Origin: Escherichia phage mistaenkt | Sequence record: MN850587.1 | Length of the DNA: 64,000 bases | Direction: 5' to 3' (one strand) | In this document: piece by piece, positions 1 to 64,000 of the stretch | How the letters are laid out: each line of letters begins with the position of its first letter | Position numbering within the stretch: position 1 is the first letter of the stretch | Program-made: the position numbers and the translations under genes | The notes under the pieces: model-generated | Told to the model about the DNA's origin: nothing | Seen by the model: only the letters and a program-made list of their open reading frames with translations | Databases searched by the model: none

Positions 1-583
1 TACCGGACATTTCAAAGCCACCTTTTAGGACTTTACCAATGTCAAACAGGCAACAGTTAATACCACCAAATACCAAATCTCTCAGGTCATGAATGTAGAT
101 GAAACCTGCTTCAATAGCTTCAAGTTCTTCTGGTGTCAAGTGATACTGCTTGAAGATTTCTTTAGTCAGGTAGCCACGAATGATAGAACCTTTTGTAGAG
201 ATTAAGCTACTGTCAAAGTTAGCATTCTCACGGTCACCTAAGAAGAGGGTATCTTTGGTCTTCTGATAGAGTTCATCCCAATTCTGTGCAACCTCTTTAC
301 GATAGTTACGATAGGTTGAATAAGATTCATAAATCTCGTGATTAACTTCTGCTAAAGCCCCTTCAACAATGCTGTGAATGTCATCTACAGAAATCAGCAA
401 AGTATTCTGGTTAGAAGCCTTTACAAGAATCCGCATAAAAGCTGACTCAAGAGCATGGACAACCTCTAACGGGAGTTCTTTATAGCCAACTCGGTTAGCT
501 GACTTTGTAACTGCTGCTAGGACTTTCTTAATATCTGGTTCTTCAAGTGAGCCATTCTTTTTAATAATTTGTACTTTGACCAT
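1..583 (-). CDS. nrdD: Anaerobic (class III) ribonucleoside-triphosphate reductase, N-terminal portion; gene continues off the left edge
   Basis: ATG at 581-583 preceded by AAGGAG; ATP-cone-like N-terminus then IHDLRDL...GGINCCLFDIGKVLKGGFEMSG, which matches the conserved NrdD block as I recall it from E. coli NrdD; C-terminus not in window. Confidence 0.75.
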   Translation of the reverse strand, partial: MVKVQIIKKNGSLEEPDIKKVLAAVTKSANRVGYKELPLEVVHALESAFMRILVKASNQNTLLISVDDIHSIVEGALAEVNHEIYESYSTYRNYRKEVAQNWDELYQKTKDTLFLGDRENANFDSSLISTKGSIIRGYLTKEIFKQYHLTPEELEAIEAGFIYIHDLRDLVFGGINCCLFDIGKVLKGGFEMSG

Positions 584-601
584 TTGTGCTCCTTTATATA
601 C

Positions 602-623
602 GAAAAAGGTCTCCGAAGAGACC
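602..623 (-). terminator. Intrinsic terminator-like hairpin (GGTCTC-TTCG-GAGACC plus T-run on minus strand) just upstream of nrdD
   Basis: Perfect 6-bp stem, 4-nt loop, followed on the minus strand by TTTTT; same stem-loop recurs at 4709-4732. Confidence 0.5.
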
Positions 624-629
624 CTTATA

Positions 630-836
630 TTAATTCTTTTTGAAAATCTTCTCAACAAACTTTTTGAGTTTGCCGCTAATGTCAAGATGGATTTCTAGAA
701 TCTCAAAGATTACCCATACTAGCATAGCACCAAACAAAGCACCTTGTTTGATATCAATAAACAGGTTCACAAAGAAGAAACCGAGTACAATCATCGGTGC
801 ATCAACTGTGAAACCTTCCCACAAACGCTTAAGCAT
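630..836 (-). CDS. Small hydrophobic protein (68 aa), unknown function
   Basis: ORF track; hydrophobic core IVLGFFFVNLFIDIK...FGAMLVWVIF suggests membrane helices. Confidence 0.4.
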   Translation of the reverse strand: MLKRLWEGFTVDAPMIVLGFFFVNLFIDIKQGALFGAMLVWVIFEILEIHLDISGKLKKFVEKIFKKN

Positions 837-1071
837 TGTTCACCTCTGCCATAAAGTCTTGTAGTGTACCAACCGGAGTCAGGACAGTATCTTCAGTCTT
901 CATAATGAACGGCATCTGACGAACTGGCATCTTTGCAATATCCATCAGGTCTGACAGTTCATAGTCCTGTCCTAACATTCTTACAATGTGGTCAATACCA
1001 CGAGCCTTCGCAAAGTTCTTTGCAGTTTCACACTGAGGGCAACCAGTTTTGGAGTAAATTACGTAAGTCAT
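829..1071 (-). CDS. Glutaredoxin/NrdH-like redoxin (80 aa)
   Basis: N-terminal CPQC active-site motif (YSKTGCPQCETAK), size and position immediately upstream of nrdB. Confidence 0.75.
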   Translation of the reverse strand: MTYVIYSKTGCPQCETAKNFAKARGIDHIVRMLGQDYELSDLMDIAKMPVRQMPFIMKTEDTVLTPVGTLQDFMAEVNNA

Positions 1072-2144
1072 TAAGGAACCTCTAAATATCCTGAGTTTAA
1101 ATCATCTACAACGGTATTCAACAAGTACGCACCGTTTTGCTGTTCTTGGTTAGCATTCTGCTCTTTATCAATTTCCATCTTCTTAATCATGTATTTCAAA
1201 GGTGGTTCTTTAGGAGCTACGAAGTCTCTTGGAATACCAAACATATCATACAATGGTGCAGCATTATAGTAAACCCACTCATGTAGAAGTTTTGTATTCA
1301 AACCAACTACGGCACGACCTTCAGAGAAAATATAATAAGACCATTTCTCTTCACTTTCAACTACTTCATCAAGAATTACTTTGATTTCTGGAAGAACCTG
1401 ACGGAAAGCTTCTTGCCATTCTTCATCTTTCAAAGTCTCTTTCAGTGCTTCAATGTCAATCTTCGTGTGAAGGATTTCATCAAGCATAATTTTCTGTACT
1501 GCCTGAGCAATACCTTGGAACTTATCTTGTGCATCAAGTGCAAAGGTACATGCAAAGGATGCCATAAAGGATACACCTTCCAAGGCAGTTACTGCAAAGA
1601 GACCTTTCAAAATTACTTTGTGAAAGTGTAAAGGGTCTTTCTCAAGCAGTGAATCACGAACATAACTTAGACGATAGTTGATACCTTCGTCAAGTAATTC
1701 TTCCAGTGCTCTGTTCACAGTCTTCAGACGGTCTTGTACAGCAGCATTCTGGTTAATCTCATCAAGGATTGTCTCAGGATTCTTAATACACTGGCGAACA
1801 ATCTCTGAATAAGTCAAGGCATGAAGGTTCTCAATTTCAGATTGCTTCATGATTGCCGTTGCGTAGATATCATCAGAGATGAATGGTGCAAAAGCAAATG
1901 CCAAACTCTTAGCAACCTGTGTATCAGCTTCCCACTGCCACTTAATAATCTCAAGCATTACACCAGACATTGATTCTGGAACACTTTCAAAGTCTAATCG
2001 TGACTGCTCAAACGGGAACTCATCTTCAGACCAGTCTTGTGCTTTCTGCTGTTTGTACAGTTCAAAGATTTTTGGATAGTGTTTGTTGAGTGAGTCAAAA
2101 GTTTTTCGCTCACCACCTAAAAAGATTGGATGTTGGTTAATCAT
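1071..2144 (-). CDS. nrdB: Ribonucleotide reductase class Ia small (beta) subunit
   Basis: 357 aa; ferritin-like diiron/tyrosyl radical protein pattern (EIENLHALTYSEIV, HTKIDIEALK), adjacent to nrdA. Confidence 0.88.
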   Translation of the reverse strand: MINQHPIFLGGERKTFDSLNKHYPKIFELYKQQKAQDWSEDEFPFEQSRLDFESVPESMSGVMLEIIKWQWEADTQVAKSLAFAFAPFISDDIYATAIMKQSEIENLHALTYSEIVRQCIKNPETILDEINQNAAVQDRLKTVNRALEELLDEGINYRLSYVRDSLLEKDPLHFHKVILKGLFAVTALEGVSFMASFACTFALDAQDKFQGIAQAVQKIMLDEILHTKIDIEALKETLKDEEWQEAFRQVLPEIKVILDEVVESEEKWSYYIFSEGRAVVGLNTKLLHEWVYYNAAPLYDMFGIPRDFVAPKEPPLKYMIKKMEIDKEQNANQEQQNGAYLLNTVVDDLNSGYLEVP

Positions 2145-2416
2145 AATGGTAGGTTTCCTGTTTCATAAAATTCTCTGGCTTCTGACGCTGTTAAAACTTG
2201 CCAACGGTCAACTTTAAACATATCAAGAGACCTTGCATAAGTGTTGCTTGGGTTAAAGCAATCAATGTAACGAAGATGCTCTTTCCAAGAACCATCTGGC
2301 ATTTTAACTTTCAGATGATAGTCTGCAATATAATATAGAGACTCTCTTGGAATATAATACAGATACAAAGCACAGTTTGGTTCTCTGTTCCTTGCATCTT
2401 GAATGAGTTCTAACAT
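2141..2416 (-). CDS. Hypothetical protein (91 aa) between nrdA and nrdB
   Basis: ORF track; start overlaps the nrdB region (ATGA-type coupling). Confidence 0.45.
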   Translation of the reverse strand: MLELIQDARNREPNCALYLYYIPRESLYYIADYHLKVKMPDGSWKEHLRYIDCFNPSNTYARSLDMFKVDRWQVLTASEAREFYETGNLPL

Positions 2417-2425
2417 GGTTTCTCC

Positions 2426-2446
2426 AAAAGGGGCTTTACAGCCCCC
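2426..2446 (-). terminator. Hairpin GGGGC-TTTACA-GCCCC with T-run on minus strand, between nrdA stop and next ORF
   Basis: Inverted repeat read directly; may be attenuator or processing site rather than full terminator. Confidence 0.35.
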
Positions 2447-2453
2447 TGTTTAG

Positions 2454-4688
2454 TTAAACTCCGCAACCTTCACAGTAAGCGTCTTGGAGTGCTGACTTAC
2501 CAACACCAATACGACTGTTAAGGTAGTACATAGTTTTCATCCCAACTGAGTTAGCATAAATCATGTACTTCAAAGCTTGCTCTAATGATACCTTTTTCGA
2601 TTTTGAATAGTCAACATAGAAATCTGAAGAGATAGCTTGACCAGTGAATTTTTGAACAATTGCATAGCAATCAATCATATCAAAGGTGTCAATATCCCAA
2701 GCAATTTCATAGACATACTTCAACTCTTCGTAATCTGGAACGATAAATAAAACGTTACCAGTTGCTGACTTCTTGGTTAAGATGAAGTCACGAATTGGGT
2801 ACAAACCATTTGTCGTATTAGTTGCCAGTGAAGAACTCTCATTAGGCATGTAAGCCTCAAGTACAGAGTTTCTGATACCACCATTTGCTTTAATACGGTC
2901 TGCTAAGTCATCCCAATCATAACGAAGTTTTGCATCGTGTTTTGTATCAATCTTCCTGTTAGCTGTCTTCGGAGGAACCCAACCTTCAGGATACTTGGTG
3001 AACTTCATATATTCAGGTACACCACGCTCTTTTGCAAGTCTTAGTGAAGCCTCATGCAGATAGTAAGAGTGCATCTCTGCAAGTTCATGTAGCTTCGTTT
3101 TACCTGCTCTTGAAGAATAGTTCACGTAGTTCTTCGCAAGGTAGTGAGCCACATTCGTAAGGCCAATCCCAACAGAACGACGTTTCTGAACGTGGTTACG
3201 CATTGACGGATACGGATAGTCCATAAGGTCAATAACGGAGTCAACCATTGCAAGAGCATAATAAGCAACGTCAGCGTATTCATCTTCTGTGATTCTCCCT
3301 GCTACCAGACTAGCTAAGAAGCAAAGAGCAACTTCACCATCTTCTTTAGGTGCTGTGTAACTGTAAAGGTCACGTTCATCTTCAAACCCGTAAACTGGCA
3401 GTATAATTTCCATGCACAAGTTAGACATTTTCAAAGCTTCTTTAAACGGTGTGTGTGTGTTCGCATTGTTCGTAAAGAACGGATACACACGACCTGTGGC
3501 ATAACGTTGCTGGATGAACAGCTTGGCAACTTCACGAGCCTTAACACGTTTATGCTTAACACCTGAATGCACTGCGTGACCGACTGCCATAGCAAACTCA
3601 TCAGCAGATGCTGTGTAGAACATGTCATAAAGCTTTGGAGCGTCCTTGTAAGAGAACAGCAACCAATCTGTGTCATACTGTACACACTGCCAGAAATAGT
3701 CATTTGCACCAAATGAATAGTCCATCTCATTAATACGCTTCGAAGGAACCGTTGTAGGATGCTTCAAACGCAGTAAATCTTCAATCTGCGGGTCTAGGGC
3801 AGTATAGAAGTTGTTAGCTGAACCACCACGACTCTTCTGCTTATTGGCCTCTACAGCAGCACGTACAAGCTTGTAGTAAGGAAGCTTACCCATGTGTTCA
3901 ATGGTGTTTTGACGAATACCATCACCAATTGTACGGGTCTCCATAAGCATACCAATACCAGCTTGCTTGGTGGTCATATCATAAGCTACCTTAGTAGCAA
4001 TGCCAAGAGACTCAGCAGTGTCATTAGCCTTGATTAAGCAGCATGACGCATAACCTGACTTAGTAGCACGTAAACCATTCAGATAAGGCGTAGGGGCGTT
4101 AATCTTCAGGTCAGACAGGTAAGTGTACAGCTTGATAACATCTTCCAGTCTACGGTGCTTAGGTTGTCTCTCAAAGGCTTTCATAGCCATACCCATAAAC
4201 ATAAATTGTGGGGATTCAAACAGACGACCTGACTTGATATCTCGGATGCCATACTTGTCACGGAACTGTTTCAGTACTGCATAACCGTAAGAGATATCTT
4301 TTGAGTGAACAATGTGACCTTGTAAATAGTCAATCTCTTGTTCGGTGTAATCCATGTGTTCCCACAAACCCATTTGCTCCATCTTCATAACGAAGTTGAA
4401 CAGTTGAGGAACTTTTGTGAAACCACCAAAGGCTTCTTTGTAGATGATACCAAGGAGTAATCGACCAGCCATATCAGAGTACTCTTGAGTCTGCTTATCA
4501 ATACAAACGTCAATCATAGCTTGGTGCATCTCTTTGGTAGAGCAACCTTCATAAACACGCTTCATGGCTTCCATAGTTACTTCTGACCAAATGATTCCTC
4601 GTTTGTCAGCCCATGAAGCCCATTTGTTTAAACGTTCTGGTTCGAATGGCACGATTGTACCGTCAGATTTGCGAATGGTCTTAATCAT
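2454..4688 (-). CDS. nrdA: Ribonucleotide reductase class Ia large (alpha) subunit
   Basis: 744 aa; N-terminal ATP-cone (MIKTIRKSDGTIVPFEPERLNKW), overall RNR large-subunit character, operon with nrdB and glutaredoxin. Confidence 0.9.
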   Translation of the reverse strand: MIKTIRKSDGTIVPFEPERLNKWASWADKRGIIWSEVTMEAMKRVYEGCSTKEMHQAMIDVCIDKQTQEYSDMAGRLLLGIIYKEAFGGFTKVPQLFNFVMKMEQMGLWEHMDYTEQEIDYLQGHIVHSKDISYGYAVLKQFRDKYGIRDIKSGRLFESPQFMFMGMAMKAFERQPKHRRLEDVIKLYTYLSDLKINAPTPYLNGLRATKSGYASCCLIKANDTAESLGIATKVAYDMTTKQAGIGMLMETRTIGDGIRQNTIEHMGKLPYYKLVRAAVEANKQKSRGGSANNFYTALDPQIEDLLRLKHPTTVPSKRINEMDYSFGANDYFWQCVQYDTDWLLFSYKDAPKLYDMFYTASADEFAMAVGHAVHSGVKHKRVKAREVAKLFIQQRYATGRVYPFFTNNANTHTPFKEALKMSNLCMEIILPVYGFEDERDLYSYTAPKEDGEVALCFLASLVAGRITEDEYADVAYYALAMVDSVIDLMDYPYPSMRNHVQKRRSVGIGLTNVAHYLAKNYVNYSSRAGKTKLHELAEMHSYYLHEASLRLAKERGVPEYMKFTKYPEGWVPPKTANRKIDTKHDAKLRYDWDDLADRIKANGGIRNSVLEAYMPNESSSLATNTTNGLYPIRDFILTKKSATGNVLFIVPDYEELKYVYEIAWDIDTFDMIDCYAIVQKFTGQAISSDFYVDYSKSKKVSLEQALKYMIYANSVGMKTMYYLNSRIGVGKSALQDAYCEGCGV

Positions 4689-4708
4689 TATTTTAGAGTC
4701 CTACAGGT

Positions 4709-4732
4709 GAAAAAGGGTCTCCGAAGAGACCC
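4709..4732 (-). terminator. Intrinsic terminator-like hairpin (GGGTCTC-TTCG-GAGACCC plus T-run on minus strand) just upstream of nrdA
   Basis: Same stem-loop core as 602-623; followed on the minus strand by TTTTTCAC. Confidence 0.5.
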
Positions 4733-4740
4733 ATTAGAGA

Positions 4741-5076
4741 TTAAATGCTAAAGATTTGTTTACTTTGCCAAAGTTCATAGAACTTGTGAGAAACCTTAGT
4801 CAGTGAAGCTTTTGACATTGCGTTGCAGTACCACCAACGTTTAGTTTCATCAAACAGTTTTTCAAGGTCTTCGTGCAGGTTATCTTCCATTCGTGAAATA
4901 ACAAAGTTACCACGCTTCTTACCAGTAACACGACCAAACTTGATATCACTTCGCCCTTTACAATCCTCTGTGTACATCACTATGTCACCGAACCGTAAAG
5001 GTTTGTCAAACTTATCTACTCCAAGTTCAACGCCAGCTTTTACATCTTCAATTGTAAGCTTATTTGCTTTAGACAT
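4741..5076 (-). CDS. Hypothetical protein (111 aa)
   Basis: ORF track only. Confidence 0.45.
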   Translation of the reverse strand: MSKANKLTIEDVKAGVELGVDKFDKPLRFGDIVMYTEDCKGRSDIKFGRVTGKKRGNFVISRMEDNLHEDLEKLFDETKRWWYCNAMSKASLTKVSHKFYELWQSKQIFSI

Positions 5077-5401
5077 GATATTTATCCAAGTTTCGTTTCA
5101 GGTAAAGCCACCCATCATCAGTGCGCTCAACACCCATGAACAGTGGAGCCGTTACAACCTTTCCAAACGTATTGCGATGTTGACAAATCTCATAAGAATA
5201 CGTTTTCTCAATGTTTAGGCCATATTTGAAAAGCACTGCTTTCAAGACCTGTTCATTATCCAGTAAAGTTTCTGGTGTCTCTCCATATTTTACTAACAGT
5301 GAATCATTCATAAACACTGTCATAGAGAGATTATAGTTTGAGAAATGGCTCTTTGGAGCCACCTCTTCAGTATTAATGTTCTGTGAATCCATTATAACCA
5401 A
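5069..5401 (-). CDS. Hypothetical protein (110 aa)
   Basis: ORF track only. Confidence 0.4.
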   Translation of the reverse strand: MVIMDSQNINTEEVAPKSHFSNYNLSMTVFMNDSLLVKYGETPETLLDNEQVLKAVLFKYGLNIEKTYSYEICQHRNTFGKVVTAPLFMGVERTDDGWLYLKRNLDKYHV

Positions 5402-6128
5402 CCCCTTTTAACCAATTCTTCAGGTTATTTGCATCATAGTTCAGTTTCGGGTATGAGGTCACATGGAACTTCTCACCGTCATAGTAAACAATATCTGCAA
5501 GCCATAATCCGTTTTCTCGGCAGAAGTCTTTGTCTGCTTTCGAACTGATTGGTCGAACTTCTGTGAAGTCACTCAATCCAAGGTCTTTCAAACTTCCTAC
5601 AAGACCTTTACAGATAACGCATGTGTCAGATGTTACCACGAACAATTCTTTGCTTTCAAGTTCCGCGATGAACTCTGCAAGCTGTACTTTAGGAAGATTA
5701 GACTGCTTCATAACCTTCTTATCAGACTCACGGATAATGGCGTACCATTCTTTTCCGTCAATCGTTGAAGCACGTACACGACATTCATCACCAGTACGCT
5801 TTTCGATATCTGCGAGACGTTTCAAAGCTTCTTCGTAGTTATCAGTATACTTCAGGTTGTTATTCTCACAGACTGCTTTCATAGCTCCGTCATGGTCATG
5901 CTGTGAAAGGTAAATCAGTCCATCAAGAACATACTGTAAATCTGCCTGAGCATCAAGAGCCTCAATAGGGTCTTTTTCATCAACAGCTTTCAAAAGCTCT
6001 TTGGCTTCTTCTAACATGCAAAGTGCTTGACTACGCATCGAAGACCAGTACTCAGGTGTATAAGGAGTCAACGGGGTCTTACCACAACGCTGATTCCAAG
6101 TTAGAACGGATTCTCTGGAATTAAACAT
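5373..6128 (-). CDS. Two-part protein: N-terminal all-alpha MazG-like NTP pyrophosphohydrolase-like region, C-terminal thioredoxin/glutaredoxin-like region with CxxC
   Basis: N-terminal acidic helix pattern LEEAKELLKAVDEKDPIEALDAQADLQYVLDGLIYL; C-terminal VVTSDTCVICKGLVG (CxxC); functional call is inference. Confidence 0.35.
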   Translation of the reverse strand: MFNSRESVLTWNQRCGKTPLTPYTPEYWSSMRSQALCMLEEAKELLKAVDEKDPIEALDAQADLQYVLDGLIYLSQHDHDGAMKAVCENNNLKYTDNYEEALKRLADIEKRTGDECRVRASTIDGKEWYAIIRESDKKVMKQSNLPKVQLAEFIAELESKELFVVTSDTCVICKGLVGSLKDLGLSDFTEVRPISSKADKDFCRENGLWLADIVYYDGEKFHVTSYPKLNYDANNLKNWLKGVGYNGFTEH

Positions 6129-6337
6129 TAAACCTCCTGAAACAGTTTCTGCTGAGACTCAATATAATCCAGTCTGCCTTTCAGTTCAACACGTTTGTTA
6201 ATCAGGTGCTGAATCTGGGACTCAAGAGCCTCCATTTCGGACTCCGTAGCTGCTTTAGCTTTGACAATTGCATCTTTCAGTGCTGCAATGTGGCTGTCAA
6301 TTTTAGCTACGTGGTCATTCTTAATTTTGTTAAACAT
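6128..6337 (-). CDS. Small coiled-coil protein (69 aa)
   Basis: ORF track; heptad-like charged/hydrophobic pattern. Confidence 0.4.
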   Translation of the reverse strand: MFNKIKNDHVAKIDSHIAALKDAIVKAKAATESEMEALESQIQHLINKRVELKGRLDYIESQQKLFQEV

Positions 6338-6341
6338 AATC

Positions 6342-6842
6342 TTATTCTCTCTCGTTAAGTTTCATGATTTTATGGATTCTCTTCTCAGCATCTTCATAAG
6401 TCTCTTTGGTAAGAAACTTGATTGCTGCAATGTTTGCATTGTAGAAGAGTCGAAGCTTGGAGTCAATCCTTTTTGTCATGACGTCAAACTTATGTTGGAG
6501 GTTAGCTTCTCCGTAGACCAACCCACCTCGCGTATAATAAGTTTGCACAATATAGAAGTCAAACTCTTTTTCACCGAAAGTTTCAATATCTTTCTTAATG
6601 TACTCAGAAGAGGTCTGGTAAACCATCCAGTCACTCTCTTTTGTCACAATCTTACGTCTGGCCTTTCCAGCTACTTTCTTCTTGGTGACATTGTTAAACT
6701 GCTTCTTACCAATGTAATACTGTCCAGTCTTTTTGCAGTACACTAAGTAAACGAAACCAAAATACTTAGCGGGGTCAATCTCCCCGCACAGTGAAATCCA
6801 ATGCCCATATTCAGGGCAATTGCCAAAACCTTTAATCTTCAT
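6342..6842 (-). CDS. GIY-YIG family homing endonuclease (166 aa)
   Basis: GFVYLVYCKKTGQYYIGKK matches the GIY-(10-11 aa)-YIG motif; free-standing between replication genes. Confidence 0.65.
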   Translation of the reverse strand: MKIKGFGNCPEYGHWISLCGEIDPAKYFGFVYLVYCKKTGQYYIGKKQFNNVTKKKVAGKARRKIVTKESDWMVYQTSSEYIKKDIETFGEKEFDFYIVQTYYTRGGLVYGEANLQHKFDVMTKRIDSKLRLFYNANIAAIKFLTKETYEDAEKRIHKIMKLNERE

Positions 6843-7884
6843 TCATAACAGGCTCCCAACCATATTTAGCAAATGTGAAGTCATCTTTCGGATTACGCTC
6901 TTGATAGGCAATCCAGAAGTGCTGGTGCATAAGTTCAAGAGGTGTTCTTGTGACCACTTGACCATCCCATGATTCATAAGTATATGACTCTTTCTTAGCG
7001 TAAAGTTCATAGATAGCATCAAGACACTCTTTGTAAGTCTCTTTACCTTCCAGAGCGTTCATTACAGCAACTTTCCCTGCACCCTTAAGGCCAAAGTAGT
7101 TATCTGCGTTGTCTCCTGCTACAGCTTGATAGCAGAGGAATTTGAAGCCTACACCAACAGTCTTTTTAGCTTTCGGCTTAGACTTGATAGGGCAATCCCA
7201 AATATTACCTACGTTACCGTCTGCAATGAAAATCAGAGGGGCTTTCTCGTAAGTCATATCAATACAGTAAGTTCCTTCCGCTTGGCGAAGGTCTTTATCA
7301 ATACTCATAAGAGCAGCCTTCTTACCCATCTTCTCAGCTTTTGCAATAACAATGGAGTCAGCTTCAAAGCCACCTTTGAGAAGCTTAAACTCAGGTCGTG
7401 ACAGAAGATACTCACGACAAGCAACTAAATGCGTAGGGGTTACTGATTCTTTACGGTTACCTTGATACTGGTGTTCAAGACCTTTAATGTCTTTGTGTTT
7501 ATGTACACCTTTCTCAGTGAGGTATCCCATCCAAGTTCGCTCTTTACCAACAACTTTCAACCATTCCTGAAGAACTTGTTGAGTTGCCATAATAGCTTCT
7601 TTTTCACTCTTAGCTTCTTTCCAAGATTGTCTTTCCCATTCATCTTCATCGAATGCAAGACCAAGTTCCTCTGTTAGAACTCTCTGGTCAGATAGCCATT
7701 GATTAGCATCTTTAGCACTTTCAAAGGCATCAGACTCTTCAGCAGTGAGTTTATTCACATACTTGTACTTTGCTTTCTCAACGACACAGGCTCCCTTGTA
7801 AGCAATACTGTCAGAGTCAATAAAGACATGTGTCACAGTATCTGGGAGTTTTGTTAACGTGTACTTTTCCATTTGTATCTCCAA
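6832..7884 (-). CDS. 5'-3' exonuclease / flap endonuclease (RNase H-like)
   Basis: 350 aa; N-terminal HVFIDSDSIAYKGA resembles the FEN/5'-nuclease acidic active-site start, GLKGAGKVAVMNAL resembles the H3TH region; position among replication genes. Confidence 0.55.
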   Translation of the reverse strand: MEIQMEKYTLTKLPDTVTHVFIDSDSIAYKGACVVEKAKYKYVNKLTAEESDAFESAKDANQWLSDQRVLTEELGLAFDEDEWERQSWKEAKSEKEAIMATQQVLQEWLKVVGKERTWMGYLTEKGVHKHKDIKGLEHQYQGNRKESVTPTHLVACREYLLSRPEFKLLKGGFEADSIVIAKAEKMGKKAALMSIDKDLRQAEGTYCIDMTYEKAPLIFIADGNVGNIWDCPIKSKPKAKKTVGVGFKFLCYQAVAGDNADNYFGLKGAGKVAVMNALEGKETYKECLDAIYELYAKKESYTYESWDGQVVTRTPLELMHQHFWIAYQERNPKDDFTFAKYGWEPVMNED

Positions 7885-7887
7885 TAC

Positions 7888-7916
7888 GAAAAAGCCCCAT
7901 ACTAAGTACAGGGCTT
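7888..7916 (-). terminator. Hairpin AAGCCC...GGGCTT followed on minus strand by TTTTTCGTATTGGAGATACAA then ATG
   Basis: Inverted repeat plus T-run; shares the tail motif TTTTTCGTAT(T/G)GGAGATA with the element at 12206-12233. Confidence 0.4.
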
Positions 7917-7934
7917 TGTAGTAACTACTGAGAA

Positions 7935-8852
7935 TTAATCTTCAGTATCGAAATCTTCTTCGTCGTCGTCATCTGGGTCTGGCATATCATCGTCGTCATC
8001 GTCAGAGTTAGTATCTTCAGAATCCTTCGCATCTTCTTCGGTGATTTCACCGTTATCTTCAACGCCATCCAGACCAAGCAGAGCCAGTTCATCTTCATCC
8101 AGTTCAGGCTCACCGTTACCACCTGTACCACCAGTGTACGGAACCAGAGTATCAATGATAAACTGTTCCTGAATCGGCTTCGTCAGAACGTTGCTTTCAA
8201 AAGTGTAGAAGTGAGTTGCAAGAATCACACTACCAAATGAACCGTTGCCGACTGCGATATCTGGGTGAATAACATCATAAGTTTTGTCGTCATCGTGTTT
8301 GTCAGAATGTTGAGCCTTGATTTTCTTCATCGGCTGTTTAACTGCAACACGCTTACCGTTAACTTCTTCAATCAGCATAACAGGGAATGACTGTTTCGCT
8401 GTCCAGACTGCACCATCTTTATAAGCAGCAGCACGACTTACTTTCAGAATGTGATAAGTGTCTGCTTCAAATGGTGGTTTGCAACCGAACTTCTCTTCAA
8501 AGTCATCTGCATCAACAGCTTCAGTTGTAACCTTATCCCAACCATCAGGATTCTTTTTAGACTTGGTGAACTCTTTGAAGAGTTTGTTACCATCTTTTGC
8601 CAGAATTGAAACACTGTAGTTACAATCTTTGCCTGGGAATTTCTTATCAACTGATTTACCTTTTCCCGGACGTGGAATAGTATTCAGGTAGTAGAACCAA
8701 ACATCTTTTAGCAAGTAACGCAGAGTCTGACGTTCAGTACCGTTGTATTTTTCTACCGGAGATTTCATTTTAACAACTTTAGACATTCTTAAATCCTCTT
8801 TCTCAAAATTATTTCTTTCAAACTTGAAGGAGTACAATCTTACAGACTTCAT
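7935..8852 (-). CDS. Putative ssDNA-binding protein with strongly acidic C-terminal tail
   Basis: 305 aa; C-terminus DDDDDDMPDPDDDDEEDFDTED typical of phage SSB tails; position next to primase-helicase; alternative start near 8783. Confidence 0.45.
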   Translation of the reverse strand: MKSVRLYSFKFERNNFEKEDLRMSKVVKMKSPVEKYNGTERQTLRYLLKDVWFYYLNTIPRPGKGKSVDKKFPGKDCNYSVSILAKDGNKLFKEFTKSKKNPDGWDKVTTEAVDADDFEEKFGCKPPFEADTYHILKVSRAAAYKDGAVWTAKQSFPVMLIEEVNGKRVAVKQPMKKIKAQHSDKHDDDKTYDVIHPDIAVGNGSFGSVILATHFYTFESNVLTKPIQEQFIIDTLVPYTGGTGGNGEPELDEDELALLGLDGVEDNGEITEEDAKDSEDTNSDDDDDDMPDPDDDDEEDFDTED

Positions 8853-8871
8853 ACTCCCTTGTCAAACACTT

Positions 8872-9009
8872 TTAAGCAGATTTTTTAGCTGCTTTACGTG
8901 CTGTCTTACCAGTGCGAACACGTTTTGCTTCGTAGTGTGCAGCAGATTTACCAGCAGTTGCTTTCAGTGAATCGCCAAATACTTTTTCAAACGCTTTAGA
9001 ATGTTTCAT
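8872..9009 (-). CDS. Unlisted small basic ORF (45 aa, MKHSKAFEKVFGDSLKATAGKSAAHYEAKRVRTGKTARKAAKKSA)
   Basis: Below the 60-aa track cutoff; ATG overlaps the stop of the upstream ORF (ATGA); Lys/Arg-rich. Confidence 0.3.
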   Translation of the reverse strand: MKHSKAFEKVFGDSLKATAGKSAAHYEAKRVRTGKTARKAAKKSA

Positions 9010-9287
9010 ACAACTCTCCGATAAATTTCGTATTCAAATGTTTTGTCAGTCAACTTAAACATATATCCAGTATCATTGTCAACAGAAACTAAGATTCCAT
9101 CAAGGCCAATCTCAATCTCTCTGTGCTCTAACTCAACCGTATGCCCTTCGTTGATGAGTACTTTACAGAAATTGTCTATACGAGTCAAGCACTCTTTTTT
9201 AAATTTTACTGAATTTGTTTCTTCATAGAAGGGCGTAAAGCCCTCCTTAAGATACGCATCAGTCAGTTTCAAACGGGCAGTCATCAT
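9006..9287 (-). CDS. Hypothetical protein (93 aa)
   Basis: ORF track only. Confidence 0.45.
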   Translation of the reverse strand: MMTARLKLTDAYLKEGFTPFYEETNSVKFKKECLTRIDNFCKVLINEGHTVELEHREIEIGLDGILVSVDNDTGYMFKLTDKTFEYEIYRRVV

Positions 9288-11256
9288 CTTCTCCGTCTTC
9301 GTTTAATACTGGTGGAATAGTATAACTTTGACGTTGCTCTTGAGTGTAAATCTCTCCAGTCTCACGGTCAAAGACTTCATCATCATAATGCGGCATAGAG
9401 TCATCGTAGTGGTCATCGGCTTCACCAATACCAAACTGCTGACGAATATTCTCTGCTGCACCATCAATATCAACACCACTACCAGCAGCCTTGATAAGAC
9501 GGCCTGTATCTGGATTATACCAAGTGTGACCAGCAATACCAGTTGACTTACCATGACGACGACATTTCGTTAACTTGATTTTGGTCAAGTTTTTCTTAAC
9601 AGGGTCTGGGTCAACCTTGTTACGCATTAACAGAATGTTGTTCATGGAAATCTGGAAGTATGCACCAGAACCCTTGATATCCTCTTCAGAAATATCACCA
9701 CCTTCAGAGTTAGCCTTCTGACCACCTGCACTCTTACGAACGTGACAGACGTTTACCTGTGCATATTGGTAACGCTTGCAACGACGCAACAGTTCAGACA
9801 AAACTTCTTCTTCATCCGTATCAGAACGTGACAGAGCCAACGTGATAGGGTCAAGAATAATAATCTTACAGTCTAAGCTGTTAACCAGATAGTCAACAAA
9901 CTCTAACAGGTTATCTTGGTCGATTGCCCCTTGGTGGTCAACGATATGGATACGACGACCAGCAGACAACTCAGCATGTGCAACCTTGATTTCATCCCAA
10001 TTACGTTCATCGTAAGGAATCTCTGAAATCTGTTTGCTAAGGTGAATTGCACAGAGCATCTCCATTAACTCTTCGTAAGTATCTTCTACAGGAATCACAC
10101 CGATATTGTAATCAGTTTCCTTCCAAGCAGTATAAATCATTTCACGAGTGTAAGCTGATTTACCTACTGAAGATGGTGCTGCCAGAGTTGTAATCTCACC
10201 TAAACCGTAACCGCCATAAGTCAGTCTGTTCAAATCTCCGAAAGATTCTGGGAATGGAATCAGTGGAATCTGACCACGATTCTTCATTGCCTCAAAACCA
10301 TCTGCGAAGTTCTTGATACCAGCAGGGCAGTATCGAGGTGCATTATAGATACGCTGTTTAAATCCTTCCAGTACTGTATCTTTCTCTTTATAAAACTTAG
10401 TCCACCATTCATTCAGGTCTTTGACACCTTCTGGATACTGGAATAAGCGAACCTTCTCAATCGGAAGAATACCAGCAGCCTCTTTAGTGGCTTTTGCACC
10501 TGCTTCGTCGTTATCAAAGCACAGGTAAATCTCATCAAATGATGTGATGTACTGATAGTTGTCTTTGATAGACTTAATGTTTGCACCTGATGGAACAGAT
10601 ACGTGACAGTAATTCTTACGACGAGACTTATCTTTAATTGCCAGAGAAGTCATGTAGATTGCTGTAGCACATTCCATCTCACCTTCCCAGATGAAGAGAC
10701 GGTTACCACCTTCTGGAGCAATCCATGAACCGAACATTGCCAGTTCACCTTTAATGTCACCTACACCACCTGAGAAGTCTTTCAGCTTACCACGAAGATG
10801 CTCTTTCGGATGGTCTTCTGGGTAACGGTGACGAACACGGTAACCTACATGCTCAAGCTTTCCATTTTCATCTTTCTTGTAAGTTGGGTAAAAGTGTGCA
10901 TCAATTTCACCTTCACCATCTACATCAACCTTGATACCAAGACGGTCAAGCACCTTTGCAGGAATCTTACGGTCTTTCAAATCCATTGCTTCAAGGTTAT
11001 CTTTTACATCGTCTAAATCCATACCACGGAAAGTACGATTTTTATTGTCTGAACCAGTAGAATAAGTACTCACAATTTGCCCTTTATCAAAATCCCACTC
11101 TGGAAAACCCTTGTTGCAACTAAAGCAAGTCATCGAATAAGAATCATCGTCATGATGATAGATTGAACCAGCATCTGATGAACCACACTTAGGGCAAGCA
11201 CAATGACCAACAAACTGACCAGCTTCCTTCAATTTACGACCTTTAGACATTAGCAC
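9259..11256 (-). CDS. Bifunctional DNA primase-helicase (zinc-ribbon/TOPRIM primase fused to DnaB-like helicase)
   Basis: 665 aa; N-terminal Cys4 zinc ribbon (CACPKCGSSD...CFSCNKG), central TOPRIM-like region, C-terminal Walker A (LAAPSSVGKSAYT) and RecA-like helicase motifs. Confidence 0.88.
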   Translation of the reverse strand: MLMSKGRKLKEAGQFVGHCACPKCGSSDAGSIYHHDDDSYSMTCFSCNKGFPEWDFDKGQIVSTYSTGSDNKNRTFRGMDLDDVKDNLEAMDLKDRKIPAKVLDRLGIKVDVDGEGEIDAHFYPTYKKDENGKLEHVGYRVRHRYPEDHPKEHLRGKLKDFSGGVGDIKGELAMFGSWIAPEGGNRLFIWEGEMECATAIYMTSLAIKDKSRRKNYCHVSVPSGANIKSIKDNYQYITSFDEIYLCFDNDEAGAKATKEAAGILPIEKVRLFQYPEGVKDLNEWWTKFYKEKDTVLEGFKQRIYNAPRYCPAGIKNFADGFEAMKNRGQIPLIPFPESFGDLNRLTYGGYGLGEITTLAAPSSVGKSAYTREMIYTAWKETDYNIGVIPVEDTYEELMEMLCAIHLSKQISEIPYDERNWDEIKVAHAELSAGRRIHIVDHQGAIDQDNLLEFVDYLVNSLDCKIIILDPITLALSRSDTDEEEVLSELLRRCKRYQYAQVNVCHVRKSAGGQKANSEGGDISEEDIKGSGAYFQISMNNILLMRNKVDPDPVKKNLTKIKLTKCRRHGKSTGIAGHTWYNPDTGRLIKAAGSGVDIDGAAENIRQQFGIGEADDHYDDSMPHYDDEVFDRETGEIYTQEQRQSYTIPPVLNEDGEDDDCPFETD

Positions 11257-11434
11257 CTCTGCGTTGTAGTTCTGCTTTTAAGCCATTTTCAATCTTGTCT
11301 AGCTCGTGAATCTCTTCTGCAATCTCTTTCCGTCTTGAAGCGACCCTTTCAAGTCGCTCCATCATAACTTCTTTGGAAAGAGATGAGAGTTCCACCGAAC
11401 GATGGTCAACAACTTCTAAATTATTTACTCTCAT
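11243..11434 (-). CDS. Small coiled-coil protein (63 aa)
   Basis: ORF track only. Confidence 0.4.
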   Translation of the reverse strand: MRVNNLEVVDHRSVELSSLSKEVMMERLERVASRRKEIAEEIHELDKIENGLKAELQRRGANV

Positions 11435-11445
11435 CTTTATCTCTC

Positions 11446-12189
11446 TTATTTAATGATAATAGCTTTCAGCTTATTTTCGAGGTCTTCAAGGCTACCATTG
11501 TTTTGAATAATGTCACGTTCAAATTTGGTAGAAATCCCATTTTCTGATTTATGTGATGAAACCTTAACCAGATTGTCTCTTTTTACCTCAATGATTTGGC
11601 TGTCAAAAGACTTTAAGAACTCTGCTTCATGGTCAAAACGTAAGTCACTAATCAGTGCAATACCATACTGGTTAGCTTTTGAGCATGATTCAAAGAACCT
11701 TTCCATTCTTTCTGCAAGGTCACGAATCCAGAACTTCTCTCCAAGAACTTTCCTGACAACTTCAGTTCCCCAGATTTGTTGAATCTGACGTGAAGAGAAT
11801 TTGTAAGTTTTACTAAGTCCCATTCTGGTTAACAGAGTTGGTTTAGCAACCTTCTTCAGTTCCATGATTAATCGTCCAGTTAGCTCACCACATAACTTGA
11901 CGTCAAGATGCAAGTTTTTGTGTGGGAATACCTGTTCAAGTGACCATTGAACTGCAAAGTACAGGTCAGAGAATCTTAAGTTGAACTTTTGAGGTGTCTC
12001 TTTAGTTTCACCATACAAATCGTTCCAGTCAAGGCCAAAGATGTATGCAGCAGATTCTTTTAAACTGTCTGCAAAAGCAAAGATGTGAACATTGCAACCT
12101 TCCTCATCTTGAAGGAAGTTCTTTACCAACATGCAGGAAGTGTCCTTACCAGAACGAGCCTTTCCAGTAAATGCAATAATACTTTTCAT
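11446..12189 (-). CDS. Deoxynucleoside monophosphate kinase
   Basis: 247 aa; N-terminal P-loop IAFTGKARSGKDT resembles the start of phage dNMP kinases. Confidence 0.7.
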   Translation of the reverse strand: MKSIIAFTGKARSGKDTSCMLVKNFLQDEEGCNVHIFAFADSLKESAAYIFGLDWNDLYGETKETPQKFNLRFSDLYFAVQWSLEQVFPHKNLHLDVKLCGELTGRLIMELKKVAKPTLLTRMGLSKTYKFSSRQIQQIWGTEVVRKVLGEKFWIRDLAERMERFFESCSKANQYGIALISDLRFDHEAEFLKSFDSQIIEVKRDNLVKVSSHKSENGISTKFERDIIQNNGSLEDLENKLKAIIIK

Positions 12190-12205
12190 ATACCATTATC
12201 TCCAT

Positions 12206-12233
12206 ACGAAAAAGCCCCCAATTAAGGAGGCTT
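12206..12233 (-). terminator. Hairpin AAGCC...GGCTT with downstream T-run on minus strand, upstream of the dNMP kinase gene
   Basis: Inverted repeat read directly; imperfect. Confidence 0.3.
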
Positions 12234-12249
12234 TGGGAAAACAATTCTA

Positions 12250-13053
12250 TTAGTGAATCTGCGTAGAATCAAGCTTTTCTTTATCAGACAGAGCCTGAAT
12301 AGTTGCTACAAATTCATCACCAAAGTGGATGGCAATCTTGTCTTGAAGAACTGCTGCACCAGTTTGCATAATCACTTCTCGCAGGGCTTCACCACTTACG
12401 TTACCAGCAATCTGCTCTACAAACTCAATAGGTGCATCAATCAAACCTGCAACTTCAAACAGAGCGTGAATGCTCATCACGGTGATGATTGAAGGAACCA
12501 GAGCAGTCAGTTTGACTTGAATCTCATCAAGGCCACGTTCAGCTTCATTGTCAACAACCTCTTGAAGTTGCTCTTTGGTCAGTTTCACCATTTCCTGTGA
12601 ACGCTCAAAGATATCTGCAAAACCCCAATCAAGTTTTTCATAGCGTGGAAGTTTCTCTTGAACACGCTTCTCAAGTACAGCCATCACACTTGCAATTGAG
12701 TTGATAATCAGGTTGAAGGTCTCGTCTTCAGTGAACTCAAGCAGTGCTTCTTTCTCTTCTTCAGAGAGAACTTTGTAGTCACCAGTTTGCATCTTGTCAA
12801 AGACATAACCAGCAAAGGCATCTACACCAACAGCTACTGAAGCCAGAGCCAGTTGACGGTTATTCAGAAGCAGTTCAACCTGCGAGCGAAATGCTGACTC
12901 ATCAGAGATTTCTGCATTAACCTGATAAGATTCAGGAGTTGCTTGTGAACTGAAGGTATTGCTACGCATAACGATAGCAAGGCTTTCAACAGTGTTCAGC
13001 ATAAAGTTACTATCAATACCTTTGGAGGCCAGCATTTCATTTACAGTAGTCAT
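12250..13053 (-). CDS. Hypothetical protein (267 aa)
   Basis: ORF track only. Confidence 0.5.
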   Translation of the reverse strand: MTTVNEMLASKGIDSNFMLNTVESLAIVMRSNTFSSQATPESYQVNAEISDESAFRSQVELLLNNRQLALASVAVGVDAFAGYVFDKMQTGDYKVLSEEEKEALLEFTEDETFNLIINSIASVMAVLEKRVQEKLPRYEKLDWGFADIFERSQEMVKLTKEQLQEVVDNEAERGLDEIQVKLTALVPSIITVMSIHALFEVAGLIDAPIEFVEQIAGNVSGEALREVIMQTGAAVLQDKIAIHFGDEFVATIQALSDKEKLDSTQIH

Positions 13054-13054
13054 A

Positions 13055-13477
13055 TTAATTCTCTCTCATTTTGTTAAGTGTTTGTCGTGATAACTTTAAG
13101 CTTTCTGTAGAGGAAAAGTCAAGAACTTTTTCAGACCTTGGGAAGTAATGTCTATCCCATGAACTTTCTACATCGCTAATCAGTGTTGCTAGGTTATCTA
13201 AGTCTGTTCCGTTTTGCAACTTCTTTTTTAAAGAATCTATCAAGAAGAGTGTATCTTTTGCTTTACGCCTCTCAGCAGATATCTCCTTCATATGCTCAAA
13301 GACTGAACATTTCATTCTTTCATCGTAACCTTCGGAGAGTTCAATCTCATGTTGAACATCAACCATTCGACGGTGATGGTAAGCGTATTCCTTTTGAGCA
13401 GCAATGTCAAGTTCTTCCAACTTTTTTAAAGCTCTCATGAAGTCAGCTATGTCTGGGTGAACAAACATTCTCTGCAT
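13055..13477 (-). CDS. Hypothetical protein (140 aa)
   Basis: ORF track only; first gene of the minus-strand block, divergent from the polymerase gene. Confidence 0.5.
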   Translation of the reverse strand: MQRMFVHPDIADFMRALKKLEELDIAAQKEYAYHHRRMVDVQHEIELSEGYDERMKCSVFEHMKEISAERRKAKDTLFLIDSLKKKLQNGTDLDNLATLISDVESSWDRHYFPRSEKVLDFSSTESLKLSRQTLNKMREN

Positions 13478-13734
13478 AATGCCCTCTTTTAAGTACCTAT
13501 TAAACTTAATCTGTTTTCTTTACGTATTCTATACGTATAACTTTAAAGCTTCTTAAAAGCTATTAAAAATCTTTTAAGGGTTTTAAAGAAACTGTATAGT
13601 TAATCTGTAAAGGGAGTCTTTTAAGTTAAAACCCACTTCGCAAAGATTAACACCTTGTCAAGTGAATTGTCAACTTGCTTTTTGAAACTTTTTGCAGTAA
13701 TGTATTGAGTCAATGATTTTGAGAGGGAGTAAAA

Positions 13735-16434
13735 ATGGAAAACGTAGATTTTGAAAACTTGCACTTGGTAGGTGATACCGAAACTGATGGGTTACTCCTT
13801 GAGTTCACAAAAGCACACGTAATGGCATTTGCAGATTACAAAGATGACAGTGACGAACCTGCTGTGTGGGTCTTCACTGATGAACCTATTCTTGGTCACA
13901 AATGCACTAAGTACATTAAAGGTGGTCTTCGTGAAGGTGTAGAGTTTGCTCTTAAGGCAAAACGTCTCTGCATTCATAACGGCCTTGGCTATGACTGGTG
14001 GGTGTTCAATCACATTGCACCGGACTTATGGAACTTTGATAATCCGAAGTGTAAACCTTGGGGAGACTTCTTTCAGGATTCTCTTATCCAGTCTCGTGTT
14101 CAGTGGATGGATAGACCTACACCGAAAGGTTACAAAGGTGCTCATGGTTTGGCTGCATGGGGTGCTCGTGTTGGTGTTCGTAAACCAGAGATTGAAGAGT
14201 GGGGTGTTTGGAATGCTGATATTCTGAACCGTGTTGTTGAGGATATTCGAATCAACGCCAAAACTAAACGTGCTCTTGATAACGAATACCTGAAGCTGAA
14301 GAAGTGTGGTGTAGACACTTATGAAACCTACATGCGAGCTAAAGAAACATCTTTCTGGATGAGTCAGCAAGCTATCAACGGTTGGAAAGCTGATATTGAA
14401 CTTATGCAGTTCCATGTCAAAGAACTTGACAGAATGACTGATGAATTAGCTGCTGAAGTTGAGCCTCATCTGCCACCGACTATCAAGACGAAAGGTAAAG
14501 TTACTGGTGAAGAGTTTGCAAGGGCTTGGAACGAGTATGTTGAGACATTTGGTGAAGCAGATGGTTTGAAGCGTATCACTAAGTATCCAAAAACTAAGTT
14601 CCGTCAGCAGGTTCGCAATGGTGAGATGCAGACTTACGCTATCAAACCTTTTGGTAAGCCAACTACCAAGATTTTCAACATTGAGAAGCGTAACTGCTAC
14701 ACTCCAACTAATACGGTTACTGGAGAAGAGTACAAAGAAGGTTTCGTGGCAATGAAAGATGCTCGTGCAGTTTGTAACGAGTTGAATGCTGCGATTGATA
14801 AGAAGTGCAAAGACTGGAAGCCAGTTAAAACTGTGAAGACTGTGAAGTACTACAACAATCACGTAGTAAATCACTTTGAACTTGAGTCAAGTCGTTACAC
14901 AGGTTTGATTGATGCACCTTATACACCGATTGAGTTTGAAGTTTCACGTATGACTCAGGTTGCTGTTGTGAAGGATTATCTGAAAACTCTTGGCTGGATT
15001 CCTGATGACTGGAACTACAAGAAAGATTCTGATGGTCGTCCGGTGAAGGTTTGTCGCTTCAAAGACAACAAGAAGATGATTCGTAAACATCCTAAATGGC
15101 AAGAGATGGTGGAACGTTGCGGATTGAACTATGTTGAACATGAAGGTGTACAGTACATCGAACACAACTGGTCTGTGAAGAAGTACACAGATTTGCTTGA
15201 ACCTTGCTTGATTCGTACTTCACCGAAACTAACTGAATCATCTTACGATACGATTGAAGGTGAACTTGGACAGAAGATTGCGAAGTACTATACTTTAATG
15301 CACCGACGCAGAACTATCGAGAACTCAAAGGATGACGAAAAAGGTTGGTTAAACCAGATTCGTCCAGATGGTCGTTTGAGTGCTGGTGCAATGGTGTTTG
15401 GTACTTCAACTGGACGTATGACACAATATGGAATTGTGAACGTACCTTCTGGGGCTGCTGTTTATGGTGAACCAATGAGGGCAGTCTGGATTTGTGAAGA
15501 GGGAACCAACGTAGTATCCGTTGATATGAACTCTGCACAGCTTGTTTTACTGTGTAACTTTATGGGCGATAAAGAGTTCACCAAAGCGGTAACTCAAGGT
15601 AAAGAAGAGATTGAGTTTATCCGTCAGGAAGATGGCAGATATTACTGCAAACACTTTGACGAATACCTGAATCCAGAAGTTGATAAGTATCTACGTTATG
15701 ACTCTGAAAACGACTTGTACGTAGTTTATTCAGGTACTGATGCTCATACACTGAACAGCATCTACTTCAGCTTGAACGAAGAACAAGATATATTGACTTG
15801 TCGTATGACTCAGGATGAAAATCTTCTTCACGAAATTAGTAAAGGTCGTAAGAAAGCTAAGAATGGTATCTATGCGTTACTGTTCGGTGCTGGTGATGAG
15901 AAGTTTGCTAAGACGATTAAAGCTGCGACTACTCAAGAAGGTGCATTAACTAAACAGACTTACTTTGTTCGTTTACCGAAGATTAAGAAACTGTTAGATG
16001 ACTTGGAAGCTGACTTTAAAGCAACTAAGAAAGCACTCGAAGAGGTATTTGGTAAGACTGCTGCAATTGCTAAAGGTGGTTTTGTCAAGGTTGCTGGAGC
16101 ATGGTTGTGGTGTAAGTCTCCACACAAACTGTTGAACTACTTGCTGATGGGTTCAGAAGCACAAGTTCAGAATGAAGCAATCAACCTTGCATGTCGTCGT
16201 ATGATTGATGAAGGTTTGATGAAGTTGAATGGTCGTAAGCCAGCTATCGGTGCTCGTTTACTCTGTGCATATCACGATGAAACAAGTTGGGAATGTCCAG
16301 AGAGCATGACAGCAGAAGTTAAGGCTGTAACTGACTGGTACTACGGACAAGCTTCTAAGAACTTAGGGCTTCGTAAAGAAACTCTGGTAACAGGGACTGG
16401 TAAAGTTGGTAAGTCTTGGTATGAGGTGCATTGA
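13735..16434 (+). CDS. Family A (Pol I-like) DNA polymerase with 3'-5' exonuclease domain
   Basis: 899 aa; Exo I motif DTETDGL at N-terminus, motif B RKKAKNGIYALLFGAG, motif C YHDE; GAGGGAG RBS. Confidence 0.92.
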   Translation: MENVDFENLHLVGDTETDGLLLEFTKAHVMAFADYKDDSDEPAVWVFTDEPILGHKCTKYIKGGLREGVEFALKAKRLCIHNGLGYDWWVFNHIAPDLWNFDNPKCKPWGDFFQDSLIQSRVQWMDRPTPKGYKGAHGLAAWGARVGVRKPEIEEWGVWNADILNRVVEDIRINAKTKRALDNEYLKLKKCGVDTYETYMRAKETSFWMSQQAINGWKADIELMQFHVKELDRMTDELAAEVEPHLPPTIKTKGKVTGEEFARAWNEYVETFGEADGLKRITKYPKTKFRQQVRNGEMQTYAIKPFGKPTTKIFNIEKRNCYTPTNTVTGEEYKEGFVAMKDARAVCNELNAAIDKKCKDWKPVKTVKTVKYYNNHVVNHFELESSRYTGLIDAPYTPIEFEVSRMTQVAVVKDYLKTLGWIPDDWNYKKDSDGRPVKVCRFKDNKKMIRKHPKWQEMVERCGLNYVEHEGVQYIEHNWSVKKYTDLLEPCLIRTSPKLTESSYDTIEGELGQKIAKYYTLMHRRRTIENSKDDEKGWLNQIRPDGRLSAGAMVFGTSTGRMTQYGIVNVPSGAAVYGEPMRAVWICEEGTNVVSVDMNSAQLVLLCNFMGDKEFTKAVTQGKEEIEFIRQEDGRYYCKHFDEYLNPEVDKYLRYDSENDLYVVYSGTDAHTLNSIYFSLNEEQDILTCRMTQDENLLHEISKGRKKAKNGIYALLFGAGDEKFAKTIKAATTQEGALTKQTYFVRLPKIKKLLDDLEADFKATKKALEEVFGKTAAIAKGGFVKVAGAWLWCKSPHKLLNYLLMGSEAQVQNEAINLACRRMIDEGLMKLNGRKPAIGARLLCAYHDETSWECPESMTAEVKAVTDWYYGQASKNLGLRKETLVTGTGKVGKSWYEVH

Positions 16435-16946
16435 TGCAAGATTGTGGTTTTACTCATGAGCAATTAAAATCATGGATTCACTACGACCCCTTAACAGGTG
16501 TCTTAACTTGGATTGGTAGACCTCCTAACAGTGGTAGGGTGGTTATAGGCAGTCAAGCTGGGTCAATCAAAAGGACAAAATCTGGTGTGTATCTTCATAC
16601 ACAGATACTAGGTTACAGGACAGGGAATCACCGTATTGCTTGGTTCTGGATGACTGGAAAATGGCCTGATAAACATATTGACCATAAGGATGGAGATGGT
16701 CTAAACAATGCTTGGGAGAATCTTAGAGAAGCCACGAAAGAGCAGAACATGGCTAACAGGAGACAACCTAGAACATCAAAGAGTTTAAAAGGCACAAGTA
16801 GAAGCAAATCTGGAAAGTGGATTGCACAGATTAACCATAATGGAAAGACTAACCATATTGGCACATACATGACCGAGCAAGAAGCCCACGAAGCTTACTG
16901 TGAAGCTGCTATAAAACTCCACGGAGATTTTGCAAAACTTAGTTGA
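16431..16946 (+). CDS. HNH homing endonuclease with C-terminal AP2-like DNA-binding domain
   Basis: 171 aa; HIDHKDGDGLNNAWENLREATKEQN (HNH); C-terminal GKWIAQINHNGKTNHIGTYMTEQEAHEAY (AP2-like); start overlaps polymerase stop (ATGA). Confidence 0.7.
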   Translation: MMQDCGFTHEQLKSWIHYDPLTGVLTWIGRPPNSGRVVIGSQAGSIKRTKSGVYLHTQILGYRTGNHRIAWFWMTGKWPDKHIDHKDGDGLNNAWENLREATKEQNMANRRQPRTSKSLKGTSRSKSGKWIAQINHNGKTNHIGTYMTEQEAHEAYCEAAIKLHGDFAKLS

Positions 16947-16998
16947 CAAGGTGCTCATGGAAGAGTACCTTATACTATATATTGTATAGGAGACTTGT

Positions 16999-17199
16999 AT
17001 GACTATTTCAGAAATTGAAGTTCAACTGCAATGTGCTGGATATTCTCAAAGTGAGATTGAGGCTATGTGCATCATCATTTGCAGTAGCCATAAGCACCTC
17101 AAGCTTTCTAATGAAAATCTTTTCAAGGTTGATATTTTTATCGCTGGGGGCAAGATTATCAAGGATAAGACAGGCTACCTTAAAGGTGAACGTCTATGA
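16999..17199 (+). CDS. Hypothetical small protein (66 aa)
   Basis: ORF track only. Confidence 0.35.
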   Translation: MTISEIEVQLQCAGYSQSEIEAMCIIICSSHKHLKLSNENLFKVDIFIAGGKIIKDKTGYLKGERL

Positions 17200-17405
17200 G
17201 CCATCGTGGAAGAACTCATCTTGCCATGATGCAAGGGGCTTCAAAAGAGACTATCAAGAATCGGAAGAAAACTCTTTTTGACAGAATGAATAGACTCATT
17301 GATAATGCAAGTCTACCTAACTCTGAAAAGGTTTTCTTGAAAGGGAATCTGAAGAGTATTGCACAGGAACTTATTGATATTGAATTTTGGAGACACCAAA
17401 AATGA
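17196..17405 (+). CDS. Hypothetical small protein (69 aa)
   Basis: ORF track; ATGA overlap with neighbour. Confidence 0.4.
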   Translation: MSHRGRTHLAMMQGASKETIKNRKKTLFDRMNRLIDNASLPNSEKVFLKGNLKSIAQELIDIEFWRHQK

Positions 17406-17653
17406 GCAATAAAGAGCAAGAAGCTTTAGCAATCTTCAAGAGTGAAGACAAATCAATAGCTTTTGTCTCAGAGGCTTGGTGCAGAGATTTGGGGTATGAT
17501 TGGTATCTCTTCTTATGCGCTAAGAAAGATGTTAAGCCAGTTGATGAAACCCGATTCAAAGAACTGTATAATGTCTGCCAAGATGGTTATGAAGAACATT
17601 ACAAAGGTTCTTTGAATCCTGTAAATTCAAAAGCTTCAGATTTATTTTATTGA
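17402..17653 (+). CDS. Hypothetical small protein (83 aa, start MSNKEQEALAIF)
   Basis: ORF track, start trimmed to the ATG overlapping the upstream stop. Confidence 0.4.
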   Translation: MSNKEQEALAIFKSEDKSIAFVSEAWCRDLGYDWYLFLCAKKDVKPVDETRFKELYNVCQDGYEEHYKGSLNPVNSKASDLFY

Positions 17654-17663
17654 GAGGTTTAAA

Positions 17664-17909
17664 ATGTTAAAATTATTGATACCAGCTTTAGCAGTCCTAC
17701 TGGTTGGGTGTAACCCTTCTTATGAGAATAAGGATGCTTCTTACAGACTTCCTCCAGAAATGCAAGACTGCAAGATTTATAAGCCTAATGGTGATGCCAT
17801 TAGCAGGGATGTTATTGTAGTTCGCTGCCCAAATTCTCAGACGACAACTTCTTACAAGTATGGGAAGAATAGTCAGTCACACGCCACAGTTTTTGATGAG
17901 GGATATTGA
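17664..17909 (+). CDS. Putative lipoprotein (81 aa)
   Basis: N-terminal signal peptide with lipobox (LLIPALAVLLVGC). Confidence 0.5.
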   Translation: MLKLLIPALAVLLVGCNPSYENKDASYRLPPEMQDCKIYKPNGDAISRDVIVVRCPNSQTTTSYKYGKNSQSHATVFDEGY

Positions 17910-17910
17910 T

Positions 17911-18117
17911 ATGCAGGTTCTGGTAAACTTTATCTATAAGTATGAAAACATCTTCAGCACTATGACTGTAGCTCAACGCAATCCAGTTATTCCCCGAGAA
18001 GGGGAGACTGTTGAGATTAATGATTGGAACTACAGAGTTGAAGAGGTCAAGCATAAACTTAAAGATGGTTATGACCACCAAGTTGTAAATGTGTATTTAA
18101 AAGGTAAGTGGCAATGA
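17911..18117 (+). CDS. Hypothetical small protein (68 aa)
   Basis: ORF track, start trimmed to ATG at 17911. Confidence 0.35.
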   Translation: MQVLVNFIYKYENIFSTMTVAQRNPVIPREGETVEINDWNYRVEEVKHKLKDGYDHQVVNVYLKGKWQ

Positions 18118-18356
18118 GTAGAGAAGACCAGTTAATTGATATGCAAAATGACAAAAATGAGGCAATATCCATAATCCCAATATTGTGGGGGCATGACTGC
18201 ACATATGGTAACTATCTGTGTGTTTGTGAAGACCGAAACATTGAACCCGTAAGCCGTAATGAGTATCAAAAACACTTAAAGGCTCTTGACAATTACTTCA
18301 CAGATAATAAATGCTCTCAGATTTCAAGTGAGGTCTTGCATGAAGATTTTTATTAA
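18108..18356 (+). CDS. Hypothetical small protein (82 aa)
   Basis: ORF track only. Confidence 0.4.
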   Translation: MAMSREDQLIDMQNDKNEAISIIPILWGHDCTYGNYLCVCEDRNIEPVSRNEYQKHLKALDNYFTDNKCSQISSEVLHEDFY

Positions 18357-18437
18357 AGTTATTGATGAAGATTTTGGAGGGTGCTCTTGGCACTCATTTT
18401 TCACAAAAGGTTGTCTAGCTTGTGAGGCACGTAATAA

Positions 18438-19538
18438 ATGACAATTCTGTACAAACAAAATAAAGATGGTTCTTTCAACGTCTGGTCATGCGTTGCTGTA
18501 GGTGACAAAGTGGTTACCACGTATGGCAAAGAAAACGGTAAAATGATGTTTGAAGAGTACACAGCAGAACCGAAGAACATCGGTAAAAAGAATGAGCGTA
18601 ATGCTGAACAGCAAGCTCTCTTTGAAGTTACTGCTAAGTATAAGAAGCAAGTTGACCGTAAAGGTTATGCTTATTCAAAATCTGCTGCACAGGAAGTTGA
18701 GAAGGTTGGTGTACAGCTTGCTCATGATGCTTCCAAGGTTAGCCACAAAAAATATCTGAAATTTCCTGCTGATGCTCAACCGAAACTTGATGGTGTTCGT
18801 TGCAGAATTTCAAGGGATGTTGATTCAGTAAGCTTCACAGCTTATTCTCGTGAAAATACTGTTTACAATGTGCCTGAAGAGTTAATTCCTGATTTGCTTC
18901 TCATGCTTAAGTGTCACCCACAAGTTGAAGACTTTGACGGTGAGATTTATGCTCATGGCTGGGACTTAGAAGATATTGTATCCATGATTAAGAATGCTGA
19001 CAATCCAGACCGTCACCTTCTTAAATTCTACTGGTATGATATCTGTGACAATACTAAATCATGGCCTGAGCGACGAGAGGTTATTGATAACTCACCTATC
19101 GTTGAACTTGGTGATGCTTGCAGGGTTGTTCCTGTACAGACTATCCGTGTAAACTCTTGGGAAGAGTTCGACAAAGCCCATGATAATTGGGTTAAGCTGA
19201 AGTTTGAAGGGGCTATGTACCGTTCAATCTCTGAAGAATCTTTCTACGAGTGTAGTCACCGTTCATACTTCTTAATCAAGCATAAGAAGATGCACACTGA
19301 AGAGTTTAAAGTAACTGGTGTGAAGACTGATAAGCGTGGACATGGTAAGTTTGTTGTAGAGACTCTTCCTAACGTCTTTGTGGATGTTTCATGGAAGACT
19401 ACCCATGAGAAGAAACAGTATCTTGCTGAACACCCTGAAGAGTTTATCGGGAAGCCTTTGACGGTTCAGTTCCAGAAGATGACTCGCAAGGGGTCTTTGC
19501 AGTTCCCTGTTGGGTTAGTTATTAGAGATTATGAATAA
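18438..19538 (+). CDS. ATP-dependent DNA ligase (candidate)
   Basis: 366 aa; KxDGxR nucleotidyl-transferase motif I (PKLDGVRCRI), motif III-like FDGEIYAHG, motif IV-like EGAMYRS, motif V-like LIKHKK. Confidence 0.6.
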   Translation: MTILYKQNKDGSFNVWSCVAVGDKVVTTYGKENGKMMFEEYTAEPKNIGKKNERNAEQQALFEVTAKYKKQVDRKGYAYSKSAAQEVEKVGVQLAHDASKVSHKKYLKFPADAQPKLDGVRCRISRDVDSVSFTAYSRENTVYNVPEELIPDLLLMLKCHPQVEDFDGEIYAHGWDLEDIVSMIKNADNPDRHLLKFYWYDICDNTKSWPERREVIDNSPIVELGDACRVVPVQTIRVNSWEEFDKAHDNWVKLKFEGAMYRSISEESFYECSHRSYFLIKHKKMHTEEFKVTGVKTDKRGHGKFVVETLPNVFVDVSWKTTHEKKQYLAEHPEEFIGKPLTVQFQKMTRKGSLQFPVGLVIRDYE

Positions 19539-19544
19539 AAGTTG

Positions 19545-19572
19545 TTGACATACTCTCTCCGGTAGTTATACT
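19545..19572 (+). promoter_or_regulatory. Sigma70-like promoter TTGACA-N16-TATACT upstream of the secreted-protein gene
   Basis: -35 TTGACA at 19545-19550, -10 TATACT at 19567-19572; a 9-bp inverted repeat (CCGGTAGTT / AACTACCGG) brackets the -10 and predicted start. Confidence 0.45.
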
Positions 19573-19622
19573 AGCAATATAAAATTTGATATAGGAACTA
19601 CCGGATGAGTTAGGAGAAGAAA

Positions 19623-20003
19623 ATGAAAAAGATTATGGTAGGTGTCATTCTGGCAACTCTGAGTTTTGGTGCATCAGCTATGAAGATGCCTGAAGCAGAC
19701 TTTAGCAAGGTCTCTACAGAGGCTTGTCAGATTGTTCGTAAAGTCGTAACAGATGCTGGAGAGTTGGCTAAACCGTTATCTTCTCCAACTGTCATGGAAA
19801 TGTCTGACCGCATCACTGATTACAATTATCGTGTGATGGCAGATTACTACGAAGCTGTCTCTGATGCTATGGTCACTCAGGATATTGATTTGCTTGATGA
19901 CAAAGACATTGAGAAGGTTGAAGACACCAAGCGTGACATGATGGATGAAACTTTCAAAGGTGTTCATTATTTTGTTGAAAAGCGTACTTGTGTAGGTCTA
20001 TGA
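19623..20003 (+). CDS. Putative secreted/periplasmic protein (126 aa)
   Basis: N-terminal signal peptide MKKIMVGVILATLSFGASAMK; GGAGAAG RBS. Confidence 0.5.
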   Translation: MKKIMVGVILATLSFGASAMKMPEADFSKVSTEACQIVRKVVTDAGELAKPLSSPTVMEMSDRITDYNYRVMADYYEAVSDAMVTQDIDLLDDKDIEKVEDTKRDMMDETFKGVHYFVEKRTCVGL

Positions 20004-20004
20004 T

Positions 20005-20208
20005 ATGAAGAAGAATCGTTGCAAGAAGAACTATGGAGAAGTGCTTGACGATGAAGGTCATGTCATCTTCCGAGTTTACTGTGCAGATGACTCTGAAGTA
20101 GATAAAGCACTTGATGACTATATCAACGGTACTCGTGAAAACGTCAGAGCAACAAACATAGATTCATTGATTGACACTTCCAGAAAACGGAGGAAGAAAG
20201 ATGAATGA
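20005..20208 (+). CDS. Hypothetical small protein (67 aa)
   Basis: ORF track only. Confidence 0.35.
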   Translation: MKKNRCKKNYGEVLDDEGHVIFRVYCADDSEVDKALDDYINGTRENVRATNIDSLIDTSRKRRKKDE

Positions 20209-20500
20209 AGTCTTTGACCCTTACGCCCCACAAGATAAGTGGGAAGCTGATAGAGAGTATGAGATGGAAAGTTATATCTGCCCAATGGATGTAGACGAAA
20301 TGAGAGAGTTCGTTGCATTCCGTTTTGAAAAAGAAATTGAGAAAAGAAAACTTTCTCAGGCACAAGTTGCAAAGATTTGTGATATCTCTCAAAGTCGTGT
20401 TTCCAACATAGTCAATGGTACTGGAAAGATTACCCTTGAATACATGTTGAAAGCTTGTGAAAAACTTGGTGTTAACTTCAACTTAAGGCTGTCAGATTAA
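20201..20500 (+). CDS. Helix-turn-helix (XRE-like) DNA-binding protein
   Basis: LSQAQVAKICDISQSRVSNIVNG is a classic HTH; start trimmed to ATG at 20201 (GGAAGAAAG upstream). Confidence 0.55.
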   Translation: MNEVFDPYAPQDKWEADREYEMESYICPMDVDEMREFVAFRFEKEIEKRKLSQAQVAKICDISQSRVSNIVNGTGKITLEYMLKACEKLGVNFNLRLSD

Positions 20501-20501
20501 T

Positions 20502-20861
20502 ATGAAACGTGAAAATGCAATCTTCAAAGGTAACTTTGCAATTGGCTTCTATGGGAAACCTACCGAAGCTGAGAAGGTGTGGGGGCATGAGATTCTTGAA
20601 GAGATGATTCCAAAACTCCAAAAAGGAGAAATAAAACATTCTGAAAAGAATCGTGTGAAAGGTTATATGGCAATTGGTTCAGCTATATCCAACATCAAAC
20701 TTGAGACGACATGTGCAAAAGATGTTCGTAACTCATTTATAAAGGAACTCTTCAACAACCTTGATGGTGTAGATGCTACCGCTATCTGGCTTGATGTTGA
20801 TGGTGCTAAGTATACAACTTTCGTATTTAAAAATGAGGATATCAAATGTCTCTTCCCGTAA
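20502..20861 (+). CDS. Hypothetical protein (119 aa)
   Basis: ORF track only. Confidence 0.45.
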   Translation: MKRENAIFKGNFAIGFYGKPTEAEKVWGHEILEEMIPKLQKGEIKHSEKNRVKGYMAIGSAISNIKLETTCAKDVRNSFIKELFNNLDGVDATAIWLDVDGAKYTTFVFKNEDIKCLFP

Positions 20862-21346
20862 AAATTGACTTGTTCTTCGGATACAATCTGATGACAGGAT
20901 GTATGCTTAGTCTTCCAAAGTCTCCTTATCGTACTGAGAAAGGTGCTGTGAAACGTGCTGCACACTACAATAATGACTTAGGTCGTTTGCAGACGATTTA
21001 CAAGTGGCTTGAAGAAGATGGTCGAGTAAATGAGTACTTCCATAAACTTCGTATGGCTAACGAAGAAAATAAGATGGGCTATGAACTGTTCCCACGTCTT
21101 TACAAAGTGACTTCACCAACTTCTCAAACTTGGAATGAGAAGTCTATTGAGGGTTACAAAAAGGTCACAATGTCTCCGTTTAGTAGTGGTGCAGAGTTTG
21201 AGAAGCTACGTGAGATAATTTATCAGACTGTTGCAAAGCGTGTTGCAAAGGGTCTTTCTTATAATGAAAAGATTGACTGGAACACTCAAAAGGTTATACA
21301 ATTCTTTGCATACGATAATGACAAACAAACTTTTGTAGAGGTTTAA
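20846..21346 (+). CDS. Hypothetical protein (166 aa)
   Basis: ORF track only. Confidence 0.45.
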   Translation: MSLPVKIDLFFGYNLMTGCMLSLPKSPYRTEKGAVKRAAHYNNDLGRLQTIYKWLEEDGRVNEYFHKLRMANEENKMGYELFPRLYKVTSPTSQTWNEKSIEGYKKVTMSPFSSGAEFEKLREIIYQTVAKRVAKGLSYNEKIDWNTQKVIQFFAYDNDKQTFVEV

Positions 21347-21347
21347 C

Positions 21348-21866
21348 ATGAAGATTGGAAATAGCTTAACAGAGCCAGAAGCAATTCTACTTAAGGGTGT
21401 TATCAAAGAACATCTGAAAAATCGTAGACTTCAAGAGGGCACAATCCTTATTGAGACAAACTATGAAGCTGGAACGATTGAGTTTCTTGATGAAGATACT
21501 GGTGATGCACTTTGCCTTTTACCAACTCACCTCTTCACTACTGAATTTCGAGATTCTAAATCAATCTCTGTGAAGCTGGTTCCAAGCATTGAGTTGTATG
21601 AAGGTATGCAATACCCACGTAGCTTCAAAGCTTTACTTAACATCTTCATAGACGACATTGTAGATTTAGTAAGGCCAGAAGCTGGTGAGTATGTAATTAC
21701 TGCTGAGTGTCAGAATAGCAGCTACATCACTCTCGCTGGTAATCTCTCAACGATGAACTTCTTAGATTTCATCCCGAAACACTTTGAAGACTTCCTTTCA
21801 TCGTGTGGTGATGACCTTGATTTCATTGTAAAACTGGAACAAGAATATAAGGTGAATAAGAAATGA
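21348..21866 (+). CDS. Hypothetical protein (172 aa)
   Basis: ORF track only. Confidence 0.45.
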   Translation: MKIGNSLTEPEAILLKGVIKEHLKNRRLQEGTILIETNYEAGTIEFLDEDTGDALCLLPTHLFTTEFRDSKSISVKLVPSIELYEGMQYPRSFKALLNIFIDDIVDLVRPEAGEYVITAECQNSSYITLAGNLSTMNFLDFIPKHFEDFLSSCGDDLDFIVKLEQEYKVNKK

Positions 21867-22159
21867 AAATCTTTAAAGTTGAACACTGTTACATGCAGAG
21901 TGGTGAGCCAATTCGTTGTCCACATTGTGGTGGCACAGACTTCCAAGGTGAGGTTACAGATATCATCTCTGGTCATGTAGCAGAAGAGTATACTCGTTGC
22001 CGTGGTTGTATGAAGATTGTTTCATTTTGGGCTTATGGAAGTTATGAGCCACACCCACACATTATTTACCATCCAGTTAAAGTGGTTAAGAACGTCATCA
22101 ACTGGTTTATCATTAAGGGTTTTTCAAATGATTCGTTTAGTATTTGCAAGTGGTCGTAA
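21863..22159 (+). CDS. Small zinc-ribbon protein (98 aa)
   Basis: CPHCGG...CRGC pair of CxxC motifs. Confidence 0.4.
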   Translation: MKIFKVEHCYMQSGEPIRCPHCGGTDFQGEVTDIISGHVAEEYTRCRGCMKIVSFWAYGSYEPHPHIIYHPVKVVKNVINWFIIKGFSNDSFSICKWS

Positions 22160-22673
22160 AGGTGAGTTTGGTACTCCTGATGGGATGCCTTGGGAACGTA
22201 ATCGTGAAGATATGAAAGAGTTTAAAAAGCTGACTCAAAACCAGCTTGTAATCATGGGTAACGAAACTTTCAAGACTCTTGGACGAAAACCTTTACCAAA
22301 TCGTGAGAACATGATTCTGACAAACAACCTCCCATATTACGGGATAGACTTTGATAATGATGGCTTTGTATTTGCGAAGGTTGACCCAGATTCTTTTGGT
22401 GCATTCTTGAAGAAGATTGACAGCCAGATTGATGAAAACGTATGTGTGATTGGTGGTGCAAACATCTTAAAAGCAGCTTTACCGTTTGCTGATGAAGTTT
22501 ACCACACAGTTATCTATGAAATTACTAAAGAGCCAACTGTGTATCTTCCTGAAGAGGGATTCTTTGAGTATTTACACGAGCCTGAACTCTTTGCTAGAAT
22601 ACAGGCTAAACCTCTGGCTGATAAATCTGGGGTTGTAAATTTCTATGTTCCACAAGTAAGAGGACGTTTCTGA
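22128..22673 (+). CDS. folA: Dihydrofolate reductase
   Basis: 181 aa from ATG 22128; GMPWERNREDMKEF, VIMGNETFKTLGRKPLPNRENMILT and VIGGANIL match DHFR signature regions; immediately upstream of thymidylate synthase. Confidence 0.8.
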   Translation: MIRLVFASGRKGEFGTPDGMPWERNREDMKEFKKLTQNQLVIMGNETFKTLGRKPLPNRENMILTNNLPYYGIDFDNDGFVFAKVDPDSFGAFLKKIDSQIDENVCVIGGANILKAALPFADEVYHTVIYEITKEPTVYLPEEGFFEYLHEPELFARIQAKPLADKSGVVNFYVPQVRGRF

Positions 22674-22674
22674 T

Positions 22675-23571
22675 ATGTCACAAGCAGATGTAAGCTACAA
22701 AAATATTCTGAACCATGTTTTAACAGTTGGTGAGCAGCGTAAAACCCGAACTGGTTCTGTAATTTCAACGTTCTCACCTCCAGAGTTTCGTTTTGATATG
22801 CGTACTGGTTTCCCTTTACTGACCTCTAAACAGGTTCTGACCAGACAAGTTATCGGGGAAGCTTTATGGTTCTTGAACGGTGAGAATAAACTTGGTCATC
22901 TTCGCTATCGTACTTGGGGAGAAAACGATGGAGAGCGTTGGACAATCTGGACAAATGACTTTGAACGCTGGCTTAAAACAACCTATGCAAGTGAGCAAGA
23001 TTGGTTAGATGATGCAGGTGGACGAATCTACGGTGTTCAGTGGAGAGCCTCAGAAGGTCATGGTGGCGTTACAGTTGACCAGCTAGACAATCTGATTACC
23101 AAGATGAAAAAGTCTCCTACAGACCGTTACATGCTGGTTAACGCTTGGAATGCTGCTGATATCTCAGCTAACACAATGGCATTACCACCTTGTCATGTAC
23201 TTTTCCAGATTTACATCTCGAATACTGGTGAAGTGGATTTAAAATGGTATCAACGTTCTGTAGACAGCTTTTTAGGTTTACCATTTAACATTGCATCTTA
23301 TGGTTTTATCTTGGAAGTGCTTTGTAAGATGACTGGATATACACCTCGTTACTTGATTGGTACTTTTGGTGATACTCAGATTTATCAGAACCATATGAAT
23401 CAGGTATTCCAGCTTTTAGGTAATGAAGAGTTTCCTGCACCGAAGTTTGAGATTGTTCAAGATTTGAAATGTCTGGATGACCTCAAGCATATGACTGCAA
23501 GTGACTTTATCGGTGGTTTCAAAGATTATCGACATGCAGGGAAGATTGAAGCTCCCTTGTCAGTAGGTTGA
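22675..23571 (+). CDS. thyA: Thymidylate synthase
   Basis: 298 aa; active-site region ALPPCHVLFQIY with catalytic Cys, R-x-x-x-W folate-binding pattern. Confidence 0.9.
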   Translation: MSQADVSYKNILNHVLTVGEQRKTRTGSVISTFSPPEFRFDMRTGFPLLTSKQVLTRQVIGEALWFLNGENKLGHLRYRTWGENDGERWTIWTNDFERWLKTTYASEQDWLDDAGGRIYGVQWRASEGHGGVTVDQLDNLITKMKKSPTDRYMLVNAWNAADISANTMALPPCHVLFQIYISNTGEVDLKWYQRSVDSFLGLPFNIASYGFILEVLCKMTGYTPRYLIGTFGDTQIYQNHMNQVFQLLGNEEFPAPKFEIVQDLKCLDDLKHMTASDFIGGFKDYRHAGKIEAPLSVG

Positions 23572-23582
23572 TAGATACAAAA

Positions 23583-23606
23583 AAGGCTCCTTTTTACGGG
23601 AGCCTT
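23583..23606. terminator. Bidirectional intrinsic terminator between convergent thyA and the minus-strand structural block
   Basis: AAGGCTCC-8 nt loop-GGAGCCTT with T-runs on both strands. Confidence 0.7.
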
Positions 23607-23610
23607 AAAC

Positions 23611-23985
23611 TTATTTTTTCTTAGCATTTTGAGTGTTCTGTTCAGTGATTGCTTGCAAAGCCGATACAGACTGTGCTAGGTTATTAACACTGTCAGAGAA
23701 TTTATCAAGGGTTTTGGTCAACTTGGCGTTTTCACCCTTTACGTTCTCTAGCTGAACCTTCTGGTTCTCCATGCCTAATTGCAGGAGTTTCATGTCAGAC
23801 TGTAAATCACGAATAGCTGAATAGTTGCTTTTGTTGTAACTATCAAGCTGTTGTAACTTTGTCGAAACGGAAACTTCCTGCTTCCCACTAGACACCTGCA
23901 TTGTAGTGTACATACCAATTACACTGAAGATACCCACAACAATTGCACCAATATTATTTTTGAAAGCATCCTCTAACCATCTCAT
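23611..23985 (-). CDS. Membrane-anchored coiled-coil protein (124 aa); possible lysis-related (holin/spanin-like) or tail-fibre accessory protein
   Basis: N-terminal TM segment IGAIVVGIFSVIGMYTT followed by coiled coil; function is inference from position. Confidence 0.35.
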   Translation of the reverse strand: MRWLEDAFKNNIGAIVVGIFSVIGMYTTMQVSSGKQEVSVSTKLQQLDSYNKSNYSAIRDLQSDMKLLQLGMENQKVQLENVKGENAKLTKTLDKFSDSVNNLAQSVSALQAITEQNTQNAKKK

Positions 23986-24179
23986 TCTTTCTCCCCTTTA
24001 AAGGCTTTTTCCAAGTTATTAACAAATTCATCATCAATAGGCGTATCTGTCTTACTCGCAAGGTATCTTGCAAGTCTGAAGAAGGCTTTCTCAATCATGT
24101 ATTCACTCAGAAGGGAAAGAACGAGTTTCCAGAGGAAGCTACCCAAGTTTTTTAAGAGGATTGCTAGGATAGTCGGCAT
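23982..24179 (-). CDS. Small hydrophobic protein (65 aa)
   Basis: ORF track; hydrophobic N-terminus. Confidence 0.35.
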   Translation of the reverse strand: MPTILAILLKNLGSFLWKLVLSLLSEYMIEKAFFRLARYLASKTDTPIDDEFVNNLEKAFKGEKE

Positions 24180-24258
24180 TATGTCACCTCATCAGCCAAG
24201 ATGGTGAGAATACCTATGAAAATATTAACACCATCTTAACATTTAGTCAACAAATTGA

Positions 24259-26460
24259 TTACGCCGTTCTAACCCATGCCATCAATCTGATAAACAAGTT
24301 CACAACACTGAATGCTGAACCAGAACCTGTACCACCAGTGTTACCACTAACTGTGTGGGTGTGAGCACCAATACCAACTGTGTGAGCATGGTTACCAGCA
24401 GAAGCAGCAGAACCACTTACAGAGTGAGTATGAGCACCAGTAGTGTTAGAGGTCTTCGTACCATAGTCAAAGCTACTCGTTGTAGCGGAGAAGCTGTGAG
24501 TGTGTGAAGGAATATGCCCTACAGATAATGTCACAGTGTCTGCACCACCAACTGACTTCACATCTGAACCATTCGCTGCACCGATTCTAACTGTTCTACC
24601 TACACCCTCATTCAGATACGTCCAAGTCATACCTGCAAGAGTTGTGTTAGGGTTCTGGTTAGTAGCAAACCATGTTACAATCCCAACTGGATAGACTTTC
24701 TTAAGGTCTGTTGAAGATGTAACAGCCGTAGCAATCTTCTGGTCAGTTTCTGCTTTGGTGTATGCACCAATTTCAGAAGGTGTTGGTTTCTGTGCTTCTG
24801 TATAAATCTTAGACCAATCTGCTTCAAAACCATAGCTATCCCTAGCCGACCTGTACCACATCCCACCATTTTTATAGTTGAATTTCAACTGAGCAGACGG
24901 TGTTGATGATGCACCCTGATACATATGGTAGACCAGTTGTGTTGAGCCACCAGTTGAAAATGTAACATTGTACAAACCTGTCTTGGCATTCCATGCTACG
25001 CCATCTCCACCATTCTGTTCAGTGGCATTGCCTGATGAGCCAGCAAGCATAAATCTAGAGTTAGCTGCTGTCTGTGTGAAGTATCTCGCATCCAAGTTAC
25101 CCCAATCAGAAGGTTTCACCTGTCCAGTAATCTGTAAAGATTTAGACAGAAGAATCTCATCAGACAAGTCAATTCTCGCACCAGTTAAGTAGTTATGGAA
25201 AGATGCAACCACAGAGCCATTTGTACCACAACCAACATACCACTTATTAGTGTTATCAGTGTTCTTTCCAACAATGTAAGAAGCATTGTTCTGGACTTTG
25301 CTGTAAATCCTTAAAGCTTCACCGTCAGACTGAATATTTTGTTGAAGGGTGAATGTGTTAGCTTCATTCTTCTTAGCAAGGTTAGCATATGTACCAACCA
25401 ACACATAACGAGAGTCAATGTTAGCCCAATCTGTAGGCTGAACCTGTCCAGTAATTGCAAGGCTCTTGTTCACTCTGACCATGTTATCAAGCAATACATA
25501 GGTATCATTTGAGATGTTTGTCAATACAACTGAGTTGCTACCATCTGCATAGTTACCTACAGCCCACTTCATAGAAGCATCTGTGTTCTGACCTTCAATG
25601 TAAAGTGCTTTACCAGTTGTCAAGTTCTTCAGGGTTAATCTTGCACCGTCACCAAGTAACGTTGTAGTCCCTCTGAAGGTGTTGTTTCCAGTAATCGTGT
25701 TAGCTGCTGCCAACTGAACAAATCTTTGGTCTGCTGCATCACGAGTATAGAATCTTGCATCGAAGTTTGCAAAGTCTGAAGGAACAACCTGTCCAGCAAC
25801 TTGAAGCTGCTTGTTAATACCTACAGAACCAGTACCAAGAACAATATTAGTATTCTGTTTGGTGTTTGCAATAGTAACGTCAGAACCAGAACTCAAGTTA
25901 CCAATTGTGAACCTTACAGCGTTTGCTGTATCACGACCTTCATAATACAATGCAGCCGCAGCAGTGTTCTTCAAAGTCAAACCAGCATTATCTGTCTGGA
26001 AAATCTGACTTGCTGTAAAGGTATTTTGAGTTCCCTTGATAGCAAATCTTGCATCGTTCTCATCATTAGTTCTCATCCCAAGTTCATTGGGAGATGGCTT
26101 ATTCAGAGTGTGATAAACAGTTGCACTTCTTGAAGCATCTGCAATAGTCAGTTTAAGACCATTTGCATTAAGCTTGAAAGTTTTTGCAGTGTCACCGAAG
26201 ACAATTTCGGAGTTACCTGTTGGGTCAAGTAAATCTTTTCCCCCATAGGTAAGCTTCACAATTCCTAAATTACCTGTCATGGTTCCACCAACTAATTGCA
26301 GAAATCTTTCCAGTCTAAATGATGCAAGGAAATCTGCATAAGTCATTCTACGGTCTTCATCACCTAGCATCTCAGTTCTTTTCTTAACTCTGACATGCAA
26401 TAGGTCATCAGAACGAATCTCACTAATCGAGTTTAATTCACTCAATTTAAATTCTGCCAT
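24259..26460 (-). CDS. Long tail fibre protein with His-rich (HxH repeat) C-terminal tip
   Basis: 733 aa, T/S/N/G-rich beta-type sequence; C-terminus ...HTHSVSGSAASAGNHAHTVGIGAHTHTVSG...WVRTA; last gene of tail module. Confidence 0.8.
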   Translation of the reverse strand: MAEFKLSELNSISEIRSDDLLHVRVKKRTEMLGDEDRRMTYADFLASFRLERFLQLVGGTMTGNLGIVKLTYGGKDLLDPTGNSEIVFGDTAKTFKLNANGLKLTIADASRSATVYHTLNKPSPNELGMRTNDENDARFAIKGTQNTFTASQIFQTDNAGLTLKNTAAAALYYEGRDTANAVRFTIGNLSSGSDVTIANTKQNTNIVLGTGSVGINKQLQVAGQVVPSDFANFDARFYTRDAADQRFVQLAAANTITGNNTFRGTTTLLGDGARLTLKNLTTGKALYIEGQNTDASMKWAVGNYADGSNSVVLTNISNDTYVLLDNMVRVNKSLAITGQVQPTDWANIDSRYVLVGTYANLAKKNEANTFTLQQNIQSDGEALRIYSKVQNNASYIVGKNTDNTNKWYVGCGTNGSVVASFHNYLTGARIDLSDEILLSKSLQITGQVKPSDWGNLDARYFTQTAANSRFMLAGSSGNATEQNGGDGVAWNAKTGLYNVTFSTGGSTQLVYHMYQGASSTPSAQLKFNYKNGGMWYRSARDSYGFEADWSKIYTEAQKPTPSEIGAYTKAETDQKIATAVTSSTDLKKVYPVGIVTWFATNQNPNTTLAGMTWTYLNEGVGRTVRIGAANGSDVKSVGGADTVTLSVGHIPSHTHSFSATTSSFDYGTKTSNTTGAHTHSVSGSAASAGNHAHTVGIGAHTHTVSGNTGGTGSGSAFSVVNLFIRLMAWVRTA

Positions 26461-26474
26461 TATACAATCCTCTT

Positions 26475-26495
26475 AAAAGGGGCTAAAAAGCCCCT
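26475..26495 (-). other. Hairpin GGGGC-TAAAAA-GCCCC in the gap between the two tail-fibre genes
   Basis: Inverted repeat read directly; attenuator or processing site. Confidence 0.3.
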
Positions 26496-26502
26496 GTAAT
26501 AA

Positions 26503-27651
26503 TCAAGCAGTTCTCTGCCATACATATAGAACAAATGATGGCTGTTCAATGTTAAATGCCTGACCAGAACCAGTTGAGCCAGTTGTACCAGAGTGAGAGT
26601 GTTCACCTGCACCTGTAACAGTTACAGTAGCAGTATGCGAGTGGCTACCAATTGATACAGAGTGGCTATGAGCACCAATCGCTACAGTATGAGTGTGCGC
26701 ACCAATCGCTACAGTGTGCGTATGGTTGTTAGCGGTTGTCAGAGTGGCTCTTGGGTCATAGTCTGCACCAACTACTGAAAGTCCCGGATGACTCCCTGGG
26801 TCATAACCACGGTTAATCCACGTTGTCTGAGTGAATCCAGCAGAACTCGTAGTTTTATTACCATAGTTAAATGATGATGTGGTCTTAGTACCATAATCAA
26901 ATGTTGTAGTGCTTCTATTCCCATAGTCAAATGAACTGATTGAAGCAGTTGCACCATGTGAGTGACCACCACCTGTAACGTACACTGAGTGAGTGTGAGC
27001 AGGGATGTTATTAGCTGTCAATGCAGCAGTCTGAGAACCAAACGTAGAACCTGCTGGTCTCGAAGCACTATCATAGCCTACAAGTGCTCTACCTCTTGAA
27101 ACTAGCTCCCAAGTACCTCCACAAATCAGGTAAGTAGATGGGTTAGCAGCATTCATAGACAAGTGGATAGTACCCACTGGATACGAAGCCTGAACAGCCC
27201 TGTATAGACTATTAACTGCTCTTGCTGTAGCATACTTATCAGCATCTTCATTATATGCGTTAGAGGCTAACCAGTTCTGAACATTACCCAAGCCAACTTG
27301 TGATTTAGTTGTATTGTGAGGGTTGTTCTTGTCATTAATGTGAGCCTGAATAAGTTGATTAACTTCATCAGAAGACATAATCTGTAAGTTCGCTCTTGCT
27401 TCAGCTACGTCAACGATATCTGATAAGTTATTTGCAGCGACAAGCTGTAAAGCGTTTAATACGTTACCTAACTCAACCTGAACCTTTGTAACACCGTGAG
27501 GGTTATTTCTCAAGGATGCGTGAGGGTCAAGTAATTGTTCAAGTGTACATCTTTTGTCTTCAATACCTTGTTTAAGGTGGAAGATATCACTTAGCTCAAT
27601 TGGTAACGACGCTTGAGGCAAGGCACTAATTTGAATTTCACCTACTGCCAT
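26503..27651 (-). CDS. Second tail fibre protein with His-rich (HxH repeat) C-terminal tip
   Basis: 382 aa; C-terminus ...NNHTHTVAIGAHTHTVAIGAHSHSVSIGSHSHTATV...YVWQRTA, paralogous to the tip of the 733-aa fibre. Confidence 0.75.
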   Translation of the reverse strand: MAVGEIQISALPQASLPIELSDIFHLKQGIEDKRCTLEQLLDPHASLRNNPHGVTKVQVELGNVLNALQLVAANNLSDIVDVAEARANLQIMSSDEVNQLIQAHINDKNNPHNTTKSQVGLGNVQNWLASNAYNEDADKYATARAVNSLYRAVQASYPVGTIHLSMNAANPSTYLICGGTWELVSRGRALVGYDSASRPAGSTFGSQTAALTANNIPAHTHSVYVTGGGHSHGATASISSFDYGNRSTTTFDYGTKTTSSFNYGNKTTSSAGFTQTTWINRGYDPGSHPGLSVVGADYDPRATLTTANNHTHTVAIGAHTHTVAIGAHSHSVSIGSHSHTATVTVTGAGEHSHSGTTGSTGSGQAFNIEQPSFVLYVWQRTA

Positions 27652-27653
27652 TA

Positions 27654-27968
27654 TTAGCCTCCGATAAATTCATAAGTGTACTGATTAGTTGTGCTTGTTG
27701 GAGCAGTACCTGTCACGGTATTAATAAGGTTCCATCCAGCCGATACTAAATCAGGTTGCTCGGTAGCAAAGCTTCTTACTTCGCCTACAATAGCTGTTGT
27801 CCCATTTGCTCTTTCCAACAAATAGTTTAAAATATAGTTATACCATTGACGACCCATTGGTTCGCCACGAAGTAAACCTGTTGCCTGAATCTCAGGAGGT
27901 GGTAACACTTTTAACTGGTTACCATCAGCGTCTACATCATCTGTAGCCCATCTTACTGCATCTGCCAT
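27654..27968 (-). CDS. Tail/baseplate-associated protein (104 aa)
   Basis: ORF track; position only. Confidence 0.4.
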
Positions 27969-28825
27969 TATGAACTTCCTTCCTGTTGAGATTTATCTTT
28001 TCTGCCTTTGATGATTTGTGCAACTTCAGCCATTACACCATATTCACCACCTGCAACCGTTTCTTTACCGACAATAAAGTTGTCGTTACTGTTATTCGTT
28101 CTGCTCACATTCATATAATCTTTTGAAGTGCTTCCAGCAGTTCTATCAATTCTGAAATAACCGTCTCTTACACCTGCATCTGCTAAACTACCTAACAAGT
28201 TAGCCTCAAGAGAACCACCTGTGTTATTCGTTACAAGACCTCTGTTGTTATCTGTTACGAACCAGTTATCTTTGTCATCAACGATGGCTAAGGCTGAGTC
28301 AGCAACCTCTACAGGTGTCCAAGCAGTACCATTCAAAGTTACATCTCTTAAGATGACTGCTGAACCAATTGTTGTTGCAGCAATCCTTGAAAGTGTGTAT
28401 GCTGTATCTAGAACGTTATTTCTCGTGTTAACACGAATAACAATACCACCAGTCATCGGTGTGATATGTTCAAATACCTGTGAAAAGGTAGCATTGTAAA
28501 GTGTCATTACGGCATTTTGAAGAAACGCTGGAGTTGTGTCAGAACGTCTTAGGAAAATTTGGATATACAGCATTGCACGATATGAATCGTCATCAGCACC
28601 AAGAGGTCTAGGGACTTTAATCAAAGCCCCGATATTATCTAATTGCTGACCAATAGCTGTACGGATATTACGTTCTGTGTGCATCTGCCAAGTAATATCC
28701 TCTAACAATTGTAACTCATCTGTAATAGATTTCAATAGACTAGTGTAAATAAACTTTTCTTTGAATTGAGTTACAGTTCTTTCATCCAATGTTTTGTAAT
28801 AGACGTCTTCAATCTTTTCAAACAT
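27968..28825 (-). CDS. Baseplate protein (285 aa)
   Basis: Position downstream of the J-like baseplate gene in a Mu/P2-like order; inference. Confidence 0.45.
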
Positions 28826-28827
28826 TG

Positions 28828-30296
28828 TTACTCCTTAGTGATAGTGTACTGGCTGCTTTCCCATACCGTATACTGGTCACCATCAACTGTGATTCTTGAA
28901 GTAGTATACTGGTCATCTGTTGGTGGAACTGCTTGGTTATTTGAAAGGGCAACTTTAATCTCATTGATTTCAATTCCCTGAATAACATCATAGATGTATC
29001 CATAGATTCTGTTAGGAATCACGTCATTACCAACTTTCAGAGTTCTACCATAATCGTTAATACCCTGTACAATACTGTCATGGATATCTTCTTCAGGGAT
29101 TGTCAAGCTTTCTTCATCATACAACTCGTAAGTTACCTTAACAAAGACATACTTAGGTGTTGGTCTGCTGAAGTAAACGTTATGAGCCAAACCTCCAAGG
29201 TCGTATGCAGTACCAAAGATGGAACCATAAGCCCTGATACCAGCAGGTTTAGTATCCCAGATAGCTTGAGCAACGTTATCATTCTGACCACCTACAACGA
29301 CAATCTTGAAAGATTTCGGAGGAATACCATCAGAAGTTGTTGTCTCAGTGTCGTTCTCAACACCTGAAGCATCTGAAACACCCTGAACTCTCTTGACAGC
29401 AGCAACGATAGCGTCTAAAGTACCTACACCAGTAACGGTTAAAGACTCTAGGTAACGTTGACGAAGTTCTGTATCAGTTTCTTCATCACGTCCTGTTGTC
29501 AGGTCGTATCTGTTAAATACACTATCAAGACCGTCTACAGTTGTTTCAATTTCAATCAGTGTTCCTGCCAAAGCTGGAATAGCACCAACCTGTTCAGCAA
29601 CTACATCGTGGATTGTAGTAATCTTTGTAAAACTTAAGAAGGTCGTTGCAGTAACAACCATAGGGTTTGTTCTGGCAATAATATCTCCTTCATCTTTATA
29701 GATTCTTAGGGATGAGCCATCATTAATAACCTCAGCTTTAGCAACAATACCACCATTAATAGCATCTGCAAGTTCGTTTAGCAGAGTTGTGATAGTATCC
29801 GAAGAAGTAGGCTGATAAGAGAAAACAACGTTATCAATAATAATAACATAGTTTGCATCAGTACGTAAAGAGTTAACTTCTAAAACTGCTTCAACACAAT
29901 AAGATGGTGTCAAGGTGAATGTAGAAACTGGATAGAAAATATTACCAGCAGTACTTCTCAGTCTTGTTGTTGCAGGAATTGAAGCACCAGTTGTACCAGT
30001 AAATTCAGCCTGTCCTCTTGTAGCCTGAGCGACATATCTGTAGATTGCGTTTAAGGCTGTGATATCATCTAGGTTGAATCCTTCAGCTTTGTCAATAGTG
30101 TTACCATCATAAATCTCAGACAGAACTTCATGGGTATCTGCCAAGGCTCTTGCTACTGATGCTAAGAACAGACCTAACTGGCTGTCTTCAGATACATCAA
30201 GGTTTGGGGAGATATCTCTTAAAAGTCTTGCTTTGATATTATCAAAGATTTCTTGATATCTCAATGTTTGTAATCCTGTTGCGGTTAATCCAGCCA

Positions 30297-30297
<1 letters not shown>
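28828..30297 (-). CDS. Baseplate wedge protein (J-like)
   Basis: 489 aa; size and position; inference from gene order. Confidence 0.5.
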
Positions 30298-33453
<3,156 letters not shown>

Positions 33454-33454
<1 letters not shown>

Positions 33455-35694
33455 TATTCTTCCTCTGGGTAACTTGAGTTAAGAAGGATATCTTCTTGGT
33501 TCTTGTCCATGATATCAACCGTCTTAGTAGCAATCTGCTTACCATCCAGATTGAATGAAACATTCAGAGTCTGTCTAGTCTGCATAGGGAAACCAGAAGG
33601 TGTCATCATCATTGGGGTTTGGTTGAACTTCGTTGCAAAGTTATTTAAAGACTCTGACAAGTTGTTCATGATAATATCCCAATTGGACATTCCATTATCA
33701 ACAAAGCTGCGATTGCCTTGAGCATCTACAGAATATTGTGCAAACTGTAGCTGTCCATTCTGGTCAAAGAACATTGGACGTTTCGGGTTGGTAATGCTTG
33801 CTACGGCATCTTCAAAAGGTTTTGGAAGGTTTACTTCACTGAATCTACCATTATTCTTTCTGTCTGTAGAGCCAGATAGCATTAATGATGAACCAACTGT
33901 ACCAAGAGCCATTCTTGTTGCTGATACTCCTGCAACACCTGCTGCTTCAGATGCGGCTGCTGCACCACCTAAACCAAACTTCTTCATGATTTTTGCAAAG
34001 ATACCTTCTTCAAAGATACTCTTGACAAATGCTACAGTACCGCCAAAGATTTTTGCAACCTTCGTGATAGCGGCAATTGCAACACCAATCATAGCAAAGG
34101 TTGAAACTAGTTCAGCAGAATCCTTGATAAGTTTCTGTTGACTTGCATCCAAATCCTTGTACCATGCCATTGCAGAGTAATATAGTGAAGATGTTCTATA
34201 CATGATATCTGTTACGAAGTCAAGTAAGTTACCAGCACCTTTTAACAGGTAACCAATCACTGTACCGAGTGCTTCAGCAGTACCCATAGAACCTTGTAAG
34301 AACATTGCAATGGATTGTGAAAGCTGTGAAATACCGTCGCTAGAGTTGTTAAACAATGCAACTAACATGTTATCCCACATAGACTTTGCTTGACCCATTG
34401 AGGTAGCTGTCTGCTTAGATACGGCATTCATACCACCTGCTGCCTGTACCAACTCAGCCATCTTTTCAGATACCTTTGGAAGTACATCTTCAGCAAGGAG
34501 TTTACCGTCCTTCATCATCTTATCAAGTTCTTGTGGTGTCTTACCGATAGCGTCAGCAAATAGCTGTACAGCACCTGCCAAACGGTCACCTAACTGACCA
34601 CGGAGTTCTTCAGCCTGAATCTTACCCTTAGAAGCCATCTGCTGGAAAGCAACCATGATACCTTTCAGGTCTTCGTCTGTTGCACCCCTGATACGGGAGA
34701 ACATCGCAGCGTTCTTATAGAACTCCTGAGTTCCTTGGAATCCAAGAGCAGGTTGAGCACCAGCAGCAAAGTTTGCGTATTGCTTCATGGTCGCTGTGTA
34801 GTTCTGTCCAATCTGATGAGCGAACGATGCAGCGAACATTCTAGCTTGCTGTGTATCTGCTCCGAAGATAGCTGTTGAGGCTAACTGTGCAGACTGTCTT
34901 TTAACACCTGCATCAATTGTCTTCTGAGCCAATTCTAAGGCTGCATAAGCTGAAACAAAACCACCAATCATCTGACGTAGAGATGAGTTAGCTCTTTCCT
35001 GAAGCCAAGCTGATTCTCTGACTGACTTGAGTCTAGCATTTTCTGCAATAACCCAACGCTTGGTAACGTCAATGAGCTTCTTGACTTCCATCTCATATTC
35101 ACCGACTTTACCAGTTCCCTTATATTTGTTATAAAGACCTTGCAGGTTTCCTCTGAAGGAAGCTGCCATTTGGTTACCTTGTCCACCAATAGTTTCAAGG
35201 CGACGTGTCAGACCAGAATAGAAGTTGTTGTTAAACATTCTTTCCATCTGTCTCTGAGCAATATCAGGTCTTGGAGGTCTTGGGTTACCACTTCCACCAG
35301 TAGGAGGGAAACCAGTACCACCCTTTCTACCACCACGAACAGTGACTTTTCCATCAACTTTCATAGCGTCTCTTAAAGCTTTATTAATCTCCTTGGCAGT
35401 TTTTCTACCTTGAGTTTCCAGTCTTTTAAGAGATTTTACACCTTGTGAATCAAGGTTAAGGGAGTTGTTGAGTGCTTTATTGATTCTGCCCGAAGCAGTC
35501 TGAGCGTTTTTTACAATTCTGTTTAATGCTTCTTGTGAAGACTTATTAGGTTTCACGTCAAAGGCTTTGTTAATATTACGTTCGATTCGTTGAGCAGACT
35601 GCATAGCCATCTTTTCAACTCTCTGCAAACCTTTAACAACCTTTTCACTGAAACCCAACTCCACAATAAAGCTATCAACTGTATATTGTGCCAT
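33454..35694 (-). CDS. Tail tape measure protein
   Basis: 746 aa, alpha-helical/coiled-coil N-terminal half and Gly/Ala-rich hydrophobic segments; sits after the chaperone pair. Confidence 0.75.
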
Positions 35695-35933
35695 TAAATT
35701 TTACCTGCCCTTCTAAGTTCGTTATAAGCAATTTCTTCTTTGTATGACCTCTGGATTTCTAAATACTGTCGCAGAGATAATAAATCAGAGAAAGTCATTG
35801 AGAAGAGTTGGTCGAGTGTTTCTTTACACCCTTCCATACCGTAAATAGCAAGCACAAATTTCATCTCATCTGCTTCTTCATAAGTTGCTGCTACAGCCCC
35901 ATCAGTCAATGGGGTCTGCATAGCACTACTCAT
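35694..35933 (-). CDS. Tail assembly chaperone, downstream frame (T-like part of a G/GT-type pair)
   Basis: 79-aa ORF in the -1 frame relative to the upstream chaperone ORF; reachable by -1 slip at 35972-35978 with no intervening stop. Confidence 0.5.
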   Translation of the reverse strand: MSSAMQTPLTDGAVAATYEEADEMKFVLAIYGMEGCKETLDQLFSMTFSDLLSLRQYLEIQRSYKEEIAYNELRRAGKI

Positions 35934-35935
35934 GC

Positions 35936-36346
35936 TTACTGAGAAGTTAGGCTTTTGAAAATGCTTGCTTCGAAAAAACTTCCGAAATTAGTCTCCAGAG
36001 CAAATGCTAAGAAGTCAATAAATTCACCGTAGTTTGCTTGGAAGTATTTATCTACGTTTAGAGGGAAGTCATCTACAGTTGCACCTTGGAATAACAGAGC
36101 AGCCATTGAATCAATATCGAGTTCATCAATACGGTCAAAGCAAGCCTCTACTAATTCTTTAAAAGGCACTGCTGTTACACTTTCTTCACCATCTTTCTGC
36201 TCTTTCCCAGATAAACTTGAAAACATCTGAGCAATTGTCGGTACAACAACTTTACCAAGTTTCATCGACATTTTAATACCATCTCTTGCACCTAGCAGGA
36301 CAATATTCACTTTCTTACCATTAATAATTTTTGATTCTGTCTTCAT
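35936..36346 (-). CDS. Tail assembly chaperone (G-like)
   Basis: 136 aa, between tail tube and tape measure; contains slippery heptamer near its 3' end. Confidence 0.55.
   Translation of the reverse strand: MKTESKIINGKKVNIVLLGARDGIKMSMKLGKVVVPTIAQMFSSLSGKEQKDGEESVTAVPFKELVEACFDRIDELDIDSMAALLFQGATVDDFPLNVDKYFQANYGEFIDFLAFALETNFGSFFEASIFKSLTSQ
35972..35978 (-). other. Candidate -1 programmed ribosomal frameshift site (T TTT TTC in frame as agT-TTT-TTC)
   Basis: Heptamer read directly; -1 frame continues without stop into ORF 35694-35933. Confidence 0.5.
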
Positions 36347-36379
36347 TGTGATTCCTTAAATTTCTTAGGTTCTATAAAC

Positions 36380-36411
36380 GAAAAAAGGGAAGACCTTTTA
36401 CAGTCTCCCCC
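36380..36411 (-). terminator. Terminator-like hairpin downstream of the tail tube gene
   Basis: GGGGGAGAC...GTCTTCCC imperfect stem followed on minus strand by TTTTTTCG. Confidence 0.4.
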
Positions 36412-36425
36412 TTATTAGGATGTTC

Positions 36426-36872
36426 TTAAACACTTGACGCAGGAATCGTAGAAGTGTAGTCTAGCTTCTCACAACCAAAAATCCAAGTTTTAGAGTTCTG
36501 GTCACGACCAAGTTCAATCTGTGGCAGTTCCTGCAACCATGCGTTAATACCAGTTGCCAGAACAGAACCAGATGGGTCGTAGATTACGAAGTTAGAAGAG
36601 ATATCTTCTTCAAGTTCCATGTCATCTTGTTTAGCTTGAATCGCAGAAAGCATCTGGTTAGAGAGTGAAGTCTGCATTAGCTCAATCTCAATAGTACCTG
36701 TCTTGTCTGCGTTTCTTGTCAGAGCTACCTGACCACCTGCACCAACAACTGGTGTAACAAGTGGAGAAGTTCTCTGTAGACGTAAGAATGAATCTGGGGC
36801 AAAGCCTTCGATGGCAATACCATTCCAGCTACACACAACGTCTTTAGGGGAATATTGCTGATACATAGCCAT
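36426..36872 (-). CDS. Tail tube protein
   Basis: 148 aa, immediately downstream of the sheath gene; position-based. Confidence 0.55.
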   Translation of the reverse strand: MAMYQQYSPKDVVCSWNGIAIEGFAPDSFLRLQRTSPLVTPVVGAGGQVALTRNADKTGTIEIELMQTSLSNQMLSAIQAKQDDMELEEDISSNFVIYDPSGSVLATGINAWLQELPQIELGRDQNSKTWIFGCEKLDYTSTIPASSV

Positions 36873-36887
36873 TCCAATTTACCTCTA

Positions 36888-38240
36888 TTATTCGTAAGCC
36901 ACTGTACCTTTCAAGTCAACATCCAAGATAGCACCTGCTAAGATACCTGCGAAGGTAACGTCTTTCAGGATACGAGCTTTCTTGTCTGCCAAAGCAACTT
37001 GAGAGGCTTTAGGAACATTAACTGTGTAAGATGACAGGAAGTTTCTGTTAACTGCTCTTTGCAGAGAGGTTTCAATGACCTGACGAATACGGGTAATACC
37101 AGTATCATCATAAGTAATCTTACCACCCTTCTGATTAATTAGCAAGTCTCTCAGAGAAGTTTTCAAGTCAGATTCTAACCAGTCAACACCACGGATGATA
37201 TCAATCCATTCACCACCAGAGGTGATACCTCTACGTACAACTGGAACACCGCCATCAAGGTCGATGAAGTTGCAGTGACGTACATCCAAAGCGGATTTCT
37301 GAATGCTTGTCAGAGGTCTCTGATTAGCTGGCTGAAGAGATGCTTCAATACCAGTCAACTGAGCGTTACCCCAAGCAATTGAACCTGCATCATACGGAGC
37401 ACCATAAGCAATGTAAGCCATTTCTGGGTAGTCATAGCTGGCAGAGTGATGCCACAAGCAAACTGTACGAGTGTACATGCTCTTAGCAAGCTGTGCAGGA
37501 ACATCAGAAGCTGATGCCAGTTCGGTTCCTTGCAGTGCAGCTACATCAGAGTTAGCTGTGAAGAAAATCTTCTTACGAGCCTGAATCTCTGAAGCCATTG
37601 CCAAGACGAACTGTGCAGTTCTGTCTTCAGCAGAAATGAAGTACCAGTCAGTTGAGTACGTTTCAATTGCAGCCAGAGCACTTGCAGCAGTATCAGCAGT
37701 TGTACCAGCGATTGACACAGAACTTGTTGTTGATGTAACTTTTACGAAGTCATTGTCACCAGCTTTTGTAACAATCATGGTTGCAGAGCTACCAGTACCT
37801 GTTACGTTGATATTAACATCATCTTTGATTGTTGGGTCAGCTTCAATCTGGCCTTTAAACTGCGTCAGGACAATCAGAGCAGTGTCATCAGCTTGAGCAG
37901 TGTGTTGGTATGGCTGAGAAACCCCACCACCTACAGCAATCGTCAGAGAGTAATCTGTGCTTTCAGTTACTTCGTCTGGGATTGAGACTGTATACTGCAT
38001 AGCACGTCTACCAATATACAACTGAGTAACCTTTGGAGTTTGGCTCCATAGCTGTTTTGCTGCTTTATATGCAGCAGTGCTTTCATCGAAATCTTCAGCA
38101 ACTTCAGTCAGAGAAGTATAGCCACGAACCCTTTCTTCAAAGTTGTCTGTTGACGCTAAGAATAATGGTAGACCAAAACCTTCTCTCGTAGTTCCTGCGG
38201 TGTTCAATGTAATATCTACATTAACAATTGGATTCCACAT
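36888..38240 (-). CDS. Contractile tail sheath protein
   Basis: 450 aa, followed by a tube-sized gene, chaperone pair and tape measure; position-based. Confidence 0.6.
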   Translation of the reverse strand: MWNPIVNVDITLNTAGTTREGFGLPLFLASTDNFEERVRGYTSLTEVAEDFDESTAAYKAAKQLWSQTPKVTQLYIGRRAMQYTVSIPDEVTESTDYSLTIAVGGGVSQPYQHTAQADDTALIVLTQFKGQIEADPTIKDDVNINVTGTGSSATMIVTKAGDNDFVKVTSTTSSVSIAGTTADTAASALAAIETYSTDWYFISAEDRTAQFVLAMASEIQARKKIFFTANSDVAALQGTELASASDVPAQLAKSMYTRTVCLWHHSASYDYPEMAYIAYGAPYDAGSIAWGNAQLTGIEASLQPANQRPLTSIQKSALDVRHCNFIDLDGGVPVVRRGITSGGEWIDIIRGVDWLESDLKTSLRDLLINQKGGKITYDDTGITRIRQVIETSLQRAVNRNFLSSYTVNVPKASQVALADKKARILKDVTFAGILAGAILDVDLKGTVAYE

Positions 38241-38840
38241 TTATTTTACCCCTTTGGAGTCTACATCTAGATGGATAGTATATTCTGGTGGCTCCTGTCC
38301 TTCCTCATAAACCAACTCACCATCAATGATAACGCGCTCAATAATACCGCCACGTTCATCTTTCAAGACTGAGTTCATTACAAGGGTTACAACAAGAGGT
38401 GCAGAATTTTCGAAATCTGTATTAAGATAAGTGTAATCATTCGGGATAGCTCCAGTATCAAGTACCGTAGCACCTGTCTGTTCAATCAATAAATCCCTTG
38501 TGGAACTCATCTCTAACCTTTGTTTTAGCTCCAGCATAATACTGTGAGCACCTTTACCATTTACAGTAATTAGTACGGGAATCTGAAAAGCAATTCGATA
38601 ACAAACTACATCATCTTCCACGAATTTATCAAGTAGCCAACCATAAGGTGTTGTAGCATCTTGGCAATATACTGTAATGAATGGCTGGTCAGGTTTTAAA
38701 CCTTTATCATTAGAGTTGTCAGAAGGGTAAGCCCTAATAACGTTTGGTCTGTTATTCTTATCACGCGCTAATCGGTGACCAATAACATCTACCAAAGTCC
38801 TAACAATCCCTTTCTCAAGTTCTGATGTTTCTAACTGCAT
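38241..38840 (-). CDS. Virion structural protein (199 aa)
   Basis: Position between capsid and sheath genes. Confidence 0.4.
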   Translation of the reverse strand: MQLETSELEKGIVRTLVDVIGHRLARDKNNRPNVIRAYPSDNSNDKGLKPDQPFITVYCQDATTPYGWLLDKFVEDDVVCYRIAFQIPVLITVNGKGAHSIMLELKQRLEMSSTRDLLIEQTGATVLDTGAIPNDYTYLNTDFENSAPLVVTLVMNSVLKDERGGIIERVIIDGELVYEEGQEPPEYTIHLDVDSKGVK

Positions 38841-39216
38841 TCATTTTATCCCTTCTAATAATGATATATTCATAATGGGATGTGTAAGCTAATTGATTTG
38901 ACCAGTCCATTGTCATAAATACTTCATACTCGTGACCATCAATCATCACAATATCTGATTCAGTCCAATCAACATCGTCAGATGTTCTCAACTTAGCTAC
39001 AGTATAAAGGATTCTGGTATCAGTCAGACGAATACCTTCAGGTAAAACAATCTGTGTACCATTCTTTACAGAACCCTTAATATATGGTTGGATATTACCT
39101 TTGCAGTTAATCTCAACAATGTCTTCTGAAGCTACCCAATCACCATCGTTATTGTAATAACCATCCTCAGATACTTTACGCTTAACTACAAAGCGGTGTC
39201 TGTTTAAGAGTCTCAT
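38815..39216 (-). CDS. Virion structural protein (133 aa)
   Basis: Position. Confidence 0.4.
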   Translation of the reverse strand: MRLLNRHRFVVKRKVSEDGYYNNDGDWVASEDIVEINCKGNIQPYIKGSVKNGTQIVLPEGIRLTDTRILYTVAKLRTSDDVDWTESDIVMIDGHEYEVFMTMDWSNQLAYTSHYEYIIIRRDKMNAVRNIRT

Positions 39217-39695
39217 TTCTTAATACCCTTTTTAGTAGAAATTTTATAAGCAAGTTGGTCTCTTAAATCACCTGTCTCAACAAGAGGTGCGTTAAAACCT
39301 TTTTTCTTGACTGTGGAAGGTGCGTTAGGAGGAAGGATGGCAGTATTACCGAAACCTCTTTTAATTGACTTCTGAGCACTCTTTGCAAATGCTTCCAAAG
39401 TATTTGTGGGGTCTACGTTAAGACTGCTAAGTTGCTTATAGAGATTCTTCTTAGTCTGCTCTAACAAGGTCTGTCTGTTTAGCATCATAGTGATTTCAAA
39501 CAACCTACGATATACTTTACCAGAAGCTGAGGGAACCCCAATAACTTCGTGTAAATACATTAAAGCAGGATAAGAAAAACCAGAGCTATGTTGACCTTGT
39601 TCTTGAAAATACCCAACTTGAGCATTAGCCGTATGCAAGTTCTTCATAGCCCCGACTAATTTAGCTCTCGCGGGGTGAATAACCCTTTTAACCAT
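39213..39695 (-). CDS. Virion structural protein (160 aa)
   Basis: Position. Confidence 0.4.
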   Translation of the reverse strand: MVKRVIHPARAKLVGAMKNLHTANAQVGYFQEQGQHSSGFSYPALMYLHEVIGVPSASGKVYRRLFEITMMLNRQTLLEQTKKNLYKQLSSLNVDPTNTLEAFAKSAQKSIKRGFGNTAILPPNAPSTVKKKGFNAPLVETGDLRDQLAYKISTKKGIKK

Positions 39696-40147
39696 TATTC
39701 ATCTCGCTCGATAATAAATACGCCATTGACATTAGGGCAGAAGTCTCTACCATGATATCTAGCAGCATCGCCATATTCAGTATATTTCTTGACAGAGCAA
39801 GGATTCTGTTGACGCCTGATATCAATATCACACTGACTAATCCCACCCGCATAAGGTAGACCAGACACTGAACTTTTAATCAGGTCGTCGTAGACAGCTT
39901 TTAGAGACTTGAATCTGGAAGAGTTACGTAAGTAAACACCACCAACTTTCTCATCTCCCATCTTGGCTACTTGAAAGAGTAAATATTTAAGAGCTTTGAT
40001 GGCTGCTTTCTTTTCGTCTTTACCAGATTCCACATAGAACCACTCTAGCACCGACTGTTCAATAAGAAGTTCATCGTTATTGGTGTCGGTGCAGAGGATT
40101 CTTACTCTATCAAGAGGGTTATTGGCTGGGTCGCCTGTATAACACAT
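39695..40147 (-). CDS. Virion structural protein (150 aa)
   Basis: Position directly after the capsid gene. Confidence 0.4.
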   Translation of the reverse strand: MCYTGDPANNPLDRVRILCTDTNNDELLIEQSVLEWFYVESGKDEKKAAIKALKYLLFQVAKMGDEKVGGVYLRNSSRFKSLKAVYDDLIKSSVSGLPYAGGISQCDIDIRRQQNPCSVKKYTEYGDAARYHGRDFCPNVNGVFIIERDE

Positions 40148-40168
40148 TTATAACCCTCCTTTCAAGTA

Positions 40169-41281
40169 TTAGTCTTGTGGTGCAGCGTCAGAACGAACGT
40201 CTACCAGCAACTGAGGACGTGTGCAGTATGGCAGCATGTAAGAGTGAGCTTCGAAGTCAATACCTTCGTCACGGTCTTTTTCGTATTCGAATACATACAG
40301 TTCCTGACCAAGAGTATTTGCGTAACCCATCTTCGGACATGGGCCATATGCAACTTCGAAGATGTTGTTAGCTTCACCCAACATAGAAACGTTAGGGAAC
40401 GCATGACCAACACCTACAGTGTTTGCTACGCCGTCGATGCTTACCAGAACGTGAGTCTTACCACGCTTATCTTGGAACTTACCGTTGTACTGAACGAACT
40501 TCACACCACCGTAGTAGAATGTGTTCATGTGAGCCTGAACTCCATCAGTACCACCAGTTCTCAGAGAGCCAGTAATCTGCTGCCAAGCCAGCGGAGTCTG
40601 CTGTGCAAGGTATGCGTCACGAATCTTCGGATGCTTGATAAGCTTGCTGAAGAACAGACGGTCAACAACAATGTGAATTTCTTCACCGTTGATTACAGTA
40701 CCAACTTTAGCTTCATCTTCCATGTGCATACGAAGTTCTTCGATAGCAGCGTCGATATCAGCGTTTGGATTGTCAAGGTCGAAGTAAACAGTCTTCTTCT
40801 CAACGTCGAACTGCTTGAACAGGTCAGCGTACAGAACACCGTTAGCGTCGATTACTTTACCCTTCAGAGCTTGCATGAACAAGAACTCACGAGTAATATC
40901 GAACTTGGTACGAATCTTCATCAGCTTACGAGCACGAACGATAGCTTCAGTAGTCAGTTCGTTTGCAGTGCCTGGCTGACGTACACCCTGAATCTCATCA
41001 GGAGTAATGCTTTCCACTTCCTTGAAGTACATCATTGGGAAGCTAATCTGCTTAACTCTTTCTGGAGCACTCGTCTCAGCTTTACGGCTGGTACGGTCTA
41101 CTGCATCCAGTAAGCTAATGTCAGACTCAGTTAAATCCATCAGGAAAGTAGTCTGAGTAATTGGGGCAGAACGGAAAAGACCCAAACCGGAAATATAACC
41201 GTAAGTATTTGGGATAGACTGGACTTCACCAGTCAGGTCAGCAAGGAAAAATCTGCTTTTTTCAGAATTAGTTAATGCCAT
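40169..41281 (-). CDS. Major capsid protein
   Basis: 370 aa, downstream of protease/scaffold and a small decoration-sized gene; position and size. Confidence 0.65.
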   Translation of the reverse strand: MALTNSEKSRFFLADLTGEVQSIPNTYGYISGLGLFRSAPITQTTFLMDLTESDISLLDAVDRTSRKAETSAPERVKQISFPMMYFKEVESITPDEIQGVRQPGTANELTTEAIVRARKLMKIRTKFDITREFLFMQALKGKVIDANGVLYADLFKQFDVEKKTVYFDLDNPNADIDAAIEELRMHMEDEAKVGTVINGEEIHIVVDRLFFSKLIKHPKIRDAYLAQQTPLAWQQITGSLRTGGTDGVQAHMNTFYYGGVKFVQYNGKFQDKRGKTHVLVSIDGVANTVGVGHAFPNVSMLGEANNIFEVAYGPCPKMGYANTLGQELYVFEYEKDRDEGIDFEAHSYMLPYCTRPQLLVDVRSDAAPQD

Positions 41282-41311
41282 TATAAAATTCTCCAGAATG
41301 TCTTATTGTTA

Positions 41312-41689
41312 TTACAGGCCAGTTGGTACGAAATCAATGCCTTTTGCTTTCAGAGCCGCCTTAACTGCGTCGGCATCAACATCTTCAGCCAGAGTTAAGA
41401 GGTCTTTCAGTTCAGCATCACGGTAGATACCAACAACTTTCAACTGACCGTGGTAAGACAGTTGCAGGTCTGCGTAGAAGTTAACGATGCAAACAGAATC
41501 AGCCTGAGCTTCTTCACCAGTTGCAACTTTGGTTCCATCTGCTTTCAGAACTTCACCTACACGGTATTCTGTAGCAGCGACTGGAGCGTACTCTTTACGA
41601 GAGTGACCTGTTGGTGTAATCTGTTCCCAAAGAATGATATCATTCAGTGGTTCTCTGTTACCTAAGTGAGTAAAACCTTCATATGCCAT
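41312..41689 (-). CDS. Head decoration/accessory protein (125 aa)
   Basis: Position between protease and capsid genes. Confidence 0.4.
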   Translation of the reverse strand: MAYEGFTHLGNREPLNDIILWEQITPTGHSRKEYAPVAATEYRVGEVLKADGTKVATGEEAQADSVCIVNFYADLQLSYHGQLKVVGIYRDAELKDLLTLAEDVDADAVKAALKAKGIDFVPTGL

Positions 41690-41701
41690 TATTTGTGTTC
41701 C

Positions 41702-56867: not shown

Positions 56868-56888
56868 CGGGGCGAAAGCCCCTTTTTA
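56868..56888 (+). terminator. Intrinsic terminator GGGGC-GAAA-GCCCC plus T5
   Basis: Perfect 5-bp GC stem, GNRA-type loop, T-run. Confidence 0.7.
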
Positions 56889-56906
56889 ATTATTTAAGGA
56901 TAGATA

Positions 56907-57281
56907 ATGAAGGCGAAGAGTGGAAAAGACTTTTACTGCTTCCTACAATCCTATGTACAAACAATTGAAGAAGGCGAGAGATATAATCTTGAAGATGTTA
57001 TCCCAACTCCTTTGACGTGGCACACTAGTAAATGGCCTGAAACGGATATCCAACCAACCACTGCAACCTTCAAATACACCCCTAAAATTGACCTACCAGA
57101 TTCTGAGGGATTACTCTACCCAATGTTTCACATTGTCGGTCTAGGCACTTTCCTCATGGATATTCAGTATGTGATGGGTAAGGGATATAAAATCGAAGGT
57201 GTAGTTCTTGGTGATGTTTCTCCGCAACACAAAGGCTACTTCAGATTAAATGCAAGATTAGAGGCTAATAAAAATGATTAA
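56907..57281 (+). CDS. Hypothetical protein (124 aa), paralogue of the N-terminal part of the next gene
   Basis: Shared blocks with 57274-57906: LTWHTSKWPETDI / LTYSSPWPEADI and FLMDIQYVMGKGYKIEGV / FFMDLQYAIINGKDVDTV. Confidence 0.5.
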   Translation: MKAKSGKDFYCFLQSYVQTIEEGERYNLEDVIPTPLTWHTSKWPETDIQPTTATFKYTPKIDLPDSEGLLYPMFHIVGLGTFLMDIQYVMGKGYKIEGVVLGDVSPQHKGYFRLNARLEANKND

Positions 57282-57906
57282 GGCAAAAACATATCCAGAC
57301 TTCAAAGAGTTCGTTAAAGGTTTTATTGCGAACGTTAAAGCTGGTAAAAGATATGACTTCAGAACATATCAGGAAGCTATTCTCCCACTGACTTACAGTT
57401 CACCTTGGCCTGAAGCAGATATTGCAGAGGTGACCAACTTTGCTTATGAGCCAGCCTATACAGTCCCATTCAGTCCAGAACTTCTATACAGTGTTGGCGC
57501 TCAAATGAGAACTGCTGATTTCTTCATGGATTTGCAGTATGCAATCATCAACGGTAAAGATGTTGACACTGTTTACTGTGAATGGCTTGCAAGAGTTAAA
57601 CCCTTCTCAATGCTTAACGCAAAACTGAAAGATTCTGTAGTTCCTCCAGTAATAACTACACAGCCACAAAACGTTGAAATCACTGAAGGTGAGACTCTTG
57701 AGTTGAGCATCGTGGCTACTGGAGCAACTGGTTACCAGTGGAAGAAAGGTGCTGACAACATCTCTGGAGCAACTTCAGCAACTTACACTAAAGAGAATGC
57801 AACAACTGCTGACGATGCCGGAACATACACTTGCGTAGTTACTGGTGCAGGTGGTTCTGTGACTTCTAACGCAGCTACTGTTGTGGTTAACGAAGTAGGA
57901 GGTTAA
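57274..57906 (+). CDS. Protein with C-terminal Ig-like domain (210 aa)
   Basis: C-terminal PPVITTQPQNVEITEGETLELSIVATGATGYQWKKGADNISGATSATYTKENATTADDAGTYTCVVTGAGGSVTSNAATVVV is a typical Ig-like pattern; N-terminal part paralogous to 56907-57281. Confidence 0.5.
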   Translation: MIKAKTYPDFKEFVKGFIANVKAGKRYDFRTYQEAILPLTYSSPWPEADIAEVTNFAYEPAYTVPFSPELLYSVGAQMRTADFFMDLQYAIINGKDVDTVYCEWLARVKPFSMLNAKLKDSVVPPVITTQPQNVEITEGETLELSIVATGATGYQWKKGADNISGATSATYTKENATTADDAGTYTCVVTGAGGSVTSNAATVVVNEVGG

Positions 57907-57908
57907 TA

Positions 57909-58373
57909 ATGCAACTCTCTGATAAGGGGCTTGCAGCAATTAAGTTCTTTGAAGGGCTTCGTCTAGAAGCCTATAAAGACTCTGCTGGAATCCCAACAAT
58001 CGGGTACGGTACAATCCGTATTGGTGGTAAACCCGTTACGATGGGTATGAAGATTACTGCTTCACAAGCTGAACAGTATCTGCTTGCAGATGTTGAAAGC
58101 TATGTTGGTGCAGTGAACAAAGCTATCAAGGTTCCAACTTCTCAAAATGAGTTTGATGCTCTCGTTGTAGAAACTTACAATATCGGTATCACAGCTATGA
58201 GAGATTCCACTTTCATCAAGCGTCACAATGCTGGTAACAAAGCTGGCTGTGCTGAAGCTATGCAGTGGTGGAATAAGGTAACAATCAATGGTAAGAAAGA
58301 AGTTTCTAAGGGTCTGCAAAACAGACGCCGTTTAGAAGCAAAAATTTATCTTGACGCTGTTTATCCGAAATAG
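57909..58373 (+). CDS. Endolysin, phage lysozyme (glycoside hydrolase family 24-like muramidase)
   Basis: 154 aa; N-terminal LAAIKFFEGLRLEAYKDSAGIPTIGYGT matches the catalytic E...D...T region of GH24 phage lysozymes. Confidence 0.85.
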   Translation: MQLSDKGLAAIKFFEGLRLEAYKDSAGIPTIGYGTIRIGGKPVTMGMKITASQAEQYLLADVESYVGAVNKAIKVPTSQNEFDALVVETYNIGITAMRDSTFIKRHNAGNKAGCAEAMQWWNKVTINGKKEVSKGLQNRRRLEAKIYLDAVYPK

Positions 58374-58381
58374 TAGATTTA

Positions 58382-58406
58382 GAGGCTCCTTCGGGAGCCT
58401 TTTTTA
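58382..58406 (+). terminator. Intrinsic terminator GGCTCC-TTCG-GGAGCC plus T6 after the endolysin gene
   Basis: Perfect 6-bp stem, tetraloop, T-run. Confidence 0.8.
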
Positions 58407-58411
58407 TTTCT

Positions 58412-58822
58412 ATGGAGAAAACTATGAAGATTTGGGCTAGTGATGTTGGAACTTTCAAATACACCCGTAGTGGCATGAAGGTTCGTATCAGTGGAAGCAA
58501 GATTGTAACGTTGGGTGAGAAGGTTTATACAAAGTTTATCATAGAAGTGATTGAACGTTCACCTATCACGATTGCTAACAAGGGTTTCTTTATCAATGAG
58601 GTTTATAATGTTGATGAAAACGGTTTTTTCAGCCCACTTGGTGAGAGCAGCCTCGACATTATTTCAGAACACCCCTTGACAAGAGAGCAACTTTCCGGTT
58701 ACTATAAAAGCCTACTTGAGAAGCAGAAAGCTTTGCATCAGGGTGAGGCTAACTACCACAACAACCAGTGCATCAAGCTTCTGGACAAGATTGAAAAAGC
58801 TGAGAGAGGTTATTATGAATAA
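58412..58822 (+). CDS. Hypothetical protein (136 aa)
   Basis: ORF track only. Confidence 0.45.
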   Translation: MEKTMKIWASDVGTFKYTRSGMKVRISGSKIVTLGEKVYTKFIIEVIERSPITIANKGFFINEVYNVDENGFFSPLGESSLDIISEHPLTREQLSGYYKSLLEKQKALHQGEANYHNNQCIKLLDKIEKAERGYYE

Positions 58823-59210
58823 AGAGATTCCTGTAAAAGTTGACACATCTCGCCACAACACGGTTGACCCCAACAAAGGACTTGTTGATTGTGTGATTTT
58901 CCAGTCTAACGGAAACCTAAGTCTTCGTTTTCTTAAAACTGGAAACACACTGCGTCGTGTTCGTGATGATGAAGATGGTTGCCCTGTATTTGGTTGGTAT
59001 GATGTAGAGTTCCCGTTCTATGCTATCCACTACCCAGATGGTCAGGAGGATTGGACTACCCAATCAATCTTTGATGAACTGAATGGTGTTCCTGTAGAAC
59101 TGGAAGTTGAGAAGGAGCCTGTAGAGCTAACCTTCACTTTTGTCACTGAAGAAAAAGTTGGTGACATTTCTGTTACCGAAGCTATTCAGGTCACACAGGT
59201 AATTCGCTAA
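58815..59210 (+). CDS. Hypothetical protein (131 aa from ATG 58815, MNKEIPVKVD...)
   Basis: ORF track trimmed to the ATG with GAGAGG RBS. Confidence 0.45.
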   Translation: MNKEIPVKVDTSRHNTVDPNKGLVDCVIFQSNGNLSLRFLKTGNTLRRVRDDEDGCPVFGWYDVEFPFYAIHYPDGQEDWTTQSIFDELNGVPVELEVEKEPVELTFTFVTEEKVGDISVTEAIQVTQVIR

Positions 59211-59503
59211 TGAGTCGTTTACAGGTTGTCTTTCCGATTTGTGACTTTGTTCTTGAACGAGAGTTCGACCTGTACGAAGAAATAACCGACGACATGACTT
59301 GGAGTGTCGTTGAAGAGGCTATCAAGAAACTTTATGGTGGCCTCTTAAATCCCGCCAACAAGAAACTCACCACTAAGCAGGTGTCTGAACCGTACACTAC
59401 GTATGATGCCTCAAAGACACCTTTTGAGAACACCTGCTTTGAGTTACTTATTGGTGGTAACAAGGTTAACTATTTCTTCGTCAGGGAATACCGTGATGAC
59501 TAA
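59210..59503 (+). CDS. Hypothetical protein (97 aa)
   Basis: ORF track only. Confidence 0.45.
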   Translation: MSRLQVVFPICDFVLEREFDLYEEITDDMTWSVVEEAIKKLYGGLLNPANKKLTTKQVSEPYTTYDASKTPFENTCFELLIGGNKVNYFFVREYRDD

Positions 59504-59840
59504 GTTACACGTTGTTGTTTACAAGAGCTTTGCGGATATGCAGAATGCTTTGACTTCACAAGTTGATAAGCACCGTTCAAGGCTCTTTATCATGTGTGAT
59601 TTAGGAGATTACCAGCAGCCTAAAGAGTTTAAGTACAAAGATGGTGTCAGAGTCTTACAGTTTGAGGATAGCGTAACAGTTTTCGTCAAGCATGACCTTC
59701 CAGCAAAACACATAGGCATGTTGGAGTACTACATTTACCGCCATACAAATATGCGTGGTGATAACATCAAGATTTCCTCTTTAGAGGTCTTTGAAACTCC
59801 TAACACACAACTTAAAAAATATTTAGTGAGGAAACTATAA
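59496..59840 (+). CDS. Hypothetical protein (114 aa from ATG 59496, MTKLHVVVYK...)
   Basis: ORF track trimmed to ATG overlapping the upstream stop. Confidence 0.4.
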   Translation: MTKLHVVVYKSFADMQNALTSQVDKHRSRLFIMCDLGDYQQPKEFKYKDGVRVLQFEDSVTVFVKHDLPAKHIGMLEYYIYRHTNMRGDNIKISSLEVFETPNTQLKKYLVRKL

Positions 59841-60430
59841 TGTCTGAAGAAGTAAAGCCAGAGAATCAAGAAGAGTTTATGCCACAAGTTACCCTTGTAC
59901 AACACTTTGGTAACATTGAAGGTATTCTTGCAGCATTCCAACCAACTGTTAACTCACCTGCAAAGGTTTGTACAGTGACTATGAACGTTAACAACATCTC
60001 TGCGTGTGTTATTGAAGAAGTTCAGTACTTCAAGTATAACGACAAAGAAGTTGATGCAGCACTTTTGAAGTATCGTGCAACTCTTGACAAGGATATTAAC
60101 CACCGTGACGTAGTTTCACTGTTTGGTGACTTGCATAAGCTGCTTGAAAAGGTTCTGAAACGTACATACTACATGAACAGTGGTGCAATTATCACTACGT
60201 ACATTTCTCCTTGCATTACTGAACCAGTTCTGACAGACGATGCGCAGTTCTATGTGACTGCTGCTTCAAGTCCTGATTGGTGGATGAAAAATAATGCTCT
60301 GAAGACTGTTGTTGAAGCTATCCGTGAGCACATTCCTGGGTTTAGTCCTTGGCGTGGTGCTAAAGATGACTTTATCTCCATGCTTGAGAATGAACGAAAC
60401 AGACGTAGTGCATTGCTGCCTAAAAAATAA
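59840..60430 (+). CDS. Hypothetical protein (196 aa)
   Basis: ORF track only. Confidence 0.5.
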   Translation: MSEEVKPENQEEFMPQVTLVQHFGNIEGILAAFQPTVNSPAKVCTVTMNVNNISACVIEEVQYFKYNDKEVDAALLKYRATLDKDINHRDVVSLFGDLHKLLEKVLKRTYYMNSGAIITTYISPCITEPVLTDDAQFYVTAASSPDWWMKNNALKTVVEAIREHIPGFSPWRGAKDDFISMLENERNRRSALLPKK

Positions 60431-60508
60431 GCTTGACAGCAGTATACAGATTTCTATATGATGGGGCTACTTAAGGGTAGTCCCTTTTTCATATGCGGGG
60501 AAAGTAAA

Positions 60509-60730
60509 ATGAAAAAATTTACAACACTTGGTGAGTACTGGATGCTTGCTGCTACAGAATCCTACAGGAAAGCCAAAAAGACTAAGCAGTGTTACGATAA
60601 GAAAGCTGAAGGTGATATTCTGTACTGCACAGTGCATGATGGAATACCTCATGTTACACCAAGAGGTAAAACTTTCAAACGTCTGATGGATATTGAGTGG
60701 AATGCTCGTTTAGAGAGGGTAGCAAAATGA
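60509..60730 (+). CDS. Hypothetical small protein (73 aa from ATG 60509)
   Basis: ORF track trimmed to MKKFTTLGEYW start. Confidence 0.4.
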   Translation: MKKFTTLGEYWMLAATESYRKAKKTKQCYDKKAEGDILYCTVHDGIPHVTPRGKTFKRLMDIEWNARLERVAK

Positions 60731-61233
60731 TTTACGAAGATAGCCGTGATGTAATTTCTTATCAGAAGTCTCAACACCATGTTTCTATCAAGATTGTCAA
60801 GCCAAATGGTGAAGAGGGTGTAATATCCCACTTCGGAGGTGACAATTGGTTTGGCACAGGGTGCTTTGAAGGTTACAGTAAAGAATACCTGAAAGCATTC
60901 TACCGAGACTTTAGTAATGACTACAATGAACTGATTGAAGTGAAGAACAAGTGTACAGCCAGTGAGTATAAAGTAAGAGGTTGGGCTGGTATGATTCTGA
61001 TGCTTGGCATCTTCCTTCTGATGATTTGTGCAATTTCCTTCATGGGATTCTACAACCAAGATTTAACACTGAATCAGACTGAGAAGAAAATCGGTGAAAT
61101 CTGGTTCTTGTATGTACTTCCAATTGCTGGTATGATTGCTGCCTATTGGAAAATGAAGGTTCATAAGAAACGACTTGTGGACGCTGAGAATAAATTTGAA
61201 GAGGTAAGTAAAGAATGCAACCTAAGATTTTAG
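60727..61233 (+). CDS. Membrane protein (168 aa from ATG 60727)
   Basis: Hydrophobic segments GMILMLGIFLLMICAISFMGF and IWFLYVLPIAGMIAAYW. Confidence 0.45.
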   Translation: MIYEDSRDVISYQKSQHHVSIKIVKPNGEEGVISHFGGDNWFGTGCFEGYSKEYLKAFYRDFSNDYNELIEVKNKCTASEYKVRGWAGMILMLGIFLLMICAISFMGFYNQDLTLNQTEKKIGEIWFLYVLPIAGMIAAYWKMKVHKKRLVDAENKFEEVSKECNLRF

Positions 61234-61307
61234 CTGTATGTATCCGTTATGCAATTGCTGATATGATTAATCAAGCAATCCTGAAAGATGCTTATAAGGA
61301 GTGATAA

Positions 61308-61535
61308 ATGATTAAGACACCTATCCAGCCATTTGGCTTTAGCTCTCTTAACGAACTGAAAGAGCACCTTGACAAGAACTACTACAACGAACAACCTGTA
61401 ACGGTTCTCAAAGCTGACCTTTCAAAACTTCTGGACATTGCTATTGAAGCTACTGTAGAATCAAAACCAGAAGTTGAGAAGAAAGCTGAAAAGAAAACGA
61501 AGAAGACTGAAAAGAAATCTGAGGATTCTGAGTAA
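61308..61535 (+). CDS. Hypothetical small protein with Lys/Glu-rich tail (75 aa)
   Basis: ORF track only. Confidence 0.4.
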   Translation: MIKTPIQPFGFSSLNELKEHLDKNYYNEQPVTVLKADLSKLLDIAIEATVESKPEVEKKAEKKTKKTEKKSEDSE

Positions 61536-61587
61536 AATCTTGAAGGGGTTACTTGATAGCCCCTCTTAACCAAACAAGGTAGCAAAA

Positions 61588-62055
61588 ATGAAACTTAAAG
61601 AAATCGTTCGTAAAGCAATGCTGGACAACTCCACTAAAGATGAGATGTACAAAGAAATCTGTGATAAGCTGAACTGCTCAAGACATGCTGCAAAGGTTCT
61701 TGTCTCAAGTTTTATCTGGGAGTGTTCAGAGGCTTACATGAACTATGTAGCTTTTGAGAGTTCTAACTTGATAGGTGACATAAAGATTGGTACAGAGTTT
61801 AAAGAACCTGAAATGAAACCTTCAGTGAAAGTTGGTAACCTTTACCAGATTAAGGATTTCCAGACTGGACAGATTGTTGCAAAAGGTGAAGTGGAGTCTC
61901 TATACAGTGATGGTACATACCTCATTAAAATTTTTGAGTATGCCAAGTCATATGCTCATCTTTGTGGAATCAGATTCCTTGTGACTAAAGAAGATTTAGT
62001 TATGTCGTCTGGAGATAAAGCTTATTCTATACCACATTATGAAATTGTACGATGA
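61588..62055 (+). CDS. Hypothetical protein (155 aa)
   Basis: ORF track; GGTAGCAAAA upstream. Confidence 0.45.
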   Translation: MKLKEIVRKAMLDNSTKDEMYKEICDKLNCSRHAAKVLVSSFIWECSEAYMNYVAFESSNLIGDIKIGTEFKEPEMKPSVKVGNLYQIKDFQTGQIVAKGEVESLYSDGTYLIKIFEYAKSYAHLCGIRFLVTKEDLVMSSGDKAYSIPHYEIVR

Positions 62056-62735
62056 AGAGTCTTATGGGACACCTTCGCAAGATGAATTGGACGAACTTGA
62101 AAGATACGGTTCTCCTTCGGAAGAAGAGAAGGATTCAATCTGCTGAGTGGTCAAAAGTTACTAAGAAATGTTTTCAGGATTTGATAGATATGGAAAAACA
62201 ATTTGAGTTAGAGAGAAAGTACTTGGTACTGAGTTTGGGAGATATTGATAACTATCTTTCACCGGAATGCAGAGACCAGCTTCAACAAATTGTAATGTCA
62301 CTGAGACATTCAAGAGAGTTTGTAGATGGTAAAGAGCCACTAAAAGGTATCTTTGTTAAGGAGTCTTACCCGTTCTATAAAGATACTTTGCAGAAACTTG
62401 AAATGTACGTTAAACAGCAGAACCGTAAAGAGTTCACTATGGTTTCTCTTGGTGGACAACAAATGCTTGTGATGGAAGATATCAACCCTAAACGAGTTAA
62501 CAGAGGTATCTGTATCAAGGTCACAGGTAAAGAAGAGTTTATTGATGCTACGTACCTGAGCCACATCTTTGAAGGTGGAAGTGCAGTATTGAACCTGAAT
62601 GAGTATCACATCAGTTCACATCCAATTAAGGGTGACCAGATAATGCTTCAGGTAAGAGAACGTCACAATGGGTTCACACACTTCTTCCAGACGACTAAGA
62701 CCTCATTGAGAGCAATGCTCAAAGAAGTGATGTAA
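62052..62735 (+). CDS. Hypothetical protein (227 aa)
   Basis: ORF track; last coding gene before the repeat-rich region. Confidence 0.45.
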   Translation: MKSLMGHLRKMNWTNLKDTVLLRKKRRIQSAEWSKVTKKCFQDLIDMEKQFELERKYLVLSLGDIDNYLSPECRDQLQQIVMSLRHSREFVDGKEPLKGIFVKESYPFYKDTLQKLEMYVKQQNRKEFTMVSLGGQQMLVMEDINPKRVNRGICIKVTGKEEFIDATYLSHIFEGGSAVLNLNEYHISSHPIKGDQIMLQVRERHNGFTHFFQTTKTSLRAMLKEVM

Positions 62736-62743
62736 AACTATAC

Positions 62744-62791
62744 AGCCCCTTTATATGGATTCGATAGAGTCTATCTCATAGGGGCTTTTTA
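62744..62791 (+). terminator. Terminator-like structure AGCCCCT...AGGGGCT plus T5 with nested GATAGAG/CTATC hairpin
   Basis: 7-bp outer stem with long loop and T-run; read directly. Confidence 0.4.
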
Positions 62792-62869
62792 TTGAGTAAA
62801 ATAATTTTTATAAAATTTGGATTCACTCCGTTCATCTTGGGTCACCATATCATGTGATAAAATATCTAC

Positions 62870-63160
62870 CCTTCTTAACATCCTACTTAATCTTACTCTC
62901 TATATAGTTATATAGTACTATATAGTATCTTAGTCCCTTAACAGTGAGTCTCTATAGCTCTCTGTATAACCCTTCTATCTAGCCCTTCAAGAAGGTCTTT
63001 AAATAGCCCTCTAAGCAATCCTCTTCCAAACCTATATAATCACCTTAACCACCTCTTCATATCCCCTTAGAAGCCCCTATACCCATCTTAATCTCTATGT
63101 CAGAGATAGTACCCTCTATAGGGTGTTCACTAGGTTCTACTAATCCTCTATATAGACTGT
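62870..63160. repeat. Cluster of short TATAG-core direct repeats (TATATAGT, CTCTATAG, TCTATAGGGTG) in non-coding DNA
   Basis: Read directly: ctctatatagttatatagtactatatagtatc, gtctctatagctctctgtataac, ccctctatagggtg, ctctatatagactg. Confidence 0.6.
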
Positions 63161-63379
63161 TTTAGCTAACTAAACAGGTATCACCTTCTAAGGCTTATCC
63201 TACAAGGTCTAACACGGTATTAACAAGGTATCTAATAAGCCTGTATTTACCTGTTTTATACAGAATACTATATAGATATTTATGCAATTCTTAAAATTTT
63301 TATAAAATAGAACTGTCAAGTCATTTTTTAGGTGTTATGAAGGAACTCAAAAATATCTGTCTAGGATGTATATCTGCTT

Positions 63380-63575
63380 GGTAGCCCTTAACAGCCCTGT
63401 AACATCCCCTTTGCAAAATCTTAAAATATCATTAACAATTTCTTAACAGATACTACATCCTCTTAACATCTCTTCAGAGTTCTTAACAGTTCCTTAACAG
63501 AACTAACAAGGGTGTAACAAGTTCTTAACAGTTGCTACATAGACTTTACAGAATCTTAACAGATTGCTAACAAGA
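63380..63575. repeat. Array of at least 9 copies of CTTAACA(G) / CTAACAAG direct repeats
   Basis: Read directly: tcttaacaga, tcttaacatc, tcttaacagt, tccttaacag, aactaacaag, gtgtaacaag, ttcttaacag, atcttaacag, tgctaacaag. Confidence 0.7.
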
Positions 63576-63840
63576 GCTAAGTAGTTAAATGTTAAGAGTT
63601 ATTTTGTTAAGATAATTAACAAGCTACTAACAAGTCTTTAAAGCTTTTAACATACTATTAACATGGTCACTATCTCTCTGTCTATAGTTCCCTGTCCTTC
63701 TCAGTGATTCTCTAAACATACCTCTTAAAAGCCCTGTATAGCTCTTTATAGCCCCTTCTAAGGTTCTCACTAGTATCTATAGCCCAACTGACTGTATAGC
63801 TCTTTATATCCCTTTACAGGGGCTTATATAGGGACTCCAA

Positions 63841-63912
63841 AGATTCTAACAAGGTTGTAACATGGTCTTAACAAGAATTTAACAAGGTGCTAACAAGTCT
63901 CTAACAAGCATA
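63841..63912. repeat. Iteron-like array: six TAACAAG-type repeats at about 11-bp spacing
   Basis: Read directly: ctaacaagg ttgtaacatgg tcttaacaag aatttaacaagg tgctaacaag tctctaacaag, roughly one repeat per helical turn. Confidence 0.7.
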
Positions 63913-63963
63913 ACTATGTAGGAGTTGTTAAGAATTTGTTAAGAAAATGTTAAGGGGGCTAGC

Positions 63964-64000
63964 TTTTACGTAACTTTATAGCCCCTTTTACGTAACTTTA
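63964..64000. repeat. Direct repeat TTTACGTAACTTTA x2 at the window edge
   Basis: cttttacgtaactttatagccccttttacgtaacttta read directly. Confidence 0.5.

Follow-up and report, generated by a model that had tools for sequence, protein, structure and literature searches.

A conserved phage protein joining a MazG-like pyrophosphohydrolase to a diverged NrdH/glutaredoxin-like domain that retains its CxxC and lacks the cis-proline

The window analysed here is a 64,000-nucleotide stretch of DNA from the record MN850587.1 (Escherichia phage mistaenkt), and its source phage belongs to Suspvirus (Ounavirinae, Felix-O1-like). A dNTP-synthesis and replication block in the window contains a minus-strand open reading frame of 251 amino acids with an ATG start, which the original prediction had described as an apparent fusion of a MazG-like region to a thioredoxin-like CxxC region in the vicinity of nrd genes and a glutaredoxin. 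The neighbourhood is as it was described, since nrdA, nrdB and a glutaredoxin gene are all present on the same strand as the fusion. The genes and signals of this part of the window are the following.

829..1071, minus strand: canonical glutaredoxin immediately downstream of nrdB, with CPQC and a Pro at the cis-Pro position (PF00462, 29.7 bits, cut-off 22.9)
1071..2144, minus strand: nrdB (open reading frames; phiSUSP1 RefSeq annotation)
2454..4688, minus strand: nrdA (open reading frames; phiSUSP1 RefSeq annotation)
5069..5392, minus strand: small co-conserved open reading frame, phrog_4007, sharing 20 nt with the 3' end of the fusion (open reading frame list; homologues)
5373..6128, minus strand: complete coding sequence of the MazG-like pyrophosphatase with a Grx/NrdH-like domain (open reading frame list; phrog_2144; homologues)
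6133..6138, minus strand: Shine-Dalgarno AGGAGG, read directly off the sequence
6128..6337, minus strand: 69-aa open reading frame upstream, phrog_4442, with weak coiled-coil-type Pfam matches, translationally coupled to the fusion

The ATG of the fusion (6126-6128) overlaps the TAA stop of the upstream reading frame in the sequence TAATG. A second small reading frame that is co-conserved with the fusion lies at 4741-5076. The phrog_2144 profile matches the fusion protein with an E-value of 4.3e-94, residues 1-250 being aligned to profile positions 1-290 of 290, and the proteins of phiSUSP1 and SUSP2, which are 96-99% identical to it, are annotated as “MazG-like pyrophosphatase”. No match was found in NCBIfam, and a phmmer search of the PDB with the single sequence gave chance matches only. 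A tblastn search with the fusion protein finds it at 80% query coverage or more in 301 phage records. The same reading frame of 244-251 aa occurs in more than 300 phage genomes, and the possibility that an assembly or frameshift artefact has joined two genes is therefore rejected.

The N-terminal part of the protein contains the following features.

5679..6128, minus strand: all-alpha NTP pyrophosphohydrolase module, aa 1-150 (AF2 model, Foldseek, BFVD, stand-alone relatives)
5871..6095, minus strand: Pfam PF01503 (PRA-PH), aa 12-86 (31.4 bits, cut-off 21.3, E 2.6e-7)
5940..6011, minus strand: predicted acidic metal-binding helices, E40-E41-x-x-E44 ... D59(/E60)-x-x-x-D63 (conservation; motif from PMC10014863)
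5706..5732, minus strand: basic cluster R133, K138 and K141 (with K93), putative triphosphate binding (invariant in 36/36)

An acidic helical pattern of the NTP pyrophosphatase type had been placed in the N-terminal half of the protein, and the identity of this region is borne out by the PF01503 score and by the invariance of E40, E41, E44 and D63 in all 36 family representatives; the extent is not, since the module reaches to about residue 150 and spans about 60% of the protein. PF03819 (MazG) is also reached by two members of the fusion family (P0033 and P0044). The AF2 model contains helices at residues 25-50, 54-75 and 79-91, with pLDDT values mostly of 85-96 and one block at 73, followed by an inserted helix (aa 98-112) and a beta-hairpin (aa 116-133). 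In Foldseek searches the module matches DR2231 (2yf3/5hva) at a probability of 1.0, and DR2231 and the T. maritima MazG are matched at 0.99-1.0; the viral “DR2231-like” proteins of BFVD, which stand alone and measure 150-175 aa, align with it over about 155 columns at a TMt of 0.7-0.78, and stand-alone relatives of 140 aa (P0029-31) align through an R-x-SD-x-K-I-M-K motif. The motif of the superfamily consists of four acidic metal ligands, ExxE ... (E/D)xxD (PMC10014863), and four such residues are found here as E41-x-x-E44, D63 and D59 or E60, with a spacing that is slightly non-canonical. At the third acidic position, 34 of the 36 representatives have D59 and the other two have E60, so that the motif departs from the textbook ExxE...ExxD. 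The basic cluster may bind the triphosphate, by its likeness to the Lys/Arg/Lys of the C. jejuni dUTPase, as quoted in PMC10014863. Taken on its Pfam assignment, its fold and its invariant residues, module 1 (aa 1 to about 150) is an all-alpha NTP pyrophosphohydrolase of the MazG/HisE/DR2231 type.

The branch of this superfamily that contains DR2231 of Deinococcus radiodurans and the dimeric dUTPases shares with the phage module the all-alpha core, the EExxE...D acidic site and the conserved basic residues, and DR2231 is the best match of the module among solved structures (2yf3, 5hva; probability 1.0; TMt about 0.5-0.6), although the identity to this branch is just about 18-23%. Unlike the fusion, DR2231 and its viral stand-alone relatives are proteins of about 140-175 aa with no second domain, and the inserted helix and beta-hairpin distinguish the phage protein from DR2231. 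Stand-alone phage MazG proteins, such as those of cyanophage S-PM2 (PMC6850273) and of PB1, resemble the fusion in being viral all-alpha NTP pyrophosphohydrolases located in replication or nucleotide-metabolism modules, but they have no Trx-fold domain, the PB1 orthologue (gp51) being a single-domain MazG of 184 aa. It is most improbable that the MazG module degrades a host signal, such as (p)ppGpp or a defence second messenger, instead of dNTPs. A passing mention in PMC13155118 names the Felixounavirus mazG-like gene as a possible counter-defence gene that was mutated in co-evolution; against this, the best structural match is to the dUTP-specific DR2231, the gene lies inside a dNTP-synthesis and replication block, PADLOC returns no match for it, and the title of PMC6850273 states that the cyanophage MazG cannot hydrolyse magic-spot nucleotides.

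The remainder of the protein contains the following features.

5649..5678, minus strand: linker, aa 151-160, of low confidence (pLDDT 56 for the block; residues 157-159 below 50)
5394..5648, minus strand: divergent NrdH/glutaredoxin-like thioredoxin-fold domain, aa 161-245, beta-alpha-beta-alpha-beta-beta-alpha
5610..5621, minus strand: CxxC, C170-V-I-C173 (TGC GTT ATC TGT; aligned with CVQC/CPYC)
5493..5495, minus strand: D212, at the cis-proline position of the Trx fold (aligned to the Pro of NrdH/Grx)

The beta-alpha-beta-alpha-beta-beta-alpha core of the second domain can be superposed on thioredoxins and glutaredoxins. The geometry of the two domains relative to each other is not confidently predicted by the model, for which the pTM is 0.50 at full length as against 0.76 for the C-domain alone. 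Pfam gives no match for the isolated C-domain of the window protein, and the Glutaredoxin or Thioredoxin_2 matches of its distant homologues are all below threshold, that of the Erwinia homologue to PF00462 reaching 20.5 bits under a cut-off of 22.9. Profile comparisons do detect the relationship: hhalign of the C-domain alignment (A3) against an alignment of NrdH and Grx sequences (A5) gives 96.9% with an E-value of 1.6e-10 over 61 columns, and the library-wide C-domain profile search matches a protein (P0038, E 9e-6) which is itself a PF00462 member at 45 bits and whose helix-2 motif is resembled by the S-x-A-D-x-x-F of the phage domain. In the hhalign comparison and in profile searches against the PDB, CVIC is in register with the CVQC and CPYC of NrdH and Grx. 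Pfam, the profile searches against the PDB and the hhalign comparison with NrdH/Grx thus agree on a MazG-like/thioredoxin-like CxxC fusion, and the sole family that matches the protein over its full length, phrog_2144, is the fusion family itself, not a single unrelated one.

A CxxC occurs in 15.7% of shuffles of the fusion protein, and from one sequence a chance origin would be plausible. Chance is excluded by the conservation and structural position of the motif: all 36 representatives have both cysteines, even at 23% domain identity, with the two middle residues varying freely, and in the AF2 model C170 immediately precedes the helix at residues 171-182, which places the CxxC after strand beta1 at the N-terminus of alpha1. 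The motif is regarded as meaningful because of these two properties, and the earlier description of CVIC (aa 170-173) as lying in a thioredoxin-like context is upheld by them. A third cysteine, C203, is present in 32 of the 36 members, so that there are only two invariant cysteines per chain.

The cis-Pro position is occupied across the family by D in 30 members, C in 3, S in 2 and Q in 1, and by Pro in none of the 36; the members with a Cys at this position are of the Erwinia type. Glutaredoxins bind GSH through the motifs TVP and GG-x-dD, and the corresponding NrdH motif is WSGFRP(D/E). No GSH-binding or WSGFRP-type motif is visible in the alignments A3, A4 and A5, in which the segments read L-A-D and T-S-Y-P-K-L-N-Y-D. 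The C-domain therefore resembles the NrdH-redoxins and glutaredoxins (4fiw, 1r7h, 1h75; PF00462) in its fold and in the register of its CxxC, and differs from them in having Asp, Cys, Ser or Gln in place of the cis-Pro, in having neither type of motif, and in never standing alone. Module 2 (aa about 160-245) is a highly diverged thioredoxin fold of the NrdH/glutaredoxin type, with an invariant CxxC and a lost cis-proline. An atlas of Trx folds finds the cis-proline to be more conserved than the CxxC itself (PMC2757866), and the same source cites a proposal that this proline may prevent the CxxC thiolates from binding metal (Su et al. 2007).

The loss of the cis-Pro is among the evidence for two further interpretations of the domain. 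The first is that the fold has degenerated into a scaffold or interaction module, with the CxxC retained for stability as a structural disulfide or helix cap. The absence of a Pfam glutaredoxin match in the window protein, the sub-threshold score of the Erwinia homologue and the occurrence of the non-catalytic Trx-fold proteins KaiB, SasA and MglA among the fold matches are in keeping with this, but it is very unlikely, since a Cys pair that stays invariant at such low domain identity while its middle residues are free bears the mark of a dithiol or ligand pair with a function, and a structural disulfide is unlikely in the reducing cytoplasm. The second, which we consider distinctly unlikely, is that a pair of CxxC motifs, each contributed by a different protomer, holds Zn or a [2Fe-2S] cluster and makes oligomerisation or activity responsive to redox state or iron. 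This purely inferential proposal would account for a CxxC that is invariant where the cis-Pro said to preclude metal binding is missing, and for the Cys at the cis-Pro position in Erwinia-type members; solved MazG structures are reported to be dimeric or tetrameric (PMC10014863), and the fold matches include the dimeric, cluster-holding Grx2 and GrxC1 (2ht9, 2e7p). However, many Trx folds without the cis-Pro bind no metal, and the chain offers only the two invariant cysteines. There is only a small chance that the more specific form of the proposal applies, in which the cis-Pro-less CxxC motifs of the protomers of a MazG dimer would jointly bind [2Fe-2S] or another metal, so that a dUTP/dNTP pyrophosphatase would respond directly to redox or iron conditions inside the infected cell.

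When 1.84 billion representatives were searched exhaustively with a profile, the C-domain turned up solely as a fusion to the MazG module. Its profile recovers six clusters at 50% identity with E<1e-10 and one remote match (P0044), and in all of the matched proteins, each about 250 aa long, the domain occupies about aa 147-250. Among 17 sequences with identities down to 25%, only 16 columns are invariant, and these include residues of both modules (E40, E41, E44, D63, K93, R133, K138, K141, C170 and C173); the same residues are invariant in the set of 36 sequences. The two modules diverge at similar rates, which together with the invariant residues suggests that both are under selection. The protein is a true fusion of two modules and is conserved in Felix-O1-like phages, and the combination of MazG with this CxxC domain is seen only in that phage group. 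Proteins of about 250-270 aa in BFVD (from Pseudomonas phage SM1 and Aeromonas phiA8-29) were considered as two-domain analogues and rejected, their query-normalised TM-scores being at the level of a match to the N-domain only. A Rosetta-stone check of two stand-alone MazG relatives (P0030 and P0031) did not find them beside Grx or RNR genes, and so lends no support. The literature searched contained no description of a fusion of MazG to a thioredoxin-like or glutaredoxin domain, nor of a PRA-PH architecture of this kind in Felix O1; the protein family is already catalogued as “MazG-like pyrophosphatase”, and its second domain appears to be undescribed.

The genomic context and the nearest homologues of the C-domain raise the further possibility, put forward in the original prediction, that the protein is a dedicated reductant of a ribonucleotide reductase. 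In this reading its NrdH-like CxxC would pass electrons to the C-terminal cysteines of the phage or host NrdA, and the fusion would simply co-localise two dNTP-pool enzymes in the manner of a T4-style dNTP-synthetase complex. NrdH-redoxins, the nearest sequence homologues of the domain, are specific reductants of class Ib RNR. The fusion lies two to three small reading frames upstream of the RNR genes in Suspvirus, Kolesnikvirus, LPML1 and metagenomic relatives, and the phage NrdA ends in CEGCGV. There is also a precedent in Facklamia ignava, in which a Grx domain fused to NrdB reduces RNR efficiently (PMC6187632). Like the phage fusion, the Facklamia protein comes from an RNR gene context and attaches a Grx-type CxxC domain to a deoxynucleotide-metabolising enzyme, but it carries a canonical Grx, shown to reduce RNR, on the RNR radical subunit itself (PMC6187632), whereas the phage fusion has an atypical Grx-like domain attached to a pyrophosphatase and persists in a phage that has no class I RNR. 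That phage, Yersinia phage P778, encodes class III NrdD/G only and lacks NrdA, NrdB and Grx; the fusion is nevertheless retained, with CFIC as its motif, and beside it lies a phrog_4007 homologue of 40% identity. The case for a dedicated RNR reductant is weakened by this retention, by the separate canonical Grx beside nrdB, which would make such a reductant redundant, and by the loss in all 36 representatives of the cis-Pro, which forms part of the substrate-binding site; the lack of a visible NrdH or Grx motif also counts against it, and we consider this role unlikely. The conserved synteny with RNR genes and the homology to NrdH leave some room for a role directed at RNR, with host NrdAB as a possible target.

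MazG-family enzymes have many substrates (dUTP, 5-OH-dCTP, (p)ppGpp and PR-ATP), and their specificity is not readable from sequence. The reading that we favour, and consider somewhat probable, is that the protein is a pyrophosphatase acting on (d)NTPs, possibly dUTP, and influenced in cis by its own thiol or metal site. The occurrence of the C-domain solely within the fusion speaks for an action in cis. Module 1 would hydrolyse (d)NTP to (d)NMP and PPi, with dUTP and/or non-canonical dNTPs as the most plausible substrates. DR2231 is reported to be exclusively active on dUTP, according to a reference title in PMC10014863. The genome of phiSUSP1 encodes ThyA, DHFR and a dNMP kinase and has no annotated dUTPase, and a tblastn search with an approximate Dut query found no Dut-like sequence. 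Because the phage by this annotation and this approximate query is without a trimeric dUTPase, it is proposed that dUMP from module 1 could feed the phage thymidylate synthase while uracil is kept out of phage DNA. Module 2 would be a functional thiol site, either redox-active or metal-binding, which may regulate the pyrophosphatase or tether it to the dNTP-synthesis machinery, and which is probably not a general reductant of the phage class I RNR. A redox-coupled nucleotide-sanitising enzyme, the other function suggested at the outset, would be compatible with the evidence.

The fusion raises no major unsolved question. Felix-O1-like phages see wide use in the typing and biocontrol of Salmonella and E. 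coli, and a conserved core gene of theirs has been annotated merely as “MazG-like pyrophosphatase” or “phosphoribosyl-ATP pyrophosphohydrolase”. The presence in it of a strictly conserved second domain with a CxxC leads to the hypothesis that thiol or metal chemistry is linked, in the infected cell, to the sanitation of the nucleotide pool or the supply of dUMP. For the thioredoxin fold the family amounts to a natural experiment, in which the CxxC is invariant and the normally more conserved cis-proline is absent, and it therefore bears on the proposal that this proline keeps the CxxC thiolates from binding metal. If the CxxC motifs do hold an Fe-S cluster or other metal, the protein would represent a new class of nucleotide-pool enzymes gated by Fe-S or redox state, and a natural case in which the metal binding thought to be prevented by the cis-proline of thioredoxins does occur.

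The coordinates of the original prediction, 5373-6128, coincide with a single minus-strand ORF, which encodes the fusion protein, in a phage whose relatives phiSUSP1, SUSP2 and EP1 (Escherichia phages of the Ounavirinae, genus Suspvirus) share 95-97% nucleotide identity with the window. The start codon is preceded, at a distance of 5 nt, by a Shine-Dalgarno sequence, AGGAGG. Because the gene's ATG shares bases with the stop codon of the 69-aa ORF before it (TAATG), and its 3' end runs into the small ORF that follows, it is a member of a tightly packed co-directional block, which runs in one direction through an exonuclease, a SegE-like GIY-YIG protein, a small ORF, the fusion gene, two small ORFs, nrdA, a small ORF, nrdB, glutaredoxin, a small ORF and nrdD. 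The features are as follows.

5373-6128, minus strand: fusion gene, ATG start, 251 aa
5530-5838, plus strand: 102-aa antisense ORF within the fusion gene, without sign of coding and probably spurious
5069-5392, minus strand: small ORF of the function-unassigned family phrog_4007, overlapping the fusion 3' end by 20 nt
4741-5076, minus strand: small ORF of the function-unassigned family phrog_3358, second after the fusion
6342-6842, minus strand: 166-aa SegE-like GIY-YIG nuclease (PF19835, 95 bits)
2454-4688, minus strand: phage NrdA, ending in ...YCEGCGV, a cysteine pair of the type reduced by thioredoxin or glutaredoxin in class Ia ribonucleotide reductases (RNRs)

The SegE-like protein carries the label "NAD synthetase" in RefSeq and in phrog_447, probably a propagated mis-annotation; its gene follows the exonuclease at the same syntenic position in all fusion-bearing loci examined (L006, L007 and L009), an unusual constancy for a mobile homing endonuclease. 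The phrog_4007 and phrog_3358 ORFs always come after the fusion gene and may be its functional partners; the former has a partial match (E 2e-12) to phrog_3506, a family with the label "thymidylate synthase". In the metagenomic relative L007 the fusion block is separated from nrdA by an inserted gene, at 9440-10252, for a Dam-like (MethyltransfD12) methyltransferase.

The domain reading originally proposed, a MazG-like region joined to a thioredoxin-like CxxC region, is supported by Pfam, structural models, Foldseek, profile searches and hhalign. Residues 12-86 match PF01503 (PRA-PH) at 31.4 bits against a cut-off of 21.3, and the full-length AlphaFold2 model (10-sequence alignment, mean pLDDT 82.5) places a helical bundle at residues 25-112, followed by a beta-hairpin at 116-133. 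In the PDB, Foldseek matches at probability 0.99-1.0 include the D. radiodurans MazG-like protein DR2231 and MazG of T. maritima; among viral models they are stand-alone proteins of 150-175 aa named "DR2231-like NTP pyrophosphohydrolases", with alignments of about 155 columns and target-normalised TM-scores of at most 0.78. The module is predicted to extend to about residue 150, roughly 60% of the protein, because the alignment to the stand-alone relatives P0029-31 (137-141 aa) continues through the R-x-SD-x-K-I-M-K segment. Residues E40, E41, E44, D63, G70, H79, N90, K93, R133, K138 and K141 are invariant in the 36 family representatives; Q34 is kept in all 35 with a residue at that position, and D59 in 34, the remaining two having E60 instead. 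MazG and dimeric dUTPases share a motif of four acidic ligands with basic triphosphate-binding residues (PMC10014863), which these conserved acidic and basic residues fit. Every testable feature of sequence and model assigns the module to the all-alpha NTP pyrophosphohydrolase superfamily.

The remainder of the protein is predicted to adopt a beta-alpha-beta-alpha-beta-beta-alpha fold (residues 162-242 of the full-length model), with C170 directly before helix 171-182; modelled alone from an 11-sequence alignment, the domain gives a pLDDT of 85.3 and a pTM of 0.76. Its profile matches in the PDB (25 and 21) are mostly proteins of the glutaredoxin or NrdH-redoxin type whose CxxC aligns with that of the domain, and hhalign with a small NrdH/Grx alignment reaches a probability of 96.9% (E 1.6e-10). 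HMMER, run exhaustively over 1.84 billion representatives, gives as its best stand-alone match P0038 (93 aa, CVQC; E 9e-6), which itself scores 45 bits as a bona fide Pfam Glutaredoxin. The domain has gone unannotated because Pfam returns no match to it in the window protein, and only 20.5 bits, below the 22.9 cut-off, in an Erwinia-phage homologue.

A CxxC in one sequence alone is not meaningful, and one arises in 15.7% of shuffles of the window protein, which has seven cysteines. Both cysteines are, however, invariant in 36/36 representatives, down to 23% identity in the domain, while the residues between them vary freely (ten types at the first position, five at the second); C170 and C173 are two of only 16 invariant columns in a 17-sequence alignment reaching 25% identity. 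Thioredoxin-fold groups are described as conserving the cis-proline that opens strand beta3 more strongly than the CxxC itself; this proline is regarded as part of the substrate-binding site, and it may keep metals from binding (PMC2757866, which cites Su et al. 2007). No representative has proline at this position, which is occupied by Asp (30), Cys (3), Ser (2) or Gln (1), and neither glutathione-binding nor NrdH-type motifs are visible by inspection of the alignments. Because these are missing, the domain, although NrdH/Grx-like by descent and predicted fold, is not classed as a canonical glutaredoxin or NrdH.

At E<1e-10 the domain profile retrieves only six clusters at 50% identity from the 1.84 billion representatives, all of proteins 244-251 aa long in which the domain occupies about residues 147-250. 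The other matches are P0044 (245 aa, CGLC), a remote homologue that is also fused, and weak ones to repeat proteins. Among viral models, only a family member from Pectobacterium phage Wc4 matches structurally over the full architecture. By tblastn the protein is present in 304 phage records, with hosts including Escherichia, Salmonella, Erwinia, Shigella, Citrobacter, Pectobacterium and Hafnia, and every record inspected is Felix-O1-like. The record L002 (OK283618.1, "Listeria phage LPML1") has an Ounavirinae classification, full Felix-O1 synteny and enterobacterial-type nrdA and nrdB, and its Listeria host label seems doubtful. On the results of these searches the domain is confined, as far as can be detected, to this fusion and this phage lineage. 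The two modules diverge at similar rates. The family is already catalogued as phage MazG-like pyrophosphatase, phrog_2144 (an orthologue is "MazG-like pyrophosphatase" in RefSeq, others "phosphoribosyl-ATP pyrophosphohydrolase" or "hypothetical"); the second domain is apparently undescribed, a literature search having found no description of it or of its CxxC without cis-proline.

A dedicated RNR reductant, one of two roles originally suggested, has a parallel in a glutaredoxin domain fused to NrdB, which is a documented RNR reductant (PMC6187632), but is weakened by two observations: a canonical glutaredoxin (CPQC, proline at the cis-proline position, PF00462 29.7 bits) already adjoins nrdB, and Yersinia phage vB_YenM_P778 (PP693300.1; L012/L013), whose genome is complete, keeps the fusion at 41% identity, with CFIC, yet has no detectable NrdA, NrdB or glutaredoxin, its only RNR being class III NrdD/NrdG. 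The domain may still act toward host NrdAB. The Felix-O1-like P778, having lost class I RNR and glutaredoxin, retains NrdD/NrdG, ThyA and the small ORF neighbouring the fusion, a homologue of that at 5069-5392, and carries TerC and TerD tellurite-resistance-type genes.

In the loci examined the fusion gene always lies within the replication and dNTP block. The phiSUSP1 genome encodes thymidylate synthase, DHFR, dNMP kinase, NrdAB, NrdDG and glutaredoxin. The most economical guess, by analogy, is a dUTP-directed pyrophosphatase, because the module resembles DR2231, reported as dUTP-exclusive in a reference listed in PMC10014863, because no dUTPase is annotated in phiSUSP1, and because the best tblastn match to an approximate E. 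coli Dut query has an E-value of only ~3. The inter-domain geometry of the full-length model is of low confidence (pTM 0.50, linker pLDDT ~56) and therefore provides no structural argument for coupling of the modules. That the fusion is obligate suggests in-cis action of the C-terminal domain together with the pyrophosphatase, for which it would be a redox or metal switch or a tether to the dNTP machinery.

Follow-up and report, generated by a model that had tools for sequence, protein, structure and literature searches.

Two genes of the replication operon of Escherichia phage mistaenkt (MN850587.1), encoding a dNMP kinase and a 5'-3' exonuclease, are each preceded on the minus strand by a GC-rich hairpin and a nearly identical leader, which raises the question of whether these two sites are copies of one regulatory element or separate elements that happen to look alike. 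An earlier note on this DNA favored a duplicated regulatory unit, a terminator coupled to a re-initiation or translation signal, over independent evolution. Here, the whole stretch of 64,000 nt (hereafter, the window) was analyzed, and the two junctions were compared with those of 35 or more relatives. The phage belongs to Suspvirus (Ounavirinae) and is ~97% identical to phages CHB7 and SUSP2. We conclude, with a probability of about 0.8, that the kinase junction (site A) and the exonuclease junction (site B) hold two separate, leaky rho-independent terminators, which abut the Shine-Dalgarno (SD) sequence of the next gene and partition the replication operon. The anatomy of the sites, their positional conservation and the statistics of their likeness are direct observations, whereas actual termination and its leakiness are what we infer from sequence.

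Anatomy of the two intergenic sites

Both sites reported in the earlier note are indeed present on the minus strand, which also encodes all of their neighboring genes (Table 1). The intergenic space is 60-62 nt long with no ORF inside, and a common layout leads from the stop codon of the upstream gene through a GC hairpin of 9-12 bp, U5, a spacer of 5-6 nt and GGAG to the ATG of the downstream gene. Stem polarity is likewise shared, running from AAAGCC to GGGGCUUU and then into U5, a short AU-rich spacer and the SD sequence GGAG(A); at each site the T-run TTTTT overlaps the base of the stem. The stem of hairpin A is formed by 9 pairs around a 6-nt loop (-14.3 kcal/mol, z -3.3), that of hairpin B by 12 pairs around a 3-nt loop (-15.3 kcal/mol, z -4.2); they begin, respectively, 15 nt past the TAA at 12252-12250, which ends the 267-aa gene, and 17 nt past the TAA at 7937-7935, which ends the 283-aa gene. 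With a GC-rich stem of at least 5 bp, a loop of 3-8 nt, a U-run no more than 2 nt away, an intergenic position and co-orientation with the genes, both A and B are classed as predicted rho-independent terminators, and the terminator-like hairpin that the earlier note had placed directly before each RBS is borne out as hairpin plus U-run followed by the SD sequence.

Table 1. Positions in the window of the sites, genes and other elements discussed
Feature	Position	Strand	Description and basis
Site A terminator hairpin	12234-12211	minus	AAAGCCTCC/TTAATT/GGGGGCTTT; sequence and fold
Site A leader	12213-12197	minus	U-tract 12213-12209, CGTAT 12208-12204, GGAG 12203-12200, then ATA
dNMP kinase gene, 247 aa	11446..12189	minus	ATG 12189; Pfam PF21448, E 2e-24; phrog_139
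267-aa gene upstream of terminator A	12250..13053	minus	ORF; phrog_4251
Site B terminator hairpin	7917-7891	minus	AAAGCCCTGTAC/TTA/GTATGGGGCTTT; sequence and fold
Site B leader	7893-7876	minus	U-tract 7893-7889, CGTAT 7888-7884, extra T 7883, GGAG 7882-7879, then ATA
Exonuclease gene, 346 aa, 5'-3' exonuclease / flap-endonuclease-like	6832..7872	minus	ATG 7872; phrog_107, E 5e-62
283-aa gene, poly-acidic C-terminal tail	7935..8786	minus	ORF; phrog_3877, function unknown; Felix O1 gene 104 orthologue
Sigma70-like promoter	8826..8865	minus	TTGACA-N17-TAAGAT, embracing dyad GGAGTA..TACTCC; 10/12 hexamer match
Third terminator with like tail (nrdD-like)	624..581	minus	GGGTCTCTTCGGAGACC 624-608, TTTTTCGTAT 607-598, AAGGAG, ATG 583
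nrdA-like terminator	4732..4686	minus	17-nt hairpin as in nrdD-like one, then TTTTTCACCTGTAGGA..ATG 4688

The finding is real but ordinary, since earlier work on related phages had already predicted or annotated a terminator at either site. Site B corresponds directly, as an orthologue, to t104, given as gccctgtacttagtatggggcttttt in Table 2 of the Felix O1 genome paper, and site A is missing from that table; in Citrobacter phage Michonne, a terminator and an RBS are annotated at both orthologous sites. The layout is a general one: the window itself contains at least 10 intergenic terminators that are arranged in this way and lie no more than 44 nt ahead of the next start codon. The literature searched held no RNA 3'-end or transcript-mapping data for Felix O1-like phages (Ounavirinae). 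At gathering thresholds, Rfam returned tRNAs only; at permissive E-values, it added only matches over hairpin A, to Trp_leader (20.7 bits; gathering score 41) and Phe_leader (22.9 bits; gathering score 55). A leader-peptide attenuator of the Trp/Phe type was rejected on these sub-threshold scores and the lack of a leader ORF.

The kinase start agrees with the SUSP2 annotation, and both downstream genes begin with ATG(G)AAAAGTA. The 346-aa exonuclease matches the Pol I 5'-3' exonuclease domain weakly and below threshold, and relatives annotate its orthologue as an exodeoxyribonuclease with a PIN-like domain. Neither this protein nor the 283-aa protein has a match in Pfam, and searches of PDB sequences gave nothing useful for them.

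Likeness of the two leaders

Sites A and B share GGGGCTTTTTCGTAT and GGAGATA, offset by a 1-nt indel. A search of the window with the pattern GGGGCTTTTTCGTAT-N{0,1}-GGAGATA finds exactly two sites, versus 0 in 100 shuffles; in the complete SUSP2 genome, too, the full leader is present twice only. The similarity behind the leader pattern of the earlier note is real, but its alternative base "(T/G)" is a one-base indel, and the pattern taken literally finds B only, even with three mismatches allowed. A repeated 15-mer is by itself unremarkable in the window, where a census of exact repeats outside the tRNA cluster counted 7 repeat pairs with a length of 15 nt and 11 longer ones (16 nt or more). 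The match of A and B at 22 of 23 positions in identical context is an outlier, with a local alignment score of 20 versus 11 or less for all other terminator-RBS pairs. The P value of this similarity is ~2e-4 when the tails are shuffled and ~1e-3 when stem end, T-run and SD sequence are held fixed and the spacer order alone is shuffled; the similarity therefore extends beyond the GGAG and AT-rich context to which, as the earlier note had allowed, it might have been confined. Since the likeness exceeds what the shared functional parts predict (P ~1e-3), an extra cause is needed, whether selection on the spacer, gene conversion or chance. The part common to both sites (GGGGCTTTTT..TATGGAGA) comprises the 3' arm of the predicted stem, the U-tract and the SD sequence and, to judge from the relatives, is old at both.

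Conservation among related phages

In Felixounavirus, Mooglevirus and Suspvirus, and beyond them in more distant relatives, each terminator stays at its gene junction and has a hairpin core of its own; synteny of the flanking genes extends to all relatives. Hairpin and T-run are retained at both junctions even where the stem sequence has been wholly replaced (L030, L033/34). The site A hairpin is invariant across the three genera; in relatives of 30% identity, a paired deletion drops the U.G pair to give AGCCCC..GGGGCT. Pair-preserving stem changes include U.G to U-A in ESh22, A-U to G.U in L008 and a paired deletion in L028/29, while the loops vary freely. At site B, 10 of the 12 stem pairs are invariant among 10 distinct orthologues and the other two vary one-sidedly while still pairing; 99% of cells pair. 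The loop varies in both sequence and length. Double-sided changes are absent from the three close genera, and the covariation count for hairpin B therefore lends the pairing no statistical support. In the nrdD-like terminator, the hairpin is invariant among lineages and the tail is lineage-variable.

The spacers have different histories. At site B, the spacer is C(G/A)TAT in all lineages compared, and C(G/A)TATGGAGA is kept in all three genera, while at site A the spacer CGTAT is limited to Suspvirus-type phages and reads ATTAT or AGTAATTAA elsewhere; correspondingly, 9 GenBank records have the A-type tail versus 257 that hold B. The direction of these lineage-specific tail changes can be inferred from such comparisons: the two bases that turn ATTAT into CGTAT at A would be a change of the Suspvirus lineage, as would the GGAGATA form at B.

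Proposed expression across the two sites

The sigma70-like promoter ahead of the 283-aa gene is kept in all lineages, with covariation of its dyad, and is unique within the window. Together with terminator B behind the gene, it makes the 283-aa gene a promoter-gene-terminator cassette; the promoter is predicted to drive this gene, whose transcript terminator B would close, and, by read-through, the exonuclease gene. Near site A, the sole promoter candidate (a 9/12 match at 12272-12244, upstream of the hairpin) is unconserved outside Suspvirus. No promoter-like hexamers occur between hairpin and ATG at either site, and only 5-6 nt separate the U-run from the SD sequence, which argues against the re-initiation invoked in the earlier note.

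In the mechanism that we propose, host RNA polymerase would start at the divergent promoter region near 13.5-13.7 kb and at internal sigma70-type promoters, such as that at 8865-8837, and would meet at each site a GC hairpin of 9-12 bp, its base extended by AAA:UUU pairs, and then U5. A fraction of transcripts would stop there, closing and 3'-stabilizing the mRNA of the upstream gene, and the remaining ones would read through into the downstream genes. Since no promoter fits into the 5-6 nt before the next SD sequence, the genes for dNMP kinase, primase/helicase and others (after A) and for the exonuclease and others (after B) would have to be expressed from read-through RNA, and each terminator would consequently act as an attenuator that lowers the expression of distal genes. 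The U-run of only 5 nt, followed by CG, suggests that termination is incomplete, and the placement of SD sequence and ATG directly after the terminator may be put down to the compactness of the genome. In Felix O1, RT-PCR assigned the exonuclease gene (105) to the 5-min class and gene 104 to the 25-min class, a timing that is not predicted by simple read-through from the gene 104 promoter. How transcription passes terminators was left open in the Felix O1 genome paper. On the present reading, the replication module of Suspvirus and Felix O1-like phages would have two of its transcript boundaries at A and B, and both the dNMP kinase/primase block and the exonuclease block would depend on read-through for their expression; beyond annotation, the importance of this result is small.

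The leader might also act on translation. In read-through RNA, the U-tract and CGUAU could pair with the beginning of the gene, from the start codon into the first codons (at A, AUAUGAAAAG; at B, AUGGAAAAG), holding the SD sequence in the loop and throttling translation, and the shared leader would then be under selection to keep this pairing. Leader hairpins are predicted at A (-6.8 kcal/mol, z -2.3) and B (-8.2 kcal/mol, z -3.0), and analogous ones with different sequences at Michonne A (-8.7, z -4.0) and Felixounavirus B (-13.7, z -3.6); in several lineages, the gene's own start region ranks 5th of 97 for leader pairing in this post hoc analysis, and the common ATG(G)AAAAGTA start fits as well. 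However, the pairing is absent at Felixounavirus A (rank 74-81 of 97), at Mooglevirus B (rank 39-47 of 97) and at the third, TTTTTCGTAT terminator (z -0.06), and its stems, which are weak and consist largely of A-U pairs, are what any U-run before Lys/Glu-rich first codons would give. We therefore regard such an operator as decidedly unlikely, and the combined model, in which one short element would attenuate transcription as well as occlude the AUG(G)AAAAG of two replication enzymes and be kept alike by selection or gene conversion, as very doubtful. A still smaller probability is given to the hairpins being RNase sites, or protective 3'/5' stem-loops generated by processing, rather than termination sites. 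Their intercistronic position does resemble that of T7 RNase III sites; RNase III substrates, however, require about two helical turns. A T7-type RNase III site, with an irregular stem of ~20 bp or more, was rejected for stems of 9 and 12 pairs. That the Felix O1 paper does not settle the passage of terminators leaves room for processing, but the stems are short (9-12 bp) and perfect with U5 immediately after them, which is the signature of intrinsic terminators, and the T-run stays with the hairpin even in relatives whose stem sequence has turned over.

Comparison with known systems

As terminators, the sites differ in no essential way from intrinsic terminators known in E. coli and in coliphages and related phages, specifically t104 of Felix O1 and the annotated terminator and RBS features of Citrobacter phages Michonne, Mordin and Moogle, with which they share the GC hairpin, the U-run, co-orientation and a position just past the stop codon. 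Sites A and B also lie between co-oriented genes with no promoter after them and with distal genes on read-through, as operon-internal attenuators do; unlike regulated attenuators, they show no leader peptide, alternative antiterminator or sign of regulated antitermination. Attenuating terminators inside operons set the ratio of proximal to distal gene expression. In phage replication genes, translational operator hairpins adjoin the SD sequence, as in the T4 gene 43 operator. The A and B hairpins are similarly adjacent to the SD sequence of a replication gene, but they carry a terminator U-run, and the A leader is unconserved between genera.

Origin of the shared leader

The units at A and B could stem from one duplication, or gene conversion over short patches, with GGGGCTTTTT and TATGGAGA as anchors, could have homogenized them in Suspvirus. 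The A-B pair stands out from the other terminator-RBS pairs (P 2e-4 to 1e-3), the A leader of the window is nearer to B-type leaders, whatever their genome, than to its own orthologues at A, the change of ATTAT to CGTAT makes the A spacer identical to that of B, and there are other near-identical pairs, namely the nrdD and nrdA terminators, with their 17-nt hairpin in common, and t5 and t35 of Felix O1, which are identical. We nevertheless consider such an origin unlikely. What Suspvirus has gained comes down to one or two events at B and, at A, a pair of adjacent substitutions; the hairpin cores of A and B differ and each is orthologously conserved, and identical short terminators arise in unrelated genomes. 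Moreover, site A is a mosaic boundary, as the upstream gene is 84% and the kinase gene 70% identical to those of L032/L039, so the CGTAT leader may have come in with a different kinase allele. The duplicated unit of the earlier note, or a dispersed repeat, finds no support in these comparisons: A and B are orthologous elements at their own junctions with differing cores and loops, the extra tail identity (CGTAT at A) is confined to Suspvirus-type phages, and the 15-mer and the A hairpin recur in unrelated genomes.

The terminator cassettes might instead be chiefly patches of homology at which phages exchange modules, resembling the PeSLs (promoter-early stem-loops) of T4-like phages, which combine a terminator with an early promoter and flank, in many copies, variable genes in hyperplastic regions (PMC2839356, PMC4122927). 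The site A hairpin is invariant while its flanks diverge, the mosaic boundary relative to L032/L039 falls at this site, and megablast matches of many genomes begin right at the hairpin (query positions 755-768). Unrelated prophage-like contigs, moreover, have one upstream gene joined to differing downstream genes by this terminator and SD sequence. Sites A and B resemble PeSLs as short repeated intergenic cassettes with a terminator stem-loop and a possible recombination point. In contrast to PeSLs, they have no promoter and two copies only, and they are flanked by conserved, syntenic core replication genes rather than located in a hyperplastic region. In addition, pEC-M719-6WT.1 lacks a mosaic junction at A and has its junction between the kinase gene and gene 104. 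A role mainly as linkers is accordingly held to be highly improbable.

The shared 15-mer is found in at least 120 unrelated viral contigs and is the 3' end of a terminator in 110 of the 120, and Vibrio phages, Shewanella and Flavobacteriales contain exact copies of the whole 25-nt site A hairpin with its T-run. Because terminators of 15-25 nt recur verbatim in unrelated genomes, identity between short terminators is no ground for inferring duplication. The idea of a specific mobile terminator was rejected: the matches in IMG/VR and GTDB genomes are scattered over unrelated taxa and have different tails, a distribution that speaks for repeated, independent origins and not for a mobile element, although by a rough estimate the matches seem to exceed the number expected from uniform chance.

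Anatomy of the two terminator-leader sites

The 6-kb stretch around the two sites shares 96-97% identity with Enterobacteria phage CHB7 and Escherichia phages SUSP2 and SUSP1, all of the genus Suspvirus (Ounavirinae), and ~82% with more than 240 Felix O1-like phages. SUSP2 shares the minus-strand gene order around site A, upstream of the dNMP kinase gene, and site B, upstream of the exonuclease gene (see table). The kinase was identified by a match to Pfam PF21448 and the exonuclease by a match to phrog_107, its match to the Pol I 5'-3' exonuclease domain being weak and sub-threshold. The tRNA gene cluster of the window is likewise found in other Felix O1-like phages.

By their anatomy, sites A and B are textbook intrinsic terminators. 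Each comprises a GC hairpin (A, -14.3 kcal/mol, z -3.3; B, -15.3 kcal/mol, z -4.2) on the coding strand, 15-17 nt past the stop codon, with a stem base lengthened by AAA:UUU pairs and a U5 run. Both are members of a general layout in the window, which holds at least 13 intergenic hairpin-plus-T-run sites, 10 of them at most 44 nt ahead of the start codon that follows. In the Felix O1 genome paper, the site B orthologue appears as terminator t104 (gccctgtacttagtatggggcttttt) and that of the nrdD terminator as t116; the paper leaves undecided whether transcription past the terminators reflects read-through or secondary promoters. The features "terminator" and "ribosome_binding_site" are annotated at the site A orthologue in the GenBank records of Citrobacter phages Michonne, Mordin, Moogle and Mijalis, and at both orthologues in Michonne and Mordin. 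Both intrinsic terminators abutting ribosome-binding sites were thus already predicted or annotated.

Positions and sequences of the features discussed
Feature	Strand	Position	Sequence or content
Site A	minus	TAA 12252-12250; hairpin 12234-12211; ATG 12189	TAA..AAAGCCTCC-TTAATT-GGGGGCTTTTT-CGTAT-GGAG-ATAATGGTAT-ATG
Site B	minus	TAA 7937-7935; hairpin 7917-7891; ATG 7872	TAA..AAAGCCCTGTAC-TTA-GTATGGGGCTTTTT-CGTAT-T-GGAG-ATACAA-ATG
Gene order, part 1	minus		140-aa gene, 267-aa gene, site A, dNMP kinase, 63-aa gene, primase/helicase
Gene order, part 2 (after primase/helicase)	minus		two small genes, 283-aa acidic-tailed gene, site B, exonuclease, homing endonuclease
Orthologue of Felix O1 gene 104		7935-8786	
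Orthologue of Felix O1 gene 105 (exonuclease)		6832-7872	
Sigma70-type promoter	minus	8865-8837	TTGACA-N17-TAAGAT
Dyad around the promoter	minus	8826-8865	GGAGTA-N17-TACTCC
Identity boundary at site A		12190-12250	
nrdD terminator	minus	581-624	
Hairpin and tail copy before the nrdD-like gene (sequence of the tail)		598-624	TTTTTCGTAT
nrdD-like and nrdA-like gene terminator hairpins	minus	608-624; 4716-4732	GGGTCTCTTCGGAGACC (17 nt, identical)
tRNA gene cluster	minus	47400-53700	24 tRNA genes
Tandem repeat		26647-26727	27 nt, three copies
Short direct repeats, AT-rich window end		63734-63808; 63963-64000	CTGTATAGCTCTTTATA x2 (58 nt apart); CTTTTACGTAACTTTA x2 (22 nt apart)

Significance of the shared leader

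Sites A and B have in common GGGGCTTTTTCGTAT (15 nt) and GGAGATA (7 nt), separated by a one-base indel. The similarity claimed by the earlier note is real at both sites, but its alternative T/G base is a misalignment of this indel, and the pattern as literally written matches site B only; an indel-aware pattern finds exactly two sites in the window, A and B. An exact 15-mer repeat alone is unremarkable in the window (outside the tRNA cluster, pairs of 15 nt number 7 and those of at least 16 nt number 11). The outlier is the 22/23 match of A and B, which also share their functional context. A and B reach a local score of 20, and no other pair among the window's 10 terminator-RBS units exceeds 11, with P ~2e-4 when the tails are shuffled and ~1e-3 when the stem end, T-run and Shine-Dalgarno (SD) sequence are fixed and the spacer order alone is shuffled. 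Because the score is an outlier by both shuffles, the likeness extends beyond GGAG and its AT-rich context. The A/B similarity is real and statistically non-trivial; a duplicated regulatory unit is not shown by the data. The proposed re-initiation of transcription is unsupported, since no promoter-like hexamers fit between the hairpin and the ATG at either site.

Identity between terminators over such short stretches says little about ancestry. At least 120 unrelated IMG/VR contigs contain GGGGCTTTTTCGTAT, which forms a hairpin 3' arm and tail in 110 of 120 and is followed by an SD and start codon in 29 of 120. The whole 25-nt site A hairpin plus T-run recurs verbatim after unrelated genes in Vibrio phages of two unrelated types, and also in Shewanella, Flavobacteriales, Bdellovibrionales and other genomes, the tails differing each time.

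The matches of 25-30 nt to this hairpin and T-run (AAGCCTCCTTAATTGGGGGCTTTTT) comprise Vibrio phages K478a, 1.004.O and 264E42.1 (L198-L200) and bacterial contigs (L201-L213), a recurrence that by a rough estimate exceeds the uniform-chance expectation. The 5' arm and loop of site A (CCUCCUUA) are identical to the 3' terminus of E. coli 16S rRNA. In unrelated prophage-like IMG/VR contigs (L091, L154, L141 and others), a shared unit of upstream gene end, terminator and GGGGCTTTTTCGTATCTGGAG leads into different downstream genes, and the terminator-SD unit sits at the mosaic junction.

Conservation and history

In a comparison of 33 IMG/VR and 4 GenBank loci, every relative has a hairpin plus T-run ahead of the exonuclease SD, and nearly every one has it directly ahead of the kinase SD; at the kinase site of the most distant relatives, L030 has a hairpin lacking the T-run and L033/34 have no hairpin. 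These exceptions apart, the hairpin plus T-run persists at 30-60% protein identity despite a wholly different stem sequence (L030, L033/34). Stems are invariant within Felixounavirus, Mooglevirus and Suspvirus, and the few stem changes all preserve pairing (U.G to U-A in ESh22, A-U to G.U in L008, a paired deletion in L028/29), while the site B loop varies freely in sequence and length. This pattern points to an RNA hairpin that is under selection and whose place in the operon is fixed, not to a unit duplicated recently. In the distant relatives L028 and L029, the terminator preceding the exonuclease gene carries the two site B arm sequences in exchanged order (GGGTATGGGG-GTTT-CCCTGTACCC versus CCCTGTAC-TTA-GTATGGGG), a swap that is not an inversion and has no obvious route by point mutation.

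The leader part common to A and B in most lineages is GGGGCTTTTT-NN-TATGGAGA, i.e. the 3' arm, U-tract, three spacer bases and SD. The site B tail is C(G/A)TAT everywhere; that of site A is ATTAT in Mooglevirus, L023, L025, L032, ESh22 and pEC-M719-6WT.1, and AGTAATTAA in Felixounavirus. CGTAT at site A (9 GenBank records, 7 phages; site B, 257 records) and GGAGATA at site B are both restricted to Suspvirus-type phages, and the near-identity of A and B is therefore lineage-specific. It probably reflects substitutions at two neighbouring bases of A plus one or two changes at B, which would overlie an old functional resemblance. Gene conversion between the sites could also have supplied the extra identity; however, site A is a mosaic boundary, at which the 267-aa gene on the upstream side shares 84% identity with L032/L039 and 62-65% with other lineages, and the kinase gene ~70% with all of them. 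The CGTAT leader may thus have arrived together with a different kinase allele.

Selection on the leader might alternatively act through read-through RNA, in which the U-tract and tail would pair with the start codon and those just after it. The predicted leader hairpins (A, -6.8 kcal/mol, z -2.3; B, -8.2 kcal/mol, z -3.0), the analogous hairpins that other sequences form at site A of Michonne (z -4.0) and site B of Felixounavirus (z -3.6), and the rank of the leader's own start region, 5th of 97 for pairing across several lineages, agree with this model, but the pairing is absent from Felixounavirus site A, Mooglevirus site B and the nrdD site, making it improbable.

Promoter, mechanism and expression

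A strongly conserved sigma70-type promoter precedes the 283-aa gene in every lineage. Its conservation suggests that promoter, 283-aa gene and terminator B form a cassette, behind which the exonuclease gene would depend on read-through. In the divergent operon, terminator A would likewise divide the leading two genes from those for the kinase and primase/helicase. From their anatomy, both are likely leaky terminators or attenuators, doubling as 3' stabilising hairpins. The published expression basis is confined to Felix O1 RT-PCR classes: genes 98 and 99, on either side of site A, fall in the same class, and genes 104 (25 min) and 105 (5 min), flanking site B, in different ones. The latter split is at odds with simple read-through from the gene 104 promoter.

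The promoter is embraced by a dyad spanning the -10 element and start site, which has no second copy in the window, covaries by genus (AGAGTA..TACTCT in Felixounavirus, GGTGGGTA..TACTCACC in L028/29) and could be an operator, e.g. for autoregulation of an SSB-like protein.

The tail at other terminators

Four copies of TTTTTCGTAT lie in the window, and the complete SUSP2 genome also has four. A terminator hairpin comes before three of them; the one of these that is not at site A or B precedes the nrdD-like gene, where the tail is lineage-variable and the hairpin invariant. A T-run followed by YRTAT is found at 5 of 13 terminators versus 1 of 146 other runs of at least 5 T (Fisher P 9e-6), and this excess suggests a preferred sequence after the U-tract. 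The pause consensus is G(-10)/Y(-1)/G(+1), and the fit of U5-C|G to it at the expected release position is one possible reason for the preference. The hairpin shared by the nrdD-like and nrdA-like gene terminators is replaced at the Felixounavirus nrdA terminator by GGAGCCTCTTCGGAGGCTC, in which the stem covaries and the UUCG loop is unchanged.

Follow-up and report, generated by a model that had tools for sequence, protein, structure and literature searches.

A bipartite motif, TTGTCA-N7/8-TGTCAAC, recurs in intergenic DNA of Escherichia phage mistaenkt (MN850587.1), and it raises the question of whether these sites form a family of promoters or a binding site for a phage regulator, the two options left by a first-pass annotation of the same sequence. 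In the stretch of 64,000 nucleotides that we analysed (hereafter, the window) the motif has exactly 3 matches, at 13655-13674 (site 1), 51758-51778 (site 2) and 55783-55802 (site 3), all of them on the plus strand and all intergenic, where dinucleotide shuffles give an expected count of 0.01. The three intergenic copies in a single orientation that the first-pass annotation had reported are thus confirmed, and the comparison with chance that it had proposed, made here over the window, places the motif far above random expectation. A stricter pattern on the opposite strand, TTGACA-N6-TTGACA, occurs in the window only at sites 1 and 3, with 0.00 occurrences expected, and the informative strand of the motif is the minus strand, opposite to the one on which it had been read. 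All three sites present there a perfect (6/6) TTGACA -35 hexamer, separated from a -10 hexamer by N18 at site 1 and by N17 at both site 3 and site 2.

The DNA polymerase region of the window is 97.5% identical to that of Enterobacteria phage CHB7 (MK562504), and many Felixounavirus and Mooglevirus genomes are 85-88% identical to the window; on these identities we assign the source to a Felix O1-like myovirus of the Ounavirinae, genus Suspvirus. Felix O1 has been described as four "transcriptons" that join at two divergent nodes (Whichard et al. 2010, PMC3185647), and the gene order of the window agrees with this layout. Site 1 corresponds to the Felix O1 96/97 node, between the gene at 13055-13477 (minus strand) and the DNA polymerase gene at 13735-16434 (plus strand), and site 3 to the 40/41 node, between the minus-strand gene at 55281-55652, whose product is a DUF5681 protein, and the block of plus-strand genes beginning at 55901. 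Within the tRNA island, site 2 falls in the interval from tRNA-Ile (51793-51867, minus strand) to tRNA-Arg(tct) (51440-51516, minus strand). Sites 1 and 3 both have the N7 spacing and share 17 of the 20 motif bases, and their aligned intergenic regions reach 69% column identity, so we take them to be paralogous copies of one promoter module and do not count them as independent occurrences of the motif.

Site 2 proved to be of another kind. The promoter scan finds TTGACA-N17-TATAGT at 51749-51777 on the minus strand (11/12 match), reading toward tRNA-Arg(tct) and the tRNAs downstream, which bears out the earlier proposal that the reverse complement of this copy is a good sigma-70 promoter into the tRNAs; the P45 promoter of Felix O1, with the same TTGACA-N17-TATAGT, is its ortholog (PMC3185647). 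The spacing between its half-sites is N8, as opposed to N7 at sites 1 and 3, and CHB7 and ASO1A have TGGTCA and TAGTCA, respectively, in place of the first half-site while keeping the TGTCAAC half and TATAGT. Because this half-site is not conserved, the bipartite match at site 2 consists of a -35 hexamer and, in this single genome, a chance resemblance of the other half; we rejected site 2 as a member of the doubled-box group on these grounds, and the grouping of the three sites into a single promoter family does not survive, as site 2 has no conserved second box. Its sequence identifies site 2 as an ordinary strong sigma-70 early promoter for the tRNA genes.

Rfam covariance models run over the whole window at gathering score matched tRNAs only, with no match at sites 1-3, which rules out a known RNA element at the three sites. 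Two of its matches, a complete tRNA (53463-53534) and a partial, tRNA-like one (52230-52283), both on the minus strand, are absent from the ARAGORN list; the stretches of CHB7 that match these two segments carry tRNA-Glu and tRNA-Tyr.

At site 1 the minus strand reads CTGCAAAAAGTTTCAAAAAGCAAG-TTGACA-ATTCAC-TTGACA-AGGTGT-TAATCT. The distal TTGACA (13668-13673), previously taken in its complementary form TGTCAA as the second half-site of the motif, stands as the -35 of a leftward promoter, and the proximal TTGACA(AG) (13656-13661) stands as a second -35-like box within the 18-bp spacer; both hexamers are invariant in 22 Ounavirinae sequences. The -10, read directly from the sequence, is TAATCT (13644-13649), immediately preceded by a TGn (13650-13652) that makes it an extended -10 (TGT-TAATCT); in relatives it is TAATCT or TAGTCT, and in the distant locus L031 it is TAATGT at N17. 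Upstream, the UP-like A-tracts (13674-13697, minus strand) resemble the tracts found before other promoters of the phage, and downstream extends a leader of ~160 nt with 28% GC (13478-13643, minus strand), in which a sequence search located CTTAAAAG/CTTTTAAG boxes at 13618-25, 13571-78, 13552-59 and 13486-93. On the plus strand, a candidate rightward promoter for the DNA polymerase gene can be read as TTGCTT (13675-13680), N17 and TAATGT (13698-13703), with conserved hexamers and variable bases between them; it scores 8/12, and a simple promoter scan called no promoter at site 1, this candidate included.

Site 3 repeats this architecture, its minus strand reading ...CTGAAAAAAGTTG-TTGACA-AATGAC-TTGACA-AGCTG-TAGCCT. 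The distal TTGACA (55796-55801), the leftward -35, is that of Felix O1 P41 and is invariant in 16 distinct sequences, and the proximal TTGACA(AG) (55784-55789), placed in a 17-bp spacer, has an equally invariant hexamer, while the intervening bases show 3 states each. The -10 is TAGCCT (55773-55778), and relatives have TAGCCT, TAGGCT, TAAGTT or TAGTGT, variation being confined to the three bases between the constant TA and the constant final T; the TG here abuts TAGCCT without an intervening base, in contrast to the TGn of an extended -10. The UP-like A-tract GAACTATTGCAACTGAAAAAAGTTG (55803-55826, minus strand) is common to a back-to-back rightward promoter, and the leader (55653-55772, minus strand; ~113 nt, 28% GC) contains CTTAAAAG/CTTTTAAG boxes at 55744-51, 55682-89 and 55673-80, again located by sequence search. 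The rightward candidate, TTGACT-N17-TACCAT (55827-55855, plus strand), was found by scan 25 bp from the leftward -35. Around this TTGACT-N17-TACCAT, 56 nt (55822-55877) that reach into the beginning of the rightward leader are near-invariant in 16 distinct Ounavirinae sequences, with variation only at 55849, and such conservation, spacer included, exceeds the needs of a promoter alone.

For footprinting we used orthologous intergenic regions from IMG/VR, 30 loci per site, among which there are, for Felixounavirus, Mooglevirus and Suspvirus, 22 (site 1) and 16 (site 3) distinct sequences. Neither TTGACA copy varies at either site, and on the minus strand changes occur only just outside the hexamer: the sole change in the proximal half of site 1 falls at window position 13655, where L016 reads TTGACAG, and site 3 in Mooglevirus reads TTGACAT, with the hexamer intact. 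The 4-5 bases between the copies take 2-3 states each across these 22 and 16 sequences, and in the -10 of both sites the T, the A and the final T are nearly invariant while the interior varies, giving TAnnnT. Beside the invariant -35 and the TAnnnT positions, the spacer also holds 6-8 invariant bases, those of the second TTGACA. This pattern has the expected signature of a working -35/-10 pair plus an extra constrained block, and to judge from these alignments the second TTGACA copy is itself under purifying selection. Among the Felixounavirus, Mooglevirus and Suspvirus loci, all 28 keep the copies 12 bp apart at either node; in the more distant relative L031/L213 (62% DNA polymerase identity) they lie 10 bp apart, with the distal copy still 17 bp from TAATGT.

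The -10 elements of sites 1 and 3 had earlier been called poor, and with 3/6 matches the wording is fair, but TAnnnT is kept in relatives and the two sites can still be read as promoters. The proposal that they are promoters holds in substance, with a consensus -35 on the minus strand followed 17/18 bp on by TAATCT or TAGCCT.

A third module, TTGACA-N7-TTGACA-N4-TAACTT, lies beyond the end of the window, at 77939-77957 of CHB7 (MK562504; 33939-33957 of locus L002), upstream of a small minus-strand gene. Both of its copies are conserved in SUSP1, Sf17 and VpaE1 (Suspvirus, Mooglevirus and Felixounavirus), and it is flanked by a CCCC...GGGGG inverted repeat. The three modules align across their promoters, each with a CTTAAAAGA-type box ~20-25 nt past the -10, and the A-tracts upstream of sites 1 and 3 match those of ~10 other TTGACA-N17-TAnnnT promoters in the same genome type, as in "actgaaaaatattttaaaaaagttc TTGACA". 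The three doubled-box promoters match the -10 consensus at only 3/6 positions, and the single-box promoters mostly have TAAAGT or a TATAAT-like hexamer.

From these results we consider it likely that the motif is the core of host sigma-70 promoters, that sites 1 and 3 and the third copy constitute one doubled-box module and that site 2 is a separate, canonical promoter. Read on the minus strand, the motif would serve as the core of promoters for the host sigma-70 RNA polymerase, each module being ordered as UP-like A-tracts, a -35 TTGACA, a 17/18-bp spacer with the second TTGACA(AG), a TAnnnT -10 and an AT-rich leader. What we observe directly is how the modules are built, where and in which orientation they lie, and which of their bases are under purifying selection. 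RNA polymerase would initiate at the module promoters, and those at sites 1 and 3 would fire leftward from the two divergent nodes of the genome, site 1 into the replication and nucleotide-metabolism unit and site 3 through the DUF5681 gene to the vWA gene, the tRNAs and then the structural genes.

Sigma-70 promoter annotations by other groups coincide with this placement, namely the features of ASO1A and the P41 and P45 promoters of Felix O1. The ASO1A record (MZ726791) has consensus-based promoter features over all three sites, on the same strand, and in Felix O1 the ortholog of the distal TTGACA of site 3 is where P41 (21515-21541) begins (PMC3185647). The Felix O1 and ASO1A calls differ from ours in being consensus matches in single genomes, in choosing other -10 elements (N15 TATAGG, N16 GTTAAT) and in making no mention of the second TTGACA, of the paralogy of the nodes or of the third module. 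For the intergenic region 96-97, the counterpart of site 1, the Felix O1 paper reports that no good promoter could be found, and it describes the temporal control of transcription as open (PMC3185647). The literature searched contained no mapped starts, 5'-end data or transcriptomes for Felix O1 or the Ounavirinae, nothing relevant on the 9-mer CTTGACAAG and no description of the doubled box, the paralogous nodes or the three-copy module. The sigma-70 phage promoter is a known kind of element, and its variant with a doubled -35 box is undescribed.

The leaders provide a further shared element. In the window the CTTAAAAG/CTTTTAAG 8-mer has 17 occurrences for an expected 4.7, 7 of them in the two leaders, and some boxes form short hairpins, such as CTTAAAAG-G-CTTTTAAG at 55673-55689; CTTAAAAG is also contained in the 57-bp repeats of Felix O1 (PMC3185647). 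The leaders of the modules begin with a CTTAAAAGAyTC box and are long and AT-rich; other intergenic regions are just as AT-rich as the leaders of sites 1 and 3, for which reason we rejected this AT-richness as a sign of a DNA-unwinding element. Regarding the timing of expression, RT-PCR in Felix O1 showed ORFs 41, 42, 96 and 97-99 peaking at 25 min, and the two ORFs that P45 (site 2) precedes, 45 and 46, at 5 min (PMC3185647). These times fit two promoter classes, a fit that is weak evidence because ~58% of the tested ORFs sit in the 25-min class. The combination of a doubled box and a weak -10 would mark a class of delayed or tuned promoters.

Against the promoter reading stand the 3/6 match of the -10 hexamers, the scan that called nothing at site 1 and the conserved hexamer within the spacer, for which the usual sigma-70 contacts give no reason. 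At sites 1 and 3 and in their relatives, the DNA 16-19 bp past the proximal TTGACA shows no TAnnnT or nAnnnT, and therefore the proximal box, lacking a partner -10, is not simply a second promoter, an option that we rejected. An exact-pattern scan of IMG/VR with TTGACAA-N4-CTTGACAAG, which demands both copies, returned at least 120 matches, and those beyond the Ounavirinae include a large group of T4-like contigs with a g55 59% identical to that of Synechococcus phage S-RSM4. In this T4-like cyanophage group a TAnnnT follows the distal box at N17/18 in ~24 of 25 sequences, usually together with a TGn. In an unbiased sample of 79 distinct g55-upstream regions (loci L247-L326), in which the motif was not demanded, the exact tandem is present in only 31, and many more g55-upstream regions have a degenerate distal box (TTGACT or TTGATT) together with a CTTGACA in the spacer; four loci carry a single box five bases before TAnnnT, which is TTGACA in L273, L309 and L313 and TTGACT in L302. 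This conserved sigma-70-type promoter of the cyanophages is situated either between genes of the baseplate or a short way upstream of g55, the late sigma gene. Doubled boxes at 3203-3222 of L125, 4364-4383 of L089 and ~2390-2430 of L216 are followed by a conserved GGTGT. The distance between the copies is 10-13 bp in the cyanophages, where the total spacer stays constant at 17/18 bp, and 10, 12 or 13 bp in the Ounavirinae modules; the second box thus keeps no fixed distance from either hexamer, which speaks against a rigid two-site binding protein and equally against a polymerase contact at a fixed place.

These observations bear on the possibility that the TTGACAA copies are a direct-repeat or pseudo-palindromic operator, through which a putative phage or host regulator would switch the three modules together and so set their delayed or middle timing. 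We regard this as unlikely, and it is compatible with the promoter reading, to which it could add. It would account for selection on a proximal copy for which RNA polymerase has no known need, and it agrees with the 12-bp spacing constant at both nodes in those 28 of 28 loci, with the CTTAAAAGA box and weak -10 hexamers that the modules share, and with the 25-min peak of their first genes in Felix O1; the spacing varies, however, between 10 and 13 bp across modules and cyanophages while the total spacer remains at 17/18 bp, and the central base is always the one that makes TTGACA on the promoter strand, which fits -35 recognition better than a symmetric operator. As for the regulator, a 99-aa Cro/C1-type HTH_3 protein (20201-20500), which the first-pass annotation had put forward as the partner of the motif, is encoded in 28/28 close relatives, but no homolog was detected in the whole phiEa21-4 genome or in the Kolesnikvirus-like loci L212 and L213, the search in L213 covering 19.6 kb of contig. 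Nevertheless, phiEa21-4 has a doubled box at 16494-16511 (TTGACA-N6-TTGACA-N5-TAAAGT), with neither of its two divergent nodes carrying one, and L213 has a doubled box at site 1. The case for HTH_3 as a required partner is weakened accordingly, and the presence of doubled boxes both in phages without HTH_3 and in T4-like cyanophages means that a dedicated phage repressor is not required. A HigA2-like protein (20846-21346) was rejected as partner, being present in only 7 of the 30 motif-bearing loci.

The HTH_3 protein at 20201-20500 also gives a sub-threshold match to Pfam sigma-70 region 4 (21.4 bits, cut-off 24.1; E = 1.8e-4). The match deserves note since the motif is TTGACA, and it probably reflects generic cross-matching among HTH domains.

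Quite improbable in our view is that a proximal TTGACA, followed after 4-7 bp by a -10 that is weak or extended, defines a distinct, selected promoter class in two unrelated phage lineages, the Ounavirinae and the T4-like cyanophages, one that would perhaps involve an extra factor or an unusual polymerase contact and serve middle timing or origins.

A role in replication is a further alternative, in which the doubled-box promoters would be origin or non-coding promoters whose transcripts open or prime replication rather than mainly express genes. Phage T4 offers the precedent of ori(uvsY) and ori(34), origin promoters whose transcripts serve replication, and the contexts in the cyanophages and in phiEa21-4 resemble these, which is why we keep a transcription-primed origin as a rival, at a very low probability. 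The doubled-box promoter of phiEa21-4 reads into a gene-free region of 1.1 kb with TTAACA arrays of 11-bp period, the third module of CHB7 points, over three small genes, at a homologous TTAACA array, and the promoter of the T4-like contigs is directed away from g55, running antisense either to the upstream gene or inside the baseplate cluster, in some cases beside uvsW/uvsY, with no ORF downstream. The long leaders of sites 1 and 3, with 28% GC, would suit such a function as well, but other intergenic regions match them in AT content, and both sites stand directly upstream of genes, with ordinary leaders that have ribosome-binding sites; strand skew mixes origin and transcription effects inseparably here.

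The window has a TTAACA/TGTTAA array of its own at 63380-63955, dense, with an 11-bp period on both strands and long imperfect inverted repeats, in DNA free of genes on which two transcription units converge. Homologous gene-free regions with the same arrays are found at 75.0-76.7 kb in CHB7 and at 16.5-17.7 kb in phiEa21-4. The pattern resembles iterons or an ArcA-box array, and on this likeness the region is a possible replication origin. Next to the array, at the end of the window, CTTTTACGTAACTTTA forms an exact direct repeat of 16 nt (63963-63978 and 63985-64000, 22 bp apart), and a single TTAACA-type pair is located at 24225-24241 on the minus strand.

Finally, a plus-strand reading, in which the rightward promoters of the DNA polymerase gene and of the block from 55901 would have the TGTCAA repeats as their upstream activator or UP-type site, is most improbable: the motif lies at ~-36 to -55 of the conserved TTGCTT-N17-TAATGT at site 1, and the scan at site 3 gives a TTGTCA-N18-AATAGT with a TG that overlaps it, but its position is inconsistent (~-60 to -79 from TTGACT-N17-TACCAT at site 3), the variants of relatives (L016, Mooglevirus site 3, L031) keep the minus-strand TTGACA and not the plus-strand TTGTCA, and in L125 the g55 start codon is only 21 nt past the motif. 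TTGTCA as a plus-strand -35 was likewise rejected as the main reading, with 9/12 at site 3 only and none at site 1.

With the minus-strand promoter reading, conserved host-type promoters are now placed at both divergent nodes, including the replication-gene node for which the Felix O1 paper had none. The three-copy module, with its doubled -35 box, weak -10 and downstream CTTAAAAG box, becomes a concrete target for start-site mapping and mutagenesis. If the second box is functional, it would represent a promoter element or a regulatory logic outside the standard sigma-70 model; if it is dispensable, these are simply ordinary phage promoters.

Several known systems can be compared with this module. 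The T4 origin promoters ori(uvsY) and ori(34) share with it a special promoter followed by AT-rich DNA, and the cyanophage copies by uvsW/uvsY or antisense in late genes recall their setting, but they are MotA-dependent, with a MotA box at -30, and the module promoters have none. The MotA-dependent middle promoters of T4 have the box (a/t)(a/t)(a/t)TGCTTtA centred at -30 and no -35, a misfit with our leftward promoters, which show no TGCTT at -30 and a consensus -35. MerR-type spacer operators consist of a dyad in an over-long spacer of 19-20 bp, and do not fit spacers of 17 and 18 bp. Direct repeats also occur in the lambda CII sites, where TTGC-N6-TTGC flanks a poor -35 with a 10-bp period, and in the PhoB pho box, CTGTCAT-N4-CTGTCAT, which with an 11-bp period replaces the -35 on the same strand, 10 bp upstream of the -10. 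Both resemble the module in having short direct repeats about one helical turn apart over the -35 and a weak core element. Nevertheless, the lambda CII site is a misfit because our modules have TTGA-N8-TTGA repeats and a consensus -35, and the pho box differs in geometry, since the period here is 12 bp (10-13 in other lineages), TTGTCAA appears only on the strand opposite the promoter and a consensus -35 is present. The early-type sigma-70 promoters of T5 and T4 combine TTGACA, a 17/18-bp spacer and an A-tract UP element at ~-40 to -60, and are used by the unmodified host polymerase. Our modules resemble them in the TTGACA, in the spacer length and in the A-tracts, and depart from them in two respects: the T5 and T4 early promoters have a good -10 and no second -35-like hexamer in the spacer, whereas the modules described here pair a 3/6 -10 with a second, conserved TTGACA.

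Follow-up and report, generated by a model that had tools for sequence, protein, structure and literature searches.

The window analysed here is a stretch of 64,000 nucleotides (nt) from Escherichia phage mistaenkt (sequence record MN850587.1). It belongs to an Ounavirinae phage and matches phage CHB7 with 98.4% identity over 2.3 kb. The following features lie at and around the 3'-end of the DNA polymerase gene.

13735–16434, plus strand: family-A DNA polymerase gene, 899 aa (Pfam DNA_pol_A, 54.3 bits)
16420–16434, plus strand: last five polymerase codons, TAT GAG GTG CAT TGA (Y-E-V-H-stop), which contain GAGGTG and accompany the type-A endonuclease gene
16434–16946, plus strand: endonuclease ORF, 170 aa, ATG start (alternative TTG at 16431)
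16629–16754, plus strand: HNH_3 catalytic domain, residues 66–107 (Pfam PF13392, 54.9 bits, cut-off 24.8)
16800–16925, plus strand: AP2-type DNA-binding domain, residues 123–164 (Pfam PF00847, E=5.1e-7)
16879–16942, plus strand: 64-nt 3'-terminal block of the endonuclease ORF, encoding EEAHEAYCEAAIKLHGDFAKL, near-identical in DNA sequence across the endonuclease lineages of this junction
16943–16998, plus strand: intergenic block conserved in occupied and empty genomes, with TTGACA, a hairpin, TATACT and the ribosome-binding site of the next gene
16999–17199, plus strand: first downstream gene, 66 aa (phrog_4230), inside the tract exchanged with the endonuclease gene between Michonne and Mordin

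The counterpart of the polymerase gene is annotated as "DNA polymerase" in the records of CHB7, Sf14 and Michonne. It is an essential neighbour of the endonuclease gene, as well as the likely source of its transcript and the likely site of the endonuclease target. Positions 16429–16437 read c-a-t-T-G-A-T-G-c, where the polymerase stop codon TGA occupies 16432–16434 and the endonuclease ATG 16434–16436, giving a 1-nt overlap (TGATG). Starting from the upstream TTG (16431–16433) would give a 4-nt overlap with the polymerase stop (TTGA). The ribosome-binding site GAGGTG (16423–16428) stands 5 nt before the ATG and only 2 nt before the TTG. Because of this spacing, and because the annotators of both CHB7 and Michonne started the gene at the ATG, we consider the ATG the likely start. 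The original prediction, which placed an ORF at 16431–16946 overlapping the polymerase stop as ATGA, thus holds with respect to the overlap; the motif itself is TGATG or TTGA, and ATGA is absent across the junction. The TGATG overlap is kept in CHB7, Michonne and EC106. In the alignments, genomes with an empty site end the polymerase gene with YTN GAA GTC CAC TAA (L-E-V-H-stop).

Domain searches of the 170-aa product found both an HNH and an AP2 domain. The HNH_3 domain contains D83-H84, N96 and N105, and in the phmmer alignment to I-HmuI (PDB ID 1U3E) these residues stand opposite D74-H75, N87 and N96; we take the roles in I-HmuI to be catalytic for Asp-His, structural for Asn and metal-binding for Asn/His. 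The protein also matches PHROG 99 "HNH endonuclease" with E=3e-61. The AP2 match scores 30.3 bits, slightly below the Pfam gathering cut-off of 33.3. In a phmmer comparison with solved AP2 domains from PDB the protein matches WRI1 (7WQ5) with E=5.9e-6, and ERF1, ERF096 and TEM1 more weakly; an InterPro AP2/ERF note is present on the identical CHB7 protein. A single-sequence AlphaFold2 model had a mean pLDDT of 38.2, too low for use. Judging from these matches, the protein is an HNH endonuclease (His-Me finger, HNH_3 type) with a C-terminal AP2 domain and intact catalytic residues, in line with the original prediction, and not a plain AP2 DNA-binding protein. A phmmer search among all ORFs of the window found no paralogue.

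Two other roles for a phage HNH protein were weighed at this point, that of a packaging-associated terminase cofactor and that of a part of the polymerase (an intein, an intron ORF or a frameshift extension). Phage HNH proteins commonly adjoin terminase genes (PMC3592412), and the endonuclease ORF does touch the polymerase ORF. However, the ORF matching the CHB7 terminase large-subunit gene lies at 45372–46988, approximately 29 kb away, and the domain composition is an HNH_3 of the I-HmuI-like type plus AP2. As to the polymerase, the endonuclease ORF begins at its stop codon in a different frame, and the polymerase is 899 aa long in genomes with and without the insert. A search of the region 16000–17500 against Rfam matched no family and detected no group I intron, and an intron-encoded endonuclease of the I-HmuI type was rejected on this ground. 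Relatives do carry a group I intron in the polymerase gene, at the position matching 15877/15878 of the window, which itself is devoid of that intron. Hence both roles are already contradicted by the tests run, and we give them practically no weight. The endonuclease gene is free-standing, outside any intron or intein.

Alignment of the polymerase 3'-ends across related phages, the check suggested with the original prediction, reveals a clean presence/absence polymorphism at the exact site along with signs of recent transfer. The endonuclease protein is 100% identical to CHB7 gp37 (QBP32990.1), annotated as "HNH endonuclease", and 95% identical to Michonne gp37 (AKU43986.1), annotated as "HNH homing endonuclease, contains AP2/ERF domain". 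In Sf14, Mordin and many other phages the junction is empty, CACTAATAGTG being followed by TTGACAAGG with no insert between them; in the close relatives Sf14 and Mordin an insert of about 505 nt is missing at exactly this point. The motif TACCTTATACTATAT has no further copy in the window. The polymerase region was matched by 264 records. An endonuclease with the locus-specific 3' block is present in 154 of them, and the lineage of the window (at least 85% amino acid identity) in 46. Wherever the locus is annotated in these 46 records, the endonuclease gene adjoins a gene annotated as DNA polymerase.

Michonne and Mordin belong to one species, and to the right of the locus their identity is 100% over more than 2.3 kb. 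On the left, it is 97–100% over the 600 nt of the polymerase gene that precede the final 15 nt. What differs is the endonuclease gene, the very end of the polymerase gene (7 mismatches in its last 15 nt) and the next gene. Between the window and Michonne, the synonymous divergence (dS) equals 0.19 for the endonuclease gene vs 0.73 for the 3' part of the polymerase gene. By these comparisons, the endonuclease gene is a recent arrival in the Michonne lineage, its flanks having been exchanged alongside. Recombination breakpoints 230–300 nt inside the polymerase 3'-end were found in EP1, KPS64 and SUSP2.

The endonuclease gene is under strong purifying selection, a sign of retained function: among the orthologues its dN/dS is 0.05–0.12, with up to 58 synonymous vs 21 non-synonymous differences. 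These values, together with the HNH_3, AP2 and PHROG 99 matches, indicate that the ORF is not a chance one. The same data bear on the possibility that the gene is a relic of a homing endonuclease, without activity and retained simply because it does no harm. Phages often carry defunct endonuclease genes, I-TevIII being an example (PMC2790892), and the activity of the present endonuclease is a prediction from sequence; but the 170-codon ORF is unbroken in all 46 orthologous records, the D-H, N and N residues are conserved, and the low dN/dS itself argues against decay. We regard a relic as highly improbable.

Low dN/dS would also be expected of a domesticated HNH-AP2 protein, kept for the benefit of the phage and no longer actively spreading, for instance as a weapon that damages the polymerase gene of competing phages in the same cell (marker exclusion) or as an AP2 regulator that binds the adjacent intergenic block. 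Other observations agree with such a protein. Between Suspvirus and Felixounavirus, dS is 1.03 for the endonuclease gene and 0.93 for the polymerase gene; this near-equality points to long vertical inheritance within these lineages and also fits a domesticated gene. Some HNH-AP2 gene is retained at the junction in about 58% of related records, and the endonuclease stop codon lies inside the conserved TTGACA. On the other hand, near-identical genomes differ in having the gene, many relatives with an empty site are viable, and the transfer into Michonne is recent and evident. The intact catalytic residues disagree with a plain DNA binder, whereas exclusion of a competitor is the first step of homing anyway and so overlaps with the main explanation. 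Domestication is therefore unlikely in our estimate, if less so than a relic, and we continue to treat the gene as that of a homing endonuclease.

The same junction carries at least four other HNH-AP2 lineages in related phages. The endonucleases of Felix O1/FO1a (gp94), Sf13 (gp104), KPS64 (gp36)/EP1 and dune/SUSP2/HY02 occupy the same insertion site and agree with the window protein in HNH-AP2 architecture and in the 64-nt 3'-end; elsewhere in the gene their identity to it is only 41–57%. The start codons fall between 19 nt within the polymerase gene and about 10 nt past its stop, and some of these endonucleases are accompanied by a distinct version of the final ~240 nt of the polymerase gene. 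The 64-nt block occurs in exactly one copy per record in 154 phage records and is missing from empty sites. A locus-specific 3'-end shared by all lineages points to cassette replacement, and we propose this block as the right-hand recombination arm for cassette exchange. In 10 aligned junctions its variants follow the genus (Felixounavirus vs Moogle/Suspvirus) and not the endonuclease lineage; the exception is SUSP2, which resembles dune in the junction region. The endonuclease lineage and the polymerase 3' haplotype were tested for a strict one-to-one link, which was rejected: dune and SUSP2 have the polymerase end of EC106, and in HY02 the type-A left flank is followed by another endonuclease.

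Taken together, these observations allow a broader reading, to which we give slightly less than even odds, namely that the junction in Felix O1-type phages is a multi-allelic arena where at least five HNH-AP2 lineages displace one another as cassettes. The left bound of the cassettes may be formed by the last 15–300 nt of the polymerase gene, with lineage-linked variants that are possibly cleavage-resistant target alleles, and the right bound, by the 64-nt block at the endonuclease gene's own 3'-end. In addition, the Felixounavirus endonuclease gene may mobilise in trans an ORF-less group I intron located 557 bp upstream in the polymerase gene.

Signals for expression were sought around the gene. 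In the downstream intergenic block, TTGACA (16943–16948) includes the endonuclease stop codon TGA (16944–16946) and is followed by a conserved 9-bp hairpin (16948–16971) and TATACT (16971–16976). We did not call a promoter at 16943 since the spacing to the nearest good −10 box (TATACT) is 22 nt, and the block 16943–16998 does not pass the scan with the σ70 consensus. A scan of the region 13400–19700 for σ70 promoters and terminators gave no excess over shuffled sequences and no hit at the junction; the consensus applied may differ from that of this phage group. Folding of the region 16860–17000 as a whole is no better than that of shuffled sequence (z=−1.5), and no RNA structure hiding the endonuclease ribosome-binding site, of the kind seen in some T4 endonuclease genes, was found (z=+0.81). 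The geometry of the junction, with its 1-nt overlap, the Shine-Dalgarno sequence inside the polymerase gene and no promoter-like site found upstream, makes translational coupling to the polymerase gene plausible. An internal promoter for the endonuclease gene may be conceived as well.

The best explanation of the data, with a probability of roughly 0.85, is a free-standing homing endonuclease gene of the HNH_3 plus AP2 type inserted between the polymerase stop codon and the conserved intergenic block, with coupling and homing as proposed below; the cleavage activity is inferred from the conserved residues. The gene would have no promoter of its own and would form the last part of the polymerase mRNA. 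Ribosomes finishing the polymerase at its TGA would begin anew at the overlapping ATG, aided by GAGGTG in the last polymerase codons. In a mixed infection, the presumably monomeric enzyme would bind via its AP2 domain in or next to the polymerase 3'-end of a phage that does not carry the allele, and would nick or cut this site. Recombinational repair from genomes carrying the endonuclease would then provide the recipient with a copy of the gene together with adjoining sequence. Rival lineages at the junction would replace each other likewise, using the polymerase 3'-end and the shared 64-nt block as homology arms.

Several described systems resemble the one proposed. The closest are CHB7 gp37, Michonne gp37 and 40-odd further orthologues from Suspvirus, Mooglevirus and Felixounavirus, 85–100% identical, found at the same position abutting the polymerase stop and likewise annotated as HNH plus AP2; the window gene has no substantive difference from them and represents another isolate with the same allele. 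MobE of phage T4 is encoded by a promoterless free-standing HNH gene between nrdA and nrdB, placed right behind an essential gene of nucleotide metabolism and co-transcribed with it; the enzyme nicks the neighbouring gene, mobilising itself and its flanks by gene conversion (PMC2790892). The window gene has the same layout and the same footprint of exchanged flanks. In contrast to mobE, no internal terminator was found in it by the terminator scan; an AP2 domain is not reported for MobE, whose nick site in nrdB is mapped experimentally, whereas the target of the window endonuclease is a predicted one.

I-HmuI, I-BasI and I-PfoP3I carry an HNH motif of this subtype at the N-terminus, and I-HmuI (1U3E) aligns over DHKDG..NN..NLR...N. 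The C-terminal DNA-binding part of I-HmuI is not known to be of the AP2 type. These enzymes reside in phage DNA polymerase genes and nick one strand with a single active site (PMC3428280), but they are encoded inside group I introns interrupting the polymerase gene, while the window gene is free-standing and lies past the stop codon.

Homing endonucleases that combine HNH and AP2 form an established family (Magnani et al. 2004, cited after Barth et al. 2023, PMC10448857). According to the latter study, on vibriophage ICP1, 29% of IPA-HNH genes adjoin DNA polymerase genes; they lie where exchanged segments begin or end, and one can take the place of another at a given site. The window protein resembles them by architecture (N-terminal HNH, C-terminal AP2); the HNH of the ICP1 members is too divergent for the Pfam HNH_3 profile, which the window protein matches well. 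A distant relative comes from the F-Tfl group of T5-like phages: tblastn aligned residues 6–153 with 32.5% identity (E=4e-11) to a gene of phage DT571/2 annotated as "nicking homing endonuclease F-TflVIII", which belongs to another phage family and another locus.

Three more endonuclease genes are present in the window.

6342–6842, minus strand: GIY-YIG gene (SegE_GIY-YIG, 95 bits)
50277–50729, minus strand: HNH gene among tRNA genes
52533–52961, minus strand: HNH gene among tRNA genes

The GIY-YIG gene named in the original prediction is thus real, and its count of four free-standing endonucleases in 64 kb is borne out. The density it considered high is normal for the subfamily, given the six HNH genes of Felix O1 (PMC3185647).

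By its sequence, the window gene appears to be a typical, already known free-standing homing endonuclease gene, an identical copy of which is annotated in GenBank. As a standard selfish element it is of small importance beyond correct annotation, and its main practical value is that of a recombination marker. The polymerase 3'-end and the genes around the junction are mosaic in Felix O1-type phages, which bears on polymerase-based taxonomy and on the candidates for phage therapy among these phages. With its alternative endonucleases, which have one site and one 64-nt end in common, the junction would also be a handy natural system for studying competition between homing endonucleases.

The gene under study lies directly 3' of the DNA polymerase ORF on the same strand, and the junction is delimited by the following features.

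Features at the polymerase/endonuclease junction (window coordinates)
13735-16434, + strand: DNA polymerase ORF, 899 codons, Pfam DNA_pol_A match
16432-16434, + strand: polymerase stop codon TGA, read from the sequence
16944-16946, + strand: endonuclease stop codon TGA, inside TTGACA (16943-16948)

The encoded protein matches Pfam HNH_3 at residues 66-107 (54.9 bits, cut-off 24.8) and Pfam AP2 at residues 123-164 (E=5e-7; its 30.3 bits narrowly miss the cut-off of 33.3), as well as phrog_99 'HNH endonuclease' from PHROGs (E=3e-61). Among solved structures, the C-terminal third resembles plant AP2 domains (WRI1, 7WQ5, E=5.9e-6; ERF1, ERF096 and TEM1 more weakly) and the middle part resembles the HNH motif of the homing endonuclease I-HmuI (1U3E, E=0.067). 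Residues D83-H84, N96 and N105 are aligned with D74-H75, N87 and N96 of I-HmuI, so the nuclease motif is intact. Structure prediction from the single sequence gave a model of unusable quality (pLDDT 38). The domain search returns HNH together with AP2, not a plain AP2 DNA-binding protein. The gene is already known, since identical (CHB7 gp37, 100%) and nearly identical (Michonne gp37, 95%) proteins of related phages are annotated as 'HNH endonuclease' with AP2/ERF InterPro domains and as 'HNH homing endonuclease, contains AP2/ERF domain', respectively. The original prediction is supported: this is a typical, already annotated free-standing homing endonuclease gene. A terminase-associated HNH gene, an intein and an intron ORF were ruled out by position, frame and the absence of an intron.

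The sequence of the junction is TGG TAT GAG GTG CAT TGA TGC AAG. The ATG at 16434 shares one base with the polymerase stop, and the TTG at 16431, chosen by the ORF finder, overlaps the stop region by four bases. GAGGTG (16423-16428) lies 5 nt upstream of the ATG, which is a good Shine-Dalgarno distance for this codon and too close for the TTG; the ATG was also selected by the GenBank annotators of the orthologues. Hence the predicted overlap of stop and start exists, but not as ATGA, which does not occur across the junction; the overlap is TGATG (1 nt) or TTGA (4 nt).

Over the 2.3 kb surrounding the gene, the window shares 98.4% identity with Enterobacteria phage CHB7 (Ounavirinae, Suspvirus); this region also matches 264 records of Felix O1-group phages. 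Orthologues with at least 85% identity (tblastn) were found in 46 records from three genera, with E. coli, Salmonella, Shigella and Citrobacter as hosts; all those annotated at that place overlap a gene annotated as DNA polymerase. Alignment of polymerase 3'-ends across relatives revealed presence and absence of the insert. The site is empty in Sf14 and Mordin, which read GTC CAC TAA TAGTG followed by TTGACAAGGTGCTC; between these two parts the window carries approximately 505 extra bases. To the right of the insertion, the window and both empty sites are identical starting from TTGACA, which opens a conserved intergenic block.

Michonne and Mordin belong to one species. Rightward of the region they match perfectly (100%) over more than 2.3 kb, and their identity in the final 600 nt of the polymerase gene is 97–100%. 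What sets them apart is the endonuclease gene, the first downstream gene (57–65% identity) and the final 15 nt of the polymerase gene, where seven substitutions distinguish TAC GAG GTA CAT TGA in Michonne from TTA GAA GTC CAC TAA in Mordin. The recoded codons create the Shine-Dalgarno sequence and the overlapping start, and therefore travel together with the endonuclease gene. Between the window and Michonne, dS equals 0.19 for the endonuclease gene versus 0.73 for the 3' part of the polymerase gene, an indication that the Michonne lineage recently acquired the gene by lateral transfer. For the window against EC106 (Felixounavirus), the endonuclease gene (1.03) and the polymerase gene (0.93) have equal dS, indicating long vertical residence in these lineages. 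The dN/dS ratio of 0.05–0.12 shows a protein maintained by selection rather than decaying. This ratio and the intact nuclease motif contradict the interpretation of the gene as a dead relic. A domesticated protein serving in competitor exclusion or regulation would fit the strong purifying selection as well as the prolonged vertical residence, but leaves unexplained both the recent transfer and the presence or absence of the gene among near-identical genomes.

A group I intron (Rfam RF00028, 62.9 bits; 2967-3242 in L007) interrupts the polymerase gene in EC106, in Mushroom and in about 100 further records. Its place in Felixounaviruses corresponds to window position 15877/15878, 557 nt upstream of the endonuclease gene, where the window polymerase gene has no such intron. 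Some copies lack an ORF (~270–311 nt), others carry an 'endonuclease VII' ORF (~800 nt). The Mushroom genome note presents the polymerase as two genes, 383 bp apart, and does not mention an intron. Downstream, the intergenic block before the next gene contains a 9-bp hairpin (AAGGUGCUC / GAGUACCUU, 6-nt loop, 16948-16971), conserved whether or not a genome carries the endonuclease gene. Because no T-run follows, the hairpin does not qualify as a classic terminator.

As predicted, the window contains four endonuclease-type genes: the HNH-AP2 gene, one GIY-YIG gene and two further HNH genes.

Other endonuclease genes and an empty insertion site in the window
6342-6842, - strand: SegE-like GIY-YIG gene, Pfam SegE_GIY-YIG 95 bits
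~6843-6856: site of the CHB7 gp26 insertion, empty in the window, between the GIY-YIG gene and the exonuclease gene (6832-7884, - strand)
50277-50729, - strand: HNH gene, PF01844 23.1 bits, phrog_10822 E=2e-65
52533-52961, - strand: HNH gene, phrog_23251 'HNH endonuclease' E=3e-67, no Pfam match

This number is typical of the subfamily and not unusually high, given that six HNH genes were reported in Felix O1 (PMC3185647). The best PHROG of the GIY-YIG gene, phrog_447, is labelled 'NAD synthetase', which looks like a mis-annotation. Both HNH genes on the minus strand are situated between tRNA genes of a 24-tRNA cluster (47417-53618), and both segments are absent from CHB7. Conversely, CHB7 gp26 (~495 nt), a second HNH-AP2 gene between the GIY-YIG and exonuclease genes of that phage, is absent from the window, making this site a second presence/absence polymorphism between the two 98%-identical phages.

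Beyond the observed architecture, boundaries, polymorphism, transfer and selection, a route of expression and homing may be proposed. Across all lineages the endonuclease start ranges from 19 nt inside the polymerase gene to ~10 nt past its stop, which leaves no room for a separate promoter, and a promoter consensus scan yielded no excess of promoter-like sites. For these reasons the endonuclease would be read off the polymerase transcript and translated through termination-reinitiation at TGATG; a search for RNA structure hiding its ribosome-binding site found none. T4 MobE, a promoterless free-standing HNH gene whose expression relies on transcription from upstream, nicks the neighbouring gene strand-specifically, and the flanks are converted (PMC2790892). 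I-HmuI, I-BasI and I-PfoP3I are nicking enzymes of phage polymerase genes with a single active site (PMC3428280). With MobE taken as the model, and by analogy with these enzymes, the probable action of the window endonuclease is a nick of a single strand, within or close to the 3'-end of the polymerase gene in a co-infecting phage without this allele. The gene, along with its flanks, would subsequently be copied into the recipient through replication and recombinational repair.

Exactly the same junction is occupied in relatives by other HNH-AP2 genes, at least five lineages in all with protein identity of 41–57%.

Endonucleases at the same junction (identity to the window protein)
Sf13 gp104: 52%
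dune, SUSP2 and HY02: 48–50%
KPS64 and EP1: 44–46%
Felix O1 / FO1a gp94: 41%

The last 64 nt (16879-16942, encoding EEAHEAYCEAAIKLHGDFAKL) are almost identical in all these lineages, and upstream of this block the similarity falls sharply. The block is locus-specific: it occurs in exactly one copy per record in 154 phage records and was not found in the paralogous CHB7 gp26 or in the empty sites. In the aligned junctions the few differences within the block sort by phage genus rather than by endonuclease lineage, with one version shared by EC106 and FO1a and another by Moogle/Suspvirus phages; the exception is SUSP2, with a dune-like junction region yet a Felixounavirus-type block. On the left, recombination breakpoints fall 230–300 nt inside the polymerase gene. 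Between the window and EP1, polymerase-gene identity is 94–99% up to −300 and ~80% thereafter, the KPS64 gene equals Sf14 up to −240 and Sf13 thereafter, and the last 240 nt in SUSP2 equal those of dune. The last ~240 nt of the polymerase gene (within 16134-16434) are a mosaic hot spot with pairwise identity down to 56–85% in phages mostly 87–99% identical upstream; the amino-acid variant blocks MI/AY, LC/LL, ET/EN, TAE/TQE and WY/WM are co-inherited there. A one-to-one link between endonuclease lineage and polymerase haplotype was rejected by the junction comparison.

Judging from these alignments, the simplest reading is that homologous recombination, acting between the polymerase 3'-end and the common 3' block, swaps endonuclease genes as cassettes. 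Barth et al. 2023 (PMC10448857) described in general terms that endonuclease genes can be interchangeable at one site and can mark exchange boundaries; they also list HNH+AP2 as a family of homing endonucleases whose genes often neighbour those of DNA polymerases. The shared 64-nt end is the sole mildly new point; it makes the alternative endonuclease genes at this junction look like exchangeable cassettes.

Follow-up and report, generated by a model that had tools for sequence, protein, structure and literature searches.

The window analysed here is a 64,000-nucleotide stretch of Escherichia phage mistaenkt (sequence record MN850587.1), a Felix O1-like myovirus of the subfamily Ounavirinae. 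Exactly where the first-pass annotation had placed it, the plus strand carries an open reading frame (ORF) that starts with ATG and encodes 81 amino acids (Table 1). The full product is MLKLLIPALAVLLVGCNPSYENKDASYRLPPEMQDCKIYKPNGDAISRDVIVVRCPNSQTTTSYKYGKNSQSHATVFDEGY, with an N-terminal sequence that reads MLKLLIPALAVLLVGC and continues NPSYENKD... The downstream gene begins 1 nt past the stop codon. The 2.7 kb around the ORF share 95.6% identity with Enterobacteria phage CHB7 (Suspvirus) and 91-94% with Mooglevirus phages that infect Shigella and Citrobacter. The lipoprotein gene is annotated as hypothetical protein gp41 in CHB7 and as hypothetical gene 43 in Michonne, and a database protein (P0001) is 98% identical to the product. 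In a more distant blastn comparison, of an 800-bp stretch against Felixounavirus genomes, the alignable part ran from the start of the sequence coding for the mature domain into the start of the downstream gene. Measured against 22 Ounavirinae loci, the ORF has a dN/dS of ~0.10; it is under purifying selection and carries no diversifying, arms-race signature. A chance ORF was rejected on the strength of conservation and dN/dS. This conservation, together with the presence of the lipobox in all 249 relatives retrieved and a match to the protein family phrog_902, indicates that the ORF is a real gene. There is good support for its product being a small exported lipoprotein, of the DUF4884 / phrog_902 family, from an Ounavirinae phage.

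Table 1. The lipoprotein gene, its parts and the gene string around it; positions are those of the 64,000-nucleotide window
Feature	Position	Strand	Remarks
Co-directional replication / nucleotide-metabolism string containing the ORF	13735..23571	+	DNA polymerase, AP2-HNH endonuclease, small ORFs, DNA ligase, two HTH regulators, DHFR, thymidylate synthase
Shine-Dalgarno sequence GAGAGG	17652..17657	+	Ends 6 nt ahead of the ATG and overlaps the upstream gene's stop codon; read from the sequence
CDS, 81-aa prolipoprotein (DUF4884 / phrog_902)	17664..17909	+	Stop codon included; phrog_902 E = 8.1e-17; dN/dS ~0.10
Signal peptide, residues 1-15	17664..17708	+	n-region MLK, h-region LLIPALAVLLV, then G15; predicted removal by signal peptidase II; architecture conserved in homologues
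Lipobox L13-V14-G15-C16	17700..17711	+	Cys16 (17709-17711) is the predicted lipid-modified first mature residue; C16 invariant
Mature 66-residue periplasmic domain	17709..17906	+	Asn+2 predicts Lol-dependent outer-membrane sorting; predicted five-stranded beta domain
Cys36	17769..17771	+	No variation in alignments A1 and A2; predicted to pair with Cys55 in a disulfide
Signature VVRCPNSQT, residues 52-60	17817..17843	+	Includes Cys55 (17826-17828); V53, C55, P56, N57 and T60 nearly invariant
Bidirectional intrinsic terminator closing the string	23583..23606	.	Same hairpin as t79/t80 in the Felix O1 paper (PMC3185647)

Gene context and expression

Flanked by small ORFs, the gene follows the DNA polymerase gene and precedes the DNA ligase gene in a co-directional string, so that its earlier description as one among small early genes holds. 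Within this string, no strong internal terminator was found ahead of the lipoprotein ORF, and scans for promoters and terminators gave no excess over shuffled sequences. The two immediate neighbours are not envelope proteins and have no transmembrane segment. The nearest tail-fibre gene is 6.3 kb away on the opposite strand, the tail-fibre genes starting at 24259, and the holin gene (23611..23985) lies outside the replication string. A second exported protein is encoded in the same string of the window, at 19623..20003, which counts in favour of the envelope role proposed below.

The timing of expression can be gauged from Felix O1, where RT-PCR detected six ORFs of the same unit (95, 96, 93, 90, 89 and 88) from 5 min, with maximal levels at 5 or 25 min, and where morphogenesis ORFs peaked at 60 min (PMC3185647). 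The Felix O1 lipoprotein ORF (old name ORF213; gp92 by count) is absent from the RT-PCR table of that study (PMC3185647), and "early to middle", taken from the ORFs of the same unit, is a fair description of the expression of the lipoprotein gene.

These data bear on a part in lysis, in which the protein would serve as an o-spanin or assist the lysis machinery as some other lipoprotein. It has in common with the o-spanins (lambda Rz1, T4 PseT.3 class) that it is a small lipoprotein of a phage with a Gram-negative host, predicted to reside in the outer membrane and to present Cys residues to the periplasm, and the PHROG scan returned a weak match to an Rz-like spanin (E = 0.058) that spans residues 3-41 only. 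Unlike the o-spanins, it is not paired with an i-spanin, no i-spanin-like gene being found next to it, and its gene stands in the replication string, outside the lysis cassette and beside neither holin nor endolysin. Only 5 of its 66 mature residues are Pro and a beta fold is predicted, in contrast to the proline-rich, unstructured o-spanins. In addition, Michonne has an overlapping i-spanin/o-spanin pair of its own (genes 139/138, near rIIB), whereas the homologue of the ORF is the separate gene 43. Since a related phage thus possesses its own spanin pair, we do not regard the ORF as an o-spanin, and we consider any role in the lysis machinery very unlikely.

Lipid anchor, family and predicted fold

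Lipoprotein signals of the type described in PROSITE PS51257 are characterized by a positively charged n-region, an uncharged hydrophobic stretch and a lipobox of the form [LVI][ASTVI][GAS]C whose Cys falls at about position 15-35. The corresponding features of the ORF are K3, the uncharged hydrophobic stretch L4-V14, the lipobox L13-V14-G15-C16 and a Cys at position 16. This confirmed the signal peptide and LVGC lipobox that had been read from the sequence at first pass, and both are conserved in relatives: C16 is invariant in alignments A1, A2 and A4, and a [GAS]-C lipobox is present in 249/249 family members retrieved (244 recognized by a regular expression and 5 by eye). In all six frames of the window, a PS51257-like regular expression matched 5 ORFs, compared with 1.7 +/- 1.1 in shuffled sequences, and the lipobox pattern alone is not beyond chance in the window. 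When a stricter filter for hydrophobicity and charge was applied to the ORFs of the window, the ORF at 17664..17909 alone remained.

By the +2 rule established in Enterobacterales, Asp+2 leads to retention in the inner membrane and Asn+2 predicts transfer to the outer membrane. The +2 residue varies widely across the family (D 54, E 51, S 34, T 28, N 25, G 23, A 15). Members with Asp+2, ~22% of the family, include those from phages of Klebsiella, Yersinia, Erwinia and Cronobacter and from E. coli jumbo phages; by the Asp+2 rule, several members from enterobacterial phages are predicted to remain in the inner membrane. The lipid anchor is apparently indispensable in the family, and the membrane of residence is apparently not fixed. 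The variation at +2 therefore argues against a mechanism that needs the periplasmic face of one outer-membrane receptor.

The ORF is an ordinary member of DUF4884 / phrog_902, a family of ~80-residue lipoproteins that share the same signature and have no assigned function. The PHROG match extends over residues 1-76. In precomputed assignments, PF16225 is given for P0001 and for all 120 homologues listed, and a context look-up of another member (P0044) named PF16225 as DUF4884, without the mark of a weak match. A local Pfam-A scan found no PF16225 match in any of 86 members; thus, the PF16225 assignment is that of the precomputed table only. For the ORF and its neighbours, local searches of Pfam-A and NCBIfam likewise returned nothing significant. 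An exhaustive profile search put the size of the family at 1,227 clusters (50% identity) at E <= 1e-3, with 686 at E <= 1e-10, and the best 150 of the 1,227 matches were all short (71-154 residues). The family signature reads Y-x-L-P-x-[EG]-[LM]-x-D-C-x-[IV]-Y ... V-V-R-C-P-N-S-x-T-x-T-x-Y-x-x-G-K, and 207/244 members scored by the regular expression contain exactly two Cys after the lipid-modified one. In the literature on DUF4884 / PF16225 and on Felixounavirus lipoproteins, we found annotation tables only and no functional study.

Structure prediction was carried out in two AlphaFold2 runs, one on the full-length protein and one on the mature domain, with 86 and 121 sequences, respectively. 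Both models have low confidence (pLDDT 64.9 and 61.7) and both show a five-stranded beta domain with the same strand order. In this layout, one strand lies near the lipid anchor, a second starts at Cys36, a short strand ends at Cys55, and a Ser/Thr-rich hairpin forms the C-terminus. Two fold searches of the PDB with these low-confidence models as queries matched no protein of known function, a fold search of a viral structure library returned other family members only, and sequence and profile searches of the PDB gave matches to the signal peptide only. Given the low confidence of the models and the lack of a fold match, the structures lend no support to any mechanism.

Related loci were retrieved with a pattern of the VVRCPNS type. 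Members of the family occur in hundreds of phages of Gram-negative hosts, including unrelated siphophages, myophages and podophages. The groups represented are the Ounavirinae, the Vequintavirinae and Stephanstirmvirinae, T5-like Vibrio phages (Demerecviridae), the T4-like phages Acj61 and Aeh1, the Acinetobacter phages Obolenskvirus and Saclayvirus, jumbo phages of Yersinia, Erwinia and E. coli, and a 77-kb Vibrio podophage. Among the Ounavirinae, the gene was found in 22/22 sampled loci and in >200 records. A scan of 185,579 bacterial species genomes with the pattern [VI]VRCPNS[SQ]T identified one locus, a Hylemonella island in which the gene lies beside a truncated comM and ABC-3C-type defence genes, and 72,556 plasmid records gave no match. 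Plasmid-like contigs of 111-113 kb from Acinetobacter baumannii carry a family member. In Bacteroides thetaiotaomicron, BT_3183 is labelled as a DUF4884 protein in a published table (PMC8931616); since the scan pattern was narrow, the absence from bacteria is valid for the VVRCPNS type only. The VVRCPNS-type family is essentially phage-borne and nearly absent elsewhere.

The setting of the single chromosomal copy raises the question of counter-defence. In this case, the lipoprotein would neutralise envelope-located host immunity or an exported toxin that otherwise kills or arrests the infected cell; an abortive-infection sensor, a bacteriocin or contact-dependent killing are the targets that may be envisaged. 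Besides the adjoining defence genes and truncated comM, the members on the A. baumannii contigs speak for this explanation, and the timing of the gene and its predicted periplasmic location are compatible with it. Defence systems are patchy, yet this gene is well conserved and was present in every Ounavirinae locus sampled, and the Pfam, NCBIfam and PHROG libraries used gave no anti-defence annotation. We consider counter-defence improbable.

Comparison with receptor-masking and exclusion proteins

The first-pass annotation interpreted the gene as a candidate superinfection-exclusion or envelope-modifying factor, of a kind that commonly blocks receptors or injection. The lipoprotein structure and the small early gene on which this interpretation drew both stand, whereas receptor blocking of the Llp/Cor kind is disfavoured. 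In this type of masking, a lipoprotein located in the inner leaflet attaches to the periplasmic side of the phage's own outer-membrane receptor and thereby inactivates it. The ORF is built like T5 Llp in that its product is a small lipoprotein that should appear before lysis, with a single disulfide within the chain (predicted here from two conserved Cys) and an outer-membrane prediction from Asn+2 (Llp: PMC9586334). The likeness to Llp of T5 and to Cor of T1/phi80-type phages further extends to ~60 mature residues and a predicted periplasm-facing position, the Ounavirinae version being predicted to occupy the inner leaflet of the outer membrane.

Outside the signal peptide, no similarity to Llp or Cor was found. 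An 88.9% hhalign match to Llp was rejected as evidence of homology, since it came from the signal peptide; when signal peptides were removed, the hhalign probability for the mature domains fell to 0.8% for Llp, and it was 0.1% for the Cor-like gp84 of pSf-1. The PDB profile search likewise touched T5 Llp over the signal peptide alone (E = 6.7), and there was no fold match. No DUF4884 family member was found in pSf-1. The family is far larger and taxonomically wider than Llp and Cor, its motif is kept across phages with different receptors and tail types, and its Asp+2 members are predicted to reside in the inner membrane. Felix O1-type phages use LPS as their receptor; there is therefore no periplasmic protein face to mask, which counts further against this mechanism. 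The genes for Llp and Cor adjoin a receptor-binding gene (PMC9586334), and the lipoprotein gene does not. Finally, the T1-like phage Henu8 was reported to have both a DUF4884 protein and a separate Cor (PMC12210894). Taken together, these comparisons make masking of the Llp/Cor type quite improbable for this protein.

A second comparison is with Spackle (gp61.3) and Imm, the two proteins by which T4 excludes superinfecting phages; they are likewise the products of early genes located among replication genes, and they work at the infected cell's envelope. Of the two, Spackle is helical, soluble in the periplasm and exported with a signal of the signal-peptidase-I type, and Imm is integral to the inner membrane. 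The ORF differs from both in that it encodes a predicted lipid-anchored beta domain, and it has no similarity to either. Identity with Spackle (PF25676 / phrog_1586) was rejected, as there was no Pfam or PHROG match and hhalign gave 1.3%, whereas the positive control, Acj61 p057, was recognized with E = 5.6e-17. Identity with Imm (PF14373) was rejected because the ORF has no transmembrane segment beyond the signal peptide, and a local HMM constructed from Obolenskvirus Imm proteins found no match in the window.

Examples of small lipoproteins that block DNA entry once a phage has adsorbed or mating cells have met are Ltp of Streptococcus phage TP-J34 and entry-exclusion lipoproteins of conjugative plasmids such as TrbK, both of which sit on the outer face of the cytoplasmic membrane. 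They provide a precedent for receptor-independent exclusion by a tethered domain and are relevant to the Asp+2 members of the family; the likeness is one of analogy only, as hosts and machinery differ.

In each of the other lineages examined, the family gene likewise sits in a cluster of small genes that adjoins genes for replication or nucleotide metabolism (DnaB, primase gene 61, DNA ligase, DHFR, nrdC.11). No conserved neighbour gene was found across 21 diverse loci, which indicates that the gene is a stand-alone module, acting alone or on a host component. Transmembrane neighbours are present in ~6/24 loci. A link to the envelope is seen in Aeh1 and Vibrio phage RYC, where the family gene precedes a gene for a single-pass membrane protein, behind which lies nrdC.11; the possibility that these downstream genes are homologues of T4 rI or rI.-1 was rejected on testing.

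The three strongest links connect the family to genes of exclusion or membrane stress. In the T4-like phage Acj61, the family gene p058 lies directly upstream of p057, an unannotated homologue of Spackle. Read from an internal MKKF start, p057 is a full-length homologue by its phrog_1586 match; its match to Pfam T4_Spackle (E = 1.5e-4) is weaker than the curated cut-off. The gene order in Acj61 (p058, sp-like p057, 61.1, 61) parallels that in T4 (61.4, sp, 61.2, 61.1, 61). In four Obolenskvirus loci, the family gene lies 1-2 small ORFs upstream of a PF14373 Imm_superinfect gene, and in Saclayvirus it is two genes away from one that resembles PspA/IM30 (E = 4.3e-7, which narrowly misses the cut-off). 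The search for Imm and Sp homologues covered ~6 kb around each locus. Adjacency to Spackle, Imm or PspA genes thus occurs in 3 of roughly 15 lineages, all of them Acinetobacter phages, though of unrelated lineages, and some adjacency is expected by chance because small early genes are densely packed. The link by neighbourhood between the family and superinfection exclusion or envelope protection is circumstantial.

Envelope protection as a possible role

Our best guess, which we put forward tentatively, is that the lipoprotein serves in receptor-independent envelope protection or superinfection exclusion. If its biogenesis follows standard lipoprotein processing, the precursor would be exported by the Sec system, Cys16 would gain a diacylglyceryl group, signal peptidase II would cut before Cys16, and the new N-terminus would be acylated. 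A disulfide between Cys36 and Cys55 would then staple a compact beta domain of ~60 residues, held ~10 residues from the lipid anchor and hence at the membrane surface. Being transcribed together with the replication genes, the gene should yield its protein before virion assembly and lysis. As a stand-alone periplasmic binding module, the protein would close the envelope of a cell that is already infected to further attack from outside, the effect being superinfection exclusion or protection against lysis from without, in the sense of T4 Imm and Spackle. Its target may be a generic step after adsorption, such as the passage of the tail tip or ejection apparatus through the periplasm, or a conserved component of the host envelope. 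Unlike Llp and Cor, it would not mask one particular receptor; against receptor specificity stand the conservation of the signature among phages that use different receptors and the variable +2 residue.

That the motif is strictly conserved over many host genera might be explained equally well by a conserved target in the host that has nothing to do with exclusion. The main rival is accordingly a modulator of the host envelope, which we regard as plausible although rather unlikely. Here, the domain would bind a conserved, periplasm-exposed host protein and any exclusion would be incidental. Candidate partners include a peptidoglycan hydrolase, a protease, a component of lipoprotein trafficking or outer-membrane biogenesis, or an envelope-stress sensor. 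As a result, the envelope might be stabilised, premature lysis prevented or a stress response silenced during the replication phase. The motif is strongly conserved over gammaproteobacterial and betaproteobacterial hosts, which suggests a conserved host partner, and the stand-alone gene, its early to middle expression and the PspA/IM30-like membrane-stress gene nearby in Saclayvirus all fit such a function. This rival accounts for purifying selection (dN/dS ~0.10) and a wide host range as well as envelope protection does. Against it, searches of Pfam, NCBIfam, PHROG and PDB sequences, and fold searches with the low-confidence models, matched no known periplasmic inhibitor; the lipid anchor is strict throughout the members retrieved, whereas inhibitor families such as MliC/PliC also have soluble members; and the predicted membrane differs among members of the family.

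Receptor-independent envelope protection can be taken one step further, to a proposal that we consider speculative and more doubtful than a host modulator. DUF4884 may be a pan-phage "envelope lock", an anchored domain of ~60 residues that would bind either one machine exposed to the periplasm and conserved throughout Gram-negative bacteria, or the ejection apparatus common to incoming tails, and thereby shut the cell to further phage. If true, this class of receptor-independent exclusion would be common to siphophages, myophages and podophages and would differ from Llp/Cor, Spackle and Imm.

As a single gene, the ORF is ordinary, being 98% identical to database proteins and containing a catalogued domain. 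Among the proteins that virulent phages of Gram-negative bacteria export, the family to which it belongs is one of the more widespread; it is strictly lipidated, has a predicted disulfide staple and is encoded by a stand-alone gene. With a gene length of 246 bp, experiments are cheap. If the protein is a general factor of envelope protection or exclusion, it would account for an early function that is conserved among Felix O1-like, T5-like, T4-like and jumbo phages. Such a function would matter for the design of phage cocktails, in which one phage could shut out another, and could point to a conserved, druggable target in the envelope.

Small neighbours and a second exported protein in the gene string

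The lipoprotein gene and the 68-aa gene downstream of it are bracketed by two small ORFs, which are distant paralogues of each other: both match phrog_9065, and they align pairwise by BLASTP at E = 6e-6. The upstream paralogue was found in only 6 of the 22 Ounavirinae loci, indicating that its site is variable. An AP2-domain HNH homing endonuclease gene, read from a TTG start, is inserted directly 3' of the DNA polymerase gene and overlaps its end. This endonuclease is present in the Ounavirinae relatives CHB7 and Michonne and missing from many others, whose alignments begin at query position 43.

The same string encodes a 126-aa exported protein with a signal-peptidase-I-type signal peptide (MKKIMVGVILATLSFGASA), which matches phrog_4332, a family of unknown function, at E = 4e-58. 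The region's best sigma-70-like site (TTGACA-16-TATACT) lies 5' of its gene. The protein could act as a soluble partner in the periplasm, or could be analogous to factors of the type of Spackle, a superinfection-exclusion protein of T4.

Positions of features in the window and in loci of other genomes that contain a DUF4884 member
Feature	Sequence	Position	Strand
AP2-HNH homing endonuclease	window	16431..16946	+
Upstream small paralogue	window	17387..17653	+
Downstream small paralogue	window	18108..18356	+
Sigma-70-like site	window	19545-19572	
126-aa exported protein	window	19623..20003	+
166-aa ORF	window	20846..21346	+
Acj61p062, second lipoprotein	Acinetobacter phage Acj61, GU911519 (L050)	4667..4942	
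Acj61p057	Acinetobacter phage Acj61, GU911519 (L050)	6280..6591	
PspA/IM30-like protein	Acinetobacter phage vB_AbaM_B09_Aci01-1 (L059)	2242..2940	
DUF4884 member	Hylemonella gracilis ATCC 19624, NZ_AEGR01000062 (L046)	5980..6258	
DUF4884 member P0122	Acinetobacter baumannii contig JBANAW010000013, 111.5 kb (L055)	275..535	

Lipobox pattern and Pfam assignment

The N-terminus of the 166-aa ORF (…NLMTGC…) also satisfies a loose lipobox regular expression. It has no proper hydrophobic core, and we rejected this ORF as a lipoprotein; its counterpart in CHB7 is a HigA2-like HTH regulator. The match is due to chance and illustrates that the lipobox pattern by itself is weak evidence. In the precomputed domain table, every homologue of the lipoprotein carries PF16225 (DUF4884), whilst a local Pfam-A hmmscan with hits accepted up to E ≤ 10 matched this model in none of 86 family members; the local library copy may lack it.

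Acinetobacter phage loci

Acj61p057, annotated as a hypothetical protein with too long a start, is a full-length Spackle homologue when read from its internal MKKF start (phrog_1586, E = 5.6e-17; Pfam T4_Spackle, E = 1.5e-4). The DUF4884 lipoprotein gene lies directly upstream of it, and 61.1 and 61 lie downstream. Acj61p062, four genes 5' of the DUF4884 gene, encodes a second lipoprotein with the lipobox VSSGC and two further cysteine residues. Acj61p062 has a weak match to phrog_902 that spans its full length (E = 0.0036), and may be a divergent paralogue.

In phage Aci01-1, the gene two upstream of the DUF4884 gene encodes a PspA/IM30-like protein, characterized by a full-length Pfam match just below the curated cut-off (E = 4.3e-7). 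A membrane-stress protein carried by a phage is unusual in its own right.

Family members outside virulent phages

The Hylemonella gracilis copy has the signature pattern and is the sole bacterial-genome locus retrieved with it. Upstream lies a truncated comM gene (Mg-chelatase-like), which stops mid-domain, and downstream lie two defence genes of ABC-3C type (CTD10, DUF2326). The locus looks like an integrated island. Members of the P0122 cluster also occur on 111-113 kb contigs labelled as plasmids, and the carriers are large, plasmid-like A. baumannii replicons, possibly phage-plasmids. The presence of P0122 on these replicons indicates that the DUF4884 family is not restricted to strictly virulent phages.

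What the first reader, a model, noticed from the sequence alone, without database searches (positions are those of the whole stretch)
19545..19604. Strong promoter bracketed by a 9-bp inverted repeat upstream of a secreted-protein gene
TTGACA-N16-TATACT is among the best sigma70 matches in the window. The perfect inverted repeat CCGGTAGTT ... AACTACCGG brackets the -10 and predicted start site, the geometry of a repressor operator or a 5'-UTR hairpin occluding the start. The downstream gene (19623-20003) encodes a signal-peptide protein.
Basis: seen in the sequence. Interest (0 to 1): 0.4.

Follow-up and report, generated by a model that had tools for sequence, protein, structure and literature searches.

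The report
Phage promoter fused to covarying stem-loop
A near-consensus host-type promoter in a Felix O1-like phage has a hairpin built into it whose base-pairing, not its sequence, is kept across relatives, which makes it a promoter/stem-loop cassette like those known from T4-type phages and not a repressor binding site.

Summary
TTGACA (19545-50), a 16-nt spacer and TATACT (19567-72) lie 6 nt after the DNA-ligase stop codon. They are bracketed by a perfect inverted repeat that is 10 bp, not 9: 19558-67 and 19596-605, with 28 nt between the arms.

The window is a Suspvirus, a Felix O1-like phage. In 14 orthologous cassettes from three genera the -35 is invariant and the -10 nearly so. The arms come in four different sequence versions at the same position. 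Eight of 10 stem pairs show compensatory double changes, and 91% of cells pair against 23-42% in shifted registers. Selection therefore acts on pairing, not on a protein recognition sequence.

The left arm lies upstream of the predicted start (~19579). The hairpin therefore cannot form in this promoter's own transcript, and it leaves the Shine-Dalgarno (SD) sequence and AUG free.

Other sigma70-like promoters in the window also carry embedded hairpins (p=0.00045 against coding controls). The junction is an indel and cassette-swap hotspot among relatives. This matches the PeSL elements of T4-like phages.

A conserved AT-rich palindrome in the loop (19577-95) is a better operator candidate. It could be bound by the operon's own XRE regulator.

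The exact role of the hairpin remains inferred. Interest is moderate to low.

The parts
18438..19538 (+). ATP-dependent DNA ligase gene. It is the upstream co-directional gene whose transcripts must read into the cassette.
   Evidence: ORF of 366 aa. Pfam DNA_ligase_A_M and DNA_ligase_OB_2. Annotated as DNA ligase in relatives. No terminator-like site lies between the gene and the promoter.
19523..19544 (+). AT-rich stretch upstream of the -35. It contains the ligase stop codon TAA (19536-19538). The motif AAAGTTG directly precedes TTGACA.
   Evidence: Sequence. AAA[G/A/T]TTGTTGACAT is conserved in 14 relatives. The same AAAGTTGTTGACA motif occurs at window promoters 51777(-) and 55801(-).
19545..19550 (+). 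-35 hexamer TTGACA
   Evidence: Invariant in 14 orthologous cassettes.
19567..19572 (+). -10 hexamer TATACT with a 16-nt spacer. The predicted transcription start is about A19579.
   Evidence: It is TATACT in 13 of 14 cassettes and TATGCT in Felix O1. The start site is inferred from the usual 7-nt distance and was not measured.
19558..19567 (+). Left arm of the stem, TCCGGTAGTT, in the promoter spacer. Its last base is the first base of the -10.
   Evidence: Covariation with the right arm across four arm versions.
19596..19605 (+). Right arm of the stem, AACTACCGGA, at about +18 to +27. It ends 6 nt before the SD.
   Evidence: RNA fold of the hairpin gives -17.1 kcal/mol, z = -4.35, with 0 of 200 shuffles as stable. 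Covariation.
19577..19595 (+). AT-rich imperfect palindrome ATATAAAATTTGATATAGG in the loop, overlapping the predicted start. It is a candidate operator for the operon's XRE regulator, or a conserved initial transcribed region.
   Evidence: Palindrome I2. Unique in the window. A recognisably similar element, TATA(c)AAAATTT(t)ATATAgg, lies downstream of TATACT in both cassette types in all three genera.
19612..19616 (+). Shine-Dalgarno AGGAG, 6 nt before the ATG
   Evidence: Sequence.
19623..20003 (+). First gene of the downstream unit: a 126-aa protein of unknown function with a signal-peptide-like N-terminus and two invariant Cys.
   Evidence: phrog_4332, unknown function. No Pfam hit. Ortholog alignment.
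20005..20208 (+). Second gene of the unit, 67 aa, unknown function
   Evidence: phrog_4473.
20201..20500 (+). XRE/Cro-type helix-turn-helix regulator, 99 aa from the ATG at 20201. It is a candidate binder of the inner palindrome.
   Evidence: phrog_1373 transcriptional regulator. Pfam HTH_3, 6.5e-12. Recognition helix invariant across genera.

Best explanation
This is a composite promoter/stem-loop cassette of the type described as PeSL (promoter-early stem-loop) in T4-like phages. Here it sits in a Felix O1-like phage (Ounavirinae, genus Suspvirus), at the junction between the DNA-ligase gene and a small operon encoding an exported protein, a 67-aa protein and an XRE regulator.

Shown:
- A near-consensus sigma70-type promoter has hexamers that are conserved across three genera.
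- A 10-bp stem is embedded in it, and its pairing is kept through compensatory changes in four sequence versions.
- The left arm lies upstream of the predicted start, and the SD and AUG lie outside the stem.
- Hairpins overlap several other sigma70-like promoters in the same genome.
- The junction is a hotspot of gene insertion and cassette replacement among relatives.

Inferred:
- Host RNA polymerase starts at about 19579 and transcribes the downstream operon.
- The complete hairpin forms only in RNA that reads through from the ligase gene, because no terminator intervenes. There it marks the 3' boundary of the upstream unit. It may attenuate read-through, or serve as a processing point and protective 3' hairpin, while the embedded promoter restarts transcription.
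- The promoter motif repeated between cassettes offers short homology for recombination, which would explain the shuffling at this spot.
- The AT-rich palindrome in the loop, overlapping +1, is a separate element and is probably the operator through which the operon's own XRE protein autoregulates.
For: Identity of the phage: the best match is 94% to Suspvirus phages EP1 and EcSzw.

Promoter conservation: the -35 is invariant and the -10 nearly so in 14 cassettes, while the spacer varies.

Covariation: there are four arm versions at the same register. They are TCCGGTAGTT (Suspvirus), CCTGACGGGT and CTTAGTGGGT (Mooglevirus), and TGGTGAGTA (Felixounavirus). In total, 91% of cells pair against 23-42% in registers shifted by 1-3 nt. 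Eight of 10 pairs show double changes. These include three consecutive compensatory pairs between two Mooglevirus versions, and a C-G to T-A change between Mordin and HP1.

Fold stability: z = -4.35 for the window and -5.71 for Mordin.

A class feature in this genome: 13 sigma70-like intergenic promoters have a mean MFE z of -1.79, against -0.57 for 150 coding controls. Mann-Whitney p = 0.00045, and 54% against 9% have z < -2. Examples with the same geometry are at 24250(-), 8865(-) and 16943(+). The hairpin at 24250(-) is conserved in three genera.

Not a generic property of consensus promoters: 98 unrelated IMG/VR phage promoters matching the same pattern are no more structured than their controls.

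Shuffling: the same gene is preceded by this cassette type or by a second type, in which a 13-bp repeat brackets the -35. Both types occur within Suspvirus and within Mooglevirus. Zero to two extra genes or repeat tracts are inserted between ligase and cassette.

Match to the PeSL description: stop codon in an AT-rich region, sigma70 promoter, stem-loop between the boxes or overlapping the -10, then SD and ATG (PMC2839356).

Prior annotation: the Felix O1 genome paper lists as terminators t42/t43 a hairpin with TTGACA in its loop. That hairpin corresponds to the window's promoter hairpin at 53766.
Against: - No transcription start or 3'-end data exist for any Felix O1-like phage in the searched literature, so both promoter use and read-through are inferred.
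- The hairpin is not a canonical intrinsic terminator. It has a 28-nt loop and no U-tract and was not flagged by the terminator scan. The phage uses canonical terminators elsewhere, so strong termination here is doubtful.
- Nothing distinguishes an RNA hairpin from a DNA-level structure. The stem is perfect Watson-Crick in the window. The apparent sense-strand advantage of promoter hairpins is not significant (p = 0.095). It is also matched by a general sense-strand bias in unrelated promoters that lack extra structure (69 of 97).
- My promoter set for the enrichment test was picked by eye.
- PeSLs were defined in T4-like phages, and their terminator activity was tested on one G/C-tract stem only.
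Confidence: 0.55

Rival explanations
1. The outer 10-bp inverted repeat is the operator of a dimeric repressor, for example the XRE protein encoded at 20201-20500. Binding there would shut the promoter.
For: The repeat brackets the -10 and the start site, and a Cro/C1-type regulator is encoded in the same operon.
Against: The arms occur in four unrelated sequence versions with compensatory changes, while the regulator's recognition helix is invariant. The half-site centres are 38 bp apart, far beyond a simple HTH dimer (established knowledge of lambda/434-type operators). The arm sequence is unique in the window. The hairpins I delimited at other promoters have unrelated sequences.
Confidence: 0.06
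2. The repeat acts at the DNA level. One possibility is cruciform or hairpin extrusion under negative supercoiling that switches the promoter on or off. Another is a recombination joint for cassette exchange, with no role for the RNA.
For: Covariation preserves complementarity on both strands equally. No strand asymmetry could be shown. The junction is a hotspot for insertion and cassette swaps. The PeSL authors mapped crossovers within the elements, in or beside the stem-loop.
Against: A 28-nt loop makes cruciform extrusion energetically and kinetically unfavourable (general knowledge, not tested). Recombination needs shared sequence, but the arms are the least conserved part of the cassette. 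Selection for pairing is not explained by recombination alone.
Confidence: 0.15
3. The hairpin is a 5'-UTR structure of the downstream mRNA, transcribed from a start upstream of 19558, and it controls translation or stability of the exported-protein gene.
For: The hairpin ends 6 nt before the SD. In read-through or processed RNA a 5'-proximal hairpin could stabilise the downstream message (general knowledge of 5' stem-loops such as ompA).
Against: The only good promoter places +1 inside the loop. The SD and AUG are unpaired in every fold, so there is no occlusion. No alternative promoter upstream scored well in the scan.
Confidence: 0.07
4. The hairpin is a chance palindrome, or a leftover of a past rearrangement, with no function beyond the promoter.
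For: Perfect repeats of 9 bp or more are not over-represented in the window as a whole (14 observed against 11.6 expected).
Against: P = 0.002 for the 84-nt region. Pairing is kept in four sequence versions with 8 of 10 pairs covarying.
Confidence: 0.02

Closest known systems
PeSL (promoter-early stem-loop) cassettes of T4-like phages phi1/RB49, PST/T4 and nt-1/KVP40 (Arbiol et al. 2010, PMC2839356; Comeau et al. 2014, PMC4122927)
   Same: The layout matches: the upstream gene's stop codon in an AT-rich stretch, a near-consensus sigma70 promoter, a stable stem-loop between the boxes or overlapping the -10, then SD and ATG. There are several copies per genome with different stems. The cassette is located at junctions where close relatives differ by gene insertions or replacements.
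   Different: The host lineage is different (Ounavirinae, not T4-like). The stem has no G-tract/C-tract or A3G3/C3T3 pattern. The loop is long (28 nt) and carries the -10, the start site and a conserved palindrome, and there is no U-tract. Terminator and promoter activities are untested here. Covariation of the stem, shown here, was not part of the PeSL description in the passages I read.
Classical phage or bacterial operators bound by HTH dimers (lambda/434 Cro-CI, LacI, LexA boxes)
   Same: An inverted repeat overlaps the core promoter, and an XRE-type regulator is encoded nearby.
   Different: For the outer repeat, the half-site centres are 38 bp apart, the sequence is not conserved while the pairing is, and the site is unique. 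The inner palindrome at 19577-95 does fit operator geometry and is conserved, but its binding is untested.
Intrinsic (Rho-independent) terminators
   Same: The stem-loop lies directly after a gene, and a related promoter hairpin was annotated as terminator t42/t43 in Felix O1.
   Different: The loop is 28 nt instead of 3-8, only 5 of the 10 stem pairs are G-C, and no U-tract follows. It was not detected by the terminator scan, which did find the phage's canonical terminators.
RNase III processing hairpins between genes of T7-like phages (from my own knowledge, not tested)
   Same: It is an intergenic hairpin in a polycistronic phage transcript. In Mordin the structure is a 10-bp lower stem, an internal loop and an 8-bp upper stem, which resembles T7 R sites.
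   Different: The upper stem is weak or absent in the window and in the Felix O1 versions, so a two-turn duplex is not conserved.

Membership tests
PeSL-type promoter/stem-loop cassette | Near-consensus sigma70-like promoter | tested here: met
   TTGACA-N16-TATACT, 11/12 match. The hexamers are conserved in 14 relatives. Activity was not measured.
PeSL-type promoter/stem-loop cassette | Stable stem-loop between the -35 and -10 or overlapping a box | tested here: met
   A 10-bp stem whose left arm sits in the spacer and ends in the -10. z = -4.35. Covariation.
PeSL-type promoter/stem-loop cassette | AT-rich region with the upstream gene's stop codon before the -35, and SD plus start codon at the 3' end | tested here: met
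   TAA at 19536-38 within ATGAATAAAAGTTG, AGGAG at 19612-16 and ATG at 19623.
PeSL-type promoter/stem-loop cassette | Repeated in the genome at many gene junctions | tested here: met
   Hairpins overlap promoters at 16943(+), 24250(-), 8865(-), 51777(-), 53766(-), 53674(-) and 55269(-). Enrichment p = 0.00045. The promoter set was hand-picked.
PeSL-type promoter/stem-loop cassette | Associated with insertion, deletion or replacement of genes between close relatives | tested here: met
   Two cassette types alternate within genera. Zero to two extra genes or repeat tracts lie at this junction.
PeSL-type promoter/stem-loop cassette | Stem-loop terminates or attenuates upstream transcription, and the promoter is active in vivo | not testable with these tools
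   This needs reporter fusions or Term-seq. The sequence lacks a U-tract, so strong termination is doubtful.
PeSL-type promoter/stem-loop cassette | Occurs in T4-like myoviruses (the taxon in which it was defined) | tested here: not met
   The window is Ounavirinae/Suspvirus. This is a matter of distribution, not a functional criterion.
Repressor operator (outer inverted repeat) | Half-site sequence conserved among phages that share the regulator | tested here: not met
   Four arm versions against an invariant recognition helix.
Repressor operator (outer inverted repeat) | Half-site spacing compatible with one dimer | tested here: not met
   The centres are 38 bp apart.
Repressor operator (inner palindrome 19577-95) | Conserved palindrome overlapping +1, with a cognate regulator nearby | tested here: inconclusive
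   It is conserved in both cassette types across three genera, unique in the window, and the regulator's helix is invariant. Binding is untested, and a conserved AT-rich initial transcribed region is an alternative.
Intrinsic terminator | G+C-rich stem, short loop and a 3' U-tract | tested here: not met
   The loop is 28 nt and the 3' flank is TGAGTTAGG. It is absent from the terminator scan.
Known RNA family (Rfam) | Match to a curated covariance model | tested here: not met
   No hit at E <= 1 in 19300-19800.

The most novel reading that the evidence does not exclude
The cassette may be a two-isoform switch. RNA that reads through from the ligase gene folds the stem, which presents the AT-rich loop for cleavage. 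The ligase message is thereby uncoupled from the downstream operon and is left with a protective 3' hairpin. RNA started at the embedded promoter lacks the left arm and is controlled only by the XRE protein at the loop-borne operator. Promoter-embedded hairpins would then be a general device in Felix O1-like phages for insulating adjacent transcription units without canonical terminators. The alternative DNA-level version is a supercoil-sensed cruciform that gates promoter use.
Probability: 0.12. Interest if true: 0.5.

Novelty: new member of a known kind. Interest (0 to 1): 0.3.

Why it matters
How Felix O1-like phages organise and time transcription is unknown. The 2010 genome paper says so explicitly, and the library held no paper pairing 'Felixounavirus' with 'transcription start', or 'Ounavirinae' with 'promoter' and 'stem-loop'.

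This site gives a clean, testable example. It has a conserved host-type promoter and an embedded stem whose pairing is maintained through at least four sequence replacements. That suggests the promoter/stem-loop cassettes described only for T4-like phages also operate in a second myovirus lineage used for Salmonella typing and biocontrol. It also suggests that the stem itself, and not only the promoter, is under selection.

There is a practical consequence for annotation as well. Such hairpins have been annotated as plain terminators (Felix O1 t42/t43) although they contain a promoter.

Tried and rejected
- An IMG/VR scan with GTTGTTGACAT-N14-18-TATACT returned mostly unrelated phages. It was useful only for seven Felix-like loci and as a control set.
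- By eye, many of those unrelated promoters seemed to carry repeats over the -10. The statistical test did not support this: mean z was -0.42 against -0.40 in controls. The idea that this is general to phage consensus promoters was dropped.
- I tried to use G-U pairs and the sense-versus-antisense stability difference to show an RNA-level structure. This was rejected. The difference is not significant on fixed windows, and the same sense bias occurs in unstructured promoters.
- MAFFT misplaced one gap in the window group. I corrected the register by hand and counted pairs in Python.
- The search for related loci with the downstream protein gave only two IMG/VR loci. The INPHARED collection was more useful.
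- An Rfam scan found nothing.
- I looked for further copies of the arm and of the inner palindrome in the window. There are none.
- I looked for covariation at two other promoter hairpins, 16943(+) and 24250(-). They are almost invariant across genera, so they are uninformative.
- RNase III-site reading: the two-stem shape is present in Mordin but not conserved.

Full report
**What is there**

The window is a Felix O1-like myovirus (Ounavirinae, genus Suspvirus). The 2.6 kb around the finding is 94% identical to phages EP1 and EcSzw-1/-2, and 80-84% identical to Mooglevirus and Felixounavirus genomes.

The finding sits in the 84-nt gap between the ATP-dependent DNA-ligase gene (18438-19538) and a 126-aa gene (19623-20003). 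The layout, is:
- the ligase stop codon TAA at 19536-38, inside an AT-rich stretch;
- TTGACA at 19545-50, a 16-nt spacer, and TATACT at 19567-72;
- a predicted start at about A19579;
- AGGAG at 19612-16 and ATG at 19623.

The inverted repeat is 10 bp, TCCGGTAGTT (19558-67) and AACTACCGGA (19596-605), with 28 nt between the arms. Inside the loop lies an imperfect AT-rich palindrome, ATATAAAATTTGATAT (19577-92).

**Is it more than chance?**

The promoter match of 11/12 is shared by only three intergenic sites in the window. Promoter-like matches as a class are not enriched over shuffles.

A perfect repeat of at least 10 bp with a loop of 40 nt or less arises in 0.2% of dinucleotide shuffles of the 84-nt region. 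Across the whole window such repeats are no more frequent than expected. The case therefore rests on position and conservation.

**Conservation and covariation**

I collected the orthologous junction from:
- four further Suspvirus genomes;
- Mooglevirus genomes Mordin, HP1, ESh20, ESh21, Henu11, Sf15 and Sf16;
- Felixounavirus-type genomes Felix O1, PMBT20, pEC-M719 and IMG/VR contigs.

In 14 distinct cassettes the -35 is invariant and the -10 is TATACT, or TATGCT in Felix O1. The motif AAAnTTGTTGACAT before them is also conserved.

The stem arms occupy the same register but occur in four different sequence versions:
- TCCGGTAGTT / AACTACCGGA;
- CCTGACGGGT / ACCCGTCAGG;
- CTTAGTGGGT / ACCCACTAG;
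- TGGTGAGTA / TACTCACCA.

After I corrected one misplaced gap by hand, 91% of cells form standard pairs, against 23-42% when the 3' partner is slid by 1-3 columns. Eight of 10 pairs show changes on both sides. Between the two Mooglevirus versions, three consecutive pairs changed compensatorily. Between Mordin and HP1 the outer pair went from C-G to T-A, and ESh20 is a mismatched intermediate.

The RNA folds are far more stable than shuffles for the window (z = -4.35) and Mordin (-5.71), but not for Felix O1 (-1.55). Pairing, not sequence, is what selection keeps.

**What this rules out**

An operator for a sequence-specific dimer is not compatible with four arm versions, because the only regulator in the operon keeps an invariant recognition helix. 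That regulator is an XRE/Cro-type HTH at 20201-20500, and its helix is ISQ(S/A)RVSNI. In addition, the half-site centres are 38 bp apart and the arm sequence is unique in the window.

A 5'-UTR hairpin that hides the start is also not supported. The left arm lies at -21 to -12, so RNA made from this promoter lacks it. The stem also stops 6 nt before the SD.

A canonical intrinsic terminator is not met either. The loop is 28 nt, there is no U-tract, and the terminator scan that found this phage's ordinary terminators did not call it. Rfam has no match.

**What it resembles**

Other sigma70-like promoters in the window also have a hairpin built into them:
- 16943(+), with the stem filling a 22-nt spacer;
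- 24250(-) and 8865(-), with the same geometry as here;
- 51777(-), 53766(-), 53674(-) and 55269(-), with the stem around the -35 and/or the spacer.

Thirteen such promoter windows are significantly more structured than 150 coding controls. Mean z is -1.79 against -0.57, Mann-Whitney p = 0.00045, and 54% against 9% fall below -2. I chose the promoter set by eye, which is a weakness.

As a control, 98 unrelated IMG/VR phage promoters matching GTTGTTGACAT-N14-18-TATACT are no more structured than neighbouring DNA. The property is therefore lineage-specific and is not a by-product of consensus promoters.

The architecture matches the PeSL elements of T4-like phages. [quoted passage not shown] They are proposed to attenuate upstream transcription and to mediate modular gene shuffling (PMC2839356; PMC4122927).

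The shuffling signature is present here too. The same downstream gene is preceded either by this cassette or by a second type, in which a 13-bp repeat (AAATAAGCTATAA / TTATAGCTTATTT) brackets the -35. Both types occur within Suspvirus and within Mooglevirus. The space between ligase and cassette holds nothing (window), a small hydrophobic ORF (Mordin, ESh21), or two genes plus repeat tracts (IMG/VR L005). Sf17, Mijalis and wV8 also carry an extra upstream gene and repeat tracts at this position. Felix O1 carries one cassette of each type separated by about 180 nt.

The Felix O1 genome paper does not list this promoter. It annotates a hairpin with TTGACA in its loop as terminators t42/t43, and that hairpin is the counterpart of the window's 53766 hairpin. 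I found no description of such composites, nor any start-site map, for Felix O1-like phages.

**Most likely mechanism**

Shown: a conserved promoter, a covarying stem, the geometry, the class enrichment, and a plastic junction.

Inferred: host RNA polymerase starts near 19579 and transcribes the operon. That operon encodes an exported 126-aa protein (phrog_4332), a 67-aa protein and the XRE regulator. The exported-protein call rests on an MKK, hydrophobic, A-x-A N-terminus and two invariant Cys.

The full hairpin forms only in RNA that runs through from the ligase gene, because no terminator intervenes. There it delimits the upstream unit, either by attenuating read-through or by providing a processing point and a protective 3' hairpin. 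Which of these applies cannot be decided from sequence.

I could not show that the structure acts as RNA and not as DNA. The stem is perfectly Watson-Crick. The sense-strand advantage I first saw is not significant, and it mirrors a general compositional bias.

**The inner palindrome**

Downstream of TATACT, both cassette types in all three genera keep a similar element, TATA(c)AAAATTT(t)ATATAgg. It overlaps the predicted +1 and is unique in the window. Together with the invariant recognition helix of the operon's XRE protein, this makes it a reasonable autoregulatory operator candidate. A conserved AT-rich initial transcribed region is an alternative.

**Expression timing**

In Felix O1, RT-PCR put genes 87 (probably the ortholog of the downstream gene) and 88 (ligase) both at maximal expression 25 min after infection. 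This does not separate the two transcription units.

**Verdict**

The element is a real, conserved regulatory feature. It is a sigma70-type promoter with an embedded stem-loop under structural selection, best filed as a PeSL-like cassette in a phage lineage where these had not been described. The promoter reading is supported, but the operator and UTR-occlusion readings of this repeat are not. Interest is moderate to low: it is a neat and testable case, but it belongs to a known kind and its specific function is unproven.

Noticed in passing
L004 2603-2890 (Felix O1); also L011 137-600, L012 100-600, L009 1-600, L005 1150-1500: In relatives, the space between the ligase side and the exported-protein gene holds G/T-rich degenerate repeat tracts (TGGTNTGGT...). 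These are interleaved with conserved hairpin modules such as CATCACTTAAGAGTCTT...AAGGGTTTTTAAGTGATG and GGGTAGTTAGTCTCAGCTACATTAAAATGAGACT. In Felix O1 a full promoter cassette fires into about 180 nt of this non-coding DNA, so a small non-coding RNA or another element may be made there. wV8 annotates part of it only as 'DR_4'.
   Followed up: partly
window 13478-13734 and 55653-55900: The two divergent intergenic regions carry tandem TTGACA boxes 12 nt apart (13673/13661 and 55801/55789, minus strand). They also carry long AT-rich hairpins with CTTAAAAGACTC-like modules related to the repeat modules seen in relatives. No good -10 follows the 13673/13661 TTGACA boxes (the 55801/55789 pair was not checked). 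These regions may be origins or special promoters.
   Followed up: no
window 16943-16976 (+); type B cassette in L004 2812-2846: In these promoters TTGACA and TATACT are 22-23 nt apart and the extra length is filled by a hairpin arm or a whole hairpin (AGGTGCTC-ATGGAA-GAGTACCT). This spacing is too long for a normal sigma70 promoter. Either a weaker -10 is used or the structure matters for spacing. The 16943 element is almost invariant from Suspvirus to Felix O1.
   Followed up: partly
window 24198-24250 (-): A promoter-embedded hairpin with the same geometry as the finding lies between the tail-fibre gene and the small gene preceding the holin. It is TTGACT-N17-TAATAT, with a 12-bp stem that includes two G-U pairs. 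It is conserved in Suspvirus, Felixounavirus and Mooglevirus, and ESh19 has one U-G to C-G change.
   Followed up: yes
L003 2648-2797 (Mordin); L139 ~326-400 (ESh21): Small, strongly hydrophobic ORFs are inserted between ligase and the cassette in Moogleviruses: 49 aa in Mordin, HP1 and ESh20, and a different ORF of about 25-30 aa in ESh21. They are absent from the window and are unannotated in Mordin.
   Followed up: no
window 23583-23606: A symmetric G+C-rich hairpin with T-runs on both strands lies at the point where the plus-strand block (ending with thymidylate synthase) meets the minus-strand block. It is a bidirectional terminator.
   Followed up: no
window 53743-53774 (-): A 9-bp perfect repeat, AAAGGGTAT / ATACCCTTT, encloses the -35 of a TTGACA-N17-TAATAT promoter in the tRNA region. 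Its Felix O1 counterpart was published as rho-independent terminators t42/t43 without mention of the promoter.
   Followed up: partly
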